A stretch of 64,000 nucleotides of DNA from an uncultured Fibrobacterota bacterium (lineage in GTDB: Bacteria; Fibrobacterota; Chitinivibrionia; Chitinivibrionales; FEN-1185). The stretch covers positions 192,001-256,000 of the forward strand of contig CAVWBU010000021.1 of assembly GCA_963753345.1 (NCBI GenBank), in the 5' to 3' direction. The translations under genes were made by a program, and so were the position numbers. The notes under the pieces were generated by a model. It saw nothing but the letters and a program-made list of their open reading frames with translations. It was not told where the DNA came from and searched no databases. Of this stretch, positions 1-64,000 are shown one piece after another. Position 1 is the stretch's first letter, and each line of letters starts with the position of its first letter.

Positions 1-2204
1 GAATGCACCTTCTTCATGGCGGCCGCAACGTCCTCGGGCGAGTCGCCGCGCACCAGGCCGTCAAGAAAGCGGAGCTGGGTGATGCCGCCGAGTATCTCGT
101 CGATGCGGCTTGCGGCCGAGATGTTCGCCGATGCATGGAGCACCGCGAAAGTGTTGCCTCCGTCAATCACGGATGCGTTGAGGTTGTTCCGCATCTCGAG
201 CAGCACGTCCTTCAGTTGCTTCGTGTTCGAGAAGTCGGGCTCCAGAAAAATGTCGCGCAGGATGCCGGCGGCTTCGTCGAAACGCGAGGCGAGCGACTTC
301 ATGTGGACAAATGACAAGAAGACAAGGCCCCCCGCGCCGACCGCAGTGTCGCACATGAACGAGCCATGAATGCCGCCGGTGGAAAGCGACATGCGTTTTG
401 CCATTTCCTCGTACGAAAGGCCTGCGGCGCCGCACCGGGTGAGCAGTTCAAGGTACAGGGGCAGGTACGGGAGGAGATCGGCCGGGACCGCGGTGCAGTT
501 GAAGCTTATGTCGCAGTAGACGATGCCTGACGTAAAGATCGGGTGCAGGTACGCTTCCGCGCCGCCGACGCGGGCGAGGGTCGCCGGCACCTCGCGATTT
601 TTCGGCGGCAGGTCCGATTTCACAAGTTTCGGCAGGGTGGCGAGCGCCTCGGGCGGCGAAGGCTTCTTCTGTCCCTCAATAAGCGTGCGCGTTTCCTCGA
701 CGATGCGGAGCCTGTCGCCTTTTGTAAAGTGCGCGCTTAGCGACGCAGCCTGCTCCGTGGATTGCGTTTCGAGCCGTTTTCCCAGGGACGACGACGCGCG
801 CACCGTGATGCGCAGCCGGTGCGGGTTGCGCACGAGCATTGCGCCGATCTTGGCGGCGAACCAGTCGCACCCCTTGTCCTTTTCCGCTCGCAGCGCCGCC
901 AGCGGCTTTTCAAATGCGAGATGCGCGAGCGGGTCGCCGTTGTACAGCCACGACCGCAGGCACCGCTCGGCGAGCTGGAGGTTGTACGGAAACCTTCCCG
1001 CGTCGGCGACCTCGCGCAGGCGGAACTCGGTCTGGCGGAGCGCGCCTTCGAGCAGGCGTTCATCAATCGCGCCTGCCGCCTGCTGTTCGAGCGTGGAAAG
1101 CACGAGCGATTCTATTGCGTCGGCGCGCTCGGGCCTGCTTTTTCGGAGGCCCACGCAGAACATGCCGTGGATTAGTTCGTTGGAAAACCCGCAGATATCG
1201 TCGAGGTCCTCGCCGAGCCCGGAATCCACGAGCGCGCGCCTGAGCGGCCCGCTTTCGGTGCCCATGAGGTAGCGGTAGAGAACGCGGCCGAGCAGGGACG
1301 TTGCGGGATCGGCCGACATGCCGAATTTCCAGGCAAGGGCCACGGTGGCGAGTCCGTCGTCCTGTTCGGGCGAGGGCGCCTCGACCTCGGCGCGCCGGGG
1401 CGAGGCCCAGTCCGGCTGGGGAACGACCTCGGCGCGGTGCTGCAGCTTGTCAAAAGAGGCCAGATATTTTTCGTTGATAAACCGCAGGGTCTTTTCCGAG
1501 GGGATGTTGCCGTAGAGAATGATAAACGAATTTGACGGATGGTAAAACCGCGCGTGGAAGCTCTTGAACTGCTCGAACGTGAGGTCGGTGATGTGCTGCG
1601 GCTCGCCGCCGCTCTCGAAGGAATAGGACGTGTCGGGGAACAGCAGCCCCATGGCTTTCCGCTCCACATGGCTTGCGAAATCGGAGAAGACACCCTTCAT
1701 TTCGTTGTACACGATGCCCTTGATGCCCACAACCGCGTCCTCCGATTCCAGCTCGAAGTGCCATCCTTCCTGCCGGAACGTGGCGCTGGTGAGAAGCGGG
1801 TGGAACACCGCGTCACAGTACACGTTCACCAGGTTGAAGAAATCGGCCTCCACCTGGCTTGACACCGGGTACACGGTCTTGTCCGGGTAGGTTAGCGCGT
1901 TGAGGAACGTCTGGAGCGAGCCCTTTAAAAGCTCCTGGAACGGGTCCTTGAGGGGAAACGCGCGGGAGCCGCCGAGCACCGAGTGCTCGAGGATGTGCGG
2001 GACGCCCGTGCTGTCGGACACCGGCGTGCAGAAGGCGATGGAAAACAGGTTGTTCGGGTCGTCGTTGAAAAGGTGCAGCAGACGTGCCCGGGTTTTCTCA
2101 TGCGTAAATACAAAGGCCGTGGTGCGGAGCTCCGGCACGGGCTCCACGCGCTCGAGGAGAAAGCCGGCGCATCGGGCCGAGGGCGAAAGATCGTTCTGGT
2201 TCAT
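1..2204 (-). CDS. Insulinase-family (M16C) presequence-protease-like peptidase, runs off the left edge
   Basis: Manual translation from ATG 2204: MNQNDLS...DSTGVPHILEHSVLGGS..FPLKDPF..LLKGSLQTFLNALTYPDKTVYP; HxxEH inverzincin motif typical of PreP/Cym1. Absent from the ORF track because it has no stop in the window. Confidence 0.92.
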   Translation of the reverse strand, partial: MNQNDLSPSARCAGFLLERVEPVPELRTTAFVFTHEKTRARLLHLFNDDPNNLFSIAFCTPVSDSTGVPHILEHSVLGGSRAFPLKDPFQELLKGSLQTFLNALTYPDKTVYPVSSQVEADFFNLVNVYCDAVFHPLLTSATFRQEGWHFELESEDAVVGIKGIVYNEMKGVFSDFASHVERKAMGLLFPDTSYSFESGGEPQHITDLTFEQFKSFHARFYHPSNSFIILYGNIPSEKTLRFINEKYLASFDKLQHRAEVVPQPDWASPRRAEVEAPSPEQDDGLATVALAWKFGMSADPATSLLGRVLYRYLMGTESGPLRRALVDSGLGEDLDDICGFSNELIHGMFCVGLRKSRPERADAIESLVLSTLEQQAAGAIDERLLEGALRQTEFRLREVADAGRFPYNLQLAERCLRSWLYNGDPLAHLAFEKPLAALRAEKDKGCDWFAAKIGAMLVRNPHRLRITVRASSSLGKRLETQSTEQAASLSAHFTKGDRLRIVEETRTLIEGQKKPSPPEALATLPKLVKSDLPPKNREVPATLARVGGAEAYLHPIFTSGIVYCDISFNCTAVPADLLPYLPLYLELLTRCGAAGLSYEEMAKRMSLSTGGIHGSFMCDTAVGAGGLVFLSFVHMKSLASRFDEAAGILRDIFLEPDFSNTKQLKDVLLEMRNNLNASVIDGGNTFAVLHASANISAASRIDEILGGITQLRFLDGLVRGDSPEDVAAAMKKVH

Positions 2205-2361
2205 GCAATGTCCTTGTGCAGAGATGTGTATGAAAAACCGTTGCTAAAATACACCATAGCTGCGGCGGGTTCGAGGGATTTGTGCGGGGGACAGAGTTCC
2301 GATTAATGTATATTGGTACGGAAAGTCAAGGCGGTCAGGCGTTCGTTGAAAGGACGGAACC

Positions 2362-3582
2362 ATGCCGAAGTATCAAAAGTCAAGCAAGCTCGACAACGTG
2401 CTCTACGACATCCGCGGGCCGGTCCCCCGGGAGGCCAAGCGCATGGAGGAGGAGGAAGGCCTCCAGATCATCAAGCTCAACATCGGCAACCCGGCGCCGT
2501 TCGGCCTCTTTGCGCCCGACGAGATCGTCCATGACATGATCCGCAACCTTCCGGCAACCGAGGGCTACAGCGATTCCAAGGGCCTGTTCTCGGCGCGCAA
2601 GGCCGTGATGCAGTACTGCCAGCAGAAGCGGTTCCAGGGTGTTGACATAGAAGACATCTACACGGGAAACGGCGTGAGCGAGCTCGTGGTGATGGTGATG
2701 CAGGGGCTGTGCAACAACGGCACCGAGGTGCTCATTCCGGCGCCCGACTATCCGCTGTGGACCGCGGCGGTTAACCTCGCGGGCGGCAGGCCGGTGCATT
2801 ACCTGTGCGACGAGGAGTCCGGCTGGCTGCCGGATGTCAAGGACATCCGGAAGAAGATAACCGCGAACACCAGGGGCATTGTGGTGATCAACCCGAACAA
2901 CCCCACGGGCGCGCTGTATCCGAAGGACGTGCTGCAGAACATCGTCGACCTTGCGCGCGAGCACGGCCTCATCGTTTTTTCGGATGAAATTTACGACAAG
3001 ATCCTCTATGACGGCGCCAAGCATGTGTCAATCGCGACGCTCGCCGACGACGTGCTGTTCATCACCATGAGCGGCCTGTCCAAGGCCTACCGCATCGCCG
3101 GGTTCCGCGCCGGCTGGATGGTGGTGTCGGGCGACAAAAAGGCCGCCGCCGATTTCATCGAGGGGCTCGACCTGCTCTCGTCCATGCGCCTGTGCAGCAA
3201 CGTGCCGGCGCAGTCGATCATCCAGACCGCGCTCGGCGGATACCAGAGCATCAACGACCTCGTGGCGCCGGGCGGCAGGCTGTATGTGCAGCGTGAGGCG
3301 TGCATGAGCGCGCTGGCGAACATGCCGGGCGTGTCGTGCGTGCATCCGAAGGCCGCGTTCTACGCTTTTCCGAAACTTGACGTCAAGAAGTTCAACATTT
3401 CCGATGATGTCAAGTTCGCCTACGACCTGCTGCACGACCAGCACGTCCTCGTGGTGCAGGGCACGGGGTTCAACTGGCCCAGGCCCGACCATTTCCGCAT
3501 CGTGTTTCTGCCGGTGGTTGAGGAGCTGGCGGTTGCGATGGAGCGGATAGGAAAATTTTTAAAGACCTATAAGCAGCAGTAA
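2362..3582 (+). CDS. alaA: PLP-dependent aminotransferase, AlaA/YfbQ type
   Basis: KSSKLDNVLYDIRGPV, KLNIGNPAPFG, NPNNPTG, SDEIYDK, GLSKAYRIAGFRAGW motifs. Confidence 0.9.
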   Translation: MPKYQKSSKLDNVLYDIRGPVPREAKRMEEEEGLQIIKLNIGNPAPFGLFAPDEIVHDMIRNLPATEGYSDSKGLFSARKAVMQYCQQKRFQGVDIEDIYTGNGVSELVVMVMQGLCNNGTEVLIPAPDYPLWTAAVNLAGGRPVHYLCDEESGWLPDVKDIRKKITANTRGIVVINPNNPTGALYPKDVLQNIVDLAREHGLIVFSDEIYDKILYDGAKHVSIATLADDVLFITMSGLSKAYRIAGFRAGWMVVSGDKKAAADFIEGLDLLSSMRLCSNVPAQSIIQTALGGYQSINDLVAPGGRLYVQREACMSALANMPGVSCVHPKAAFYAFPKLDVKKFNISDDVKFAYDLLHDQHVLVVQGTGFNWPRPDHFRIVFLPVVEELAVAMERIGKFLKTYKQQ

Positions 3583-3626
3583 TCGTTTTTATTACTTCTT
3601 GTTAGTCAATTAATATAATTATATAA

Positions 3627-4076
3627 GGGGGGAGGTATCCCCCTCGCTGCGGCCCTGCGGTCCTCCGCTACCCCCTCTTGGGTGACCGCCTTGATAAAGC
3701 AGCTGCAAAACCGTGCATTGTTGTGGCGGCACCCACGGAGAGTAGTTGAGAAGGAAATCGTTGAAAAGTGGAAATTGCAGGGAAGAAGCTTAGCTGATTT
3801 ATCGCGAATGCCGATTGGCGTGAGGACGTAATTGACTGAATAGACTTCCGTTGCCGCGCGTTAGGTGGACTGGAGGGTGAGCTAAAGCGAATTGTCACTT
3901 CGTTCCCCAAGGTATGGTAATAGCGCTTCGCGCTTCATTCTTGTGTCTCTTGCCTTGTGCCGCCCGGATCATTCGATTGATGATTGAGAATCGTGTGACG
4001 CGGATTGTTCGGTCTACGCTGATTTCAAATCCGCAATCCGCATTCTACAATCTACAATTAGGAGGGGGAACGCCCA
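3627..4076. repeat. Composite structured repeat: module A(+), spacer, module B(-), with nested D and heptamer modules
   Basis: GGGGGAGGTATCCCCCTCGC start; CCGCGCGTTAGG...GGAACGCCCA end; same layout as 51954-52393. Confidence 0.85.
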
Positions 4077-4108
4077 ATCCCTTTTTGTCTATAAAGCGAA
4101 TCTCTTTA

Positions 4109-4669
4109 TCATTTCCCCCGCATCGTCTTTAGCGCCCCGCCCCAGGCAATGACCTGGTCGAGCATGGTATTGACGTACTGCTCGTGCATGGGAGCGGGCT
4201 TGAACACGGAGTAGTTCTCGAAATCGGTGAAGAGCGAGAGCATCACCTGTGCCCGTACTGTGGCCACCTGCAGTTCCGCCAGGTTGAGGCGCAGCTGCTC
4301 GACGGACCTGGCCCCGCCCATGGACCCGTAACTCACGAATCCCGCGGCCTTGTTGTTCCATTCCCTGTAAATAAAATCGAGGGCGTTCTTGAGTGCCGCA
4401 GCGGGCCCATGGGAATATTCCGGAGTGACAAAGACGAATGCGTCAAATCCGTCGATCTTCGCGGCCCATGCCTTGGTGTGGGGCTTGGTATACTGACCGA
4501 GGGAAGGGGGCGCTGGCTCGTCGAGGAGCGGCAGGTTAAAGTCTTTTATGTCAACGATGTCGAATTCCGCATCCTTGCGCTTTTCCGCAATGCCGAGCAC
4601 CCATTGCGCAACGGAATCGGCCTTGCGTCCGGGACGGGTGCTTCCCACAATAATGGCGATCTTGAGCAT
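4109..4669 (-). CDS. NADPH-dependent FMN reductase
   Basis: IIVGSTRPGR, FVTPEY, LKNALD, SYGSMGG motifs; RBS AAAGGA upstream of ATG 4669. Confidence 0.9.
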   Translation of the reverse strand: MLKIAIIVGSTRPGRKADSVAQWVLGIAEKRKDAEFDIVDIKDFNLPLLDEPAPPSLGQYTKPHTKAWAAKIDGFDAFVFVTPEYSHGPAAALKNALDFIYREWNNKAAGFVSYGSMGGARSVEQLRLNLAELQVATVRAQVMLSLFTDFENYSVFKPAPMHEQYVNTMLDQVIAWGGALKTMRGK

Positions 4670-4823
4670 ACGTTTTCCTTTTGTTGATGAGTGGATATTC
4701 TCAGATTTCGTTTGCAGCAATCATGCCGGCGAACCATCAAGAAAGATCGCAAGACGTTTGTGCCCCCTTTCCAAGGGGGTGGCGGCGCTTTGGCCGCCGG
4801 GGGTTGTTATAATAGGCATTTTC

Positions 4824-4860
4824 CCTGGCGGGTCTAAGGGCCGGCCAGGCCCTTCCAACT
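4824..4860 (+). repeat. Short repeat module G (second copy at 9522-9560)
   Basis: GCGGGTCTAAGGGCCGGC(C/T)AGGC(C/A)CTTCCA present twice. Confidence 0.7.
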
Positions 4861-4953
4861 CTTCCATTTTATTTATCTTGCTCATTGGGGATTTCGGATT
4901 GCAGATTTCGGATTGAAATTACCATATCGTCAATCTGCAACGAGATGGACTTT

Positions 4954-5508
4954 TCAGGCCTTCTTAAGAACTGCGGTTCTTCCCAAAAATATCTTTGGCG
5001 ATTCTATCGGCACTAAACCCGCTGCTTTTGCTTTGCTCACGGATTCGGCAAATTCATTTCTTGACACATGCATCGGAGGTTCGACAAGGAGGACCTTTCC
5101 GTCAGGCTTGAGCAGCGAGGATATTTCCTTCAAATACTTTTCCTGGTCCGGAATTTCGTGAAGCATATAGAAAACAAGAATAAAATCAACCTTGTCCGAC
5201 ACGCCGATCCTGTCCGCCGCGCATTTGTGCAGGGAAATCACCTTTTCAAATTTGCTTCCCGCGATCTTTGCGCGCAGTTTCTGCAGCATGCCGTCCTGCA
5301 GGTCGCAGGCGATCACCCGGCCTGACGGGCCGACCAGTTCGGCCATAGCAAGGGTAAAGAAACCCGGACCGCAGCCGAAATCCAATGCCGCCATTCCTTC
5401 CTTGACATAAGGCTTCAGGATTTTACGCGGGTTCTGGAGCCATCGCCGGAAAATATTGTCGAGGCCGCCGGAGAGTTCGACGGGACAGACGCGGTTTTTA
5501 TCATTCAT
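4954..5508 (-). CDS. Class I SAM-dependent methyltransferase
   Basis: LDFGCGPGFF motif I. Confidence 0.88.
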   Translation of the reverse strand: MNDKNRVCPVELSGGLDNIFRRWLQNPRKILKPYVKEGMAALDFGCGPGFFTLAMAELVGPSGRVIACDLQDGMLQKLRAKIAGSKFEKVISLHKCAADRIGVSDKVDFILVFYMLHEIPDQEKYLKEISSLLKPDGKVLLVEPPMHVSRNEFAESVSKAKAAGLVPIESPKIFLGRTAVLKKA

Positions 5509-5638
5509 GGTGTGTTCCTTTTAAAGTGAGTTGATCATGAGTTGAGCCGCAGGTTTATTAAGATACGCTTCGGTTATTGGGCGCGTCCAGATTATTCCGG
5601 TAATCCCTTCATGGTCGCCGGGTGCCTTGTCCTCCGGT

Positions 5639-5801
5639 GTGAATCCCACAGCGAGCGTATTCCCCGGAGGTTCGCTGTCGCGGCTACTCCTGTAGTGTTG
5701 TATGCAGTTGTAGATGTGGCGCTCCGGGGTTAGCGAGCGACTATAGGTTTGTTTTCTTTCCGGAAGATTCCCCGTCCCGCGGGACTGCAGGGTTCTTCAA
5801 T
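5639..5801. repeat. Palindromic MITE/PATE-like element F (second copy 10860-10981)
   Basis: Shared ends GTGAATCCCAC..GCGAGCG and GAAGATTCC.CGTCCCGCGGGACTGC.GGG..TTCAAT. Confidence 0.7.
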
Positions 5802-5959
5802 TATTTGTTACACGTTTGTGTAACGGATAACAGCCTTCTTCACCATCATTTTCGGTTAAGCAGTACCAGGCGCGTTTATATTAATCATAATTGGGAACGT
5901 GAAAAAAAGGTATGGAAGCAAACCGATTAACCACAATAATTAAAAAGGGAGGATCAAAC

Positions 5960-7369
5960 ATGAGGCGAATTTACCTGTATCGATTAGCTGCGGCTTTTCT
6001 CGTGTGCGTCGGCATGACGTGGGCACAGACATGTCCGTCATTTGTCCATAAGGCGAATATCACGCACTATGTGGATTCCGGGGCCACTCTTGCTGTTTCA
6101 GGAACTGTTGTCGCCGGTTCAATCAACGGCGGGATTTACAAATCTGCTTTGGGCACGAATGCTCCTACATTGATTACAAACACCTCGGGCGATCACACCA
6201 ACAGTACCGACATAACCGAAGACGGACAGTGGGTGCTTTATAGTTCGGGCGGGATCAAACTCATCCGCATTGATGGCCAGTTCAAGACCACAGTACCGGC
6301 GACTAATCCCTCCACCAGCGACGGTAGCTGTACTTTCTGGTGGAACGCTCCCAGCGGGAAACTGGAGGTCGTCTATAGAGAAAGCGGCGACAAAGTAATT
6401 CACTCGGTTCCCGTCACCTTTTCGGCAAATGCCGCTCCGACCTTCGGCACAGACCATATAATCTGCCAATTCACCTCGCAGTGTGAGTTTTCAATGGGCT
6501 GCGCCCTCAATCATTTTTTTACCAGAATAGACTATAGTCCGAGTTCGGGAGTGTGTAATTTTGGGCCGGTAATGGTTACCCTTCCCGGTAACGGCACCAC
6601 TGCCACCGAAGCCAATGAGTGGCACCCGGCCGCGAGCGCACCTGTTCCTCAAATGGGATGCATGTGCACAATATCACACAACGGGGCAATCGGTTGCTTC
6701 AATGCCGGGTACGACCAATGGTGCGGCTGCCTGGCTGATGAAGCTTGCTTGCTGAGGCACAAATCCTTTGTCTTGCTCCCTTTTCAGGAGGTGAACGCGC
6801 CGGCAGTGGCCTGGCCAACCACTCTTGAAATGACCATGGCTGTCGGCATAAACTGGGCGCCCAAAAAGTATTTATTCCTTAGTTCTACAGACTCTACTAA
6901 AGGTCAAACTGATCTTTCCAGCAATTTCTGGTCTGATTTCAAGGATTGGAGGTACACTAACGACACCAGCTATATTGTGGGGGATTTGGATTGCCTTGCC
7001 TATGGCAATTGCGCCGTTAACCCGGATTCTTGTGCCGGCAGTCGTATGCCGGACTCGGGCACCATATGGCTTGCTCATTATCCCACCAACACCTGGACAA
7101 TGATTCTCCGCTTGGCCGCGGGCGTTAGACTGAACCACCCGGCGGTTTGGATATGCAAAGATGCATCATGCCAATCAGGCACCATTGCACCGTTGCCCGA
7201 GAATCGTCTGGAGTATCGCGGCATTCCGTCGCAGGGCACCACCTATATGGTTGATATAAGAGGACGCCGCATTGTGTCAAATTCCACGACAGCGCTAAAA
7301 CTTCCACCGGGTATTTATTATTCCGTAACCCAGTATGGAGTGATGAGGCGCATTGCTATCGGCCAATGA
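5960..7369 (+). CDS. Secreted cysteine-rich hypothetical protein with T9SS-like C-terminal tail
   Basis: Signal peptide MRRIYLYRLAAAFLVCVGMTWA, GGAGG RBS, 18 Cys, C-terminal DIRGRRI...PGIYY. Confidence 0.75.
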   Translation: MRRIYLYRLAAAFLVCVGMTWAQTCPSFVHKANITHYVDSGATLAVSGTVVAGSINGGIYKSALGTNAPTLITNTSGDHTNSTDITEDGQWVLYSSGGIKLIRIDGQFKTTVPATNPSTSDGSCTFWWNAPSGKLEVVYRESGDKVIHSVPVTFSANAAPTFGTDHIICQFTSQCEFSMGCALNHFFTRIDYSPSSGVCNFGPVMVTLPGNGTTATEANEWHPAASAPVPQMGCMCTISHNGAIGCFNAGYDQWCGCLADEACLLRHKSFVLLPFQEVNAPAVAWPTTLEMTMAVGINWAPKKYLFLSSTDSTKGQTDLSSNFWSDFKDWRYTNDTSYIVGDLDCLAYGNCAVNPDSCAGSRMPDSGTIWLAHYPTNTWTMILRLAAGVRLNHPAVWICKDASCQSGTIAPLPENRLEYRGIPSQGTTYMVDIRGRRIVSNSTTALKLPPGIYYSVTQYGVMRRIAIGQ

Positions 7370-7485
7370 TGACGGACGGGTGGTCTGTTCCTCTGTGTGA
7401 ATTTAATGTGTGTGCCACGATCGTCCCGGTGGTGTGTTTTTTCCTGCGCATCATCGTGACGACCGTGGCACCCGCGCGAAGGTGA

Positions 7486-9111
7486 TTACTTCTTGTTGAA
7501 AACCCCCACCATACCCGTCGTCGGCGTTTCCGCGCCGGACGCCCTCACGCAATACCGTCCCGCAGTTAATCCTGCATTGTCGATCGCCATGATGCCGCTG
7601 GTGTTTCTTTCGACAACGGTCTTCAGACATTTTCCGTCCAAGGAGAAAATTTGCACTGTTGTCGAAATGTCCGGCTCAAGTCCGCAAATGACGATCGAGC
7701 GTCCCATTGAAAAAATGTCTAAAAGCTTCCGCTGTGAAATGCGGTACTGTCGCAGGACGTTTGCGGCGCCGACCTCATCCGCGCCGATATCAATAATGCC
7801 GTCCTGCACCCGCGCCTGGCCGTCAATGTCAAGCGTTCCCGCGACATCCGCCGCAAGGGTCGCGCCCGCGTTTTTCGCGGGCGAGGCCGATTGGATATGC
7901 AGGTCGGCCGGCGCGTTGACCAGGAGCGGATTGGCATATTTTGCGTGCGCATCGGTCCATGCCCCCGGCGAATTCGTACTTGCGCCGTAATACAGATTGT
8001 TGTCGACAGCGATGCCGGTGTTGTTGCTCCCGGAATTCGAGCAATAGTCGTTGCCCGGGTTGGCGACGCAGATGTTGTTGACAATGGTGATGACGCTGCA
8101 GTTGTACTGGAGAATCACCTCGCCGTCCTGGCCGTGATACAGGGTGTTGTTGACAATTACGATACTGTCGGCGTTGCCCTTGCTGGCGGCGTAACCACCC
8201 GACATGATGTTCCCCTGATACGAACGGGACACGAAATTGCTCCGCACCGTGATCCCGCTGGTTGTTTTTCCGCCGTGTTCGCTCGCGACTTCGATGCCGA
8301 TGTCGCAATTGTCTACAATGTTCCGTTCGATGACGATGTCTTTGCCGCCGTCCACGTAAATGCCGTCCGCGCTCCGGTCGCCGCCGTAGGTCGGATTTGT
8401 CGCGGAGCTGATATTGTACACGCGGTTGCCTGCGCACACGCCGCTGCGCGCCTGGTCCTGGCCGGTTGGACCGTTGCCTTCGAACCCGATAAAGTCGATG
8501 CCGATGTTGTCGTTATCGTGGACCACGTTATTGGTCACGGTGAAATCGGTGACATTGCCGTTGAACACCATCGATTCGCTCTGGCCGAGTTTGCAACTGT
8601 CAACTTCGTTGCCGTCAACGATCACCGCGCTTATCGGGGTGGCCGACGTCCCGTAGAAGGCGATGCCGTGCGCGTTGCCGTTGTCGTTTTCTATGGTGTG
8701 CACCTTGTTGTTGCGGATCTCGAGGTTGCTCGAGCTGCCCTCTATGCTGATGCCGATGGGCGTGTTGGTTCCCGAAAAGTTCCGGACTTCCATTCCTATC
8801 ACTTTTATGTAATTCCTGCTCGCAATGGAAATACCCAGCTCGCCTTTTCCGGTCCCGTCAACGATCGCGCCGGAATCGCCCTTGAGGGTGATGGAGCCGG
8901 CGGCAGTCCCGCTTTTGCCGAACGCCACGGCCTCATTGTAGATGCCGGCCTGCACGAGAACGGTGTCGCCCGCATTCGCGGCGGTGACGGCTGCCTGGAT
9001 GGTGGTGTAGGGAGCGCCGGATTTTGCGACAATGAGGGTTGAGGAATAGGTGATACCTGAAAGGGTTGATATGATAAGCAAGATTCGAATTCGTGATAGG
9101 GAGGGTTTCAT
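7486..9111 (-). CDS. Secreted right-handed beta-helix protein with T9SS-like C-terminal domain
   Basis: YTTIQAAV..GDTVLVQAGIY, Asn-rich coils (NNVVHDNDNIGID), GQAR...IDIGADE, IFSLDGK..AGRY. Confidence 0.82.
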   Translation of the reverse strand: MKPSLSRIRILLIISTLSGITYSSTLIVAKSGAPYTTIQAAVTAANAGDTVLVQAGIYNEAVAFGKSGTAAGSITLKGDSGAIVDGTGKGELGISIASRNYIKVIGMEVRNFSGTNTPIGISIEGSSSNLEIRNNKVHTIENDNGNAHGIAFYGTSATPISAVIVDGNEVDSCKLGQSESMVFNGNVTDFTVTNNVVHDNDNIGIDFIGFEGNGPTGQDQARSGVCAGNRVYNISSATNPTYGGDRSADGIYVDGGKDIVIERNIVDNCDIGIEVASEHGGKTTSGITVRSNFVSRSYQGNIMSGGYAASKGNADSIVIVNNTLYHGQDGEVILQYNCSVITIVNNICVANPGNDYCSNSGSNNTGIAVDNNLYYGASTNSPGAWTDAHAKYANPLLVNAPADLHIQSASPAKNAGATLAADVAGTLDIDGQARVQDGIIDIGADEVGAANVLRQYRISQRKLLDIFSMGRSIVICGLEPDISTTVQIFSLDGKCLKTVVERNTSGIMAIDNAGLTAGRYCVRASGAETPTTGMVGVFNKK

Positions 9112-9199
9112 GCGATTTTCCTTTTGAATGTTTTTGGTTGTATTGATATGATATTCGCCTGACAATCGACTTCTGCAATTAATAAGTAAATGAATTCAA

Positions 9200-9338
9200 T
9201 TGGGAGCTTCGCGGGGTGCGGCGTGGTTGGGCCTGTGGCAAGGCCGGAACACTTGTTGCGCGCACCCTTGGAGCGGCAGTTGTGAAGGAAAGATGTTGTA
9301 TCCGTTCAAGACCATAGCATTTTTTGGTGTCAGGTGAA
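9200..9338 (-). repeat. attC-like hairpin plus flank, copy 1 (family E)
   Basis: Near-identical to 10726-10865; minus strand TCACAAC...hairpin...ATTGAAT. Confidence 0.6.
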
Positions 9339-9746
9339 TACCATCACTAAATTCATCAACATCAGTGAAACTAAGTATTTCTGAAAACAAAAGCAACTTT
9401 CACAAAAAGTTGGGGAGTATGTTGTGTTCCTTTGTCGCTTTTTTTCTTTGTAACTTTGTCATTTCATTTCTTAAGGGTATGGTAGTAGCGCTTCGCGCCA
9501 TATATTATGTCTTTTGCCCTTTCCTAAGCGGGTCTAAGGGCCGGCTAGGCACTTCCAGCTTTATCATATTCTTGTATTCATGAATCAGACTTTGCAAGGG
9601 ATGAAACAAATATTGGCAGCGTTTTTGAAATAAATACGCAAGCTTCAAGTCCGATAAATTGATATTTGACAATGGTAAACGTAAATACCTATATTGTTTA
9701 TCAACGTCATTCCCAAAATGCAACACCTATTCAAAGGAGCAAGAAA

Positions 9747-10706
9747 ATGGTCAAAGTCTGGATTGCGTATTTGTCGGTAATGTTCATGGTCAGCGGTATT
9801 AATGCCGATGTGGTGAACAAGGACGAGATCAAAAAGGTCAAAAAGATCGCCATCCTCAGTTTTTATTCCACCAAGAAGATCATGTGTTTTGAACCTAAGG
9901 CCGGTGCCTCGTCCCTGGGCCTTAAAGATTATGTCGTAAAAGATCCGGCGAAATCCGATGCGCCGGCCGGATGGAAGGGCGTCAAACAATCCGAATCCGA
10001 CCTCGACGCGCTGTGCCAGGCCGCCCTGACAATTTATCAGGACAGCCTCTCCAAAGCCGGGTATTGGGAGGTGGTCCCGTTTGACAAAATAAAAGACAAT
10101 GCCTCCTACCAGAATACACCCATTGAAATTACCAAGGTGCGGGAAAATACGGCCCTGTCAATGATGAGGAGTTCCATGAGCAAAGGTGGAAATTCAACTG
10201 CACCTTCAACGCCGGAAAAGAAGACCGAAGCGCAATACAAGGCCATGTTCAGGGTGGTTAATGAAATGAGGTGTCTTCCCGCAGACATGTTCCGTGAGGC
10301 GGGAACAACCCGTATGGGAGGCAGCGATCCCTATCAGAATGAAAAGAAAGCCCTTGGCGAAATCTGCAAAAGCCTTGGCGTCGACGGGGTTGCCATTATT
10401 TCTTTCAGACCATTGTTCAAATATGGATCGTGGGCGCGCTTGAAAGTGGGCGACTATGTCAAAGCGAGCCCCAGGATCGGCGCAACCTTTGTTGTCTTGA
10501 GCAGCGAAGGGAAAGTGGTTGCCGAAACCGGTGATATTGTTAGTTTGCTGGGCTGGGACTTTGAAGGCTCGACGGTCAACATGATTAAAAACGACGAATT
10601 GATGCTTGCCGACAAGGAAGTGAAAGACGGTTACATCGCCACGATCCAGGAATCCGCCGGCAGGCTCAAGGAAATTCTGTCAAAGGAATTTTCCAAGATC
10701 AAATAA
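9747..10706 (+). CDS. Exported hypothetical protein
   Basis: AGGAG RBS, signal-like N-terminus, 319 aa open frame. Confidence 0.7.
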   Translation: MVKVWIAYLSVMFMVSGINADVVNKDEIKKVKKIAILSFYSTKKIMCFEPKAGASSLGLKDYVVKDPAKSDAPAGWKGVKQSESDLDALCQAALTIYQDSLSKAGYWEVVPFDKIKDNASYQNTPIEITKVRENTALSMMRSSMSKGGNSTAPSTPEKKTEAQYKAMFRVVNEMRCLPADMFREAGTTRMGGSDPYQNEKKALGEICKSLGVDGVAIISFRPLFKYGSWARLKVGDYVKASPRIGATFVVLSSEGKVVAETGDIVSLLGWDFEGSTVNMIKNDELMLADKEVKDGYIATIQESAGRLKEILSKEFSKIK

Positions 10707-10725
10707 AGAATTAATCAAAATGCCT

Positions 10726-10865
10726 TTGGGAGCTTCGCGGGGTGCAGCGTGGATGGGCCTGTGGCAAGACCGCAACACCCGTTGCACGCACCCTTGGAGC
10801 CACAGTTGTGAAACAATAATTTAATGTTTGTTCAAGCCTATAGCATTTTTAGGTGTCAGGTGAAT
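10726..10865 (-). repeat. attC-like hairpin plus flank, copy 2 (family E)
   Basis: Direct repeat of 9200-9338. Confidence 0.6.
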
Positions 10866-11036
10866 CCCACGCGAGCGCATTCCTCGAAGCTTGCTTCAGG
10901 GCTGGCGAGCGACTATAGATATGTTTTATTCTATAGGGATGGAAAGATTCCTCGTCCCGCGGGACTGCGGGGTCTTTCAATACCATTATTGTACACAAAG
11001 CTGGTTGCCAAGGTGGACGGCCATGATTTAACGACG

Positions 11037-11333
11037 TTAGCCCCCAATATCTTCTGTTGGCAGGATTTGTTTAAAATGTCTTACCGTTACGATGGCGATT
11101 TGATTTTTCAGAACTCTGTAAATTATCCTATAATTTCCAAAGATAAGCTCTTTTATATCTTGCTGGGTTAGCTCCGGAACCTTCCTTCCAATGTGCGGCG
11201 CTGTTTCCAATATTTCAACTTTCTCAAATATTGTATCAACCCATTTCAATGCCGCTTTTTTGCTGTCCAAAGCAATAAAATCGGCTATTTCTTGAACACG
11301 TTGAAGTGCCAAAGGAGACCAGGAGATCTTCAT
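11037..11333 (-). CDS. Type II toxin, RelE/ParE family
   Basis: MKISWSPLA..IADFIA.D...P.IGRKVPE...YRIIYR. Confidence 0.9.
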   Translation of the reverse strand: MKISWSPLALQRVQEIADFIALDSKKAALKWVDTIFEKVEILETAPHIGRKVPELTQQDIKELIFGNYRIIYRVLKNQIAIVTVRHFKQILPTEDIGG

Positions 11334-11614
11334 TTTGTATATTTTGACCTGATGGTTTTGTGGGCTTCCGAATGAGTAATCCCTTTCCCTCCATCTATTT
11401 GTTTTGAGCCAAGTTCAACATCCTGAAGCAGCTCCAATTTTTCCACCATTGAGTCATACGCGGCGACATCGAGCAAAACGGCCGCACTCTTGCCATTTTG
11501 AGTTATCACCAAAGGTCTTTTGGTGTTATGAACTTGTGCAATGAATCCAGCCGCTTTGGACCTGAATTCCGAAACAGGATGCACATCCTCGGCAAACATA
11601 ATTCCTTTTGTCAT
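11330..11614 (-). CDS. Type II antitoxin, Phd/YefM family
   Basis: PVSEFR...RPLVITQNGKSAAVL; 4-bp overlap with the toxin. Confidence 0.9.
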   Translation of the reverse strand: MTKGIMFAEDVHPVSEFRSKAAGFIAQVHNTKRPLVITQNGKSAAVLLDVAAYDSMVEKLELLQDVELGSKQIDGGKGITHSEAHKTIRSKYTK

Positions 11615-11629
11615 AGGGGCTCCTTTAAT

Positions 11630-11680
11630 GGTACGTTATTACGTACCAATTATTATACACTATTCCGTACTATAGCGCAA
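11630..11680 (-). promoter_or_regulatory. Sigma70 promoter and palindromic operator of the TA operon
   Basis: TTGCGC-17 bp-TATAAT (11680-11652) and GGTACGT-n4-ACGTACC palindrome at 11630-11647. Confidence 0.7.
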
Positions 11681-11907
11681 GGCTTTTTCGGTATTATCGG
11701 GTTCGAACGCCGTATAGCGCTGCCGGTCGCTGCGACCGGTCATGTCTTGAACACGAAGTCTGGCCAGATTTCCATTTCTGGTTGTCTTCACTTGTCTTCC
11801 GTTATGAAGATACGCTGTGGAAAATGCATTCGTCCAGATCTTTCAGGGTTGTCTCCCATGCAGGGGAGAGAGGTAGATCATTTGCATGAAGTAAGAAATG
11901 GTGACAT

Positions 11908-12300
11908 GGATGATCCTGCCGCACTGCGGATTGTGGAAGGCGCAGGTGCGGCATCCGTCGCCGGAAGAGAATCCGCCGCCTGAAGCCTAGGCGTCTGGCC
12001 TCGATTACGGATTCACTTCGACGACGCTCAGTGCAGGCTTCGAGAAAACCTGCGCATGAAAAACCAGCCTTTTTTCAAACTTCGATCTTATTCCGGGAGA
12101 CCGGAATTCTCCGGTTTGACAATGGTTAGGGAGAACACCTATATTTTCCCTTGAAGCAGTTTGGTGTCCCGAAGGCGGAAGCGGGGGGATAGATGAGCGT
12201 CTGTGGAGCTTCGGCGACATCCCGTAACCTTCGGCGAAGGGGATAAAGAAACTTTCTTTGTACGCCCACCCGCTCGCGAAAAACAAATTACCTATCAGTA
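11908..12300 (+). mobile_element. Possible remnant 3' end of an IS91-like transposase element
   Basis: Short frame ILPHCGLWK..PPP then LDYGF/FEKTCA; end motif AACAAATTACCTATCA; recalled resemblance only. Confidence 0.35.
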
Positions 12301-12411
12301 TCGGTTGCCGGGATATTGACAGGAGCAATCATAGAGTGTACAATTTGGTTTCCTCTTGTTGTCGCCTGCGAGATGAATTGATTACTCTAGCGGCAGGGTG
12401 CCGAAGTCCAC

Positions 12412-13014
12412 ATGCGAAACATCTCTACTCTCGTTGCCGTTCTTGCTACGTTGGTTCTTGTTGCCTGTTGCGCCCATCTTAGGGGCGTCGAAATGGAATG
12501 GAGGTCGACAGACGATTCCGGGAACTATTCGCCGAGGAATCTCGCAAATTTCGCGGGGCGCACGTACAAACTGGACACGATTGAGGATTGCAGATCTGAG
12601 AAAAAAGATACAATCATTTGGACCGACCACGGCCCTCACACCTGGGACAACCGGCTTATCTACTGGGTAACAACTAAGACTGATATTCCTTCTTTCATCA
12701 TGACCAATTTTCCAAAGGTCTTTGCCATATTCGGTCTTTCTACCTCATCGTCGCCGACCTACGACTACAAGATATCCGGAAAACTTTTGCAATTTGAGGT
12801 GATCGAGAAAGACCTGTACAGAGGAAAAGTAATGATAGAATTCTCAATCCTCGACAAGAACAACGACACGCTTTCCAGGTGTACCGCCATCGGCACGTCA
12901 AACCGATTCGGCCGCGTCTACTCATACGACAATTACATGGAATGTCTTTCGAACGCGGTGAATGCTTGTTTCAATGATTTTCTGTCCAGGTGCGATATCC
13001 CAAAAAGGAAATGA
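12412..13014 (+). CDS. Putative lipoprotein
   Basis: Hydrophobic leader with LVAC lipobox. Confidence 0.7.
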   Translation: MRNISTLVAVLATLVLVACCAHLRGVEMEWRSTDDSGNYSPRNLANFAGRTYKLDTIEDCRSEKKDTIIWTDHGPHTWDNRLIYWVTTKTDIPSFIMTNFPKVFAIFGLSTSSSPTYDYKISGKLLQFEVIEKDLYRGKVMIEFSILDKNNDTLSRCTAIGTSNRFGRVYSYDNYMECLSNAVNACFNDFLSRCDIPKRK

Positions 13015-13237
13015 CTACACCCCTAAAGCAGCTCGCCTTCACTTCACGGTAGCAAACCCGGATCGCGGCCATCGTCCGGTGTCCCTAAGATACGCTTCGG
13101 AAAGCGCGCTCGTCCAGGGGCTTGCGGCAACCTCTCCGCAGTTGCAGACGTTCCTCATTTGACAATAGAGAGCGGAAATACCTATATTTTTTGCCGACGT
13201 CGGTCTCGCCGCACGCCGCAACGCTTCTGAGAGATCC

Positions 13238-14014
13238 ATGAAAAGAATATGCATCTATGCCCACTACGATTCCCGAGGCACGATAAAGGGGTATGTCCGC
13301 CATTGCCTGTCGAATATCCGGAACGAATTCGACGAACTTGTTTTCGTGACCTCCTCCACGCTGGGCCCGTTTGAAAAGAGCAAGATCGCCGGACTTTGCA
13401 CGGCCATACTGGAAGTGGAGAACATTGGCTTTGATTTTTATTCGTGGAAGAAGGGCATCGAAACGGTCCGGGAGCGTCTGAACACCTTCGACGCTCTTGT
13501 CCTCCTCAACTCAAGCGTTTTGGGGCCGGTTTCGCCGCTCGGCAATGTGTTTGCAAAAATGGAGGCGTCGCGTTGCGATTTCTGGGGTATGACGGAGTGC
13601 TTTCTCGTGCGACACCATTTGCAAAGCTACTTTCTCTGCTGCAACGGGCGGATGTGCTCGTCGCGCGCGTTTCGCGAGTATTGGTCGGCGCTCGAACCGC
13701 TGGCTGTCAAGGAGAAAGTGATAAGCGAATACGAAACAGCGTTTACCAGGCATTTCGCGCGCCGTGGTTTCAAGAAGGGCGTCGCCTTCCCGGTGGGAAT
13801 GTTCATTCCCCTTTGGAAACGGATCCTCGACAAAAACCTTGCCAAACGCAACACCACGCTCGTGTTTGCCCCCGAACTGCTGGAGGCGGGAATGCCTTTT
13901 GTCAAGATTCAGCTCTTGGCGTCAAACCCCTTTGGAGCGGATCTGCCGCGCCTCAGGGCATTACTCGAGCAGCGATATCCGGCGGAATACCTCGCCGAGG
14001 CGTGCACGAAATAG
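13238..14014 (+). CDS. Rhamnan synthesis F (RgpF)-like protein
   Basis: IYAHYD, ENIGFDFYSWK, LLNSSVLGP, DFWGMT, HLQSYF, MPFVK. Confidence 0.82.
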   Translation: MKRICIYAHYDSRGTIKGYVRHCLSNIRNEFDELVFVTSSTLGPFEKSKIAGLCTAILEVENIGFDFYSWKKGIETVRERLNTFDALVLLNSSVLGPVSPLGNVFAKMEASRCDFWGMTECFLVRHHLQSYFLCCNGRMCSSRAFREYWSALEPLAVKEKVISEYETAFTRHFARRGFKKGVAFPVGMFIPLWKRILDKNLAKRNTTLVFAPELLEAGMPFVKIQLLASNPFGADLPRLRALLEQRYPAEYLAEACTK

Positions 14015-14176
14015 GCCCCGCGCGGGCCTTTTGCGCCGACGCTGAAGGCTGTGCGTGACAGGATAACAACCGTATCGGGAAGGTCGGTGTGCGGAGCAGC
14101 GGTGACGCCGGGGATTTATATCGACGGGAACAATAAAAGGGTGAGGATCGGGCAGGGCGGCAAGTAGCAACAATCG

Positions 14177-15457
14177 CTACTTTGTTTCATTCAAGGTGAA
14201 GCTCCTCACCGTATCCTTCGGCTTCTTCCCCTTGTAAAATTCCCGCCACGCAAAGTAGAACGCGTCGAGGAGTTCCGATTCGGAAAAGTTCTTCGGCTTG
14301 AAAACCACGTTGGCATGATTCCACAGAGAGTAATTCCTGTGCAGCAGCCTGTTCTCACGGACCACCTGCTCACCGAACTTTGTGCCGGGAAACGGGGTCG
14401 GAATGTAGAATTCCGCAAGGTCAATCGCCGCGTCACGGGTGAAGGCAAGGATGCGCTCGGCCACGCCTTTGTCCTGGTTGTCGAAACCGATGCCGAACGA
14501 CCCGAAGAAATGGATGCCGCTGTCTTCGATCATGCGCACGAGGTTCACGGCTGCCGACCACTGCTCTTTGGGGCACTCCTTGTCAAACAGCGTTTGCGAA
14601 ATCCGGTCGAACCCGAACACGGTGTAGATCGAGGCCGTGCCGCCGGCTGCGAGCTTCCGGTAAAACGCGGGGTCGGGCGCCATCATCATGGTGGAGGAGA
14701 GGAATATCTTTATGTCGCCCAGTTCCGCGGTGCGCTCCATGATCGACAGAAGGAATTTTGCGGGTTTCTTGCCGGGGAGCATCACCGTGTCGTCGGTGAA
14801 GTAGAATTCGCGAAAGGGCATGGAGGCGATGTCGGCCAGTATGTGGTCGACCGGCCGCAGCCGAAACAGGGTTCCGCCCATGTAGGGAACCGGGCATCCC
14901 GCGCATGGCGCGGGGCAGCCGCGCATCACCTGCACAAGGTGCGCCTTCCATCGGTACTTGTCGGGCGAGAAAATGCCGCGCTTGGGAATGGGCATCTTTG
15001 ACAGATCGTAATAGGAGCCCGCTTGGTAGCGTTTTTTAAGCGATCCTTGCGCGGCGTCCTTAAGGATGTCGCTCCACACCAGCTCCGCCTCGCCCACGCA
15101 CACCGAATCCGCATGGAGCAGCGCCTCGTCGGCCATTGCGGTCGGGTGGATGCCGCCGATCACGGTTTTTGTTCCGCGCCTGCGGAACCCGTCGGCGATC
15201 TCGTAGGCGCGCTGCGCCTGCGGGGTAAAGCAGCTTATCACAACGAGGTCGATCTTTTCGTCGAAATCGACGGGGGAGATGTTGTCGTCCGTCAAGGCAA
15301 CGTCGATCGAATCCGGCGTGAGCGCCGCAACAATCGGCAGGGCGAGCGACGGCGGCATGGTGTAGTCGCCGATCACATGGTCTTTGAGTTCCTCCCGAAG
15401 GGACCGATGGTCTTCGAGGAACTTCTTGAATTTCGGATATATGAGCCGCAGTTTCAT
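14177..15457 (-). CDS. B12-binding-domain radical SAM protein
   Basis: N-terminal PPSLALP..AALTP, IGGIHPT; CxxxCxxC (RGCPAPCAGC); TPFPGT. Confidence 0.88.
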   Translation of the reverse strand: MKLRLIYPKFKKFLEDHRSLREELKDHVIGDYTMPPSLALPIVAALTPDSIDVALTDDNISPVDFDEKIDLVVISCFTPQAQRAYEIADGFRRRGTKTVIGGIHPTAMADEALLHADSVCVGEAELVWSDILKDAAQGSLKKRYQAGSYYDLSKMPIPKRGIFSPDKYRWKAHLVQVMRGCPAPCAGCPVPYMGGTLFRLRPVDHILADIASMPFREFYFTDDTVMLPGKKPAKFLLSIMERTAELGDIKIFLSSTMMMAPDPAFYRKLAAGGTASIYTVFGFDRISQTLFDKECPKEQWSAAVNLVRMIEDSGIHFFGSFGIGFDNQDKGVAERILAFTRDAAIDLAEFYIPTPFPGTKFGEQVVRENRLLHRNYSLWNHANVVFKPKNFSESELLDAFYFAWREFYKGKKPKDTVRSFTLNETK

Positions 15458-15461
15458 AGTT

Positions 15462-16892
15462 TTATTCCTGCTTCAGTATCATATCCGCCACTGCCTTGCC
15501 GCTCGACATCACATTGTAAATCCCGCCGCCCGCCTTTGTCCAATGCCCGGCCTGATAGAGATTGGGAATATACGTTGTAAACGGCAGCTTGGATCGTCCG
15601 TACAGGTCGCTGGTGTTCTCGAACCCGTACAGGGCGCCGGCCGTGTTGCCCGTGTAGCGTTCGAACGTGTCCGGTGATGCGACTTCGCAGACGCGGATTT
15701 TCGGGGTAAAGTCGCCGAGGAGTTCCTTCGCCTTTTGAATCATGGCGTCGGCGATGCGTTTCTTTTCGTCGTGCCACGCGATGCCCGGCTGCTGCTTCAC
15801 AAGATGGATGAGCGTGATGCATGCGCCGCGGCCCGGGTCAGGCGGTCTTGCAATCACCAGATGGTCGATGTCGGCGGGAAGGCCGCTTCTGATGCGGCGG
15901 TAGATGGCGTCGTGATCGTTCGATCCGAACCACAGGGTAATGTTTTGTTCCGCTATGCCGGCCGCGTCGCCTTCCACGCCGAGGTAAACGCACACCGCGG
16001 ACACCGACGGCGAAAGGTTTTCCAGCCGGCGCAGCCAGAGCGCCTTGCGCGACGGTTCGGGAACGAGCGTGCGATGCAGAAGATAGGGGCTGATGTTCGA
16101 AACGAAAACTCGGGCGGTAATCTCCTCCCCGCGGTCGCCTACGGCGGCGACCACCCTGCCGTGCTCCATCCTGAGAGAGCGGACCGGCCACGACGTGCGC
16201 ACCTCGCCGCCGCAAGAGGTGACCGCGGCCGAAAGCGCCTGCGCGAGCGCGGCGAACCCGCCTTTGACATAATGCGATCCATCACAGGCGTGGGCGATGA
16301 AGATGAACGCGTTGTAGAACGGGGCGATCGACGGCGATGACCCGCCGAACGGCCAGATCGAACCCAGAAGGAACCGCAGCCGCGGGTCGGCAACGAAATG
16401 CTCGATGTACTCCTTGTACGAACCCGCGGCGCTGACGCCGGGGGACGCGAGTGAGGCCTCGCCGCCCGCGAGATTCCCCTTGTACTGCGTAAACAGCCGC
16501 CGCATGTCGTCAAGAATCGCCCGCACGGCAGTGCGTTCATGCGGGAAGTCGCGGCACAGGGAATCCGTGAGCCCGGCCATGTCTGCGGGGAGCGTGTACG
16601 AAAAACCCGGCGAAAGAACGCGGGCCGTGCTGGTGTTCGGGACGATGTCGAGTTTTTTTCGGACGCCGAGCTGCGCAAGCAGCCCGGATACGAAACCGCT
16701 ATCGCCCATGGAGACCGAATGGACCGAGGAATCGAACGTGAAGGAGTTGCGGGAGAATTCCTGCGCGCAGCCGCCGATCCGGGAAAATCGCTCCAGCACC
16801 GCCGTGCGCATGCCCTGCCGCGACAGGAGCGCCGCGCAGGTGAGCCCGCCGATGCCGGATCCGATGACCGCTGCGTCGAAGTCAGTTGACAA
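15462..16892 (-). CDS. Phytoene desaturase (CrtI)-family FAD oxidoreductase
   Basis: TTG start; VIGSGIGGL..AA.L, IGGCA, SPDTFERYTGN..GALYG, LYQAGHW..GGG. Confidence 0.88.
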   Translation of the reverse strand: MSTDFDAAVIGSGIGGLTCAALLSRQGMRTAVLERFSRIGGCAQEFSRNSFTFDSSVHSVSMGDSGFVSGLLAQLGVRKKLDIVPNTSTARVLSPGFSYTLPADMAGLTDSLCRDFPHERTAVRAILDDMRRLFTQYKGNLAGGEASLASPGVSAAGSYKEYIEHFVADPRLRFLLGSIWPFGGSSPSIAPFYNAFIFIAHACDGSHYVKGGFAALAQALSAAVTSCGGEVRTSWPVRSLRMEHGRVVAAVGDRGEEITARVFVSNISPYLLHRTLVPEPSRKALWLRRLENLSPSVSAVCVYLGVEGDAAGIAEQNITLWFGSNDHDAIYRRIRSGLPADIDHLVIARPPDPGRGACITLIHLVKQQPGIAWHDEKKRIADAMIQKAKELLGDFTPKIRVCEVASPDTFERYTGNTAGALYGFENTSDLYGRSKLPFTTYIPNLYQAGHWTKAGGGIYNVMSSGKAVADMILKQE

Positions 16893-17757
16893 AGGGAATT
16901 TCCTCGTGGAGAAAGTACCATTGGGCGCACCGGGTTCCGAGCAGCGGCTCCAGGTCGTTGTACAGGGACTGGACCAGCATCGGGTCGTCGGCATCGAGCC
17001 GGTGAAGGCGGAGTTCGAATCGCTCGTCGTCTCCCCTCTCGGCAAAGGCGGTGAAAACACGGGCTCCCGGCTGCGCGAATCGCACCAGCCTGTCCAGGCC
17101 GGCGCCGCCCCACACCTGCCTGCGCAAGAGGGTCACCGGCAGCGAGTACGGCGTCTTTTCGTCGAAGACCGCAAGCAGAACGCCGCCGCGCCTGAGCACC
17201 GCGGCCATGTCGAGCGCCGCCGGCCGGTCCGACCCTATTTCGATGAAATTGACAGGAGCGAACATGCCGGACGCCGCCATTGCGCCGCTGCGCGCGCGGG
17301 CCGCATCCGCGAGGCCCGGGGTCGCAAAGCGCAGCGCGCCGGTGACGGGAATGCCGCGGGCCGCGAGCGCCGGGGCGATGCATTCAACCGCGCCGAAGTG
17401 GCACACCGCGATCACGACGCCGCTTGTGCTTCCCGCGTCGGCCGCAAGCGTTTCGAATTCCGGCGGCATGGCGATACGCTCGGTGAGATAGCGGTGGTAG
17501 TCGCCGGGCGAAAGGCACAGCGGCAGCATTTTTTCGTAGTAGTGCAGCAGGACGTTGTTCTGGATTTCGCGGACGAGCGCGCCGGTGGCGGGGATGGAAA
17601 AGGCCCTGAGGTTCCGTGCGATTACCATGGACTCCTCCGGGTATGCGTCGAACCATTCTCTCCCCTTTGTGAAGATCAGGCTGCGCAGCTCCTCCCTGCT
17701 TTTTCTGGGCAGCGACGCGAGAAAATCCGGTGATTGGAGGAAACCTGAGAGTTTCAT
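16882..17757 (-). CDS. LpxL/lysophospholipid acyltransferase-like protein
   Basis: HFGAVE (HxxxxE) motif; C-terminal QWYFLH. Confidence 0.7.
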   Translation of the reverse strand: MKLSGFLQSPDFLASLPRKSREELRSLIFTKGREWFDAYPEESMVIARNLRAFSIPATGALVREIQNNVLLHYYEKMLPLCLSPGDYHRYLTERIAMPPEFETLAADAGSTSGVVIAVCHFGAVECIAPALAARGIPVTGALRFATPGLADAARARSGAMAASGMFAPVNFIEIGSDRPAALDMAAVLRRGGVLLAVFDEKTPYSLPVTLLRRQVWGGAGLDRLVRFAQPGARVFTAFAERGDDERFELRLHRLDADDPMLVQSLYNDLEPLLGTRCAQWYFLHEEIPFVN

Positions 17758-17857
17758 AGGGTTCAAAAATGGATGGCGGCGCCGAAAAAAGCAAAGCGTC
17801 GGCCCTCAATCATGCGCGCCTTACGCCCGGGAGGGAAGGGCGCAGCAGGCTCCACGG

Positions 17858-18118
17858 TCATTTCTTTTGGGCCAGGTACTTTTCAACGGTCGCGGTACAC
17901 TTGTCGATGGTAACGATATTGGGGAATTCGGTCTCGGGGATCGTGATGCCGAATTTTTTTTCCATGGTTGCCAAAACCTCGAGGAGCGCCATTGAATCGA
18001 GGCCCATGTCGTTGATGAAATGCGCATCGTCGGTGATCTTCTCTTCGCTTATCTCCATGTCTTCCGCGATTTCCTTGATCAGGTCGCGTATGGTTGCCTT
18101 GATGTCGGCCGAATTCAT
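17858..18118 (-). CDS. Acyl carrier protein
   Basis: DMGLDSMALLE..EKKFGI; GGGAG RBS. Confidence 0.92.
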   Translation of the reverse strand: MNSADIKATIRDLIKEIAEDMEISEEKITDDAHFINDMGLDSMALLEVLATMEKKFGITIPETEFPNIVTIDKCTATVEKYLAQKK

Positions 18119-18207
18119 CAGCTCTCCCTTACATGGTGATGGTATGGCAGCCCGCAGGCGCCCCCGCTCCTGCGCCAGAAGCAATAAAATATAATATGTG
18201 TTCGGCC

Positions 18208-19407
18208 TTAATTTCTGTTTTTGAGAAGAATACTTCCGCAATACCCGTCGCATGAAAAGGAGTTTACGAGCGCATATTCGGCCGACACGGCATGCCGCGT
18301 GTCGGCCACGAGGTCGATCTCGCGGCACAGCGCATAGCGGCCGCCGGTCCCGCTGATCCTGGTATGCTTCAGGTCGCTCAGGGCGCAGGCAAGGGAAACG
18401 CACGGCGAGGCGCCGATGCATTCGCCGGTTTTCGCCTTGTAAGCGGCAACCGGTGTCGCGGGCAGCAGTTCTTCGAGCGCGAGCGCTTCCATTCCGTCGG
18501 CTGCGGCAACGCCGTTTGCGCTTGCGGCCACGAACCCCACGGCCGATAGGGGAATGCCCGCATCTGCGCAGGCCTGTTTCATCGCATGGCGGGCGCCGTC
18601 GCCGCCGGGGTTGAAGCCGCCCGGACCTCTCTTAGGATCGAAGCAGCTGGCAATGCCCGCGATCTCCGCGACAGGAACCGCGCCGCGCGCCTTTGCGGAT
18701 TCCTCTGTTTCAAGACAGAAAACCGCGCAGCCTTCGCCCGCTACGGTGCCGCCCCCGTCCTTTGCAAACGGCAGGAGCGTTCCTGTTGCAGAAAGAAGCC
18801 CTGTCCTTTCGAGCCCCACGATACCGTAATAGCTTATTTCCTCGAGCCCGCCCGCGATAAGGCACTGTTCGTAGCCGCGACGCAGGAACATGATCGCGTA
18901 GGCCAGCGCGTCGAGCCCGGCATTGAAGGTTGTTGAGACGGTTGAACTGAGAGCGCGAGCGGCGTAGCGGATGTTCGCGTTGGAGGCGGGTGAATTGATG
19001 ACCGTATTGGCGAACGCCTGCGGGTTGACATTGTGCGACCCATTGACAATTGCGTCGGACAAAAAGTCGCCGATGCTGGCGACGCTGCCGAACGCCGTGC
19101 CCACGCAAAGGCCGGGCTTGCGGCCGTCCGGCGCGGATTCGAACAGCCCCTTGCACCCCAGTTCGACGGCCGACAGCAGGAGCTTGGTCGCCCGGTCCTT
19201 GGTGCGCAGGCCTTTCTTTCCGAGAATCGCCTCCGGGTCGAAATTGCCTATCGCGAAGGCCTGCCGCGCTTCGGGAAGCGAGTGGAATTCGAAGTCCTTC
19301 ACCGCGGCTGTCTTCGGCGGCGCAAGGAGCGAGGCGGCCATTGCATCCGGGCTTGTGCCCAGACAGGTTACTGCGGCCGCGTGTGTTATGACGATGTTCG
19401 TGTCCAT
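18208..19407 (-). CDS. Ketosynthase-like protein lacking catalytic residues (chain-length-factor-like)
   Basis: KS fold motifs (GEGCA, NSFS) but STTFNAG replaces TACAAG and ASANG replaces AHGTG. Confidence 0.8.
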   Translation of the reverse strand: MDTNIVITHAAAVTCLGTSPDAMAASLLAPPKTAAVKDFEFHSLPEARQAFAIGNFDPEAILGKKGLRTKDRATKLLLSAVELGCKGLFESAPDGRKPGLCVGTAFGSVASIGDFLSDAIVNGSHNVNPQAFANTVINSPASNANIRYAARALSSTVSTTFNAGLDALAYAIMFLRRGYEQCLIAGGLEEISYYGIVGLERTGLLSATGTLLPFAKDGGGTVAGEGCAVFCLETEESAKARGAVPVAEIAGIASCFDPKRGPGGFNPGGDGARHAMKQACADAGIPLSAVGFVAASANGVAAADGMEALALEELLPATPVAAYKAKTGECIGASPCVSLACALSDLKHTRISGTGGRYALCREIDLVADTRHAVSAEYALVNSFSCDGYCGSILLKNRN

Positions 19408-19416
19408 GCTTCCGCC

Positions 19417-20646
19417 TTATCCCCCGAATTTTCCGAGAACAAGCGTGGAATTGTTGCCGCCGAACGCATACGCGTTCGAGACCGCGACCCGCACCTCGGC
19501 GTTGCGCGCGGTATTGGGCACATAGTCAAGGTCGCAGTCGGGGTCCGGCTCGCGGTAATTGATGGTCGGCAGAATAACGCCCCGGTTGACCATAAGGGCG
19601 CAGGCCGCGGCCTCTATGGCCGAGGCCGCGCCCATGGTATGGCCGATCATGGACTTAATTGACGATACGGGAATCGATTTCGCCCTGTTGCCGAACACGG
19701 CCTTGATGATAAGCGTTTCGGTCTTGTCGTTTTCCTCGGTCCCGGTGCCGTGGGCGCTTATGTAGTCGACGCTTTCGGGCGTTACGGCCGCGTTGGCAAG
19801 CGCCCTTTTCAGGGCAAGGATGCCGCCGCTGCCGGAAGGGTCGGGGATGGTCATCTTGAACGCGTCGCACCCGAGGCCGTAGCCGAGGACCTCGGCGTAG
19901 AGTCTTGCGCCGCGGCTCTTCGCATGAGTCAATGATTCGAGCGCAAGCACGCCCGCGCCTTCGCCCACGCACATGCCGTCGCGGTTTTTGTCGAACGGTC
20001 TGCACAGGTCCTTTGCGGTGGCCATCAGGCGGTTGAACCCGGTGAACGCGATTTTCGAAATCGGGTCGCTGCCGCCGGCGATCGCCACGTCGACAATCCC
20101 GGTGGCGATGAGGTCGAATGCGTAACCGATAGCGTAATTGCCCGCGGCGCAGGCCGTGGGGATCATGATGACCGGTCCGCAAGCCCCCACGCTCCGGGCC
20201 ACGTTTGCGGAAATGACGCCGCACGGGTACTGGGCAGGAAGGTCGGCCGGAACAGCGCCGGGAGCGCCCTGGCCGCGGTACAGCATCTCGATTCCCTGTT
20301 CGAGTATCTGCGGTTCGCCCATAGTGGTGCCCATGCTCACCGCCACGCGGTACGGGTCGAGTTTCAGTTTGTCAAGGCCGGCGTCGCCGAGCGCCATCTT
20401 CGCCGCGGCGCAGGCAAACTGGCTCGAGCGTCCCATGGATGAAATCTGCTGCGGCGAGAGAAATGCGGCGGGTGAGAAGTCCTTCACCTCGGCGCCCACG
20501 CTGGTGCGAAAGCCTGACGTATCAAAGGCGGTGATGGGCGCGATTCCGTTAATGCCTTTGCACGCGGCATTCCAGAATGCTTCGGTGCCTGTGCCGATGG
20601 GGGAGACGACACCCAGTCCTGTGACGACAATCCTGTCTTTTTTCAT
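19417..20646 (-). CDS. fabF: Beta-ketoacyl-ACP synthase (FabF-like)
   Basis: TACAAG, SAHGTGT, KSMIGHTMGA, NAYAFGGNN. Confidence 0.93.
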   Translation of the reverse strand: MKKDRIVVTGLGVVSPIGTGTEAFWNAACKGINGIAPITAFDTSGFRTSVGAEVKDFSPAAFLSPQQISSMGRSSQFACAAAKMALGDAGLDKLKLDPYRVAVSMGTTMGEPQILEQGIEMLYRGQGAPGAVPADLPAQYPCGVISANVARSVGACGPVIMIPTACAAGNYAIGYAFDLIATGIVDVAIAGGSDPISKIAFTGFNRLMATAKDLCRPFDKNRDGMCVGEGAGVLALESLTHAKSRGARLYAEVLGYGLGCDAFKMTIPDPSGSGGILALKRALANAAVTPESVDYISAHGTGTEENDKTETLIIKAVFGNRAKSIPVSSIKSMIGHTMGAASAIEAAACALMVNRGVILPTINYREPDPDCDLDYVPNTARNAEVRVAVSNAYAFGGNNSTLVLGKFGG

Positions 20647-20767
20647 GAGGCCTGTTCAGATGGAACGATAAACGACAAAAAACGGGCGCGTGCCCGAAGA
20701 AAAGGGCAAAATGCGGCTAAACTTCTAAAATAGTAAAAATAAAGGCGTGATTCAACACAAAGAATAA

Positions 20768-21505
20768 TCAGGCGCTCAGGCCTCCGTCCACGGTTAGTAC
20801 GCTTCCGGTGACATACTGCGCCTTGTCGGAGACGAGAAAGGAGACACAATCGGCCACTTCACGGGGCGTTCCCATCCGCCCGACGGGAATGGATTTCCTG
20901 ATTTCCTCAAGCTGTTTTTCGGTCATTTTCGCGGTCATGTCGGTCTCGATGAAGCCGGGCGCGATGCACACCACCCTCACGCCGGTCTTTGCAACTTCCC
21001 TGGCAAGCGCCCTGGTGAATCCGATGATGCCGGCTTTCGAAGCGCAGTAATTGGTCTGGCCGGCAACTCCCGAAATACCGCCCACCGAGCCGATGTTCAC
21101 CACGCACCCTTTTTTGTTCTTCATGAAATGGCCGATGAGCGCGCGGGTCACGTTGAAATAGCCGGTGAGATTGGTGGCGATGACGTCGTCCCAATCCTCC
21201 TTCGGCATGATGAACAGGCTCTTGTCGCGTGTGATCCCCGCGTTGTTGACAAGCGCGTCGATCCCGCCGAGCTTCTCTTTTGCAAATGCGACCAGCTTGT
21301 CCACATGGTCCGGCCGGGAAACATCGGCCTCGAACGGCCACACCATGCACCCATCTTTGGAAAGGCGGTCGGCAAGCTTCACCGAAGCTTCCCTGCCGCT
21401 CCTGTAACTGAACACCACGCGGTTGCCTTCGGCAGCCAGCGTTTCGACTATTGCTCTGCCGATCCCCTTGGACCCGCCAGTAATGATGATATTTTTGCCT
21501 GACAT
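20768..21505 (-). CDS. fabG: 3-oxoacyl-ACP reductase
   Basis: TGGSKGIG, NNAGITRD, NYCASKAG, PGFIETDMT. Confidence 0.92.
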   Translation of the reverse strand: MSGKNIIITGGSKGIGRAIVETLAAEGNRVVFSYRSGREASVKLADRLSKDGCMVWPFEADVSRPDHVDKLVAFAKEKLGGIDALVNNAGITRDKSLFIMPKEDWDDVIATNLTGYFNVTRALIGHFMKNKKGCVVNIGSVGGISGVAGQTNYCASKAGIIGFTRALAREVAKTGVRVVCIAPGFIETDMTAKMTEKQLEEIRKSIPVGRMGTPREVADCVSFLVSDKAQYVTGSVLTVDGGLSA

Positions 21506-21629
21506 GATTACTCCTTAAGAGAAGATTCACCACAAAGACACAGAGAAGAAAAATTCACTCAGTTTACAAACCGGAGACAAAGATACAAAATCATAAAGAA
21601 GCAAGGTGAAAGTGCAACTTAATTTACAA

Positions 21630-21751
21630 CCGGTGCTCGTGGGTGCCGCCGCAACAATGCTTGGTCTCGCAGCTGCTTTGTCAAGGCGGCCACCCAGGAG
21701 GGGGTGCCGGAGAACGCCGAAGGCGCTCGCAGGCAGGGGGATACTTCCCCC
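21630..21751 (-). repeat. Repeat module A (solo)
   Basis: CGTGGGTGCC...CACCCAGGAGGGGGT...GGGGGATACTTCCCCC. Confidence 0.85.
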
Positions 21752-21779
21752 ACATACATACTCTTCTATCATCAACTAT

Positions 21780-23123
21780 TCAACTTTTCAACCCTTTTCT
21801 CACCGCATCCTTCACCTTCTGCGAATATTCCCGTGATTTTAAAATATTTTCCGCCTTCTGCCGGAACGAAGACAGCGATTCTTCCAGGTCGGCTCCGGCA
21901 AAAAACTCCTTCCACAGCCTTATAAACCCCTGCCGCAGTTTGTCCTCCGAAATAAGCTTCGGCCTGAACACGATGTTGGCGCAATTGTACTTTTTCCAGT
22001 CGCGCGGAAGGATGAACCGGCCTTCCGCCTCGATGCGCTTCCAGAACGGCGTTCCCGGAAAGGGCGTCGCGATGAAGAACTCGGCGGTTTTCACCTGCGC
22101 CTGCCTGCAGAAGTCAAGGATGGTGTCGAACTGGTCGTTCGCCCATGGTGTCGAACCCCACGCCGAACGACCCGAAGAACCGGATGCCGCGGTCTTCGAG
22201 GGCGGCGAGCGAGGTCGAGCGTACGCCGCCATACTGCCGGGTCGCGGCGATAGAACCGCACGCTCACCGGGTCGCTCGCGAACACCGTGTACATGCTCGC
22301 CGCGCCCGCCGAGGCCAGGGCGTCGAGGAACGCGGGATCGTTGTGCATCGCCGGCGAGCAGGACAGAAACATCCTCACGCCGAGCCCTTTGATGCGCTCG
22401 CATAAGTCAATCATGTACCTGGTGATGCGCGGCCGGTTGAGCATCACCATGTCGTCGGTGACGTAGAATTCCTTGCCCGCGAGGGCGGCGATTTCCGCGA
22501 CCACGGATTCAAGAGGCCGCAGGCGGATTTTCGTGTCCTGGTACAGCGGTATATTGCACCACTCGCACCCGAACGGGCAGCCGCGCGTGATCGACACGAG
22601 CGACGCGTGCCAGTCGTATTTGTCCTCAACGTCGAAAATGCCGGGCTTTGCGGATGCGATCTGCTCCGGCAGCGGTACGGTTTCCGCTTTGTATAGCTTT
22701 TTGAGAGAGCCGGCCGCAACATCGGCTAGGATCTCCGGCCATACCGTGTCGGCCTCGCCCACGCACACGGCTCGTGCAATGGAGCGCCGCCTCCTCGGGC
22801 ATAGTTGACGGATGCATGCCGCCGGCGATCACGGTTTTCCCGCGCCGCAGAAACTCGTCGCCGATCTCGTAGGCAAACCCCGCCTGCGGCGTGAAATAGC
22901 TTATGGCGACGACGTCGGCGTCGTCGCTAAAGTCAACCGGCTCGATGTTCTGGTCTATCACCCGGAAGGAGACGTCCGCCGGCAGGAGGTTGGCGAGAAT
23001 GGGAATGCCCAGCGCCGGCGGCATGCGGAACGCCCACGTGGCGGCAACCGCGGGCAGCTCCGCAAGCTCGGGATAGGTTTCGAGGAATTTTTCGAACCTG
23101 GGATAGACAAAGGTGACTTTCAT
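21780..23123 (-). pseudogene. Second B12-binding radical SAM, split by three apparent +1 insertions (about 22770, 22201, 22138); possibly intact in vivo
   Basis: MKVTFVYPRF..PPALG, GGMHPS; RGCPFGCEWC; restored FFGSFGVGFD; TPFPGT; paralogous to 14177-15457. Confidence 0.8.
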
Positions 23124-23285
23124 GAAGGAAAAATAGTTTACAACGGCGCGCATGGGGTGGCCGGCGTGGGGCCCGTTGACCTGGCAATTTGACCAAGCCG
23201 GCATCGTACGCCGCGGAATTCCCTTTTTTCAAGGGTGTTTCAATATGTATATTGCATCCATCCACCTGCCTGCAACGGCATTGAT

Positions 23286-23415
23286 AAAGGGCAAACGACA
23301 TAAGGGAAGGTGCGCAGCACCATTACCAAACCCTTAGGGAACGCAGTGACAAAGGGCAAACGACATAATGGAAGGTGCGCAGCACCATTACCAAACCCTT
23401 AAGGAACGCAGTGAC
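23286..23415. repeat. Tandem duplication of a 65-bp unit (module D); third copy 29071-29135, diverged copies about 9471 and 3908
   Basis: AAAGGGCAAACGACATAA.GGAAGGTGCGCAGCACCATTACCAAACCCTTA.GGAACGCAGTGAC x2. Confidence 0.9.
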
Positions 23416-23428
23416 AAAAGGGGCCAAC

Positions 23429-24115
23429 GTGAAGGAATATCCTAAAAACCTGCCGGTATCCGTTGCGTTTCTTGTTGCGCTGTTCTTCAATGCAGGGATT
23501 TTCGCGGCGCCTGCCGCGATTCCCCGGACCGCCGTTTCCGATACCGTCAAACCGGACGCCGTGTACGTCCCCAATTCGTCCGCCGAAAAAACCGCGGAGC
23601 CGGTGGTTATTCCAAACTCCAGGGCAGGAGGCATCGACTCGGCCTCAATGGAGCATCCCTCCGAGACCATCATCGAAGAGGGACAGAGCCCGCGTCAAGA
23701 CCTTTCAGCGAAGCATGCGGCTCCGGTTTCCGGCAACCAACGGGTGCGTCACAAGGGAAGAATTATCACCGGCGCCGCGTTGTTCGGCGTTTCCTACGGC
23801 CTGGCGCTCGCCGTCTCAACCACGGTGATCTCGGAAGGCTCCACATCGTCAGGCAGCAACGCGGCAGGATACCTGTGCATCCCCGTGCTCGGCCCGATAA
23901 TCCTGTATTTTTCCGAGCCTTCCTCCGGCGCCGACGCCACGCCCGTGGCGCTTCTCTGCGCAGGCTGGTCAGTGGCGCAGGGCATCGGTCTCTGGCTGCT
24001 TATTTCCGGGATTGTGGGAACTCCTGCGACGTCGCAAATGTCGGCGCTGCCTTTCACCGTCGAGCCGCTTGTCATGAAGGACAGGGCAGGGCTCACGTTC
24101 AGAATGCGGCTGTAA
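23429..24115 (+). CDS. Hypothetical exported/membrane protein
   Basis: GTG start, signal-like leader, C-terminal hydrophobic segments. Confidence 0.6.
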   Translation: MKEYPKNLPVSVAFLVALFFNAGIFAAPAAIPRTAVSDTVKPDAVYVPNSSAEKTAEPVVIPNSRAGGIDSASMEHPSETIIEEGQSPRQDLSAKHAAPVSGNQRVRHKGRIITGAALFGVSYGLALAVSTTVISEGSTSSGSNAAGYLCIPVLGPIILYFSEPSSGADATPVALLCAGWSVAQGIGLWLLISGIVGTPATSQMSALPFTVEPLVMKDRAGLTFRMRL

Positions 24116-24452
24116 GCAGGGGATGCACGAGGCTGGTCTGACATTGCAGAATGGTGCGGGCAATCATGAAGAAATTCTCAAGTCGGACCCAATACCGTAT
24201 GCGATCCGCACAAAAGCGCCCATCTCTTAAAACCTTGTTACTTTCATTTTCCATCATTCTGCTCGTGCTTGCCATCACGTTCGCAAGAATGTTCCGGACA
24301 TTCCACTCATTCTCTCCGAAATCATCTGCAAGCCATCCTCGCTTCAGATAGTGTTGCAGTACCGGTATTGAGGTTTTGGTTCTTGTCCAATGTTATATTT
24401 TTGTGATCATTTAACCATCAACTCATTCGTTCTTCAGAAGAGAGAGAACAGC

Positions 24453-24971
24453 ATGCCCTCTGAAACACTTCCTTTGACCAAGCGGCCCCTCGATATTGCC
24501 ATTGTCGGGTTTTTCCTTTTCAATGCCGTGTTCATCACCTACTTCTTCGACCTCGAACAGATTGTGATACCCGACACGTCGCATTTTATCTACCCGCTGT
24601 GGCCTCCGCGTTTTCTCGTCGACACGGCGCACTGGTGGGGAAGGCATTTTGATCCGCTCCTCTATGCGCGACCGGTGTGGTGGCGAGCGACGATATGGAT
24701 CGATGTGCTCCTTTTCGGCCCGTTCTACTTTGTCGCAATTTATGCATTTGTAAAAGGCAGGAACTGGATACGCGTTCCCAGCCTTCTGTACTCGGCGGTG
24801 ATGCTCACCAACGTCACCATCATTCTGAGCGAAGAGATAGGGGGGCCGCACGCAACGCCCGCGCTGATGGCCGTGATCGGCGCAAATGCCTCGTGGATCA
24901 TTTTTCCCGTTCTTATCATCCAGCGCATGTGGCGCAGCGAGCATCCGTTTTCGCACGAAGCGTCGCGCTGA
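24453..24971 (+). CDS. EXPERA (emopamil-binding protein / TM6SF2-like) membrane protein
   Basis: Four TM segments; DLEQ..WW..FDPLL..RP.W...WID..FGPFY; ANASWIIFP. Confidence 0.75.
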   Translation: MPSETLPLTKRPLDIAIVGFFLFNAVFITYFFDLEQIVIPDTSHFIYPLWPPRFLVDTAHWWGRHFDPLLYARPVWWRATIWIDVLLFGPFYFVAIYAFVKGRNWIRVPSLLYSAVMLTNVTIILSEEIGGPHATPALMAVIGANASWIIFPVLIIQRMWRSEHPFSHEASR

Positions 24972-25004
24972 CTTCATCCAACAACGGCGGCGGGAACAAG
25001 AACC

Positions 25005-25829
25005 ATGCGCAACAGCAAATTTACAGAGAAATACGGGCCCTGGGCCATCGTTGCCGGCGCCTCGGAAGGTTTGGGCGCGGCTTTTGCCGAAGAATCCGCC
25101 AGGCGGGGCCTCAATGTGGTCCTGGTCGCGCGCTCGAGAGACAAATTAATCTCTCTGCAGCATGCGCTTGCGGACCGATATAAAATAGAGTGCCGTATTC
25201 TTGTGCAGAATTTGGCGGATCAAGACGCAGCAGCGGTTCTGGACCGGCAGACCTCGGATATCGATATCGGGCTTATGATATACAATGCGGCGTTGTCGCT
25301 CATCGGGCCGTATCTGTCCTTCCCGGAGGATTTGCACCGTGCTACCGTGGCGACCAATTGCCAGGCGCCTGCGCTGTGCGCCTACCTTTTTGGAAAGCGG
25401 TTCAAAACGCGCGGGCGCGGCGGCATGATTTTGATGTCGTCTCTGGCCGGATTTCAGGGCAGCCCTTTTATCGCACATTACGCGGCCACCAAGGCATACA
25501 CCATGGTGCTCGCCCAGGGCATAAGCAGGGAATACGCGGCCGACAACATCGATGTGCTTGCCTGCTGCGCCGGCCCGACCGGCACTCCCGGATATTACCG
25601 GGCGGGGAACGTTCCTGGGAAATCGCCTTTGGTGATGCGTCCGCAAACCGTTGCGCGCATGGCGCTTGACAGAATCCACAGGCGCGGCATTTTTGTTCCG
25701 GGATTTTTCAACGCGCTTGGCGCTTTCGCGCTCCAGAGGCTGCTTCCGCGCGGCGTTGCAGTCGGCATTATTGCGCGATCGACGCAAAAAATGTCCTTTG
25801 TTCCATCGGACAGCCGGGGACCGCAATGA
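25005..25829 (+). CDS. SDR oxidoreductase (17-beta-HSD/KAR-like)
   Basis: KYGPWAIVAGASEGLG, YNAA, YAATKA. Confidence 0.88.
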   Translation: MRNSKFTEKYGPWAIVAGASEGLGAAFAEESARRGLNVVLVARSRDKLISLQHALADRYKIECRILVQNLADQDAAAVLDRQTSDIDIGLMIYNAALSLIGPYLSFPEDLHRATVATNCQAPALCAYLFGKRFKTRGRGGMILMSSLAGFQGSPFIAHYAATKAYTMVLAQGISREYAADNIDVLACCAGPTGTPGYYRAGNVPGKSPLVMRPQTVARMALDRIHRRGIFVPGFFNALGAFALQRLLPRGVAVGIIARSTQKMSFVPSDSRGPQ

Positions 25830-26737
25830 CCGCGCGACCCCTCCGCCATGGCGCCTTGTCCAAACGCACATCCGTTGTTCTCTGCTGCGTCGTCTACCTC
25901 ATCGCGGCTGTAAGCGCCTGCGGCACTGGGTTGCTCTTCACCGGCCGACACCCGCTGGCCGTCGCCGCCCTGGCCGACATCACTGCAACGGCGGCGGTAT
26001 TTCTCTTCAGCGTCATTCTTGACAATTCGAGCATCTATGATCCCTATTGGAGCGTGGCGCCGGCAGGCATTGCTGCTTATTTCCTCTGCCAATCGCCCGG
26101 GTTTCCCTCCGTGCGTCAGGTTCTTCTGATGCTCCTCGTGGCATGGTGGGCCGCTCGGCTTACCGGGAACTGGCTGCTGCGCTGGCGCGGAATGGGGGAC
26201 GAGGACTGGCGATATGCGGACTTCCGTTTCTCCCGTGCATACTGGCTGGTGAGCTTTGCGGGTTTTCACGTGTTTCCGACCATCGCCGTTTTCGCAGGGT
26301 GTCTTCCGCTTGTTCCCGCGTTGCTTTCCCCGTCGCGTTCCCCTGGCGCTTGGGACGCAATCGCGCTGGTCGTCACCGTCCTGGGCATAATCATCGAGAT
26401 GAAGGCCGACAGTGATCTGCGGATCTTCAGGCGCCGGCACCCGACCACGCGCGAGCTCTTGACATCAGGGATATGGTCCTGGTGCCGGCACCCAAACTAT
26501 CTCGGGGAAGTGACCTTCTGGTGGGGGATCGCCCTGTTCGGTATTTCGGCGAATCCTTCATGGTGGTGGACGGCGGCCGGCGCGGGCTTGATAACCGCGC
26601 TTTTCCTGTTCATTAGCGCTCCCATGATGGACAAGCATATGTCAAGCAGGTATCCCGGCTACCGTGAGCGGATGAAACAGGTGCCGGGAATCCTGCCGCT
26701 GGGGTTGTTTCGCCGCACCGGCATCCAACCACTTTGA
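25826..26737 (+). CDS. DUF1295 (steroid 5-alpha-reductase-like) membrane protein
   Basis: NSSIYDPYWS, EDWRY, ADSDL, WSWCRHPNYLGE. Confidence 0.88.
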   Translation: MTARPLRHGALSKRTSVVLCCVVYLIAAVSACGTGLLFTGRHPLAVAALADITATAAVFLFSVILDNSSIYDPYWSVAPAGIAAYFLCQSPGFPSVRQVLLMLLVAWWAARLTGNWLLRWRGMGDEDWRYADFRFSRAYWLVSFAGFHVFPTIAVFAGCLPLVPALLSPSRSPGAWDAIALVVTVLGIIIEMKADSDLRIFRRRHPTTRELLTSGIWSWCRHPNYLGEVTFWWGIALFGISANPSWWWTAAGAGLITALFLFISAPMMDKHMSSRYPGYRERMKQVPGILPLGLFRRTGIQPL

Positions 26738-26873
26738 ACCTTGGCAGAGGTTCCGGCGACTGTACTGTTCGGGAATGTGCCGGGAATGACCGCCTTCCAG
26801 AGCGGCATGATCGGGGAATCGTGAAATCTCCAGTTTCTGAAAAATGCCACCGTTAAATAAGCCTGATTAGACA

Positions 26874-26902
26874 TTGACAACCGGTGTTGGTGGCTATATA
26901 CT
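26874..26902 (+). promoter_or_regulatory. Consensus-like sigma70 promoter
   Basis: TTGACA-17 bp-TATACT. Confidence 0.6.
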
Positions 26903-27260
26903 ATTATGTGTTGGGAGCAGGAAAGCCAACATCCGGCCGAGTATCTGGAAAAAGAAAAGCCTGGGCAACCATTCGGGAGTAGATGCCAATCTCGGCAACC
27001 GATTGATAATACGTCGGTAACAAAGATAATCCGTCGGCATTTCGCTTTCGGGCAGGAAGAGGTTTTCTGTCAGAAAACGCTTTTTTCCTGCAGAGCTTGT
27101 TTTTTCTCGGAAAAAATCATATCTTTAGATTGTAGAACAGAAGGCAAGCGCAGAGGGCGAACGGGAAGTGAGGCTTCTGAAAGAAGCTGAGCCAATTCGA
27201 GGGCTGGAACTAGACGACCATTCACCATCATTTCAATAAATTTTACCCGAGGGAGGCGTT

Positions 27261-28382
27261 ATGCACAGGTGCAAAGCGGCGGTTATGTCTGTCGGCACGG
27301 CGTTGTTCACCTTATTGATGTTCTGTCAGGGGCCGGTTCAGAGTTCCCTTGATTCCGGCGCCGGCCAGGGAGTGGCAATGATGAAAATGCTTGCCGCTTC
27401 AAATTCTTCATTTCATTTGATCGCCCGTTCGGCCACCGTGACGATAAGCGCGCCGGACATGACGCAAATGTCAAAGGCTCTCACGGTTACCGATACGTCG
27501 GTCGAGGGTCTTGTGACGGGCATACCGGCCGGTCCCAACCGGTTGTTCACCGTCAGCGTCTTCGACTCCGCGCAGGTGGTCTGCTACCGTGGGTCTGCGA
27601 CCGCCGCCATAGTTCCGGATGACACGGTTATGGTCACTCTGAACCTCTACCGCGTCGGCGGCGCCGCGGAGATCAACGGCACCATTTCCGATCAGCCCGA
27701 AACCGACAGTGACAATTCATCTCTTCTTCAGGGGTTGATGGCATATTACCCCTTTAATGGAAATGCCGCCGACGAAAGCGGCCACGGTTTTAATATGACC
27801 GCAAACGGCGCCCAGTTGACAACCGACAGGTTCGGCAATCCGAACAAAGCCTACTACTTTAACGGAAATGCGACAATGGAAACGCCGGTCACGCCCGTTC
27901 TGTCGCTTTCCAAGTTCACGCTGTGCGTCTGGATGAAAAGCTCGGTTCCCGGCTCCTATCTCCCTCGCCTCGTGGCGGTGGGGATTCCCGGGCAGGCGCA
28001 GAATTATTACGGGCTGCTCTACAGCAACGGGGTGTATGCCCATGCGCCGGCGCTTTCCCGGCAGATCATATTCATGAACGGGGATCCTCAGGACTACTTC
28101 AGCTACGAACTGCAGTATTCGAACGGCGCCATCGACACGCTTACGTGGCACCACGCCGCGGTCTCGTACGATGCCGGGCGGCTCAGGTTCTATATCGACG
28201 GGGCGCTTGACAAAGACACGGTGATCAGCACGGTCATTTACCAGTTCTCGACCACTGCCGACCTGACCATCGGGTGTTCCGACGGCCCGGACCGGTTCGT
28301 GGGCAAGCTTGACGACGTGCGCATTTATAACCGCGCGCTCAGCGACCAGGAAATACGGAGCATATATTCGTCGGTGAACTAG
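27261..28382 (+). CDS. Exported LamG-like (concanavalin A) domain protein
   Basis: AYYPFNGNAADESG, TTDRFG, WHHAAV.YD, GKLDDVRIYNRALS. Confidence 0.85.
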   Translation: MHRCKAAVMSVGTALFTLLMFCQGPVQSSLDSGAGQGVAMMKMLAASNSSFHLIARSATVTISAPDMTQMSKALTVTDTSVEGLVTGIPAGPNRLFTVSVFDSAQVVCYRGSATAAIVPDDTVMVTLNLYRVGGAAEINGTISDQPETDSDNSSLLQGLMAYYPFNGNAADESGHGFNMTANGAQLTTDRFGNPNKAYYFNGNATMETPVTPVLSLSKFTLCVWMKSSVPGSYLPRLVAVGIPGQAQNYYGLLYSNGVYAHAPALSRQIIFMNGDPQDYFSYELQYSNGAIDTLTWHHAAVSYDAGRLRFYIDGALDKDTVISTVIYQFSTTADLTIGCSDGPDRFVGKLDDVRIYNRALSDQEIRSIYSSVN

Positions 28383-28395
28383 CGGGCATCCGGTA

Positions 28396-28430
28396 CAATG
28401 CCGTTCGCCCCGTTGGGGCGAACGGCATTG
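28396..28430. terminator. Strong hairpin between convergent genes
   Basis: CAATGCCGTTCGCCCC-GTT-GGGGCGAACGGCATTG perfect stem. Confidence 0.65.
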
Positions 28431-28446
28431 TCATTGGTATCCCGTC

Positions 28447-29031
28447 CTACTTCCGACCCAACGTAATCAGCACGAACCTCGGCCACATTTTTTTCTGAAG
28501 CAGTGTCGAAAGCCCTGTTTCCTCAAACATCCTCCGTATCTGCTTCCCGCTTTTTGCATTCTCTCCCAGCAGATTGGCGAAAATCGCCGTGTGATCGGCA
28601 AGGCAGAACCTGCCTCCGGGTACAAGCACCCGCACGATTTCACCCAGTGCTTTTTGCTGGTCGGCCCAGTGATGGAAGGACATGCTGCTTACGGCAAGGT
28701 CCACGGACCTGTCCTCAACAGGAAGCGATTCGGCCATGCCGACCATAAAATCCGGCCGCTCGTCGAGCCGCCTTGCCTCGGCGATCATCCGCGGCGCAGG
28801 ATCGACGCCCGTCAACACCGCCTTGGGCCACCGCAGCGCGGCGGCGCGCAGGAACCTGCCGGTGCCGCAGCCCACGTCGAGAACGCGCCGCGGCGGACCC
28901 GAAGTGCTGTCGCAAACATCAAGCATTCTCGCCTGAATGGGCCCGAAGAACAGACGCTGCATAAAGGACCGGTCGTAGGTGGCGGCCCAGTTGTTGAAAC
29001 GGTTGATGTCGTGCTCGGATTGCATGGTCAT
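28447..29031 (-). CDS. Class I SAM-dependent methyltransferase
   Basis: VLDVGCGTG, SFHHW..RVLVPGG. Confidence 0.88.
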   Translation of the reverse strand: MTMQSEHDINRFNNWAATYDRSFMQRLFFGPIQARMLDVCDSTSGPPRRVLDVGCGTGRFLRAAALRWPKAVLTGVDPAPRMIAEARRLDERPDFMVGMAESLPVEDRSVDLAVSSMSFHHWADQQKALGEIVRVLVPGGRFCLADHTAIFANLLGENAKSGKQIRRMFEETGLSTLLQKKMWPRFVLITLGRK

Positions 29032-29070
29032 GAAGATAAAGATCAAGAAAGGACAAAGTAACAAAGTGGC

Positions 29071-29286
29071 AAAGGGCAAACGACATAATGAAGGGTGCGC
29101 AGCACCATTACCAAACCCTTAAGGAACGTAGTGACAACGACACAAAGTAAACAAAGCGCCCGTACAATTACTGCTCGTGGGTGCCCCCCAATCGAAGTTT
29201 GGTTCTCGCAAATCAACTTCCTTGGGGGCCACCCAAGAGGGGGTGACGGAGGACCGCAGGGCCGGAGGCAGGGGGATACTTCCCCC
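29071..29286. repeat. Module D followed by module A(-)
   Basis: Matches 23286 unit and module A consensus. Confidence 0.85.
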
Positions 29287-29322
29287 ACCAAACAACCAGT
29301 TATCCTCTTGTAAACCTTTCCC

Positions 29323-30450
29323 TCAGCTCACTTTTCTCTGAAACGTCAGCAGCGACGCGCCGAACACCACGGCGCCGATGGCGAGCATGGCGAGGCCCTG
29401 CGGCCACAGCTCCGCAAATCCGCTGCCCTTGAGGAACATTTCGCGCAGGATAAACATGAAGTACCGAAGGGGGTTAATCACGGTCACCTTCTGCACCCAC
29501 ACCGGCAGGTTTTCGAGCGGAAGGAAAAACCCCGACAGAAACAGAAAGAAGATGAGGATGAACCACAGCAGGAACAGCACCTGCTGTGCGTTGCGCACCA
29601 CTGTCGAAACAAGGATTCCCACGCCGAGCGAACTCGTCATGTAGATGAGGCCGAACAGGAGCACGATGAAGAAGTTGCCGTGGAACGGAACGCGGAACCA
29701 CAGCATGGCCGAGGCGAGGACCGCGGTCAGCTCGAACAGGCCGATGATAATGTAGGGAACAATTTTGCCGAGCACCACGTGCACGGGCGACAGCGGCGTC
29801 ACCATGAGCTGTTCGAGCGTGCCGTTCTCCTTTTCCTTGACTATAGAGAACGCCGTGAGGATCGCGGTGATCATGGTGACGAGAATCACGGCAAACGCCG
29901 GCACCATGTACCACGTGGACTTGAGCATGGGGTTGTACAGAATAACGGGCCGCACCTCCACGGGCAACACATTTCTGATGGTCAGGCCGCGCGCCGCAAG
30001 CTTCGCCTTGAGAAAAGAGAGACTCCATCCCATGACGATCGAGTTGACGTAGCCGCTCGCAATGTTCGAGGAATTAGCGTCCTGGCCGTCGATAAAGAGT
30101 GAAAGATCGGCGCCCGACGTTGCGGAGAGGTTCTTGGCGAAATCCGCGGGGATGATGAGCGCCAGCTTCGCGTCGCCCGCGTCGAGGCGGGAGCGGCAGT
30201 CGGCCTCGCTTGCAGCGTAGCCGGCGAAGCGGAAGAGCTTGTTGTGGAGCACCGACTGGACAAGCGACACGCTCTGGGGTGTATTGCTTCTGTCAAGTAC
30301 TGTTATCGTGGTGTTCTTCACCTCGGTGGTGAGGGCGTAGCCGAGCACGAACATCTGCAGGAACACGGGCAAAATGATGAGCCGGATGGTGAGCGGGTCC
30401 GAGCGGATCTGCGTGAATTCCTTCCAGATGATGAGGCGTAAAAACTTCAT
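29323..30450 (-). CDS. ABC-2 type permease (YbhR-like)
   Basis: KEKENGTLEQLMVTPL, LSGFFLP, NPLRYF. Confidence 0.9.
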   Translation of the reverse strand: MKFLRLIIWKEFTQIRSDPLTIRLIILPVFLQMFVLGYALTTEVKNTTITVLDRSNTPQSVSLVQSVLHNKLFRFAGYAASEADCRSRLDAGDAKLALIIPADFAKNLSATSGADLSLFIDGQDANSSNIASGYVNSIVMGWSLSFLKAKLAARGLTIRNVLPVEVRPVILYNPMLKSTWYMVPAFAVILVTMITAILTAFSIVKEKENGTLEQLMVTPLSPVHVVLGKIVPYIIIGLFELTAVLASAMLWFRVPFHGNFFIVLLFGLIYMTSSLGVGILVSTVVRNAQQVLFLLWFILIFFLFLSGFFLPLENLPVWVQKVTVINPLRYFMFILREMFLKGSGFAELWPQGLAMLAIGAVVFGASLLTFQRKVS

Positions 30451-31553
30451 TGTTTCACCTGGAACTTCCTGACGGAAACGGCCAGAAGGAAAAGCCCCAT
30501 GCAGCCCAGCACGAGCATGGGCTGCCACAGCACCGCGAGCCCCACGCCCTTGAGAATGATGCCGCGCACGATTTCGAGGAAATAGGTGGCGGGGACGATG
30601 TGGGCCAGCCATTGCAGCCACAGCGGCAGGCTCGGGAGGGGAAACATGAATCCTGACAGAAGCACGGTGGGCATAACGGTCACGGGCAGCACGATCATCA
30701 TGGCGTGCTCCTGCTTGCGCGATATGGTGCTGATGAGCAGGCCGAGTGCAAGGGCAGTGAAAATGTAGATGAGGCTCGCCGCTGAAAGCAAAAGCAGGCT
30801 GCCGTTTACCACCACGCCGAACACGAAATATCCCACCAGCAGGATGAGCGCGCCGTCAATGGCCGCGAGCGCAATGTAGGGCGTGATCTTGCCGATCATG
30901 ATCTCGGCCGGGCGTATGGGCGACACGAGCATCTGTTCCATGGTGCCGAGTTCCTTCTCGCGCGTGAGCGTGAGCGAGGTGAGCATGGCCGAGATCATCA
31001 TGAGAATGATCACCATGAGGCCGGGCACGAAATACATGGCGCTCTTCTGCTGCGGGTTGTACAAAATAACCTGGCGCACATTGACGGCCGCGGGCACGGG
31101 CACATGCAGGAGATCGAGCACGCATTTCTGCAGGAAAGGCTCCACCGCGTTGCGCAGGATGGTGCCGAGGTTCTGGTCCGATCCGTCAATAAGCACCTGG
31201 ACCGATGCGGGAGAGCCCGGCCGCCGCAGGTCGGCGGTAAAGTGCGGGGAGAAGCGGAACAGCGCCTTGATATGGCGCTGACGGAACAGTGCGTCCGGGT
31301 TCGGCACGGAATTTACCACGCCCGTAACCTTGAACAGGCTGCTTTGGTCGATGGCCCGGATCAGCAGCGCCGTTTCGGGCGTGGGCGAGGGGTCTTCCAC
31401 CATCACTGCCACGTCGTTGATGTTCACGTCGAGCGCGTAGCCGTAGAGGAACATCATGAACACCGGCATGGCGAGCACGATGAGCAGGGTCTGCCAGTCA
31501 CGCAGAATGTGCCAGACTTCTTTACGGATAAGAGCCATTATGCGCGGGTTCAC
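30447..31553 (-). CDS. ABC-2 type permease (YbhS-like)
   Basis: REKELGTMEQMLVSP, LLSGFMFP. Confidence 0.9.
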   Translation of the reverse strand: MNPRIMALIRKEVWHILRDWQTLLIVLAMPVFMMFLYGYALDVNINDVAVMVEDPSPTPETALLIRAIDQSSLFKVTGVVNSVPNPDALFRQRHIKALFRFSPHFTADLRRPGSPASVQVLIDGSDQNLGTILRNAVEPFLQKCVLDLLHVPVPAAVNVRQVILYNPQQKSAMYFVPGLMVIILMMISAMLTSLTLTREKELGTMEQMLVSPIRPAEIMIGKITPYIALAAIDGALILLVGYFVFGVVVNGSLLLLSAASLIYIFTALALGLLISTISRKQEHAMMIVLPVTVMPTVLLSGFMFPLPSLPLWLQWLAHIVPATYFLEIVRGIILKGVGLAVLWQPMLVLGCMGLFLLAVSVRKFQVKQ

Positions 31554-32282
31554 CGGCCGCCCCCTTCCACGATGGCAAGGAACGCGTCGAGGAGCGTGTC
31601 GCAGCGGTGTCGCTTCTTGAGCGCCTGCGGCGAGTCGATGGCCGCGATTTTGCCGCTGATCATGATCGAAATCCGGTGGCAGTATTCCGCTTCGTCCATG
31701 TGGTGCGTGGTGACGAAAATGGTGGTGCCGCCCCGGGACAGGGACTGGATAAGGTCCCAGAAATTGCGCCGGCTTATGGGGTCAACCGATCCGGTGGGCT
31801 CGTCGAGGAACAGGATTTCCGGTTTGTGAAGATTGGCGCAGGCTAGGCTCAGCTTTTGCTGCCATCCCCACGGCAGGGTGCCGGTGATCCGGGGCAAGAG
31901 GTCGGCAAGGCCGAGGAACTCCGACATTTCCGCCGATGCGCGCGGCGAGTTCATTCCCGGAAAGCCCGTAGAGCGAGCCGAAAAGTCTGAGGTTGTCGCG
32001 CACGACCAGGTCAGGGTACAGGCTGAACTTCTGCGACATGTACCCGATGCGCGTGCGTATTTTTGCCGTCTCCTTCATGATGTCGAACCCGGCCACGTGG
32101 CCCGAGCCGCTCGTGGGCGAAAGCAGGCCGCACAGCATGCGGATGGCCGTGGTTTTGCCCGCGCCGTTTGCGCCGAGAAACCCGAAGATCTCGCCCTGCC
32201 GCACCGCCACGTTGATGTGGTCGACGGCGGTGTAGGAGCCGAATTTTTTGGTGAGGTCGGAGGTTGATATTGAGTAATTCAT
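31550..32282 (-). CDS. ABC ATPase with one apparent +1 frameshift near 31933
   Basis: GANGAGKTT in one frame; FLDEPT and TTHHMDEAE in the next; removing one base restores RIAEMSEFLGL. Confidence 0.82.
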
Positions 32283-32312
32283 GATTGTTAGATTCAATAA
32301 AACAAATGAAAT

Positions 32313-32729
32313 TGGGCGTTCCCCTCGCCTTCGTCAAGACTCAGGCTCGGGTCGGTTCTCCTTCCGGTCTCGGCCTCCGGCCTCGGGCCGCCACGGCCCT
32401 ATGGCCCACAGGGCCGGATCCGGGCGGCATCCCGCTCTGGCGGGACCTCCAGTCGCCCCTAACGCGCGTATTAAGAAATCTATTCGGTCAACTACCTATT
32501 CTCGTGCCAAACCGCATTCGCAGAGATCAATCAAGGTTTCTTTCTTTGCTTTTTAACTTTTCAACGTCTCAACTTTATTTCTTTTCAACTGCTCCTCGTG
32601 GGTGCCCCCACACAGGTGCTTCGGCCTTGCACCTGCTCCACCAAGGGGGCCACCCTGGAGAGGGGAGTGCCGAGGACCCCGCAGACCGGACGGCGAGGAG
32701 GCCGAGGCAGGGGGAGATACTTCTCCCCC
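32313..32729. repeat. Composite B(+)/A(-) element inside the ABC operon
   Basis: TGGGCGTTCCCC...CCTAACGCGCG; GGGGGAGATACTTCTCCCCC. Confidence 0.88.
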
Positions 32730-32741
32730 GATAAAAGCATT

Positions 32742-33680
32742 TTAGTTTTCCTTCCCGCCATTCTCTGTAAGCAAGCAAACAAATAAATCTTCGATCTTTG
32801 GTTGTATCCTCTCCGCTTTTTCCGCATCGGACAGTAATGGCTTTACAACCGATAAGACTTCGCTGGGTGATCTTTCAACTCCCGGTACCGCCACGTGGAT
32901 CGCCCCGCCCTCCGGATACATGAGCGCCACGCCGGGCGGCAGCGGCGCGTTCTGCGCCACGGTGAGCAGCGTCGACGCGCTCGACACTTTGTAAAGAGGA
33001 TGCGGGTAAGTGGCGAGCAACGTTTCGGGTTTTCCCTGGCGGACGATTTGCCCTTTGTGAAGAAACAGCAGCTCGTCGCACAGGTGCGCCTCGTCCATGT
33101 ACGGCGTGGAAACCACAATAGTGATGCCCTGGCTCCTAAGCTCCGAAAGGATTGCCCAGAATTCCCTGCGCGATACCGGGTCCACGCCGGTGGTGGGCTC
33201 GTCGAGAAACAATACCCTTGGGGTATGGATGAGGGTGCACGACAGGGCGAGCTTCTGTTTCATGCCCCCGGACAGGTTCCGCGCGCGCCTGTTGACAAAG
33301 GGCGCAAGCCGCGAGAAGTCGAGGAGCCGCGCCATGCGCTCGTCGCGCTCCGCGGGCGGTACGCCGAACAGGTCGGCGAAGAACTGCATGTTCTCGCGGA
33401 CGCTCAGGTCCTGGTACAGCGAGAATTTCTGCGGCATGTACCCGATCTGCGCGCGTATGGCCCGGAAGTCGCGCGCGGTGTCGAGCCCGCACACCGAAAC
33501 CGCGCCCTTGTCGGCCGCGACGAGCGTGGTGCAGATGCGCAGGAGGGTCGACTTGCCCGCGCCGTCAGCGCCGATGAGGCCGAACAGGCAGCCTTTACAA
33601 ACAGACAGCGAGACGCCGGCAAGCGCGTGCTCGCCGGCGTAGTTTTTTTCGAGGTCCCTGATTTCTATATCAATATTCAT
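32742..33680 (-). CDS. ABC ATPase
   Basis: GADGAGKST, LSGGMKQK, LDEPTTG. Confidence 0.92.
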   Translation of the reverse strand: MNIDIEIRDLEKNYAGEHALAGVSLSVCKGCLFGLIGADGAGKSTLLRICTTLVAADKGAVSVCGLDTARDFRAIRAQIGYMPQKFSLYQDLSVRENMQFFADLFGVPPAERDERMARLLDFSRLAPFVNRRARNLSGGMKQKLALSCTLIHTPRVLFLDEPTTGVDPVSRREFWAILSELRSQGITIVVSTPYMDEAHLCDELLFLHKGQIVRQGKPETLLATYPHPLYKVSSASTLLTVAQNAPLPPGVALMYPEGGAIHVAVPGVERSPSEVLSVVKPLLSDAEKAERIQPKIEDLFVCLLTENGGKEN

Positions 33681-33695
33681 AATTAATAAAAATGC

Positions 33696-34095
33696 TGGGC
33701 GTTTCCCTCGCTATGCTCGGGTCGGCCGTCCTTCCGGTCTCGGCCTCTGGCCTCGGGCTGCCTGCTATGAAGGCCCTGCGGGCCATGGTCAGGCAGCACC
33801 GCGCTCCAGCGCGGCCTCCAGTCCTGCCTAACGCGCGTGCTTGGAGACCAATTCCGTCAACTACCTCTTCTTGCGCCAATCGGCATCCGCAATATTCAAC
33901 TTGGGCTCTTAACTACATTTTCTACTTTTCAACGTTTCAACTATTCAACTTTTCAACTTCGTTTTCCACTGCTCTTCGTGGGTGCCCCCACACAAGTGTC
34001 TCGGTCTTGCAACTGCTTCCACTGGGGGCCACCCTGGAGAGGGGAGTGCCGAGGACGGCGAAGCAGGCCGAGGCCGGGGGAGATACTTCTCCCCC
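33696..34095. repeat. Composite B(+)/A(-) element inside the ABC operon
   Basis: Same layout as 32313-32729. Confidence 0.88.
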
Positions 34096-34108
34096 GACAA
34101 TTATTTTT

Positions 34109-35017
34109 TTATCTCCATACCTCAACAGGCAGACCTCTCTTTAATTGCCCATTAGCATTCGCAGCCATGGCCCTGATTTTAAACACCAACTCATTTCGGC
34201 TTTCCCTTGTCTGGATATTTTTGGGCGAGAACTCTGCGTCCGAGCTGATCCACGAGATCTGCGCGGGGAGAAATATCTGTTTTTCCTTTGCCCCGGGCGC
34301 TTCGTTGTCGAGCCTGATGCGCACGTTCTGGCCGAGCTTGAACGAGGGAAGCATGGGCTGGGTTACGTAAAAGTCAATCTGCATGGTGTCGTACTTGCCG
34401 ATCTCGAGGATCGAGTTCCCGGGAAGCGCCACCTCGCCCAGGTTTTTGTACTTGGTGAGCACGGTGCCGGACGCGGGCGCGCGAACGTAGCAGCGCGAGA
34501 GCTGGTCGAGCAGCTCCGCCTTCTGCGCGTTGATGGTGTTGATTCTCGCCTGCAGGGCCGCGAGCGTGGTCCTGTTCGCCTGCACCCTGAGGTTGGACGA
34601 TTCGACCTGCGTCTCGAGGTTGTCCTTCTGCTGGGACGGGGCGGAGCCCTGGGACACGAGCGTGGTGATGCGCTTGTATTCGCGCTCGACTCCTTTCACG
34701 TCGGATTCCTGCGACGAGACCTCCACTTTCTTTGCGGCAATGCTGTTGTTGAGTTCGGCGAGCGAGGCGGAAAGCTCGCCAAGCCGGAGCACGGTCGGAA
34801 TGGTGTCGATGACGGCAACGAACTCGCCCTTGTCAACCTTCTGGCCTTCCTCTTTGTACAGGGCCACGATGGTGCCCTGCGCGGTGGTGGCGATCTGATA
34901 GGTCTGCGCCTCCGCCACGGCCGAGCCGATAAAGTCCCTGCTGCTCGTGGGGTTGCAGCCAAGCGCAAGCGCCGGAAGCGCGGAACAGATGATGCGGAGG
35001 AATTGTCTGGTCTTCAT
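34109..35017 (-). CDS. HlyD-family membrane fusion lipoprotein
   Basis: LALGC lipobox, coiled hairpin, AEFSPKNIQTRESR. Confidence 0.9.
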   Translation of the reverse strand: MKTRQFLRIICSALPALALGCNPTSSRDFIGSAVAEAQTYQIATTAQGTIVALYKEEGQKVDKGEFVAVIDTIPTVLRLGELSASLAELNNSIAAKKVEVSSQESDVKGVEREYKRITTLVSQGSAPSQQKDNLETQVESSNLRVQANRTTLAALQARINTINAQKAELLDQLSRCYVRAPASGTVLTKYKNLGEVALPGNSILEIGKYDTMQIDFYVTQPMLPSFKLGQNVRIRLDNEAPGAKEKQIFLPAQISWISSDAEFSPKNIQTRESRNELVFKIRAMAANANGQLKRGLPVEVWR

Positions 35018-35100
35018 TGGCACCTCTCTTGTAGTATAGGGAACTTGTCTTGCTTTCCAGGCTCAACAATTGCCGTCAATGGAATAAATGCAATTTTATG

Positions 35101-35136
35101 TGAGATTGCTTCGTAGCTTTGCTCCTCGCAATGACA
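35101..35136. repeat. REP-like palindrome
   Basis: GAGATTGCTTCG...CTCGCAATGAC, a common REP-type shape. Confidence 0.5.
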
Positions 35137-35190
35137 GAATCTATCACTGCCGCAGTTTTTCAACTGTCAACCGACAACTGTCAACCACGA

Positions 35191-36519
35191 TTAAAACGTG
35201 ATCTCCCTTCCCGCCGCGAAATACAACTGCAATATCGCCAGGTTTTTCGTGAACTCCGCCTGGCGCACCGAAAGGTCTGCGCGGGCGCGGGAGGTGAGCG
35301 CGTTGAGCACGTCGGTCTGCGTGGCAGTGCCCGCGGCAAGCCCGTTCTTCGCGTCTTTCTCCACGGCCTCGGCCGCGGCAAGCGCGGCCCTTGCTGCATC
35401 GCGCTGGCGCATTGCGCGCGTCACCTGGAGCTTGGCATTCTTGATGGCGTTGTCCCATGCGTCGATCATCTGCTGTTTCTGGTACTTCGCGGTTTCTATC
35501 TGGTACGCCACCTGTTTCTGCTGGCTTGACGGAGCGGACCAGTCGAACAGCGACAGGGTGCTCCACTTGAGCTGGAGCCCGGCCTGACCGTATCCCATGA
35601 AATCGGTTCCCCCCATTTTAAGGCCCGGGTTGGCGTACCGGTAGCCGACGGATGCCACAAGATTGGGATATTTCTGGCCGGATATGATGTCGCTCAGCGC
35701 CGACTGCTGCGATATCAAAAGGTCTATTGCCACCAGTTCCGGCCGGGCAGCGTTCAGGCACACGGTGTCGAGGCCGGCAACGGCCTCGGAGTCGATGCCG
35801 AAGGCGTAGTCCAGCGGCGAAACCGCGGAGTCCTTGCATTTTGTAAAGTTGACGATTTCGTACCTGAGAGAATCGCACTGGTTCTGCGCGCTGGTGAGAT
35901 CGGCCTGCGCGCTCGCGAGCCGTGCCGCGGCATCGAGCACTTTCGACGAAGAGGCCATGCCGCCGGAAGCAAGGTTCCGCGCCTGGGTCACCAGGTCGGC
36001 AAGCTGCCGCACGAGCGTCTGGTACACGTCCACCTGGCCGTAGCTGAGGATCCAGGCGAAATACATGGCGCCGAGCCGGAACGAAAGCTGGTTTTTGAGG
36101 CCCGCGTTCTGGGCATCCTTCGCCTTCAGGCCGATGCGGCGGTAGCGCACGTTGTACATGTTGACCAGCGCGGTGGTGAGAGGGTAGCTCAGGTCGAGAC
36201 CCGCCTCGGCGCGGTAGTTGGCGCCGAGGGCACCCTCTTTTGCCGGGGAGCCCGGCGCAAAGAAACCGCTTGGTATGTCGATGGAGTTTTTTTCAGTGAA
36301 GTAGTTGTAGTTTCCCACCACGTCAAGCGACGGATACCATGCGGCCTTTGCTTCGGCCTCCTCGTAGGACTTCTTGCAGTAGTCCTGGTATGCAGAGACG
36401 ATGTCGAGGTTGTTGCTCAGCAGCGATTCCTGCGCCTCCCTCAGGCTCAGGCCGGACGAGTGGGCCGGGACAAATGCCGCAAACAGCAGGCACAAGGCCG
36501 TTATGCCGGTTCGTTTCAT
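35191..36519 (-). CDS. TolC-family outer membrane protein
   Basis: Signal peptide MKRTGITALCLLFAAF, YPSLD, helical TolC pattern; ORF-track extension to 36930 is spurious. Confidence 0.85.
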   Translation of the reverse strand: MKRTGITALCLLFAAFVPAHSSGLSLREAQESLLSNNLDIVSAYQDYCKKSYEEAEAKAAWYPSLDVVGNYNYFTEKNSIDIPSGFFAPGSPAKEGALGANYRAEAGLDLSYPLTTALVNMYNVRYRRIGLKAKDAQNAGLKNQLSFRLGAMYFAWILSYGQVDVYQTLVRQLADLVTQARNLASGGMASSSKVLDAAARLASAQADLTSAQNQCDSLRYEIVNFTKCKDSAVSPLDYAFGIDSEAVAGLDTVCLNAARPELVAIDLLISQQSALSDIISGQKYPNLVASVGYRYANPGLKMGGTDFMGYGQAGLQLKWSTLSLFDWSAPSSQQKQVAYQIETAKYQKQQMIDAWDNAIKNAKLQVTRAMRQRDAARAALAAAEAVEKDAKNGLAAGTATQTDVLNALTSRARADLSVRQAEFTKNLAILQLYFAAGREITF

Positions 36520-36735
36520 GATCTGCGCTCCTTGACCGCTATGCCGTCGAACACCATTTCGGTGATGAAATTTATTCTTGACTTGTAAAACTTCTCGTCG
36601 TAGGTGAAGGAAAAGCCGGTTTCCCTGTGTACGATTTCGGCAATGGGCTGGCTCAGGAAAGTGACGATGACCATCCCCATAATATTCATCATGAGCTGCA
36701 CCGCGTCCACCTTTTTTATACGCCCCGCCTTTCGT
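36516..36735 (-). pseudogene. 3' remnant of a TetR/AcrR-family regulator (no HTH)
   Basis: KAGRIKKVDAVQLMMNIMGMVIVTFLSQPI...ITEMVFDGI resembles a TetR C-terminus; ATGA overlap with tolC; stops immediately upstream. Confidence 0.6.
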
Positions 36736-36843
36736 GAAGGTAATTATCAAAATAAGTCTAGAATAGAGAAAGAAGATGGGCGCCCCGCCAAGCTTCCCGA
36801 AATCAGAGTTCCTGGTGGGGGCGCCGGGAAATCGAAAAAAGGT

Positions 36844-37232
36844 TGGGCGTTCCCCTCCCCCTCGACGGGGCTCGGGGTCGGGTCGGTCTCCCTCCGGGCT
36901 CGGCCGTTCGGCCTCGTTACCGCCTGCCACGAGGGCCCTGCGGGCGGTGGTCAGGCGGCAATTCGCTCTAGCTCACCCTCCGGTCCGCCTAACGCGCGGC
37001 AGAAGAAATCTCTTCGGTCAGATGATATGCTTTGCGCCAATTTGCCATTTGTCATGTGATGTCCCCGTACAACGGCTCTCCATGGGTGCCCCCACAACCC
37101 CAGCTTGATTCTTGCAACTACCCCCTCTTGGGGTGCACCCAGGAGGGGGTAGTGGAGGACCGGTCGCGCACAATCGGAATGCTTATTTGAAAAGAAGCGC
37201 GACCGGGCCGCAGCGAGGGGGAGACTTCCCCC
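36844..37232. repeat. Composite B(+)/A(-) element
   Basis: Same termini and spacer as the other composites. Confidence 0.88.
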
Positions 37233-37347
37233 GCCAGAGATGTTTTATCTATAAATCTTATTTCTCGCCCCGCTCATGACAATTGCTTTCACAAATGGTA
37301 TAATTGATTGTTGCGCATATCTCCAGCAAACCCGAACCATTGACTTC

Positions 37348-39360
37348 ATCATGGCTTATCTCGAATTCATCCAAGGCGACAGCAAAGGGAAAACCGTGCG
37401 GCTCGGCGCCGAGATCATTATCGGCCGCAATGCCGAGAACGGCCTGTGCATACCCGATTCGAGCGTGAGCAGGCAGCACGCCGCCATCCGGGGAAAAGAG
37501 AATTACTACGTGATTGTGGACCTGGGCTCGGCGAACGGAACCTTTGTCAACAAGCGCAGCCTGCACCGGCACGTGCCCCAGCCGCTGTACGAGGGCGACG
37601 AGGTGGCAATCGGCCCGGCCCTCATGGTGTTTAGGTCCGAGGGCAGTGACCCGCTCGGCACCAAGAAGAAGGCCAAGGCCGGGGGCATTACCATAGCGGA
37701 TCTCGCGACAAAGGGGAACATTGCCGGCCTGTCCATGATCCTCACGCCCGAGACGCGCGCACCGCTGGTGAGCGCCTCCATGGACGCGTCGCTGTCCGGC
37801 ATCGCGGTCCGCGACGAGGAAAAGGGCTCCCAGCAGGGTCTCCTCGACGCGGTGAAGCGCCTGCAGGCCATGGTAAAGGTCTCGCAGGACCTCGGCGCCC
37901 TGGAAAAACCCGGCGCCCTGCTTGACAAAATAATGAACAGCATCTTCGACATGTTCCCGCACGCCGACCGCGCGTTCATTATGCTGCGCGACCGGTTGTC
38001 GGGCGAGCTTGCGCCCGCGCTCGGCCGCACGCGCGATTCGTCCGCGCCGCAGCAGGAGTTTCCGGTGAGCCGCACCATCCTCAAGACCGTGGCCGAGAAG
38101 AAACAGTCGATCCTCTCGTCCGACGCGCAGCAGGACAACCGGTTCGTGTCGCAGCAGTCAATTGTCGACCTCTCGATCCGTTCCCTCATGTGCGCGCCGT
38201 TCGTGTGCAAAGGCGAGCTTCTCGGCGTGATAAGCGTGGACACCATGTCGAGCCGGCGCGCGTTCAACGCGGACGACCTCGCCGTGCTCACGAGCATCGC
38301 GGGCCAGGCGGCCATCGCCATCAAGAACGCGGAGCTGTACACGCAGGTGGCGAAGGAGACCCAGATGCGCACGCAGCTGTCGCGGTACCTGTCGCCCGAC
38401 GTGGTGGAGGGCGTCATCGACGGCACCGTGCCCCTCACGCTCGGCGGCGAGCGCAAGCGCGGCACCGTGTTCTTCTGCGACATCGTGGGGTTCACGGCCA
38501 TGGCCGAGACCATGAGCGCTCTTGACGTAGTGGAACTGCTCAACCGGTACTTTCGCGTGACCACCGAGATCATCACCAGGCACCGCGGCACCCTGCACAA
38601 ATTCGGCGGCGACATGATCATGGCGTTCTGGAACGTGATGTTCGAGGACAAGAGCGCCCAGGAAAACGCGCTGCGCGCCAGCATCGAGATGCAGGCCGCG
38701 GTGTGGCGGTTCGGACGCGAGCTCGCCGCCGCAGACCGGCCACAGATCTACGTGGGCATCGGCTGCAACACTGGCGAATTCGCGGGCGGCAACATCGGCG
38801 GCGAGGACCGGATGGAATACACCGTTGTCGGCGACAACGTGAACCTGGCCCAGCGCATCGAGTCGCTCGCCTCGCGCTGGCAGGTGTTCGCTGCGCAGCA
38901 GACCTACGAGCCCGCCTCGCACCTGTGCGCGGCCGTCGAACTGCCGCTCGCAAATGTCAAGGGTAAGTCGCAGCAGATAAAGGTGTTTTCGGTGCGCGGG
39001 GTGGAATCGGCCGGCGGCGACATGCTCCTCAACATTCCCGTGACGCTTGGGGGCGAAGGCGCGGAGGAGGGGCTTCTCACGCGGTTCCGCAAAACCCCTC
39101 AGGCACTTTCCCTGTGCCTCGACGCAGGCGCGAAAGTGAAGCAGGACGACAAATGCGAATGCACGTTCGACCTTCCCGAGCTCGCAAAGGCAGTGGTGCT
39201 TTCAGGTGATGTTGTCGCAGTTGAAGATCCTTCAGCTGACATGCCTCATTCAAGAATCGCCGTGCTGGGCAACATTGACGGAGCGGAAGCGCTGGAGTTT
39301 TTAAAGCCGGGGTCGCTCGTGGAGTCGGGGAGGACGTGGGCCGAGATGAAGAGGCACTAA
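37348..39360 (+). CDS. FHA-GAF-class III adenylate cyclase
   Basis: IGR..SVSRQHA..DLGSANGTFVN (FHA); SLMCAP (GAF); FCDIVGFT, KFGGD, YTVVGDNVNLAQR (cyclase). Confidence 0.9.
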   Translation: MMAYLEFIQGDSKGKTVRLGAEIIIGRNAENGLCIPDSSVSRQHAAIRGKENYYVIVDLGSANGTFVNKRSLHRHVPQPLYEGDEVAIGPALMVFRSEGSDPLGTKKKAKAGGITIADLATKGNIAGLSMILTPETRAPLVSASMDASLSGIAVRDEEKGSQQGLLDAVKRLQAMVKVSQDLGALEKPGALLDKIMNSIFDMFPHADRAFIMLRDRLSGELAPALGRTRDSSAPQQEFPVSRTILKTVAEKKQSILSSDAQQDNRFVSQQSIVDLSIRSLMCAPFVCKGELLGVISVDTMSSRRAFNADDLAVLTSIAGQAAIAIKNAELYTQVAKETQMRTQLSRYLSPDVVEGVIDGTVPLTLGGERKRGTVFFCDIVGFTAMAETMSALDVVELLNRYFRVTTEIITRHRGTLHKFGGDMIMAFWNVMFEDKSAQENALRASIEMQAAVWRFGRELAAADRPQIYVGIGCNTGEFAGGNIGGEDRMEYTVVGDNVNLAQRIESLASRWQVFAAQQTYEPASHLCAAVELPLANVKGKSQQIKVFSVRGVESAGGDMLLNIPVTLGGEGAEEGLLTRFRKTPQALSLCLDAGAKVKQDDKCECTFDLPELAKAVVLSGDVVAVEDPSADMPHSRIAVLGNIDGAEALEFLKPGSLVESGRTWAEMKRH

Positions 39361-39392
39361 GTAATAGCCCCATTCAATTTTGAAAGAGATTT

Positions 39393-39608
39393 TGGCGCCC
39401 CGCTGCTACGCAGCGGCGGCCGTCCTTCCGGTCCACCCCTTCGGCCTCGGGCCATCTAATTTTAGAATGTAGATTGTAGAATGTAGATTGGAAATGCGAA
39501 AGATCGACAAAACTGTTTTCAATCTACAATCATCAATCTAAAATCTACAATTAAGAGTCCGGGCGGCATCCCGCTATGGCGGGACCTCCAGTCGCCCCTA
39601 ACGCGCGG
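39393..39608 (+). repeat. Module B carrying a heptamer-repeat hairpin; left inverted copy
   Basis: Reverse complement of 42322-42564, including the TGTAGAT/ATCTACA block. Confidence 0.88.
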
Positions 39609-39813
39609 CAACAGTAATCTGTTCTGTCAAGTAGCAACACTTACGCTATGGGGATTTCTCATCAAGCAAGACACGGAAGTCCTGATTAGTCAAGAATGCG
39701 CGGATTGTGCAAGATTGCCGCTGCCACGCATTAGGCCGGACGGAGCCCTGCGCGGCCCTTGAGCCTGCAGAAAAAGCTCTTTTCTTGACTTGGGCGGTCA
39801 AATCCGTCTGCCA

Positions 39814-42078
39814 TCATTGCAAAATCGCCATTCTCAATTTCACCGTATGTTTTCCACCCACGTTGACGCTGGCAAGGTAAACGCCGCGCGACGCGCCACG
39901 GCAGTTCCAGACAAGCGCAACTCCATTGCCGGCCAGGTTATCTGATAGTGCAGCCACCTGCTTTCCGAGGAGATTGAACACGGCAATTTCTACGCGGGTC
40001 GGGGCGCCCAAATTGAAAACAAAGTTGATTTGATCGCGGCCGGGGTTGCAATACGCTCTCACCGTTTCGGGAGCAACGGGTGCTTGCGCCAGAGCAACTC
40101 CGCTGGGCAAGGTGATTTTCGTCTTGTAAAGCCCGGTGCTTGTCGCGGCATACAACGAGCCGGCGCAGAGCGCATTGACGGCATTGAACCCGTTGGAATA
40201 CACCTGCCAGGTGCTTCCCCCATCGACGCTTATATGAATAGTTCCGTATCCGTCTGCAAAGCACAGCGCTTTCTTGTTGTCCACGGTCGTGGTAATGACA
40301 AAGGCCGGAATTTGCACCTGGGTGTTGATATTCGTCCACGTCGTTCCCCGGTCGGCGCTGTGAAACAGGCCATTCGACATCGTGGCGATATAAATTTGGG
40401 CGGGGTCATCGGGATCGATAACGAGCGAAGTGACAATATCCTTCGGGACCGGCATCTGCGTCCAGTTCAATCCGCCGTCAATGCTCTTATAGGCGCCCGT
40501 GGTGTTGTCGCTTTTTTGCTGGCAGAACTGGCCTTTGCCCGCATACAGGGTCAGCGTGTCTTGCGGATCAACGGCAATGAAGCTGATGACCGAGCCTGGG
40601 AAGGCGATCGGCTGCCAGGTGTTGCCGCTGTCAATGCTCTTGTACAATCCGTCATTGGGCCGCGGGGACGAGATGCCGCTGCCCACGCCCGCGTATACAA
40701 CAGCACTGTTGCCGGATTCGAACGCGAACTTGAGCACCCCTCCTGAATTCACCGGCAGCGACGATAGAAGCCGCCATGTTTCGCCGTAATCATCGCTTCG
40801 TACAATCGCTTCCGCCATGTTTCCCATTACCTGCTGGCAGGCGATGACCGAAGCGGCATTGGACGGCGGCACAATCATGTCGCCCAGGCCCGCCCGCAAT
40901 CCGTTCAATCCGAGCAAACGGGTCCATGAGGAGCCGCTGTCTTTGCTGCGGTAAAAATCGACGTCGCTTCCCGCGTAAAAAACATTTTTCTCAATGGGAT
41001 TGTGATAGAGAAACAGGAACCGGACTCCCCGGATATTCGTGTTGGCATCGTGGAACGTAACGCCATTCGTGCTTTTGTAAATGCCATACCCGTTGGCATC
41101 GGCCAGGTAGATTTTGCTGCTATCACCGACAGGATCGCACAGTCCATTTATCGGGCCGCTGACCGTCGAGTCAATGGCGCCCTGCAGAGTCCAGGTCTCT
41201 CCGGTGTCAACACTCCTATAGCAATTTCTTTCATTGAAGGCCAACAGCAGATTGCCGCCAAGATCCGCCATCATGACGGTTCTCATCCCTTGCGTACCCA
41301 GGGTGGCGTTGACCGCCACTGCTGACCACGTGGCGCCTCCGTCCATGCTTTTGAAAATAAGGGAGCGACCACCCGCAAAGACATGCAACGGGTTGTCCGG
41401 ATCCACGGTCAGCGAATAAACCGGCGAACTCGCAAGGCCGAAATAGGACGCAGAAAATTCAGTCCAATCAGCTCCTGCGTTGGCGCTGCAAAAAATGCCG
41501 CCGTCCCCGTCATAATTTTTTTGCGCGGTGACAACGATGTGTTCGGCTGCCATGGCAATGCGCGAAATTGCAAAGTCCTGCGGCAGCGTGTAAACCGCGC
41601 TCCACGTATTTCCGCCATTCGTGGTTTTATAGACATGGGCAGGATTGATCTGCCGGTCACTGGCATATGCGACGTTGGCATTGGCCGGGTCGCATGCGAT
41701 TTGCTCCAATGCCACCGGCGTGCTTAATTGAGCCCACGTTGCGCCGCCATCCAGGCTTTTGCTGATTCCCAGCATGCTGGTTGCGCCGTTGACGCACACG
41801 TAAACGACATTGGCGTTGGCAGGCGAATAGGCGATTCCAGTGATAAGACCGCTGAAGTTGGGGACCTGCTGCCATGTCGCGGCGCCGTCTGTGCTCTTAT
41901 ACAGGGATTGAATGCCGCCGGCCCAAAGAACGTTATGGTCAAGAGGATTCATGGCCAGGCTCCACATCTGCCCGCCGAAAATATCGGCATTGGTCCACGA
42001 ACCCATATCCGCCCCAAACGAAAAGGATCTCAAAAGCAATAATGACGCCATAGAAACCAACATTGAATTCTTTTTCAT
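39814..42078 (-). CDS. Secreted BNR/Asp-box beta-propeller protein (VPS10/GH74-like) with T9SS/FlgD-like C-terminal domain
   Basis: More than 10 S.D.G.TW Asp-box repeats; signal peptide; VFNLLGKQV..WN..GVY. Confidence 0.85.
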   Translation of the reverse strand: MKKNSMLVSMASLLLLRSFSFGADMGSWTNADIFGGQMWSLAMNPLDHNVLWAGGIQSLYKSTDGAATWQQVPNFSGLITGIAYSPANANVVYVCVNGATSMLGISKSLDGGATWAQLSTPVALEQIACDPANANVAYASDRQINPAHVYKTTNGGNTWSAVYTLPQDFAISRIAMAAEHIVVTAQKNYDGDGGIFCSANAGADWTEFSASYFGLASSPVYSLTVDPDNPLHVFAGGRSLIFKSMDGGATWSAVAVNATLGTQGMRTVMMADLGGNLLLAFNERNCYRSVDTGETWTLQGAIDSTVSGPINGLCDPVGDSSKIYLADANGYGIYKSTNGVTFHDANTNIRGVRFLFLYHNPIEKNVFYAGSDVDFYRSKDSGSSWTRLLGLNGLRAGLGDMIVPPSNAASVIACQQVMGNMAEAIVRSDDYGETWRLLSSLPVNSGGVLKFAFESGNSAVVYAGVGSGISSPRPNDGLYKSIDSGNTWQPIAFPGSVISFIAVDPQDTLTLYAGKGQFCQQKSDNTTGAYKSIDGGLNWTQMPVPKDIVTSLVIDPDDPAQIYIATMSNGLFHSADRGTTWTNINTQVQIPAFVITTTVDNKKALCFADGYGTIHISVDGGSTWQVYSNGFNAVNALCAGSLYAATSTGLYKTKITLPSGVALAQAPVAPETVRAYCNPGRDQINFVFNLGAPTRVEIAVFNLLGKQVAALSDNLAGNGVALVWNCRGASRGVYLASVNVGGKHTVKLRMAILQ

Positions 42079-42321
42079 TTTTCCCTCCACGGGCAAACGT
42101 GTTTCGCGGTCAACGGGGCCTTAGCTGAGATCATACAGTCTCCCGCGATTATTGTCAACAGCGGCATCCTATCCGTCCGGTCTTATTTCGTTTGGACGGC
42201 GGCCTGTTCATTTGTTTGAAATAAATCGGTGTGCCACGACGATCACTTCGACAAGCTCAGTGCAAGCCTTGGTCGTGTTCATGAAAGTTTACAAATGATG
42301 GCAAACAGCACTGATGGTCTT

Positions 42322-42564
42322 CGCGCCAGGGGCGACTGGAGGTCGTGCTGGAGCACGATGCTGCCCGGACTCTTAATTGTAGATTCTAGATTGATGATTG
42401 TAGATTGACAAAGACAAACTGGTCTATCTCTTGCATTTCCAATCTACATTCTACAATCTACATTCTAAAATTAGATGGCCCGAGGCCTGCGGCCGACGAC
42501 CCTTGGAAGCACCCGAAGGGGTGGACCGGAAGGAGGGCTGCCGCCGTCTTCGGCGGGGCGCCCA
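42322..42564 (-). repeat. Module B carrying a heptamer-repeat hairpin; right inverted copy
   Basis: Inverted relative to 39393-39608. Confidence 0.88.
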
Positions 42565-42674
42565 ATTTTTTTATTCATAATAGCAAAATTTGTCCGCCGA
42601 AAACTTATTTTGCCACTAGATTTGATCATGGTGCCGTACCGTTCGCTTTTCTTTTTCTCGAAAGGAGACGGGAC

Positions 42675-44423
42675 ATGAAAAACGTCGCATCAGCAATTCT
42701 TCTTGCCATCGCTTTCTTCATCGGCGGTACATTTGCCGGCAACGCTTCGGTTGCCGCACTTCCCACCCAGACCAGCATCATCAAAGACAGCATCACCTGG
42801 ACATTCTCCCAGGCGGTGCCGGTGGGACAGTTTGTCAACGGAGATTATTACGTTGTGGGCCCGGTGACCGTTACTGCGATTTCGCCCGCCCCGCAGAGTG
42901 TTGCGCCGTACGCGAACGGATCGGTGCTCAACCTGCCCACGCCGGACGGGAAAAGCGCTTTTGATCAGCGGCTGAACGACGGCAGCGACGAATCATGGTG
43001 GTTCAATGCAAGCGAGCGCGTGTACCCTCCCATCTCCCTGAAACCGGGAGACGCATTGGTTTCATCGATCAGCCTGTCCGCAGCTCAATACCACAATGTT
43101 CCGGAAGTGATGCGCGCCGGTGACCAAAGCTGCAGCCCGGTTGCCAGCGTATCCGTTCTCACGGTCCTGGGCGCCGCCGTATCATCCGATGCTTTCCGCC
43201 CGTCGTATTGCGACCGGAAGCAGACAATTTATCATGCCGATTCCCTGCAGCGCCAGCTTCTGCCGTCCGTGGTTCCCCCCAATCCGGCCGCGACCCCGAC
43301 TCTTGCGCAATTTGAGACCTGGTTCCGCAGGCCATGGATCGACATGAACCCTTTCCTTTTTGATGCTCCCGCGGCCTATATGCCCAGTTACGGCGCGCAC
43401 GTGGGATTTGCGGTTTCTTATGTCGGGCTGGTTTTGTCGCTCAACTTCACGCCTGCGCAAAAAGTAAACCTCACCAATTACTTTGTGCAGTACGGCATTG
43501 ATTTGTTCGGATGCCTTAAAGCAGGATACGGATGGCCGGCTTTTGGAGGTCATCGCAGCGGAAGAAAAATGCCCGTTGTTCTTGCAGGCATTCTGCTGCA
43601 ATGCGATTCGATGAAAAACGTGTCCACGTATTTTCCCGACAAGTTCGGCGAAGACATGCAGACGCTCTACATCAGTTCGCTCCCGCCGGCGGGCAAATAC
43701 ACCAAGGCATGGCAGGGCGCCAAGGTGATTTACGGAGGCCACTACGGGGTTCATCCGGACGGAACGCCTGTTGATACGGGACTCTATGGTCCTTACGAAC
43801 AGCTTCAGCCGAGGGATTGGCCGCTCCTCACTCCCACCGAGCAGCTGGGAGAAGCGTACCGGCGCTGCTGCACCTCCATGAGCTGGATCGGCGAGGCTTT
43901 GACCATGCATCTTATGGGGGCCGAAGCCATTTGGAACCATCCGGCTTTTTTTGATTACGTTGTCCGGTGGATGTGCGAAAACGATTCGCTCGCAATCGAC
44001 AGCATCAAGGCGCAAAGTGGATTCGATTACAGCTCATCGTGGGACCGGCAGCAGCAGACCGCCGGAGTTTTGCAGGGCGAATTTCCCCAGTACACTTTTA
44101 TTGATGATATGTGGCGGACGTATCATCCGTGCAGCACAAGCATGGTGATTCAAAACGTTCGCGATCGATCCATTCAGTCAAATTCGACTCTTCTCGTCTT
44201 TTCCAACCCTTCCAATGCCATGGTTTTTATCAGACTGCCGAATCTGTCGGGACCAGTCGACGTGGAGATTTATTCCCTCACCGGAGTAAGAGTGGCGCGC
44301 TTTCGCCATGTTCGGGAGGGAAGGGTTGTCTGGAATGCGGCGAATTGTTCCAGCGGTCTCTATTTGATAGAGGCCAGTGCAGGAACCCGCGAGCTTACCG
44401 GGAGGCTGCAGTTGGTGAGATGA
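42675..44423 (+). CDS. Secreted hypothetical protein with T9SS-like C-terminal domain
   Basis: AGGAG RBS, signal peptide, ITWTF..VGQFVNGDYYVVG, GGHRSGRK, AYRRCCT, IYSLTG..SGLY. Confidence 0.75.
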   Translation: MKNVASAILLAIAFFIGGTFAGNASVAALPTQTSIIKDSITWTFSQAVPVGQFVNGDYYVVGPVTVTAISPAPQSVAPYANGSVLNLPTPDGKSAFDQRLNDGSDESWWFNASERVYPPISLKPGDALVSSISLSAAQYHNVPEVMRAGDQSCSPVASVSVLTVLGAAVSSDAFRPSYCDRKQTIYHADSLQRQLLPSVVPPNPAATPTLAQFETWFRRPWIDMNPFLFDAPAAYMPSYGAHVGFAVSYVGLVLSLNFTPAQKVNLTNYFVQYGIDLFGCLKAGYGWPAFGGHRSGRKMPVVLAGILLQCDSMKNVSTYFPDKFGEDMQTLYISSLPPAGKYTKAWQGAKVIYGGHYGVHPDGTPVDTGLYGPYEQLQPRDWPLLTPTEQLGEAYRRCCTSMSWIGEALTMHLMGAEAIWNHPAFFDYVVRWMCENDSLAIDSIKAQSGFDYSSSWDRQQQTAGVLQGEFPQYTFIDDMWRTYHPCSTSMVIQNVRDRSIQSNSTLLVFSNPSNAMVFIRLPNLSGPVDVEIYSLTGVRVARFRHVREGRVVWNAANCSSGLYLIEASAGTRELTGRLQLVR

Positions 44424-44464
44424 GGCCGCTAGGGTTTTTGATGACCGCGGATCTTTACAAAAAG

Positions 44465-44586
44465 GGGTTCTTTGCTTTCCGGCAAAGAGCCCTTTTTACC
44501 TATGTCCTGACTGCACCCTCTTTTTCTAAATTCTACATTCTACAATCTACCTTCTACAATTATGAATGGTCAAGAGGCCGGGATTT
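44465..44586 (-). repeat. Degenerate copy of the tRNA-Ser 3' end plus downstream heptamers and terminator (att-like)
   Basis: AATGGTCAAGAGGCCGGGATTT vs AATGGCGGAGAGGCTGGGATTT; hairpin GGGTTC(T/C)TTGC-TTTCCG-GCAA(A/G)GAGCCC in both. Confidence 0.65.
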
Positions 44587-45048
44587 CCTCGCCACGTTCC
44601 GTACCTTATTGATCCCGCCAATAGTCTCTATCTGACTGCTTCAAAACTGCACCAACCATGTTCTGCAATGCCAAGAACCCTTGTAGATTAACGAGAGAAA
44701 AGATAGACGGTCTCACGAACGATGAAAACATGCATGAGAGAGAAATTCCGATTCTGTCTTGTCAATAAACTCTGAAGAATGACCGGCAGCCGTCCCGTGG
44801 AAAGATGCCATCCCTCCTGCAATACTTCTAAGAAAGGGAGGCGGTTTTCTTGAGGATAGTCCCGTCATAATTTCATGAAGGAGGCATAGCGGATGGTATT
44901 TTTCCCTGCGTCGGAGGTTCGGGCAAACAAAGTGTGGAATAATACTTATGGGGACCTCTAAAAATTCCATATTTTGCTAAAAATGTGGCGAATCTAGTCA
45001 AAAATCGCCAATCGTTTTCTGAAAAAGGCAATTTTTAGAGGTTCCCTT

Positions 45049-46431
45049 ATGTATAATAGACCGAAAATGCGAAGCTATGTAATATTTTTCATATTGGCAA
45101 TGACGCTTGTGCTTGTTTCAATCAGCACAACCTCGGTTGCGGTTGCATTTCCGGTAATTACCGCCTCATTCCATATTACGCTGATTCTGGCCGGATGGAT
45201 CATCAGCATTTATCAGTTGGGCGTTACCGGCATAATGCCGATAGCCGGTAAATTGGGAGATATCTTGAGCAAGAAAGTCACCTTTTTGCTCTGCTTGTCT
45301 TTTTTCACGGTAGGCTCGCTGCTCTGCGCATTTTCATCGAACATAGGGCTGCTGATTATTTCCCGTTTCATACAGTCACTCGGGGGTGGCGGAATCATGC
45401 CTGCAGCCATGGGAATCGTTGCGGAGGAATTCCCCAGGTCCAAGCACCGGGCCATCGGGCTCTTCAGCAGTATCTTTCCGATAGGGCAAATAATCGGTCC
45501 TAATCTTGGAGGGTTCCTTGTGGAATCATTCGGCTGGCGGTCCATATTCTGGCTAAACATACCGTTGTGCCTTGTCGTTATTTTCCTGGCGGTTCTATTT
45601 CTTCGCCGCGAAGAAAGGAAGAATGAACGAATAGATGTTCTTGGAACCGTGCTTCTTTTCGCCTCCTTGTTTTTGTTGATGGCTGGTTTGAGCGTTATCG
45701 GTTCCGGGCAATCGGTGAAAATGATTATAGCGGCAATAGTGCTTCTTTGCACGGCGACGATGCTGATGGTGAGGCTCATAGGGCATGAAAGGAAAACACA
45801 AAACCCTATTATCGATTTTGCCGTGCTGAGAGGCAGGCCCTTCATGGCCGCGAATGTTTTTAATTTCATATACGGGGTTGCGATAATCGGCGTTATGTCG
45901 CTTATCCCTGCGTATGCCGTTTTCGTTTACAAGATGAGCACGCTGCAAAGCGGAATTCTCATGACCCCGCGGTCCGTTGCCATGATCGCGGCTTCTTTGT
46001 TAACGAGTCTTTATATCATGCGATGGGGATATCGCTGGCCGATAATCGCCGGCACCCTTGCTACAGCGGCAGCGCTTCTGCTGTTCAGTTTCAAATTCAA
46101 TAGTATATTTCTTCTTTACATCATATCATCGATTGTCGGGGTCGGGGCCGGACTTGCGGCGCCTGCTTCCAACAATGCCTGCATCGAGCTCATGCCGGAG
46201 CACGTATCAACGATTACAGGGATTCGGGGGATGTTTCGCCAGACCGGCGGGGCACTGAGCATAGCCGTTGCAACCATCATTCTGCACGCTTCTGGCAATA
46301 TGCTTCTGGGATTTCGCATTATTTTTCTTGGAATGGTTGTGGCGCTGATCGGTGTTATCCCCGCAGTTTTCTTGATGCCGAGTTCTCCAAAGGCTGCCGT
46401 ATCTCGGGTGGATTTGGATTCTGAAGACTAA
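45049..46431 (+). CDS. MFS transporter, DHA2 (14-TM) type
   Basis: GKLGD, RFIQSLGGG, GPNLGG, WRSIFWLNIP. Confidence 0.88.
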   Translation: MYNRPKMRSYVIFFILAMTLVLVSISTTSVAVAFPVITASFHITLILAGWIISIYQLGVTGIMPIAGKLGDILSKKVTFLLCLSFFTVGSLLCAFSSNIGLLIISRFIQSLGGGGIMPAAMGIVAEEFPRSKHRAIGLFSSIFPIGQIIGPNLGGFLVESFGWRSIFWLNIPLCLVVIFLAVLFLRREERKNERIDVLGTVLLFASLFLLMAGLSVIGSGQSVKMIIAAIVLLCTATMLMVRLIGHERKTQNPIIDFAVLRGRPFMAANVFNFIYGVAIIGVMSLIPAYAVFVYKMSTLQSGILMTPRSVAMIAASLLTSLYIMRWGYRWPIIAGTLATAAALLLFSFKFNSIFLLYIISSIVGVGAGLAAPASNNACIELMPEHVSTITGIRGMFRQTGGALSIAVATIILHASGNMLLGFRIIFLGMVVALIGVIPAVFLMPSSPKAAVSRVDLDSED

Positions 46432-46447
46432 ATAGAGGAGGAGAGTA

Positions 46448-47260
46448 ATGGCAATCAAAGGTGAATGGATTGAGTATGGCGATCAGAAGGGGTACTTTGC
46501 CTTTCCTGAAAAGGCCTCTTTGCCGCTTCCGGCCATCATGGTGATTCAGGAGGCATGGGGTGTGAATGACCATATCGAAGACGTCACGAGGCGTTTCGCC
46601 GCCGCAGGATATGCGGCGCTTGCCCCGGATCTTTTCGCGGTCGGCGGTGTGAGGCCGGCGGCGCTTTCCCGCGAACGGATCGAAAAGGCGATGAAGTTCA
46701 TGAGGCAGCTGCCTCCTTCTGCCGCGGGAAATCCTGCGGCCCGGGATGCCGAGCTTGCCAGGCTTCCGGAATCCGAGAGAAAGGAAATCGGCGAAACCTT
46801 CGGACAGTTGTTCGGCGGTCCCGGCAGGCTGGCAGGATATATTCCCCGGCTCAGGGAAGCCGTCCGTCATCTCAGAAGCACGCAAAAGGAAACAAAGGCC
46901 CAAAAAGTGGCCTGCGTCGGCTTTTGCATGGGAGGAGGACTCTCGGCCCTTCTGGCCTGTGAAGAACCGGAAATTTCAGGCGCCGCAGTATTCTACGGGA
47001 CTACGCCTCCCGCCGAAAAAATACCCTCCATACACTGTCCCGTTATCGCCTTCTACGGCGGCAACGACCAGCGAGTCAACGCCGGCATTCCCGTTTTCGA
47101 GGAAGCCATGCGCAACGCTGGCAAGTCCTATGAACACGTTGTGTATGAAGGGGCGAACCACTCCTTCTTCAACGACGACGGCCAGTCTTACAACGTCAAT
47201 GCGGTTCGTGATGCGTTTGCGCGGCTCTTGACTTTCTTTAACAAAACCCTGTCGGACTAG
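46448..47260 (+). CDS. Dienelactone hydrolase family protein
   Basis: QEAWGVN, APDL, GFCMGG, HSFFND. Confidence 0.9.
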   Translation: MAIKGEWIEYGDQKGYFAFPEKASLPLPAIMVIQEAWGVNDHIEDVTRRFAAAGYAALAPDLFAVGGVRPAALSRERIEKAMKFMRQLPPSAAGNPAARDAELARLPESERKEIGETFGQLFGGPGRLAGYIPRLREAVRHLRSTQKETKAQKVACVGFCMGGGLSALLACEEPEISGAAVFYGTTPPAEKIPSIHCPVIAFYGGNDQRVNAGIPVFEEAMRNAGKSYEHVVYEGANHSFFNDDGQSYNVNAVRDAFARLLTFFNKTLSD

Positions 47261-47269
47261 GAACCGGCA

Positions 47270-48409
47270 TTGGGTCAGCTCTCGGAATGCCTGGTAATGG
47301 CCAAACCTGGAGGGCCACGGTGCAATATGCGCTGCGCGTATTGCTATTACCTTGGCAAAGAGCGCCTCTTCCCCGCAGGCACCTTGCGGATGCCCGAAGA
47401 TCTTCTTGAAAAGTACATCGCCCAGCGGTTTGAAGCTTCACCCGGGCCCAACACCCATTTCGAGTGGCATGGCGGGGAGCCGACGCTGCTGGGCCTGGAT
47501 TATTTCCGCACCATCACACGGCTGCAACGCAAACATAAACCGGCCGGGCGCGCGCTTTCCAACGGCCTGCAGACCAACGGCCTCCTGATTGATGATGAGT
47601 GGGCCGAGTTCCTTGCCCAAGAAGGGTTTTCCGTCGGGCTTAGCCTCGACGGGCCGGTTGAGTTTCATGACGCATTCAGGAAAACAGCCGATGGCCGCCC
47701 CACACATTCGCAGGTTGTTCATGCTTTCCATGTGCTAAGAGAGCGTCGTGTGTTCTGTAATGTGCTCTGTGTGCTCCATTCTGTAAACACGGCCGCGCCC
47801 GACAGGCTGTATGATTTCTTCCGCGGCATGGGTGTCTCCTATATCCAATTTCTGCCGCTTGTCGGCGCTGGCCAAGCAACTTCCAAGCCCGAGGAGATAG
47901 GTGATTTCCTGTGCCGGATTTTCGACCGATGGATCAGGGAAGATGTCGGCCGGACGGTGATCCAAATCTTCGATGAGGCGCTGCGGCCTATGTACGGCGT
48001 GCCGCACGCTTTGTGCGTTCACCGGGAGAGATGCGGCGACGCGGCTGTCCTGGAACATGACGGGAGTCTTTACGCATGCGATCATTTTGTCGATCCGGAA
48101 CATTTGATCGGAAATATAAGGGAAAGAAAACTCTGCGACTTGGCAGCTGATCCCAAAATGGCCTGCTTCGGAAGAGCCAAGAAGGACACGCTGCCTAGGT
48201 ACTGCAGGGAATGCGAGGTGCTTTCATTCTGCAACGGCGGCTGCCCCAAGGACCGAATAGCACAAGCCCACGATGGAGAGAAAGGCCTGAATTACCTCTG
48301 CCCGGCTTATAAAGCCTTCTTTCTCCATGCGAGGCCCGAACTGACTCGCCTGGCTGGCCACATGAAAGCCGGGAACCCGCTGAGGGAATTCAGGGCAGCC
48401 GGAACTTGA
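47270..48409 (+). CDS. Anaerobic sulfatase maturase-like radical SAM/SPASM protein
   Basis: CNMRCAYCYY, WHGGEPTL, YACDHFV, C..C.....CNGGCPKDR. Confidence 0.9.
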   Translation: MGQLSECLVMAKPGGPRCNMRCAYCYYLGKERLFPAGTLRMPEDLLEKYIAQRFEASPGPNTHFEWHGGEPTLLGLDYFRTITRLQRKHKPAGRALSNGLQTNGLLIDDEWAEFLAQEGFSVGLSLDGPVEFHDAFRKTADGRPTHSQVVHAFHVLRERRVFCNVLCVLHSVNTAAPDRLYDFFRGMGVSYIQFLPLVGAGQATSKPEEIGDFLCRIFDRWIREDVGRTVIQIFDEALRPMYGVPHALCVHRERCGDAAVLEHDGSLYACDHFVDPEHLIGNIRERKLCDLAADPKMACFGRAKKDTLPRYCRECEVLSFCNGGCPKDRIAQAHDGEKGLNYLCPAYKAFFLHARPELTRLAGHMKAGNPLREFRAAGT

Positions 48410-48502
48410 AAAGTTGCCTCGGCAGCAAAGATCGGACTTAAGACCGCCAAGAAATTCGGTGCGTCGATTTCCCCGTCACAATACCCTGTGCCATCACGAG
48501 CT

Positions 48503-49189
48503 CTATTTTTTTATCTTCTTGCCCTCCGAAAATGCATCGCCTAGATAGTTACCAATGCCATAGTAGGCGCGGTTCGCCGGATTAAAGACCATCGGTTTTA
48601 TCTTCTCCATGTCCGGTGCTCCGTCTTTCCCCAGCACTGTCTCATCGGCCTTTACGTCCTTGATCTCGCCGACGAACATCGTGTGGGATCCCAGTTTGAC
48701 AATTTGAATTACGGAGCATTCCACAGCGAACGGGAACTCCTTGACATACGGTGCATCCACCAGATCGCTCTTTACTGGCGTGAGCTTTGTAGCGGCAAAC
48801 TTGTCCTCTGTCCGGCCCGAAACGATCCCGAAGTAATCGGCTTGTTGGATGTATTTTTCTGAAGGGATACTGATCGTGAAGGCTTTGCGAGCCATGATAT
48901 TGCCATAGGTATACGTTGCTTCCCGGATGGCAATGGCGACGCAAGGCGGCTTGGAACAACAAATACCGCCCCACGCAACGACCATTGCATCCGGCTTGTC
49001 GGATTTATCGTATGATCCTACGACAAAAACCGGTGTGGGGAAGACAAGGGTTTTCGCTCCAATGGACTTTTTCATCTTCGCTCCCTTCTTGTCGATATCG
49101 GATGTGGAATCCTGTGCAAAAACGGACACCGTTACCATTGCTCCTGTGATCAAAAATCCGCTGGTTATGGCCGCAATAAATTTTTTCAT
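48503..49189 (-). CDS. Flavin reductase (flavoredoxin-like) with N-terminal signal-like extension
   Basis: [39 protein letters not shown]. Confidence 0.85.
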
Positions 49190-49247
49190 CCTGTTTCTCC
49201 TTAGGTACACACGTTTATGGTTTAAAGGGAAGTCCAAATAAAATAAA

Positions 49248-49279
49248 GGGTTCCTTGCTTTCCGGCAAGGAGCCCCTTT
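49248..49279. terminator. Hairpin terminator downstream of tRNA-Ser
   Basis: GGGTTCCTTGC-TTTCCG-GCAAGGAGCCC with A/T runs on both sides. Confidence 0.7.
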
Positions 49280-49318
49280 TGATTTTTCAATCTACATTCT
49301 ACAATCTACAATTAAGAA

Positions 49319-49406
49319 TGGCGGAGAGGCTGGGATTTGAACCCAGGGTACGTTTCCGCACACACGCTTTCCAGGCGTGCACCTTCGGCCGCTCGGTCAC
49401 CTCTCC
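49319..49406 (-). tRNA. tRNA-Ser (GGA)
   Basis: GGAGAGGTGACCGAGCGGCCGAAGG..CCTGGAAAG..long variable arm..GGTTCAAATCCC..CTCTCCGCCA. Confidence 0.95.
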
Positions 49407-49633
49407 GTGTAAATGTCGCATCCTAGGCAATCGGGATGAAAAATACCTGTTTGCGGCTGCGATGTAAATACCGCAATTGATGACGGCCACCTGCGCCAAG
49501 CGGCTGGGAAGCTCAACCCGCCTTGCCAAATGGCGGTTCACCTGCTCTTTTCGCAGATTCTTTTTCCTTTCGCTTGTCCTTTTTGTATATTGAGTTATCA
49601 TTACCGAACGCAATTTCATCCCGGAGGTGCAGA

Positions 49634-49909
49634 ATGGCGAGAATCACAAAGGCAGAGTTGAGCAGGCTGCAGAAGACGCTCAAGACCGACGAGGCGATCG
49701 GCAGAAAGCTGGGGATCACCCGTCAGGCGGTTCATCAATGGAGAAAGAAATACGGCGTGGAGTCGCGGTGGGACCAGAACCCGGAGCGCAACAAGAAGAT
49801 GGTTTCCCTGTACAAGGCGGGCAAGACCGGAAACGAAATTGCGGACAAGTTCGGACTTTCTTTGTCGCAGACGTATAGATTGATAGGCAAGGGCAAAAAG
49901 AAGAGATAA
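49634..49909 (+). CDS. Small basic protein with two HTH-like motifs
   Basis: GGAGG RBS; DEAIGRKLGITRQAVHQWR and GNEIADKFGLSLSQTYR. Confidence 0.8.
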   Translation: MARITKAELSRLQKTLKTDEAIGRKLGITRQAVHQWRKKYGVESRWDQNPERNKKMVSLYKAGKTGNEIADKFGLSLSQTYRLIGKGKKKR

Positions 49910-49964
49910 AGATAAATCCTCATGTGGGGGAAGATCAGCCTGTCTCAAAACCCAGTTTAAGAAC

Positions 49965-50356
49965 TGGGCGCCTGCCTTCGGCACCGGTTCTCCTTCCGGT
50001 CTCGGCCACGGCCTCGGGCTGCCACGGCCCTATGGCCCGCAGGGCCGGGTCCGGGCAGCATCCCGCTCTAGCGGGACCTCCAGTCGCCCCTGGCGCTTGG
50101 CAGCGGGAATACTCCACAATTCTCATATGCTTGACTAATAAGACCTTGTCTGGATATCTTTCCTGAATTCCATATGGCGCAAACATTGCTGCTTGACAGA
50201 GTAGATCTCCGTTTCCGCGCGTTAGGTGGACCGTAGGGTGCGCTGGAGCGCATTGCCGCCTGATCCCTCGCCGAAGGCGGTAGGGACGGGCGGCAACGAG
50301 GCCGAAGGGCCGAGCCCGGAGGGAGACCGACCCGAGCGAAGCGAGGGGAACGCCCA
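49965..50356. repeat. Two module-B copies in inverted (head-to-head) arrangement
   Basis: 49965-50096 (+) and 50215-50356 (-). Confidence 0.85.
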
Positions 50357-50373
50357 ACTCTTTTTCATATTTC

Positions 50374-51414
50374 TTAACCTCTTACCAAAAGACTCTTCTC
50401 CCTCTTTGCCGTCACCCTTCCCACTATCGCCGCTTTCGGATATCCTTTATCAATTAGCCTCTTCACTATATCATCAGCAACACTTTCCTGCACGCACATA
50501 AGCAGCCCGCCCGAGGTCTGCGCGTCGAGGCAGAGCATCTTCATGGTGTAATCGAGGTCTTTCTCGAACGTGCAGTCTTGTTCCACGAACTCCTGGTTTC
50601 GGAAGGCCGCGCCCGGGATGCAGCCGCTTTCGGCAAGGGCGTAGGCGCCGGACAGAATCGGCACCTCCTGCGAATCGATTTCGAGGGTCACGCCGCTTGC
50701 CTGCGCCATGGTGAGGCCGTGGCCGAGCAGGGAAAATCCGGTGACGTCGGTCGCGCACCGCACGCCGTGCTCCTGCATCACTTCCGCGCCGGCCCTGTTG
50801 AGGAGTTTCATGGTGTCAAGACAGGCGCGGTAGTCCACGTCCGACACATCGCCGACCCGCTGTCCCGCGACGATGACGCCGCTGCCGATGGGCTTGGTGA
50901 GGACGAGAACGTCGCCGGCAGCGGCGCGATCGTTTCTGATGATGCGATCCGGATGGACAACGCCGGTTACGGCCAGTCCGTACTTGGGGGGGAAGTCGTC
51001 TATGGTGTGGCCGCCTGCCACCACGGCGCCCGCTTCCTCTATTTTCTGCAGCCCGCCGCGCAGTATTTCGCGCAGGACCTCGAGCGGTATCTTTGCGGAC
51101 GGGAACATGCACAGGTTGAGCGCGGCAACGGCCTTGCCGCCCATGGCGAACACGTCGGACAGCGCATTTGCCGCCGCGATCTGGCCGAATTCGTACGGGT
51201 CGGAGCACACCGGCGGAAAAAAGTCGGTGGTGAGGATGACGGCAAGGTCATCCGTCAGCTTGTACACGCCCGCGTCGTCGTGCGTCCCGATGCCCACGAG
51301 CAGGTTCTCGTTTGTCATTCTCGCGAGACCGCCGAGCGCCTCGGACAATTTCTGCGCGGGCAGCTTTGCGGAACAGCCTCCGTATTCCACGGTGGACAGC
51401 AGGTCGAATGTCAT
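50374..51414 (-). CDS. selD: Selenide, water dikinase (Cys-type)
   Basis: GGCSAK, DDAGVY, TTDFF, ANALSDVFAMGG, GGHTI, TDVTGF, DAQTSGGLL. Confidence 0.95.
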   Translation of the reverse strand: MTFDLLSTVEYGGCSAKLPAQKLSEALGGLARMTNENLLVGIGTHDDAGVYKLTDDLAVILTTDFFPPVCSDPYEFGQIAAANALSDVFAMGGKAVAALNLCMFPSAKIPLEVLREILRGGLQKIEEAGAVVAGGHTIDDFPPKYGLAVTGVVHPDRIIRNDRAAAGDVLVLTKPIGSGVIVAGQRVGDVSDVDYRACLDTMKLLNRAGAEVMQEHGVRCATDVTGFSLLGHGLTMAQASGVTLEIDSQEVPILSGAYALAESGCIPGAAFRNQEFVEQDCTFEKDLDYTMKMLCLDAQTSGGLLMCVQESVADDIVKRLIDKGYPKAAIVGRVTAKREKSLLVRG

Positions 51415-51508
51415 GAGAATGTTTCCTTTAAAGAGGAAATGGTATATTATCTTTTATAAAGATAAATCGTATCGCGGGCTGCAGGCCACAGCGAGGAAGG
51501 GGCAGAGA

Positions 51509-51916
51509 ATGAAGAAAATCGTGATACTTGCGGTTATCATGTGCGCGACCTCCGTCTTTGCGTGGAAAAAGGAGGCCCATTTCATTTCCATGCCCATCAT
51601 CGAAGGGGCCGGATTGTACACATCCATCCGGTGCCTTCAGGACACAAGATCGCTTTCGACGCAGATTCCCTCCATTACCACCATAGTGCTCCTTGGGGGC
51701 AATGCGGGCCTCGGCGCCATTGCGATTTTCGGCCCGCAGGACAATTACCCCATACTGCGCACCATCCATCGTTACATGGGTATGGCCGTTTCCGCAGCGG
51801 CCCTGTGGATGACCATTGCCGCGGCCAACGACAGGGACGTCAACAACCTCACGAGGAACATTTCGTACGGGTATACTGCCGTGACGACGGTGCCGATTAT
51901 AATTTTCTCGTTCTAA
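51509..51916 (+). CDS. Hypothetical exported/membrane protein
   Basis: Signal-like MKKIVILAVIMCATSVFA. Confidence 0.65.
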   Translation: MKKIVILAVIMCATSVFAWKKEAHFISMPIIEGAGLYTSIRCLQDTRSLSTQIPSITTIVLLGGNAGLGAIAIFGPQDNYPILRTIHRYMGMAVSAAALWMTIAAANDRDVNNLTRNISYGYTAVTTVPIIIFSF

Positions 51917-51953
51917 AATTTCCAGTAATAATCCAGAAATAATATTGCTGGAT

Positions 51954-52393
51954 GGGGGAAGTATCCCCCTCGCTCCGGCCCGGCCGCGCCGCTTTACAAA
52001 TCAGCACCCCGGATATACGCGTCCGGTCCTCCGCTACCCCCTCCTGGGTGACCCCCAAGAAGAGACAGTTGCAAGAATCAACCACCCGTGTGGGGGCACC
52101 CGCGAGGAGCAGTTGAAACGTTGAGAAGTTGAATAGTTCAAAGAAAGAGCATTGCTATTCATTCTGAGAATTCCGATTGGCGCAAGAACGGCAAATTTGC
52201 AGAATGTATTTCTTTTTGCCGCGCGTTAGGTGGACTGAAGGGTGAGCAAGGGCGAATTGCCGGCTGACCCCTCGCCGCAGGCGACTTGGGGCGGTCCGGC
52301 AACGAGGCCGACAGGCCGAGCCCGGAAGGAGACCGACCCCGGATATGTAGAGGCGTAGCGCGCTACGACGCTGCCTATCCGGGGGAACGCCCA
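51954..52393. repeat. Composite A(+)/B(-) element
   Basis: Same layout as 3627-4076. Confidence 0.88.
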
Positions 52394-52515
52394 AATTATA
52401 TCTCTCTCCACTCTTCTTATCTTCTCCCAATCATTTTACCCTTTATTATCCCCGTCCCTCATTTTACAATATAGCTTCGCAACAACATGCCTCTTCTTAA
52501 GGAATCGTCAATTCC

Positions 52516-53262
52516 ATGGCCCTGGCGAAAACAAAATTGAACAACGGCGTTCTCTGTGTCATCCCGGCGCGGTACGCGTCCACCAGGCTTCCCGGAAAAC
52601 CTCTCCTTATGTTCCGAAACCTGCCGCTCGTGATGTGGTGCTATAACCGGGCCGTGCGGTCGGGCGCGTTCGATCTTGTGTGCGTGGCCACCGACGACAG
52701 GCGCATCTGCGAAACGGTCCGGAAATTCGGCGGCACCGCAATGCTCACGTCCCTGCGGCACGCCTCGGGGACCGACCGGGTGTGCGAGGTCGCCCGCGCG
52801 CTCCATTACCGGTACATTGTAAACCTCCAGGGAGACGAGCCGCACATTCCTCTTGTGCTCATGCGCCGATTCGCGCAGAGGCTCTCTTCGCTCGACGATA
52901 ATTCCTTGCTAACATGCGTTTCGCATGCTACAATACAGGAGAAAGACAATCCGAACGTCGTCAAGGCCGTGCTTGACAGAAAGGGCGATGCGCTGTATTT
53001 CTCCCGCGCGCCGATCCCGTTCGACCGCGACGGCACACAAAGGACCATGTTCGCGCATCGGGGCATGTACGGGTTCACGGCGCGGTCGCTCGCGCGGTTC
53101 TGCGCCTTTCCGCAGGGCGAACTTGAAAAAAGGGAAAAGCTCGAGCAGCTTCGCGCACTGGAAAACGGCATGCGCATCGTGTGCATCGGGACCCGCGCGA
53201 AGTATTGCGGCATCGACACGGCCCGGGACGCGGCCGCGTTCAGGAAATCGGTGGAAGGATAG
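52516..53262 (+). CDS. kdsB: 3-deoxy-manno-octulosonate cytidylyltransferase
   Basis: IPARYASTRLPGKPL, SGTDR, NLQGDEP, LYFSRAPIP, LEQLRALE. Confidence 0.93.
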   Translation: MALAKTKLNNGVLCVIPARYASTRLPGKPLLMFRNLPLVMWCYNRAVRSGAFDLVCVATDDRRICETVRKFGGTAMLTSLRHASGTDRVCEVARALHYRYIVNLQGDEPHIPLVLMRRFAQRLSSLDDNSLLTCVSHATIQEKDNPNVVKAVLDRKGDALYFSRAPIPFDRDGTQRTMFAHRGMYGFTARSLARFCAFPQGELEKREKLEQLRALENGMRIVCIGTRAKYCGIDTARDAAAFRKSVEG

Positions 53263-53270
53263 TGTCGCCC

Positions 53271-54746
53271 ATGCCGAATGAGGACGGAAGAGCCGACGAT
53301 ACCCGCGTGCAGGACGTCCATCTGGTCGTTGTCGACGACGAGAAGTCGATCTGCGGAATCGTCGGGCAATATCTCAAGATGAAAGGATACGCGGTCACCT
53401 GTTTTGGCTCGGGGGAAGAGGCGGTCGACTTCATCAAGCAGAACGCGGTCGACCTTGTTCTCTCGGATATCAAGATGCCGGGAATGTCGGGCGTCGACCT
53501 GCTCAAGTGGGTGCGCGAGTACAATCATTCGCTGCCGGTGCTCATCACCACCGGGTATCCCACCCTCGACACGGCGATCGAGGCGCTCAAGCTCGGCGCG
53601 TACGATTACCTCACCAAGCCGTTCCATCTCGAGGAAATAGCGGAAAAGATCAAGCGGGCGCTTATCAACAAGCAGCTCGAAGAGGAGAACCTGCTGTTCT
53701 CGAAGCTGGTTTCCCTGCACGAGGTGACGAAGATCCTCGCGTCGACCCATCAGCTTGCGGAACTCCACCAGAAGGTGCTTGACTTCGCGGTGAAAATAGC
53801 GAAGGCCGACGGCGCGGCGGTCATGTTTTTCGACGACGCCGCGCACCTGGCGTTGGCCGAATGCACCACGCACTATCCCCCCGAGTTCTGGCAGGGCGAG
53901 CTGTTTTCCGCCGTGGCGGCCTGGGTGGCCCAGAACGAGGAGCCGCTTGTGATGGAAACTGGGGAGACGAAAATGTTCCACGAGTTCCCGCCGCTTCCCG
54001 ACTCGATACGGTCGTACATCGCGTTTCCCCTCAGGACGCCGCAGCGGACGATCGGCGTGCTCAACCTTGTCCGGGCCCGCGACAAGCACCCGTTTTCAAA
54101 CGTCGACCTCGAAATCGTCAACGTCCTCGCGTCGCAGGCAAGCATTTCCGTCGAGAACGTGAGGCTGTACCAGAACATACGCGACAACTATCTCAAGACC
54201 ATTCGCGCCTTTGCGCTGGCCGTGGAAGCGAAAGACCGGTACACGCACGGCCATTCCGAGAACGTGATGAAATACACCATTGTGATCGGGAAGCGCCTCG
54301 GCCTCTCCGAGGACGATCTCGAGAACGTGAAGTACGCCGGGCTCCTCCACGACGTCGGCAAGATCGGCATGAGCGAGCTCATTCTCAACAAGCCGGGAAG
54401 GTTGACGCCGGCGGAATTCGACGAGATAAAAAAGCACCCCACCCTCGGGGCGAACATCATCGCCGACGTGCCCTTTCTGCGGCCGCTGGTGCCCATGGTG
54501 CTCCACCATCACGAGTTCTACGACGGGAGCGGCTACCCGAGCGGCATCAAGGGCGAGGAGATCCCCTTCGGCGCGCGCATTCTGGCCGTTGCCGACGCCT
54601 ACGAGGCCATGACGTCGGACCGGCCGTACCGCCGGTCCCTGTCGTCGCAGGCCGCCATGGAAATACTGACAAGCGGCAAAGGAAGGCAGTTCGATCCCAA
54701 CATCGTGGACACGTTCTGCGAGATTCTGCGCCCCGGATCGGGCTAG
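53271..54746 (+). CDS. REC-GAF-HD-GYP c-di-GMP phosphodiesterase
   Basis: VVDDE, SDIKMPG, YLTKPF; LLHDVGK; HHEFYDGSGYP; AVADAYEAMTSDRPYR. Confidence 0.92.
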   Translation: MPNEDGRADDTRVQDVHLVVVDDEKSICGIVGQYLKMKGYAVTCFGSGEEAVDFIKQNAVDLVLSDIKMPGMSGVDLLKWVREYNHSLPVLITTGYPTLDTAIEALKLGAYDYLTKPFHLEEIAEKIKRALINKQLEEENLLFSKLVSLHEVTKILASTHQLAELHQKVLDFAVKIAKADGAAVMFFDDAAHLALAECTTHYPPEFWQGELFSAVAAWVAQNEEPLVMETGETKMFHEFPPLPDSIRSYIAFPLRTPQRTIGVLNLVRARDKHPFSNVDLEIVNVLASQASISVENVRLYQNIRDNYLKTIRAFALAVEAKDRYTHGHSENVMKYTIVIGKRLGLSEDDLENVKYAGLLHDVGKIGMSELILNKPGRLTPAEFDEIKKHPTLGANIIADVPFLRPLVPMVLHHHEFYDGSGYPSGIKGEEIPFGARILAVADAYEAMTSDRPYRRSLSSQAAMEILTSGKGRQFDPNIVDTFCEILRPGSG

Positions 54747-54904
54747 CCCGGCATCGGCGGACCGCCGACGTTGCGGAATACGACCGCCGCGTTCTTTACA
54801 GTTGCATTGCGAAGCGCAATCACGCATTTTTATTCTCTTGTGCGCCGGCCCAGCCCGCGGTCCGGCGCCGACCTCAATCACCCTCTGCGCGGGCCGGAGC
54901 GACA

Positions 54905-55822
54905 ATGGCGACGCGTCCCGACACCGTGTGCGGCGTGGAGATATCGCGTGACAGCATCAGCGTCGCCCAGTTTTCGGCGTCCGACAACGCCGTGGTCAAT
55001 GCGAGCATCGTCCCCGGTCCCGCCGCCGACGCCGACCCCGCCGCGGATTTTGTTTCGTCCCTCAAACCGGAATTTACAAAACTGACGGCCGGCATGAAGT
55101 GCCGGGGCCTGGCCGCCGCGGTCGCGATGCCGGCGAATTTCGCGGTTGTAAAGAAGCTGATGCTTGACGCAGACGAAGCAAACGTGCGCGAGGCGATCGG
55201 GTGGGAGCTGGGACGGCACATCGTGGGAACGATGGACGACTACGCGTTCGACTACGAGCCCCTGTCCGGCGGCGGCGACGGCGTGAAGCGCTACCTTGCG
55301 GTTGCGTACCGTCACGCCGCGGTTCAGAAACTCGTTTCGCTCCTCAAGGCGGCCCGCATTCCTCCCAAAATTGTTGACCTCGACATCTTCGCGCTCGTGG
55401 CCGCGTTCGAGGCGAACTACCGTGAGTACATCGGTCGCGTCACGGCCCTCATTCACGGCGGAAGCGATTCGTCGCGTCTTATCATCACCTCGGGCGGAAC
55501 GTTTCTGGATTTCGACGTGGTGGAGCACCGCGGCGGGCGCGCGTCGGCCGACGACTACGGGGTGCAGCTCAAGGAAGCCGTGCGGAGGAGTTCCTTTGGA
55601 AGGCAGGCGGCGCAGGCGATTTTCGTGACCGGTCCGCTGTTTTCCGACCCGGATTTCAGCGAGGCGGTGTGCTCCTGCCTGGGCAACGCCAAGGCGCTCG
55701 ACCCCTTCAGGATAGTCAGTTTGACGGCTCCCATTCCCAAAGAAGAACTTGTCAAGTGCGTCCCGCACCTTGCCGTTGCCGTGGGCCTCGCGATCCGGTG
55801 CGCCGCGGAGGCCGACGCATGA
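54905..55822 (+). CDS. pilM: Type IV pilus assembly protein PilM-like
   Basis: GVEIS, FDYE.L, VDLDIFAL, DPF..., AVAVGLAIR. Confidence 0.75.
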   Translation: MATRPDTVCGVEISRDSISVAQFSASDNAVVNASIVPGPAADADPAADFVSSLKPEFTKLTAGMKCRGLAAAVAMPANFAVVKKLMLDADEANVREAIGWELGRHIVGTMDDYAFDYEPLSGGGDGVKRYLAVAYRHAAVQKLVSLLKAARIPPKIVDLDIFALVAAFEANYREYIGRVTALIHGGSDSSRLIITSGGTFLDFDVVEHRGGRASADDYGVQLKEAVRRSSFGRQAAQAIFVTGPLFSDPDFSEAVCSCLGNAKALDPFRIVSLTAPIPKEELVKCVPHLAVAVGLAIRCAAEADA

Positions 55823-56718
55823 TACGCATCAATCTCCTCAGAAAACGGCATGCGGGCACGGGAGCCGGGCTCGGCAACATCGGGAAAATTATAGGAATCG
55901 CCGCGGCCGCGGTGATTGTCGTTGCTGCGGGCGGCGTCCTGTGGACGTTCCGCGCCGCCCTGATTCCTCCGGCGCCGCCGCAGCAGAAGCAGGAAACGGT
56001 TGCGCAAAAGGAGCCGGCCTCTTCCGCGCCGGCGGGGCCCGGCATGCTTACGGAAGTGGTCAGGGAAGTGAGGGAAGAGGGAGGCGGCGCCGCGGCGGGA
56101 CCTTCCTACAACGACCTGTCGTTCGACGAAAGAATCGCGTACGAAGTCCTGTTTGCAAAGAACGTGCTGGAGCTCATGGACAGGGCGGTGCCCGCCAGCG
56201 TGGGGATCCGTACGCTGGAAGCGGACAATTTCCAGACGGTGTACGCCGTGGGGCTCGCGCCGTCGCGCGCGCTCGTTGAAGGCCTGTTCGCCTCGCTCAA
56301 GGCAGGCAAGGTGAGCCTGCTGCCCAGGCCGCTCACGCAGATTGCGCCGAACGGCGGCGACAGTTACCGGTTCGCCGTCACCGGAAGGGTGAAGTTCGCG
56401 CCCGACCCGGCGGCGGGCGTTTCCCTTCCCCTCAATGGAGACCTTCCCCGCGCGCTGCAGGCGTTCGAAAAGGCCGCCAGGGAGAACTCAATCTCCATTG
56501 TCAAGAAACCGTCGAAGGCGTCGACCGAAAAGGTGGGCGGGTGCTGCCGCTACCTGTACCAGTGGTCGGGCACGGGGACCTACAGGAATTTCGCCAGGTT
56601 CGTCGATTATCTGTGCCAGACACGGCAGGCGTTCGCCTTCAAGCGCATCTCCCTGACCGCCGCAAGCGGCCCGCACGTTGCGATCGAATCGCAGGTCATC
56701 GTCACCACGCGCGAGTGA
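55819..56718 (+). CDS. PilN-like membrane protein, possibly with a PilO-like C-terminal part
   Basis: MIRINLL motif, single TM, translational coupling to pilM. Confidence 0.6.
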   Translation: MIRINLLRKRHAGTGAGLGNIGKIIGIAAAAVIVVAAGGVLWTFRAALIPPAPPQQKQETVAQKEPASSAPAGPGMLTEVVREVREEGGGAAAGPSYNDLSFDERIAYEVLFAKNVLELMDRAVPASVGIRTLEADNFQTVYAVGLAPSRALVEGLFASLKAGKVSLLPRPLTQIAPNGGDSYRFAVTGRVKFAPDPAAGVSLPLNGDLPRALQAFEKAARENSISIVKKPSKASTEKVGGCCRYLYQWSGTGTYRNFARFVDYLCQTRQAFAFKRISLTAASGPHVAIESQVIVTTRE

Positions 56719-56764
56719 GCCGGCGCGGCTCCCGCCCGGCGCAACATCTTCCACGGACAGCGTC

Positions 56765-57316
56765 ATGAAACTCCGCATCGTTGCCGGCACCCTCGGCCGG
56801 CGCGTGATAACCGTTGACAAGCGTGCGCAGGGGTTCCGTCCCACGCAGGAACGCGTCCGCCAGGCCGTCGCCGAAACGCTCAAGCCGCGCATTGCCGGCG
56901 CGCGGGCGGCCGACGTCTGCGCCGGCAGCGGGGCCATGGGCATCGAGCTTTTAAGCCGCGGCGCGGCAAGCATTGATTTTGTGGAAAAAGACCGGGCCCG
57001 CGCGCACGCCATCGAGCGGCAGTGCGCGGCGTTCGGGATTCAGCGCCGGTGCAGGGTGCTTGCCTGCAACGTCCGCGGCTTTATTGATGAATGCGAAGGC
57101 TTGTACGACATCATTTTTTATGACCCGCCGTACGGCGATCCGGCGCTCGCCGCGCTGGTGCCGGCAGTGGTGGGACTGCTTGCGCCGCAAGGCGTGCTCG
57201 CGTTCGAGCGGGACAAATCGGATACGTATCAAGGTGAAATGGTGTCGTTGGCGCAATATCGGGTTGAGGTCAGGACCTATGGTGATACGGCGGTAGAATA
57301 TGTCGCACGGACATAG
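56765..57316 (+). CDS. rsmD: 16S rRNA m2G966 methyltransferase
   Basis: LRIVAG..GR, RPT.ERVR, AGSGAMGIE.LSRGA, DPPY. Confidence 0.9.
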   Translation: MKLRIVAGTLGRRVITVDKRAQGFRPTQERVRQAVAETLKPRIAGARAADVCAGSGAMGIELLSRGAASIDFVEKDRARAHAIERQCAAFGIQRRCRVLACNVRGFIDECEGLYDIIFYDPPYGDPALAALVPAVVGLLAPQGVLAFERDKSDTYQGEMVSLAQYRVEVRTYGDTAVEYVART

Positions 57317-57487
57317 TAGTTGTATTGATGGAACTAAAATCGGAATATCGTCGGTGTTGACTTGATGGCTGAGTCAGGGGCGTGCAATTCCGGTTCAACG
57401 CTTTTTTTGCTTCATCATCCTCTTCAATTCCATAACCCTCGCCAATGCAAACACGTATTTTTTCATCAAGAAGGAGGACATCGCCCC

Positions 57488-57964
57488 ATGCCCACGGCAC
57501 TGTATCCCGGCACCTTTGATCCGATAACCTTCGGCCATATCGACATTGCGGTCCGCGCCGCGAAGATTTTCAGCAGGGTGATCGCCGTCGTTGCCGACAA
57601 CCCCGTTAAAGACCGGCTGTTTTCTCACAAGGAACGCCTTGCCATGGCACGGGAGGCTCTTGCGGGCGTTCCCAATATCGAAGTGATCGCCTACGCCGGC
57701 CTCATCGCCAACTGCCTGCGGGAGCACAAGGCCACCGTGCTCATCCGCGGCCTGCGCGCCATCTCCGACTTCGAATACGAATTCCAGATGGCCTTCACAA
57801 ACAGGAACATAAACAGGAACGCCGAGACCGTGTTCCTCATGCCGAGTTCGAAATACACCTATCTCAATTCCTCCATGGTCAAGCAGATCTCCAGGCTCGG
57901 GGGGGATGTGGGCGCCTTTGTCCCGCAGTGCGTGGTGCGCCGGCTTGCGAAGAAAAAACGATAA
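57488..57964 (+). CDS. coaD: Pantetheine-phosphate adenylyltransferase
   Basis: YPGTFDPITFGHID, IRGLRAISDFEYE, SSMVK. Confidence 0.95.
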   Translation: MPTALYPGTFDPITFGHIDIAVRAAKIFSRVIAVVADNPVKDRLFSHKERLAMAREALAGVPNIEVIAYAGLIANCLREHKATVLIRGLRAISDFEYEFQMAFTNRNINRNAETVFLMPSSKYTYLNSSMVKQISRLGGDVGAFVPQCVVRRLAKKKR

Positions 57965-58803
57965 TGGACTACGGCCTCCCTCCCTTTACAAAAGGCATTC
58001 GCGGTCTTGTTGTCGCCTCCACGGCGGTGTGGATCCTGCAGCTTCTGCCCGGCGTCGGCGCCATGGTGACCGGGCTGGGCGCGCTCGTTCCGTACAGCGC
58101 CTTCGGGCATCTGCAGGTGTGGCGGCTTGTGAGCTACGCGTTCCTGCACGACACCGCGGGCCCGTTTCACATCCTGTTCAACATGTTCACGCTCTGGATG
58201 TTCGGCGCGGAGCTGGAGGAGCAGTGGGGCACGCGGCGGTTCGTGGTGTTCTACCTGTGCGCGGCCGCCGGTTCCGGGCTGTTCAGTCTCATCACGGCCT
58301 TGAGCCCGTTTATGTGGTTCACGCCGGTGATCGGCGCGTCGGGCGCGGTGCTCGCGCTCCTCACCGTGTACGCGCTGTATTTCCCGCGGCGTCAACTTCT
58401 TCTCTTCTTTCTTTTTCCGGTGAACGTTCTTGTCGCCGTGGCCGTCTTCGGCGCCATCTCGCTGTTCGGTGCCGCGCATTCGTGGGGAAATGTTTCGCAT
58501 CTCACGCACCTGGGCGGCATTGCGGTGGGGTTCCTGTACGTGAAGTTTTTCCCTGTTGTGAATGATTACCTCAGGCGCGCCGGATTGCGTGCGGACGAGG
58601 CGAGGCAGCGGGCCGCACAGCGAAAAAAGAGCGCGGGTCGCGAGTACTTTGAAGATGTGGTTGACCCGATTCTTAAAAAGATCTCCGAAAGCGGAATGGA
58701 CTCGCTGACGGAAGAAGAGAAGAATACGCTTGAGCGGGCGTCGAAAAGAAACAAGAACAAGGGCGAGGATTCGGGAAAAATTCTTCCTTTCAATCGCGGA
58801 TAG
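57964..58803 (+). CDS. Rhomboid intramembrane serine protease
   Basis: WRLVSYAFLH, HILFNM, GASG, HLGG; C-terminal VDPILKKISESGMDSLT. Confidence 0.92.
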   Translation: MDYGLPPFTKGIRGLVVASTAVWILQLLPGVGAMVTGLGALVPYSAFGHLQVWRLVSYAFLHDTAGPFHILFNMFTLWMFGAELEEQWGTRRFVVFYLCAAAGSGLFSLITALSPFMWFTPVIGASGAVLALLTVYALYFPRRQLLLFFLFPVNVLVAVAVFGAISLFGAAHSWGNVSHLTHLGGIAVGFLYVKFFPVVNDYLRRAGLRADEARQRAAQRKKSAGREYFEDVVDPILKKISESGMDSLTEEEKNTLERASKRNKNKGEDSGKILPFNRG

Positions 58804-58948
58804 AGGGCGTGAGGCATCTGGCTCGGCGCCGCTTTATCGCATTGGACAACGTTTGCACCACGAAACAATATCCGGTAACGAAGCTTCGGCGCGAGCAGTC
58901 CAATAGTTTCGCAAAGGGAAATATCACGGCAATCACCGGAACGTCACT

Positions 58949-60235
58949 ATGAATAGACCAAATCCGATTCTTGTCATTATCACTTTTATGTTTTTTGGAA
59001 CCGCATCTCACCCCGCCGCCCAGCAGGCTTCGGCGTTGAGCCTCGAATCGTACGTTGCTCTTGCGGAAAAGAACAATCCCCAGGTTCGTGTTGCAAACGC
59101 TGCGGTCGCGTCCGGAGTTGCCGCATGGAAATCGGCAAGATCGAAGTTGTTGCCCCAGGTAAACGGACTGGCGGATGCTGGCCGGGCGATGTCGCCGCTC
59201 TCGCCGCCGTACAGCGGCGAGGGTTACGCCGACGGTTATTCGGCCGGGGTCACGGGCCAGCAACTTCTGTTTGATTTCGGAAAGTCGTATCTTTCGACCC
59301 GGGCAGGTTCGAAACTTGTCGCCGCCGACAAAGAGGATGCAATAAGTTCCCTGCAGACCGTTGTGCTCAATGCCAAAACCGCCTATTTCAACTACCTGCT
59401 GTCGCAGATGCTGTATGCCGTGGCCAACGAAGCGCTTTCGCAGACCCAAGCGCACCTTAACCAAGCCAGAATTCTCTATGAAACAGGCAAGCAGGCGAAA
59501 TACACCGTCACCGCGGCCGAAGTCGACGTCGCCAACGCCACGGTAAACGAGATCACCACGCGAAACGGCGTGAAACTCGCAAAAGTCCAGATGGAGGTCG
59601 CGGCCGGCGTCCCCCTCGGCGATTCCCTGATCCTCACCGACAGCCTTGTGGTAAAGGAACCCGACATCACCAGGGAGCAGGCGCTCGAACGCGCGACCGA
59701 TTCCCTGCCGCAGCTGGTGTCCCTGCGCGCCAGGCTTGAGGCCGCAAAGCTCCAATTGACATCTGCGAAGGCGGCGCTGCTTCCCAATCTTAACGCGACC
59801 GCCGGCATCGGATACGAATCGCGGAACACCTACGCTTCGGAATGGCAGCAGGACTGGAACGTGGGCGTGAATCTTGCGGTTCCCATTTTTCAAGGCGGCT
59901 TTCTCGTCGCGGCCGTGGAAGCGGCGCAGGCTTCGGTGGACCAGTCGAAGGCGACGCTCGATGCGACCGTCCAAAACGTCCAGTCGGCCATAGACCAGGA
60001 TTACTACGGAAAAGTGGAAGCGGCCGAGCGCATTGCCGCGACGCAGAAGCTCATCGAATCATCGCAGCAGTCCCTGCAGCTCGCGCAGGAGCGCTTCTCC
60101 GCGGGCGCGGCGGCGTCGCTGGAAGTCACCGACGCCGAGCTTGTGCTTGCCAATGCGAAAAGCAGTTATGCCCAGGCGCTGTACGATTACCGGACAGGCC
60201 ATGCGAAGCTTCTCGCAGCCATGGGTGCATTCTGA
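58949..60235 (+). CDS. TolC-family outer membrane protein
   Basis: Signal peptide, LLP repeats, LFDFG, AQERF.AG. Confidence 0.88.
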   Translation: MNRPNPILVIITFMFFGTASHPAAQQASALSLESYVALAEKNNPQVRVANAAVASGVAAWKSARSKLLPQVNGLADAGRAMSPLSPPYSGEGYADGYSAGVTGQQLLFDFGKSYLSTRAGSKLVAADKEDAISSLQTVVLNAKTAYFNYLLSQMLYAVANEALSQTQAHLNQARILYETGKQAKYTVTAAEVDVANATVNEITTRNGVKLAKVQMEVAAGVPLGDSLILTDSLVVKEPDITREQALERATDSLPQLVSLRARLEAAKLQLTSAKAALLPNLNATAGIGYESRNTYASEWQQDWNVGVNLAVPIFQGGFLVAAVEAAQASVDQSKATLDATVQNVQSAIDQDYYGKVEAAERIAATQKLIESSQQSLQLAQERFSAGAAASLEVTDAELVLANAKSSYAQALYDYRTGHAKLLAAMGAF

Positions 60236-60251
60236 ACAACGAGGAGATGTA

Positions 60252-61589
60252 ATGACCACAAAAAGCTGGATTCTGGCCGGGTGTGTTGCGGCCGTGGTGA
60301 TTGGGGCGGGCGGATTCTTCTACTTTTCAAAAGGGAAACAGCCGGTTTCCTACCGCACCGCGGCGGTGACGCGGGGCGATCTCAAGGTGCAGGTGACCGC
60401 GACCGGGTCGCTCAATTCCTTTCTCACAGTGCAGGTGGGCACCCAGGTGAGCGGCACCGTTGCCCGCCTTTTTGTTGATTTCAACTCACGCGTGAAGAAG
60501 GGCCAGATTGTCGCGCTGCTCGACACCATGCTCCTGCATGCGGCCGTTGTCGACGCGCGCGCTTCCCTCGTCAAGGCCGATGCGCAGCTGACCCTGTCGG
60601 CGCAGAATTGCGCGAGGACGCGGGCGCTTTTCGCGAAAGGACTTGTCGCGCAGGCCGACCTCGATGCCGCGGTTTCCGACTCCGCAAGCTCGGCCTCGGC
60701 CAAAGCCTCGGCCAAAGCAGCGCTCGACCGCGCGGTCATCAACCTCAATTACGCGACGATCACCTCGCCCATCACCGGTGTGGTGATCAACCGCGCGGTG
60801 GATGTTGGTCAAACGGTGGCCGCGAGCTTCAACACGCCCACGATATTCACCATTGCCGACGATCTCACCAAGATGCAGGTGCAGGCGAGCATCGACGAGG
60901 CGGACATCGGCCAGGTGAAGGTGGGCCAGGTGGCGAACTTCACCGTGGACGCCTATCCGGCGCGCACCTTTGTCGGCACCGTGTCGCAGATACGGCTGCA
61001 GCCCACCACGGTGCAGAACGTGGTGACCTACACGGTGATGATCGATGTTGACAACAAGGACATGGCGCTGCTGCCGGGCATGACCGCCAATGTCACCATC
61101 GATGTGCAGAAGGCGGACAGCGTCCTCCAGGTCCCTGTTGCGGCACTCAAATTCACTCCTCCCATGGCGCAGGGCGGCAAATGGCGAAGACAAGGCGCAG
61201 CGGGCGGCGACTCCAGCCGCGCGGGCAGGCAATGGTCGGGCGCGCCGCACGACACCGGTGCCCAGGGGTACCACGGCGGAGGATGGGGCGGCGACACAAC
61301 GCAACGACGCCACGGGCAATGGGCGTCGGCCGGCGCGGGCGACACCGCGCATGGGCACGGGCAATGGAAGGGCCAGGCCGGTGAAGACAAGGGACATGTA
61401 TTCCTGCTCGTTGAAGGAAAACCGAAATTCGTAAGAGTAAAGACAGGACTTTCGAACGGTGGATTCACGGCCGTGGAAGGGGATTTGCAGCCGGGCGACC
61501 AAGTGATCGTGGGAATCCTGACAAGCAAGGCCCCTGCCCAGGCGGTGCCGCTCACCGGCGGCGGCGCGCCGGGAATGAGGCGGTTCTAA
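60252..61589 (+). CDS. MacA-like periplasmic adaptor
   Basis: VQVGTQVSG, SPITGVV, GQTVAAS, DEADIG, NVVTY. Confidence 0.9.
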   Translation: MTTKSWILAGCVAAVVIGAGGFFYFSKGKQPVSYRTAAVTRGDLKVQVTATGSLNSFLTVQVGTQVSGTVARLFVDFNSRVKKGQIVALLDTMLLHAAVVDARASLVKADAQLTLSAQNCARTRALFAKGLVAQADLDAAVSDSASSASAKASAKAALDRAVINLNYATITSPITGVVINRAVDVGQTVAASFNTPTIFTIADDLTKMQVQASIDEADIGQVKVGQVANFTVDAYPARTFVGTVSQIRLQPTTVQNVVTYTVMIDVDNKDMALLPGMTANVTIDVQKADSVLQVPVAALKFTPPMAQGGKWRRQGAAGGDSSRAGRQWSGAPHDTGAQGYHGGGWGGDTTQRRHGQWASAGAGDTAHGHGQWKGQAGEDKGHVFLLVEGKPKFVRVKTGLSNGGFTAVEGDLQPGDQVIVGILTSKAPAQAVPLTGGGAPGMRRF

Positions 61590-61737
61590 AAGAAATGTAG
61601 ATTGTAGATTGACGATTGCAGATTTCAAAAAAAATGGCCTCCAACTAATGACCAATGACCAATGACCAACAACCCTTTGTTCGCGGTGACAGAGTCAAAC
61701 GTGCTTGTCAATTTGTAATGTGCAACTCGGAATTACC

Positions 61738-62478
61738 ATGACACCGGCAATGATCACCCTCCGCGGTATCTCCAAGGCCTACTCCATGGGCGACAGCACG
61801 CTCTGGGCGCTGGACAAGGTCGATCTGGACATTCACAAAGGGGAATTTGTTGCCATCATGGGCGCGAGCGGCTCGGGCAAGTCCACGCTCATGAACATCC
61901 TCGGCTGCCTCGACGTGCCCACGAACGGGGTGTATTCCCTTGACGGCACGGAAGTCCAGAAAATGTCGCGCAACGAGCTTGCGGTGCTCCGCAACCGCAA
62001 ACTCGGGTTCGTGTTCCAGTCGTTCAACCTGCTGCCGCGCACCGCGGCCATCGAGAATGTGGAACTGCCCATGCTCTACAACCACACCGTGTCGCCGCGC
62101 GAGTCCCGGCACCGGGCGCTGGCCGCCCTTGACGCGGTGGGACTCAAGGACCGTGCCCACCATTATTCGAACCAGCTCTCCGGCGGCCAGCAGCAGCGCG
62201 TGGCCATCGCACGCTCCATTGTCAACGACCCGGTGCTGATGCTCGCCGACGAACCCACCGGCAACCTCGACACGCGCACGAGCGTGGAGGTGATGGCGGT
62301 GTTCCAAGGTCTCAACAGTCGCGGCATTACCGTAGTGCTGGTGACGCACGAACAGGACATCGCGCAATATACAAAAAGGAACGTGGTGTTCCGCGACGGC
62401 AAAATCCTGTCCGACACACCGGTTGCAGCGCCGAGAAGTGCCGCATCCGAGCTTGCGGCCATTAAGGCAAGGAGTTGA
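61738..62478 (+). CDS. MacB-type ABC ATPase
   Basis: [26 protein letters not shown]. Confidence 0.92.
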
Positions 62479-62482
62479 CACA

Positions 62483-63703
62483 ATGCGGCTTCTCAGCATT
62501 CTGCGCATGGCGCTCCGCTCCATCAACCGGAACAAGATGCGGTCGTTCCTCACCATGCTCGGCATCGTGATCGGCGTGGCTGCGGTGATCGCCATGCTCG
62601 CCATAGGCCAGGGCGCGCGCAACGCGATCAATTCCCAGATAGCAAGCCTCGGCACCAACCTGCTCATGATCTTCCCCGGTGCCTTTACGGCAGGCGGCGT
62701 GCGCTCCGAGGCAGGCACGGCGTCGCGGCTGTCCGAAGACGACGCCAACGCCATCAAGGCGCAGTGCCCGGCCGTCATGTATTCGACGCCCATGGCGCGC
62801 ACGAGCTCGCAGGTGAAGGCCGGCGGCCAGAACTGGCGGACCTCCATTTTCGGCGCCTATCCCAACTATCTCGGAATCCGCGACTGGGACTTGGCGAGCG
62901 GGAACATGTTCACGGATGCGGACGAGCGCGGCGCGAACAAAGTGTGCGTGCTGGGCCAGACCGTGATCACCAACATCTTCGGCCAGGGGGCCAACGCCGT
63001 GGGGCAGATCATCCGGATCAAGAACCTGCCGTTCATGGTGGTGGGAACGCTCATTGCCAAAGGGCAAAACGCAGGCGGAATGGATCAGGACGATTGCGTT
63101 ATTGCACCGTACTCAACGGTTCAGAAGAAATTGATCGGCTCCACCTACGCGGGAAATCTGATGGCCTCTGCGGTCACGGTCGAGGCCACCGAGGAGGCGC
63201 GCCAGGAAATCAACCAAACGCTCATGAACCGGAGAAAAGGGAGCCAGGGCGACGGCTACGACTACACCATCCGCACCCAGACCGACATCAGCAACGCGGC
63301 GAACCAGACCGCGCAGACGTTAAGCATCCTCCTTGCCAGCATCGCGCTCGTGTCCCTGCTCGTGGGCGGCATCGGGATCATGAACATCATGCTCGTGTCG
63401 GTAACCGAGCGCACGCGCGAGATAGGGATCCGCATGGCCGTGGGCGCGAAGGGAAGCGACGTGCTCCTCCAGTTCCTCGTGGAGGCCCTGGTGCTCAGTT
63501 TCATGGGCGGCATCATCGGCATGATCGGCGGCGCGGGCGCGTCGTGGGTTATTTCCAAAAGTCAAGGATGGCCCATCGCCATCTCCGGCTGGTCGCTGCT
63601 GCTCGGGTTCGGCTTTTCGGCCGCGACCGGCATCTTCTTCGGCTGGTATCCGGCGAGCAAGGCGGCGCAGTTGAATCCGATAGATGCGCTGAGATATGAG
63701 TAA
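62483..63703 (+). CDS. MacB-type ABC permease
   Basis: [42 protein letters not shown]. Confidence 0.92.
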
Positions 63704-63751
63704 TTCTTCTTTTCCACATTTCTTACAATAATCCATAAAAAACTTTTTGGT

Positions 63752-63965
63752 GGGGGAGGTATCCCCCTCGCTGCGGCCCGGCCGCGCCGCCTTGCAAACC
63801 GGTAATCCGAATCTGCGCGTTCGGTCCTTCGCTACCCCCTCTTGGGTGGCCCCCAAGTGGGAGCAGCAGTAAAACCACACTTCTGTGTGGGGGCACCCGT
63901 GGAGAGCAGTTGAAAAGAAAAAGTGTTGAAACGTTGAAAAGTTGAAGCGTTGAAAAGTGGAAAAT
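63752..63965 (+). repeat. Module A followed by GTTGAAA(A/C) octamer run
   Basis: Closely similar to 51954-52140. Confidence 0.85.
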
Positions 63966-64000
63966 GCAAAGAAGAAGCGCTGACTCATTTGTTGTGGATA

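Follow-up and report, generated by a model that had tools for sequence, protein, structure and literature searches.

Does a compact set of fatty-acid synthase, radical SAM (rSAM) and phytoene-desaturase-like genes found outside the anammox planctomycetes specify a dedicated lipid, and could that lipid be a ladderane? The question arises from an operon in the window, by which we mean the whole stretch of 64,000 nucleotides analysed. We lean, with confidence slightly above even, towards a dedicated type II line that places a radical-SAM- and flavin-tailored acyl chain on an envelope lipid. The initial annotation had described eight co-oriented genes at 14177-23123; its coordinates and gene content are right, and all eight of its protein-family assignments hold. 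The features are as follows.

14177-15457, minus strand: rSAM-B, 426 aa, B12-binding domain and radical SAM domain with a CX3CX2C motif, intact
15462-16892, minus strand: CrtI/CrtISO/RetSat-like FAD flavoenzyme, 476 aa (protein P0242)
16882-17766, minus strand: LpxL/LpxM/PatA-family acyltransferase, by fold match and HX4E motif
17858-18115, minus strand: dedicated ACP, 85 aa, DS-type phosphopantetheine attachment site
18208-19407, minus strand: CLF (dead KS), Phe/Ser/Glu in place of Cys/His/His
19417-20646, minus strand: active KS, Cys-His-His triad
20768-21505, minus strand: FabG-type 3-oxoacyl-ACP reductase (adh_short_C2, TIGR01830)
21780-23123, minus strand: rSAM-A, B12/radical SAM gene, frame broken by three +1 insertions
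29323-33680, minus strand: ABC-2 exporter genes, two permeases and two ATPases, one ATPase frameshifted

In the order of transcription from rSAM-A, the genes are separated by 274, 121, 9, 92 and 91 nt, an 11-nt overlap and 4 nt; the 9-nt gap lies between KS and CLF, the overlap joins the acyltransferase to the CrtI-like gene, and the last 4 nt separate the latter from rSAM-B. When the window is compared with its near-identical relative L041, the seven intact cluster genes show dN/dS values of 0.04-0.19. By its sequence relationships the host is a Chitinivibrionales-like Fibrobacterota bacterium of the FCB group, in line with the FCB-like host proposed initially: named homologs come from Chitinivibrionales or Chitinispirillaceae, and a T9SS sorting domain is encoded in the window, outside the cluster.

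One gene had been read too simply. Listed initially as a single intact gene, rSAM-A is not one open frame, and its three frameshifts had been missed. A tblastn search with rSAM-B as query recovers four separate pieces of it, which lie in frames -2/-3/-1/-2, and alignment to the intact L041 ortholog (L041:932-2272, 446 aa) locates three single extra bases near 22768, 22209 and 22137. Over the long pieces it is 42-47% identical to its paralog rSAM-B. The three fragments compared have dN/dS values of 0.10, 0.15 and 0.06 against L041 and are still under purifying selection, so the breakage reflects either an error of the assembly or an inactivation that happened very recently. If the frameshifts are real, the strain runs the pathway without rSAM-A, and the cluster may be decaying in this genome, with the pathway inactive or altered. 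Decay would fit the crowding of three insertions inside 632 bp of one gene, with zero in the other seven, and the presence of a second frameshifted gene, the ABC ATPase, 9 kb away; however, the fragments are about as constrained as the intact genes, the other seven cluster genes are undamaged, and indel errors of assembly would give an identical picture. We regard decay as a genuine possibility, but a doubtful one.

The synthase core points to a dedicated line. The KS keeps its Cys/His/His residues and passes NF005589 (406.7 bits, cutoff 387), whereas the CLF has Phe/Ser/Glu at the same alignment columns and adopts a FabF fold in its predicted model (pLDDT 90.9). An active KS beside a paralog lacking the triad is the arrangement expected of type II KS/CLF genes, and the two products would probably associate as a KS/CLF heterodimer. 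In the CLF of aromatic type II PKS systems the catalytic-Cys position is occupied by Gln; no Gln is found at this column in the window or in the Fibrobacterota orthologs, which have Phe. The ACP matches PP-binding (47.6 bits) and falls under every NCBIfam ACP cutoff, and the FabG matches adh_short_C2 (227.9 bits) and TIGR01830 (305.3 bits, over the cutoff of 297.75). Together with this ACP and FabG, the KS/CLF pair would make an ACP-bound chain of controlled length, for which FabZ would here need to come from the housekeeping FAS; in most relatives FabZ is encoded in the cluster.

The nearest known counterpart is the anammox "Cluster I", the candidate ladderane cluster, composed of amxACP, amxFabZ, amxFabFmut, amxFabF2, a phytoene-dehydrogenase-like enzyme and a B12 radical SAM (Rattray 2009; Dietl 2023; Granatino 2026 preprint, as far as their available text goes); on the latter two sources the initial annotation had described this composition correctly. 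According to the available text of the preprint, the two anammox KS proteins associate as a KS/CLF-like heterodimer with malonyl-ACP decarboxylating activity (Granatino 2026 preprint). Among solved structures, the window KS and CLF are closest to 9s5h, the KS matching 9s5h_B at 483.8 bits and the CLF matching 9s5h_C at 169.6 bits (next match, 103.7). The code 9s5h does not occur in the main text of that preprint; however, at the six positions that Table 2 of Rattray gives for Kuste3606, 9s5h_C has Val, Asn, Tyr, Gly, Lys and Glu, a 6/6 match. Because of these residues and the heterodimer described in the preprint, 9s5h is almost certainly the amxFabF2/amxFabFmut heterodimer.

The two clusters have in common the dedicated ACP, the active and dead KS, the CrtI-family flavoenzyme and the B12-domain radical SAM, and both dead KS proteins carry a Lys...Thr-Gly-Glu-Cys stretch at the position of the second His. 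They differ in that the window has KS followed by CLF while the anammox dead copy lies upstream, and the Cys and first-His positions of the dead KS are Phe/Ser in the window but Val/Asn in anammox, going by the available anammox descriptions. The window adds FabG, the PatA/LpxL-like acyltransferase and a second rSAM paralog, lacks FabZ, and belongs to a fermentative Fibrobacterota lineage, not to an anammox planctomycete. Its ACP scores higher against ordinary ACPs (about 44.2 bits) than against the S. brodae amxACP 7qv0_D (36.2) or 9s5i_E (37.7). Likewise, the FabZ of relatives (L025) is closer to the canonical FabZ 6n3p_A (131.5 bits) than to amxFabZ 8ayd, 8ayb and 7qv0 (100-104), and passes TIGR01750 fabZ (159.4 bits, cutoff 155.15). 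The window rSAMs also fall outside TIGR04072 (rSAM_ladder_B12), which from its name we take to be an anammox enzyme family: rSAM-B reaches 37.1 and the intact rSAM-A ortholog 38.0 bits, both far below the cutoff of 360. The anammox resemblance proposed initially thus stands for the KS-CLF pair, but not for the ACP, the relatives' FabZ or the rSAMs.

Could the cluster nevertheless make true ladderanes, lipids with concatenated cyclobutanes, the product proposed for its anammox counterpart? The KS/CLF kinship and the common set of ACP, KS, dead KS, phytoene-dehydrogenase-like enzyme and B12-rSAM would suit this idea, which we consider highly improbable given the ACP, FabZ and rSAM scores. In addition, the available texts report ladderanes only from anammox bacteria (including Granatino 2026 preprint; PMC9902471), and treat the connection of the anammox cluster with ladderanes as itself unproven (Dietl 2023; Granatino 2026 preprint). 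Clusters called "ladderane" by antiSMASH have been found in non-anammox MAGs of Fibrobacterota, Myxococcota, Planctomycetota and other phyla, with no product assigned, and no anatomy given for the Fibrobacterota clusters, in the available text (Geller-McGrath et al. 2023, PMC9902471). Our locus is probably of the same kind, and antiSMASH would presumably give the window cluster that label. Hence the initial description of an apparently uncharacterised pathway is right in that no product has been assigned, but the novelty is reduced: in what is available of PMC9902471, this kind of cluster is already in print for Fibrobacterota MAGs, only uncharacterised.

The same synthase could also yield an APE/flexirubin-like polyene lipid without the aryl head group, in which KS/CLF, KR and DH acting without an enoyl reductase would give a polyenoyl-ACP, decorated by the flavoenzyme and rSAMs, anchored to an outer-membrane lipid by the LPLAT-type acyltransferase and exported by MMPL. 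APE/flexirubin clusters comprise aryl-starter enzymes, a thioesterase, a dehydratase pair, a LolA-like gene, a glycosyltransferase, KS/CLF, ACP, KR, LPLAT and MMPL. The second-best PDB match of the window KS, after 9s5h_B, is the ishigamide polyene KS 6kxd_A (358 bits); FabG reaches 253.1 bits with FlxB, the flexirubin reductase model; 18 related loci carry FabZ but no enoyl reductase, and 14 carry MMPL; and in a Bacteroidota locus (L054) a family rSAM neighbours a pair of CrtI-like genes and a fused MMPL-acyltransferase-methyltransferase gene. On the other hand, a Pfam scan of the cluster and 40 other window ORFs found no aryl-starter enzymes, thioesterase, dehydratase pair, LolA-like gene or glycosyltransferase, FabG stays under the FlxB cutoff of 340 while exceeding that of ordinary FabG, and FabZ has been lost in the compact clade. 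We therefore judge a polyene product unlikely. A highly reducing type II PKS such as the ishigamide Iga11/Iga12 system (PDB 6kxd) resembles the window in its active KS with a non-catalytic partner and its discrete ACP and KR, but the window CLF matches 6kxd_A at only 71.7 bits, and the amide-forming and other tailoring genes of that system are absent from the window cluster. B12-rSAM and CrtI-like tailoring are not known to form part of it.

In the tailored envelope lipid that we favour, the carrier-bound chain would be modified on the ACP by the flavoenzyme, which may desaturate, isomerise or saturate it, and by the two paralogous B12-domain rSAMs, for which C-methylation is the most likely chemistry and C-C bond formation or rearrangement is conceivable. 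The flavoenzyme, whose anammox counterpart would be Kuste3607, matches Amino_oxidase (79.3 bits, cutoff 19.8). Among its distant homologs are proteins annotated as prolycopene isomerase and retinol saturase; the 120 homologs listed include none with an anammox name, and most of them are unnamed. Membership in the CrtI phytoene desaturase subfamily TIGR02734 was rejected (138.1 bits, cutoff 238.1). rSAM-B matches PF02310 (46.4 bits, cutoff 32.1) and PF04055 (29.7 bits, cutoff 29.5), and C181, C185 and C188 of its CX3CX2C core are invariant; with an N-terminal B12-binding domain before this core, it would be placed among class B radical SAM enzymes. The rSAMs reach none of the curated NCBIfam cutoffs, so that no chemistry can be assigned from these, a point against the scheme. 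Natural fusions occur between CrtI and rSAM-B, in frame, in five loci (L007, L010, L021, L034, L045), between rSAM-A and CrtI in P0362, and between an rSAM and KS in P0369 and P0371; therefore, the tailoring enzymes are tied to the synthase.

The last step of our preferred scheme would be carried out by the acyltransferase, which may transfer the finished acyl group from the ACP to an envelope lipid or glycolipid, at one of its hydroxyls. Neither Pfam nor NCBIfam gives a match for the window protein, but its L023 ortholog matches PF03279 (38.2 bits, cutoff 22.3; E 1.2e-9), and H123 and E128 of the HX4E motif are invariant in 21/21 aligned orthologs. Its AlphaFold model (pLDDT 93.8) retrieves PatA (E 2.7e-12) and LpxM (E 8.3e-11) in Foldseek, with TM values of 0.64-0.68 to 5f31, 5oce and 5knk. 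The protein thus shares the fold and the HX4E dyad of LpxL/LpxM and PatA, which bears out the "LpxL-like" call, but differs from them in its low sequence identity (16-18%) and in lacking a Pfam hit of its own. The 24 orthologs found for it all lie in Fibrobacterota loci.

The arrangement is more than chance, because of the 73 loci fetched, 21 have CLF and ACP adjoining a family rSAM; no fewer than 21 related loci thus repeat the gene set. The identical eight genes in identical order are found in L036, L037 and L041, and L035 has the same set plus one extra gene. Family rSAM loci also come from Fibrobacterota, Myxococcota and Planctomycetota, besides the Bacteroidota example. The set had been called minimal; it is rather a derived form without the FabZ and MMPL exporter of its relatives, and in this compact clade the cluster was found to encode neither a FabZ nor an enoyl reductase, thioesterase or malonyl transferase, a point against a self-contained line.

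Many genomes split the set into rSAM-A-FabG-FabZ-KS-CLF-ACP-CrtI and rSAM-B-acyltransferase, the latter placed apart from the former in at least nine assemblies, which also counts against a single tailored-lipid line. The two modules might merely be neighbours, the first making one product and the second being an independent envelope-lipid pair working without this ACP, as in a lipid A-type secondary acylation combined with radical tailoring. In 11 loci rSAM-B and the acyltransferase occur as a pair by themselves, and in nine assemblies the synthase module lies on another contig. Moreover, since neither FAS genes nor an acyltransferase gene adjoin the seven Planctomycetota rSAM-B homologs, rSAM-B may use a substrate from outside this synthase. 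Yet both modules co-occur in those nine assemblies and are joined in one operon in at least seven loci, in three different gene orders; CrtI-like genes are fused to rSAM-A as well as to rSAM-B; and in the window the acyltransferase overlaps the CrtI-like gene, with rSAM-B following closely. Separate functions consequently seem distinctly unlikely to us.

For the tailored envelope lipid, the broken rSAM-A of this assembly is a further difficulty, as is the cultured relative Chitinispirillum alkaliphilum (kin, and not an established carrier of the cluster), for which the available description gives ordinary fatty acids and two unidentified polar lipids. The product would be exported by MMPL in most relatives, where its gene immediately precedes rSAM-A in 11 loci, and perhaps by an ABC-2 system in the compact clade. 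An ABC-2 permease gene occupies the position directly upstream of rSAM-A in L035 and L037, and the ABC-2 exporter genes of the window are possibly linked to the cluster.

The cluster at 14177-23123 consists of eight reading frames co-oriented on the minus strand, listed here in the order of transcription.

23123-21780, minus strand: rSAM-A, a B12-domain radical SAM gene, first in transcription order
21505-20768, minus strand: FabG (adh_short_C2, 227.9 bits; NCBIfam TIGR01830, 305.3 bits against a cutoff of 297.75)
20646-19417, minus strand: ketosynthase, KS (NF005589, 406.7 bits, above the cutoff of 387)
19407-18208, minus strand: CLF, a second KS-fold protein
18115-17858, minus strand: ACP, 85 aa
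17766-16882, minus strand: acyltransferase (ACYLTRANSFERASE), 294 aa, with no Pfam or NCBIfam match of its own
16892-15462, minus strand: CrtI-family flavoprotein (Amino_oxidase, 79.3 bits; crtI_fam, 138 bits, below the cutoff of 238)
15457-14177, minus strand: rSAM-B, a paralog of rSAM-A (B12-binding, 46.4 bits; Radical_SAM, 29.7 bits)

From rSAM-A on, the genes are separated by 274, 121, 9, 92, and 91 nt, an 11-nt overlap, and 4 nt; the G+C content is 59-64% in the cluster and 48-52% in the left-hand DNA. When 24 KS-fold sequences are aligned, the triad columns hold Cys, His, and His in KS and Phe, Ser, and Glu in the neighboring CLF, and therefore the pairing of an active with a dead ketosynthase described in the initial annotation holds. 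Both rSAM enzymes have CX3CX2C motifs and B12-binding domains, and the distant relatives of the CrtI-like flavoenzyme are named carotenoid isomerase and retinol saturase. Promoter-like sites numbered 7, where 3.2 ± 1.6 were expected, and terminator-like sites numbered 13, where 13.3 were expected; the Rfam scan returned no cobalamin riboswitch, one tRNA being its sole match.

The rSAM-A gene had been taken as a plain gene, its breaks being overlooked. A tblastn search with rSAM-B recovered it in four pieces (frames -2, -3, -1, and -2), the three long ones being 42-47% identical to rSAM-B, and comparison with the intact 446-aa ortholog of L041, a near-identical related locus from another genome, showed that the window has one base too many at each of three sites (near 22768, 22209, and 22137), none of them in a long homopolymer. 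The other L041 proteins are 89-99% identical to those of the window. Measured against L041, dN/dS is 0.10, 0.15, and 0.06 for the rSAM-A fragments and 0.04-0.19 for the seven intact genes; all cluster genes are under purifying selection. About 9 kb from rSAM-A, an ABC ATPase (31550-32297, minus strand) has a frameshift inside its ABC_tran domain, such that it is split into two overlapping frames with ORFs of 171 and 134 aa; with two genes of the window thus broken, indel errors in the assembly are possible. The breaks in rSAM-A are thus either an assembly error or a very recent inactivation, and we cannot tell the two apart. Decay of the locus in this genome, of which the broken rSAM-A would be the sign, is possible but doubtful when set beside the selection on all cluster genes.

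The host is a Chitinivibrionia-type member of the Fibrobacterota: nearly all named homologs of rSAM-B and CLF come from Chitinivibrionales, Chitinispirillaceae, or 'Fibrobacter sp.' MAGs, and a T9SS sorting domain is present elsewhere in the window. A single scan of species-representative genomes with the rSAM-B family alignment yielded 73 loci, which we annotated with the window proteins; in 21 of them CLF (at least 46% identity) and ACP adjoin a family rSAM. The eight genes recur in the window's order in loci L036, L037, and L041, and L035 has the same eight plus a third B12-rSAM of 694 aa. All eight are also found in L025, L027, and L039, in another order and together with FabZ and a metallo-beta-lactamase-fold gene, and L023 and L034 are without rSAM-A and have a second CrtI paralog added. 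In 18 Fibrobacterota loci FabZ separates FabG from KS; the window, L035, L036, L037, and L041 lack it. Given the fuller gene sets of the relatives, the version in the window is compact and derived, and the conserved system to which it belongs is larger. The third rSAM of L035 was seen at this one locus only, at 5540-7624 between ACP and acyltransferase, and its best match, a KedN5-type C-methyltransferase, is weak at 92 bits where the cutoff is 700.

The pair of rSAM-B and acyltransferase is found by itself at 11 loci, and in 9 of these cases another contig of the assembly carries rSAM-A-FabG-FabZ-KS-CLF-ACP(-CrtI). Synteny in relatives, on which the initial annotation had made its reading depend, is kept for the core; for rSAM-B and the acyltransferase, which often form a separate locus, it is kept in part. 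This two-module organization of the Fibrobacterota system is new within the literature searched. It could also reflect two independent functions that became neighbors, which we regard as improbable beside a set of gene fusions. At L007, L010, L021, L034, and L045 the reading frame of the CrtI-like gene continues into that of rSAM-B, the fusion of L034 giving a stop-free translation of 927 residues, and among homologous proteins from database searches rSAM-A is fused to CrtI in P0362 (931 aa) and an rSAM to a KS in P0369 (917 aa) and P0371 (1253 aa). The fusions are the strongest indication that the rSAMs, the flavoenzyme, and the ketosynthase act on one substrate line.

The rSAM-A family is large, with 893 proteins at E <= 1e-30 when the intact rSAM-A was searched against 1.8 billion representatives. 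In a tree of 79 family members, the rSAM-A side (31 rows) stands apart from the rSAM-B side (48 rows) and includes Fibrobacterota, two Spirochaetota, three Bacteroidota, one Myxococcota-labeled row, and one unlabeled row. One rSAM-A-side member, from Paludibacteraceae (L054:11265-21180), lies beside an AMP-ligase, a 4Fe-4S protein, and an AAT/C45-like protein, together with two CrtI-like genes and an MMPL-acyltransferase-methyltransferase fusion; this locus, of a lipid or pigment type, is related to the cluster but distinct from it.

The acyltransferase had been called LpxL-like, and this description is borne out. The His-x4-Glu motif is invariant in 21 aligned orthologs, the ortholog in L023 matches Lip_A_acyltrans (E 1.2e-9), and the AlphaFold model of the window protein (pLDDT 93.8, pTM 0.92) finds structural matches in PatA of mycobacteria (E 2.7e-12) and LpxM of Acinetobacter (E 8.3e-11). 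The PatA/LpxL-type transfer step that this fold predicts is new within the literature searched.

By their sequences, the cluster encodes a KS/CLF pair, an ACP, a ketoreductase, and an acyl-ACP-type acyltransferase with its catalytic dyad, and a transporter gene adjoins it in relatives. In the proposed pathway, the dedicated ACP would carry a chain built to a set length by the KS/CLF heterodimer; tailoring of the bound chain would fall to the flavoenzyme and the rSAMs, and the acyltransferase would transfer it to a hydroxyl group on an envelope lipid or glycolipid, the lipid product then being exported. For the radical SAM step, the repertoire of class B enzymes leads us to a rough division in which C-methylation would take somewhat less than half of the weight, C-C bond formation or rearrangement about a quarter, and other chemistry slightly more than that quarter. 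An aryl-less APE/flexirubin-like polyene lipid, which could draw on the same KS/CLF pair, ACP, and ketoreductase, is an unlikely product. This reading and those of two functions, of decay, and of ladderane synthesis are not mutually exclusive.

The candidate ladderane cluster of anammox bacteria, Cluster I, is described as containing amxACP, amxFabZ, a dead amxFabFmut, an active amxFabF2, a phytoene-dehydrogenase-like enzyme, and a cobalamin radical SAM (Dietl 2023; Granatino et al. 2026 preprint), and the preprint reports that amxFabF2 and amxFabFmut pair as a heterodimer resembling KS/CLF, which decarboxylates malonyl-ACP with a preference for short chains (Granatino et al. 2026 preprint). 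Against all PDB sequences, the best match of the window KS was 9s5h_B (483.8 bits; second, the ishigamide KS 6kxd_A, 358) and that of CLF was 9s5h_C (169.6 bits; next, 103.7). Both are chains of one entry, whose sister entry 9s5i also includes an 80-aa ACP. At six positions of the anammox dead FabF Kuste3606 in Rattray's Table 2, 9s5h_C has the Kuste3606 residues Val, Asn, Tyr, Gly, Lys, and Glu, from which we infer that 9s5h is the anammox amxFabF heterodimer. The window CLF shares with 9s5h_C the Lys and a Thr-Gly-Glu-Cys stretch but differs at the other four positions. The CLF model, compared by Foldseek with a PDB library to 2026-04-08 that does not include 9s5h, matched generic FabF folds. 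The kinship of the KS/CLF pair to the anammox heterodimer thus appears specific, and is new within the literature searched.

As far as the comparisons of ACP, FabZ, and the rSAMs reach, this kinship is confined to KS/CLF. The window ACP scores higher with ordinary ACPs (44.2 bits) than with the S. brodae amxACP 7qv0_D (36.2), the FabZ of the relatives higher with canonical FabZ (131.5 bits) than with amxFabZ (100-104 bits), and rSAM-B and the intact rSAM-A ortholog reach 37-38 bits on the NCBIfam model named rSAM_ladder_B12, whose cutoff is 360. An ESM Atlas search with the L041 rSAM-A and the protein P0132 gave generic B12-rSAM and KS clusters and no anammox lead. It is a rather remote prospect that the Chitinivibrionia cluster is an evolutionary sister of Cluster I, with the trio of KS/CLF, CrtI-like enzyme, and B12-rSAM carrying out a radical reaction common to both, which would form a C-C bond or a ring on a short chain bound to ACP, and true ladderane synthesis by the window cluster is very improbable. 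Planctomycetota/'Brocadiia' homologs of rSAM-B (57-59%) were considered as a bridge to anammox. The idea was rejected because FAS and acyltransferase genes are lacking within 10 kb at their 7 loci (L001-L006, L040) and because these MAG proteins branch together within the rSAM-B clade of Fibrobacterota (SH-aLRT 97), a nesting that suggests transfer of rSAM-B between phyla.

Similar clusters outside anammox bacteria were already noted in 2009 (Rattray 2009), and in situ expressed antiSMASH 'ladderane' BGCs from Fibrobacterota and eight other groups were reported in 2023, no product being assigned to them (PMC9902471). Within the literature searched, we found no characterized system with KS/CLF, B12-rSAM, and a CrtI-like enzyme, and only the anammox preprint for KS/CLF with a cobalamin radical SAM. 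The proposal of an uncharacterized pathway stands within these searches, and the anatomy of the Fibrobacterota system, with its fusions, is new within the same literature. [quoted passage not shown] Ladderane biosynthesis is described as unsolved for more than 20 years, its progress blocked because anammox bacteria lack genetics and the radical SAM enzyme has not been made heterologously (Dietl 2023; Granatino et al. 2026 preprint). The Fibrobacterota cluster, whose hosts are fermentative, is conserved and widespread, and its KS/CLF is nearest to the anammox pair among solved structures, such that it offers a comparative handle on the shared core, with naturally fused tailoring enzymes as candidates perhaps easier to express. 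Its products are probably acyl lipids of a new class, tailored by radical SAM enzymes and belonging to the Gram-negative envelope. Strain ANBcel5, a cultured Chitinispirillaceae relative (PMC11700989), has a 69% rSAM-B homolog, the comparison being on rSAM-B alone; if the sister relationship to Cluster I were true, cultivable, fast-growing relatives of this kind would be the first tractable model for ladderane-type chemistry.

An MMPL transporter gene is the immediate upstream neighbor of rSAM-A at 11 loci, and 3 further loci have it at another place; in L035 (3-350) and L037 (5-673) the upstream place is taken by an ABC-2 permease, which may reflect an exporter swap. In the window, an ABC-2 exporter operon (29323-33680, minus strand) is co-oriented with the cluster, its permease lying 6.1 kb further upstream than in L035 and L037. 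The stretch between rSAM-A and the ABC-2 genes (23205-29322, about 6.1 kb) encodes a membrane protein, an EXPERA/EBP-like protein, an SDR, a DUF1295 steroid-reductase-like protein, a LamG protein, and a methyltransferase, and has no counterpart at this place in L035 or L037. The EXPERA-SDR-DUF1295 genes were rejected as cluster members because they are present in no related locus; they look like a separate lipid- or sterol-type modification module. On the other side, a class I/II aminotransferase (2362-3582, plus strand), the convergent immediate neighbor of the cluster in 11 related loci, is parted from it by 10.6 kb of lower-GC DNA (3583-14176, 48-54%) with surface and glycan-type genes (beta-helix, RgpF) and hypotheticals, which is probably an insertion. 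A radical SAM/SPASM-domain gene at 47270-48409 (plus strand), after an MFS transporter and a dienelactone hydrolase, is unrelated to the cluster.
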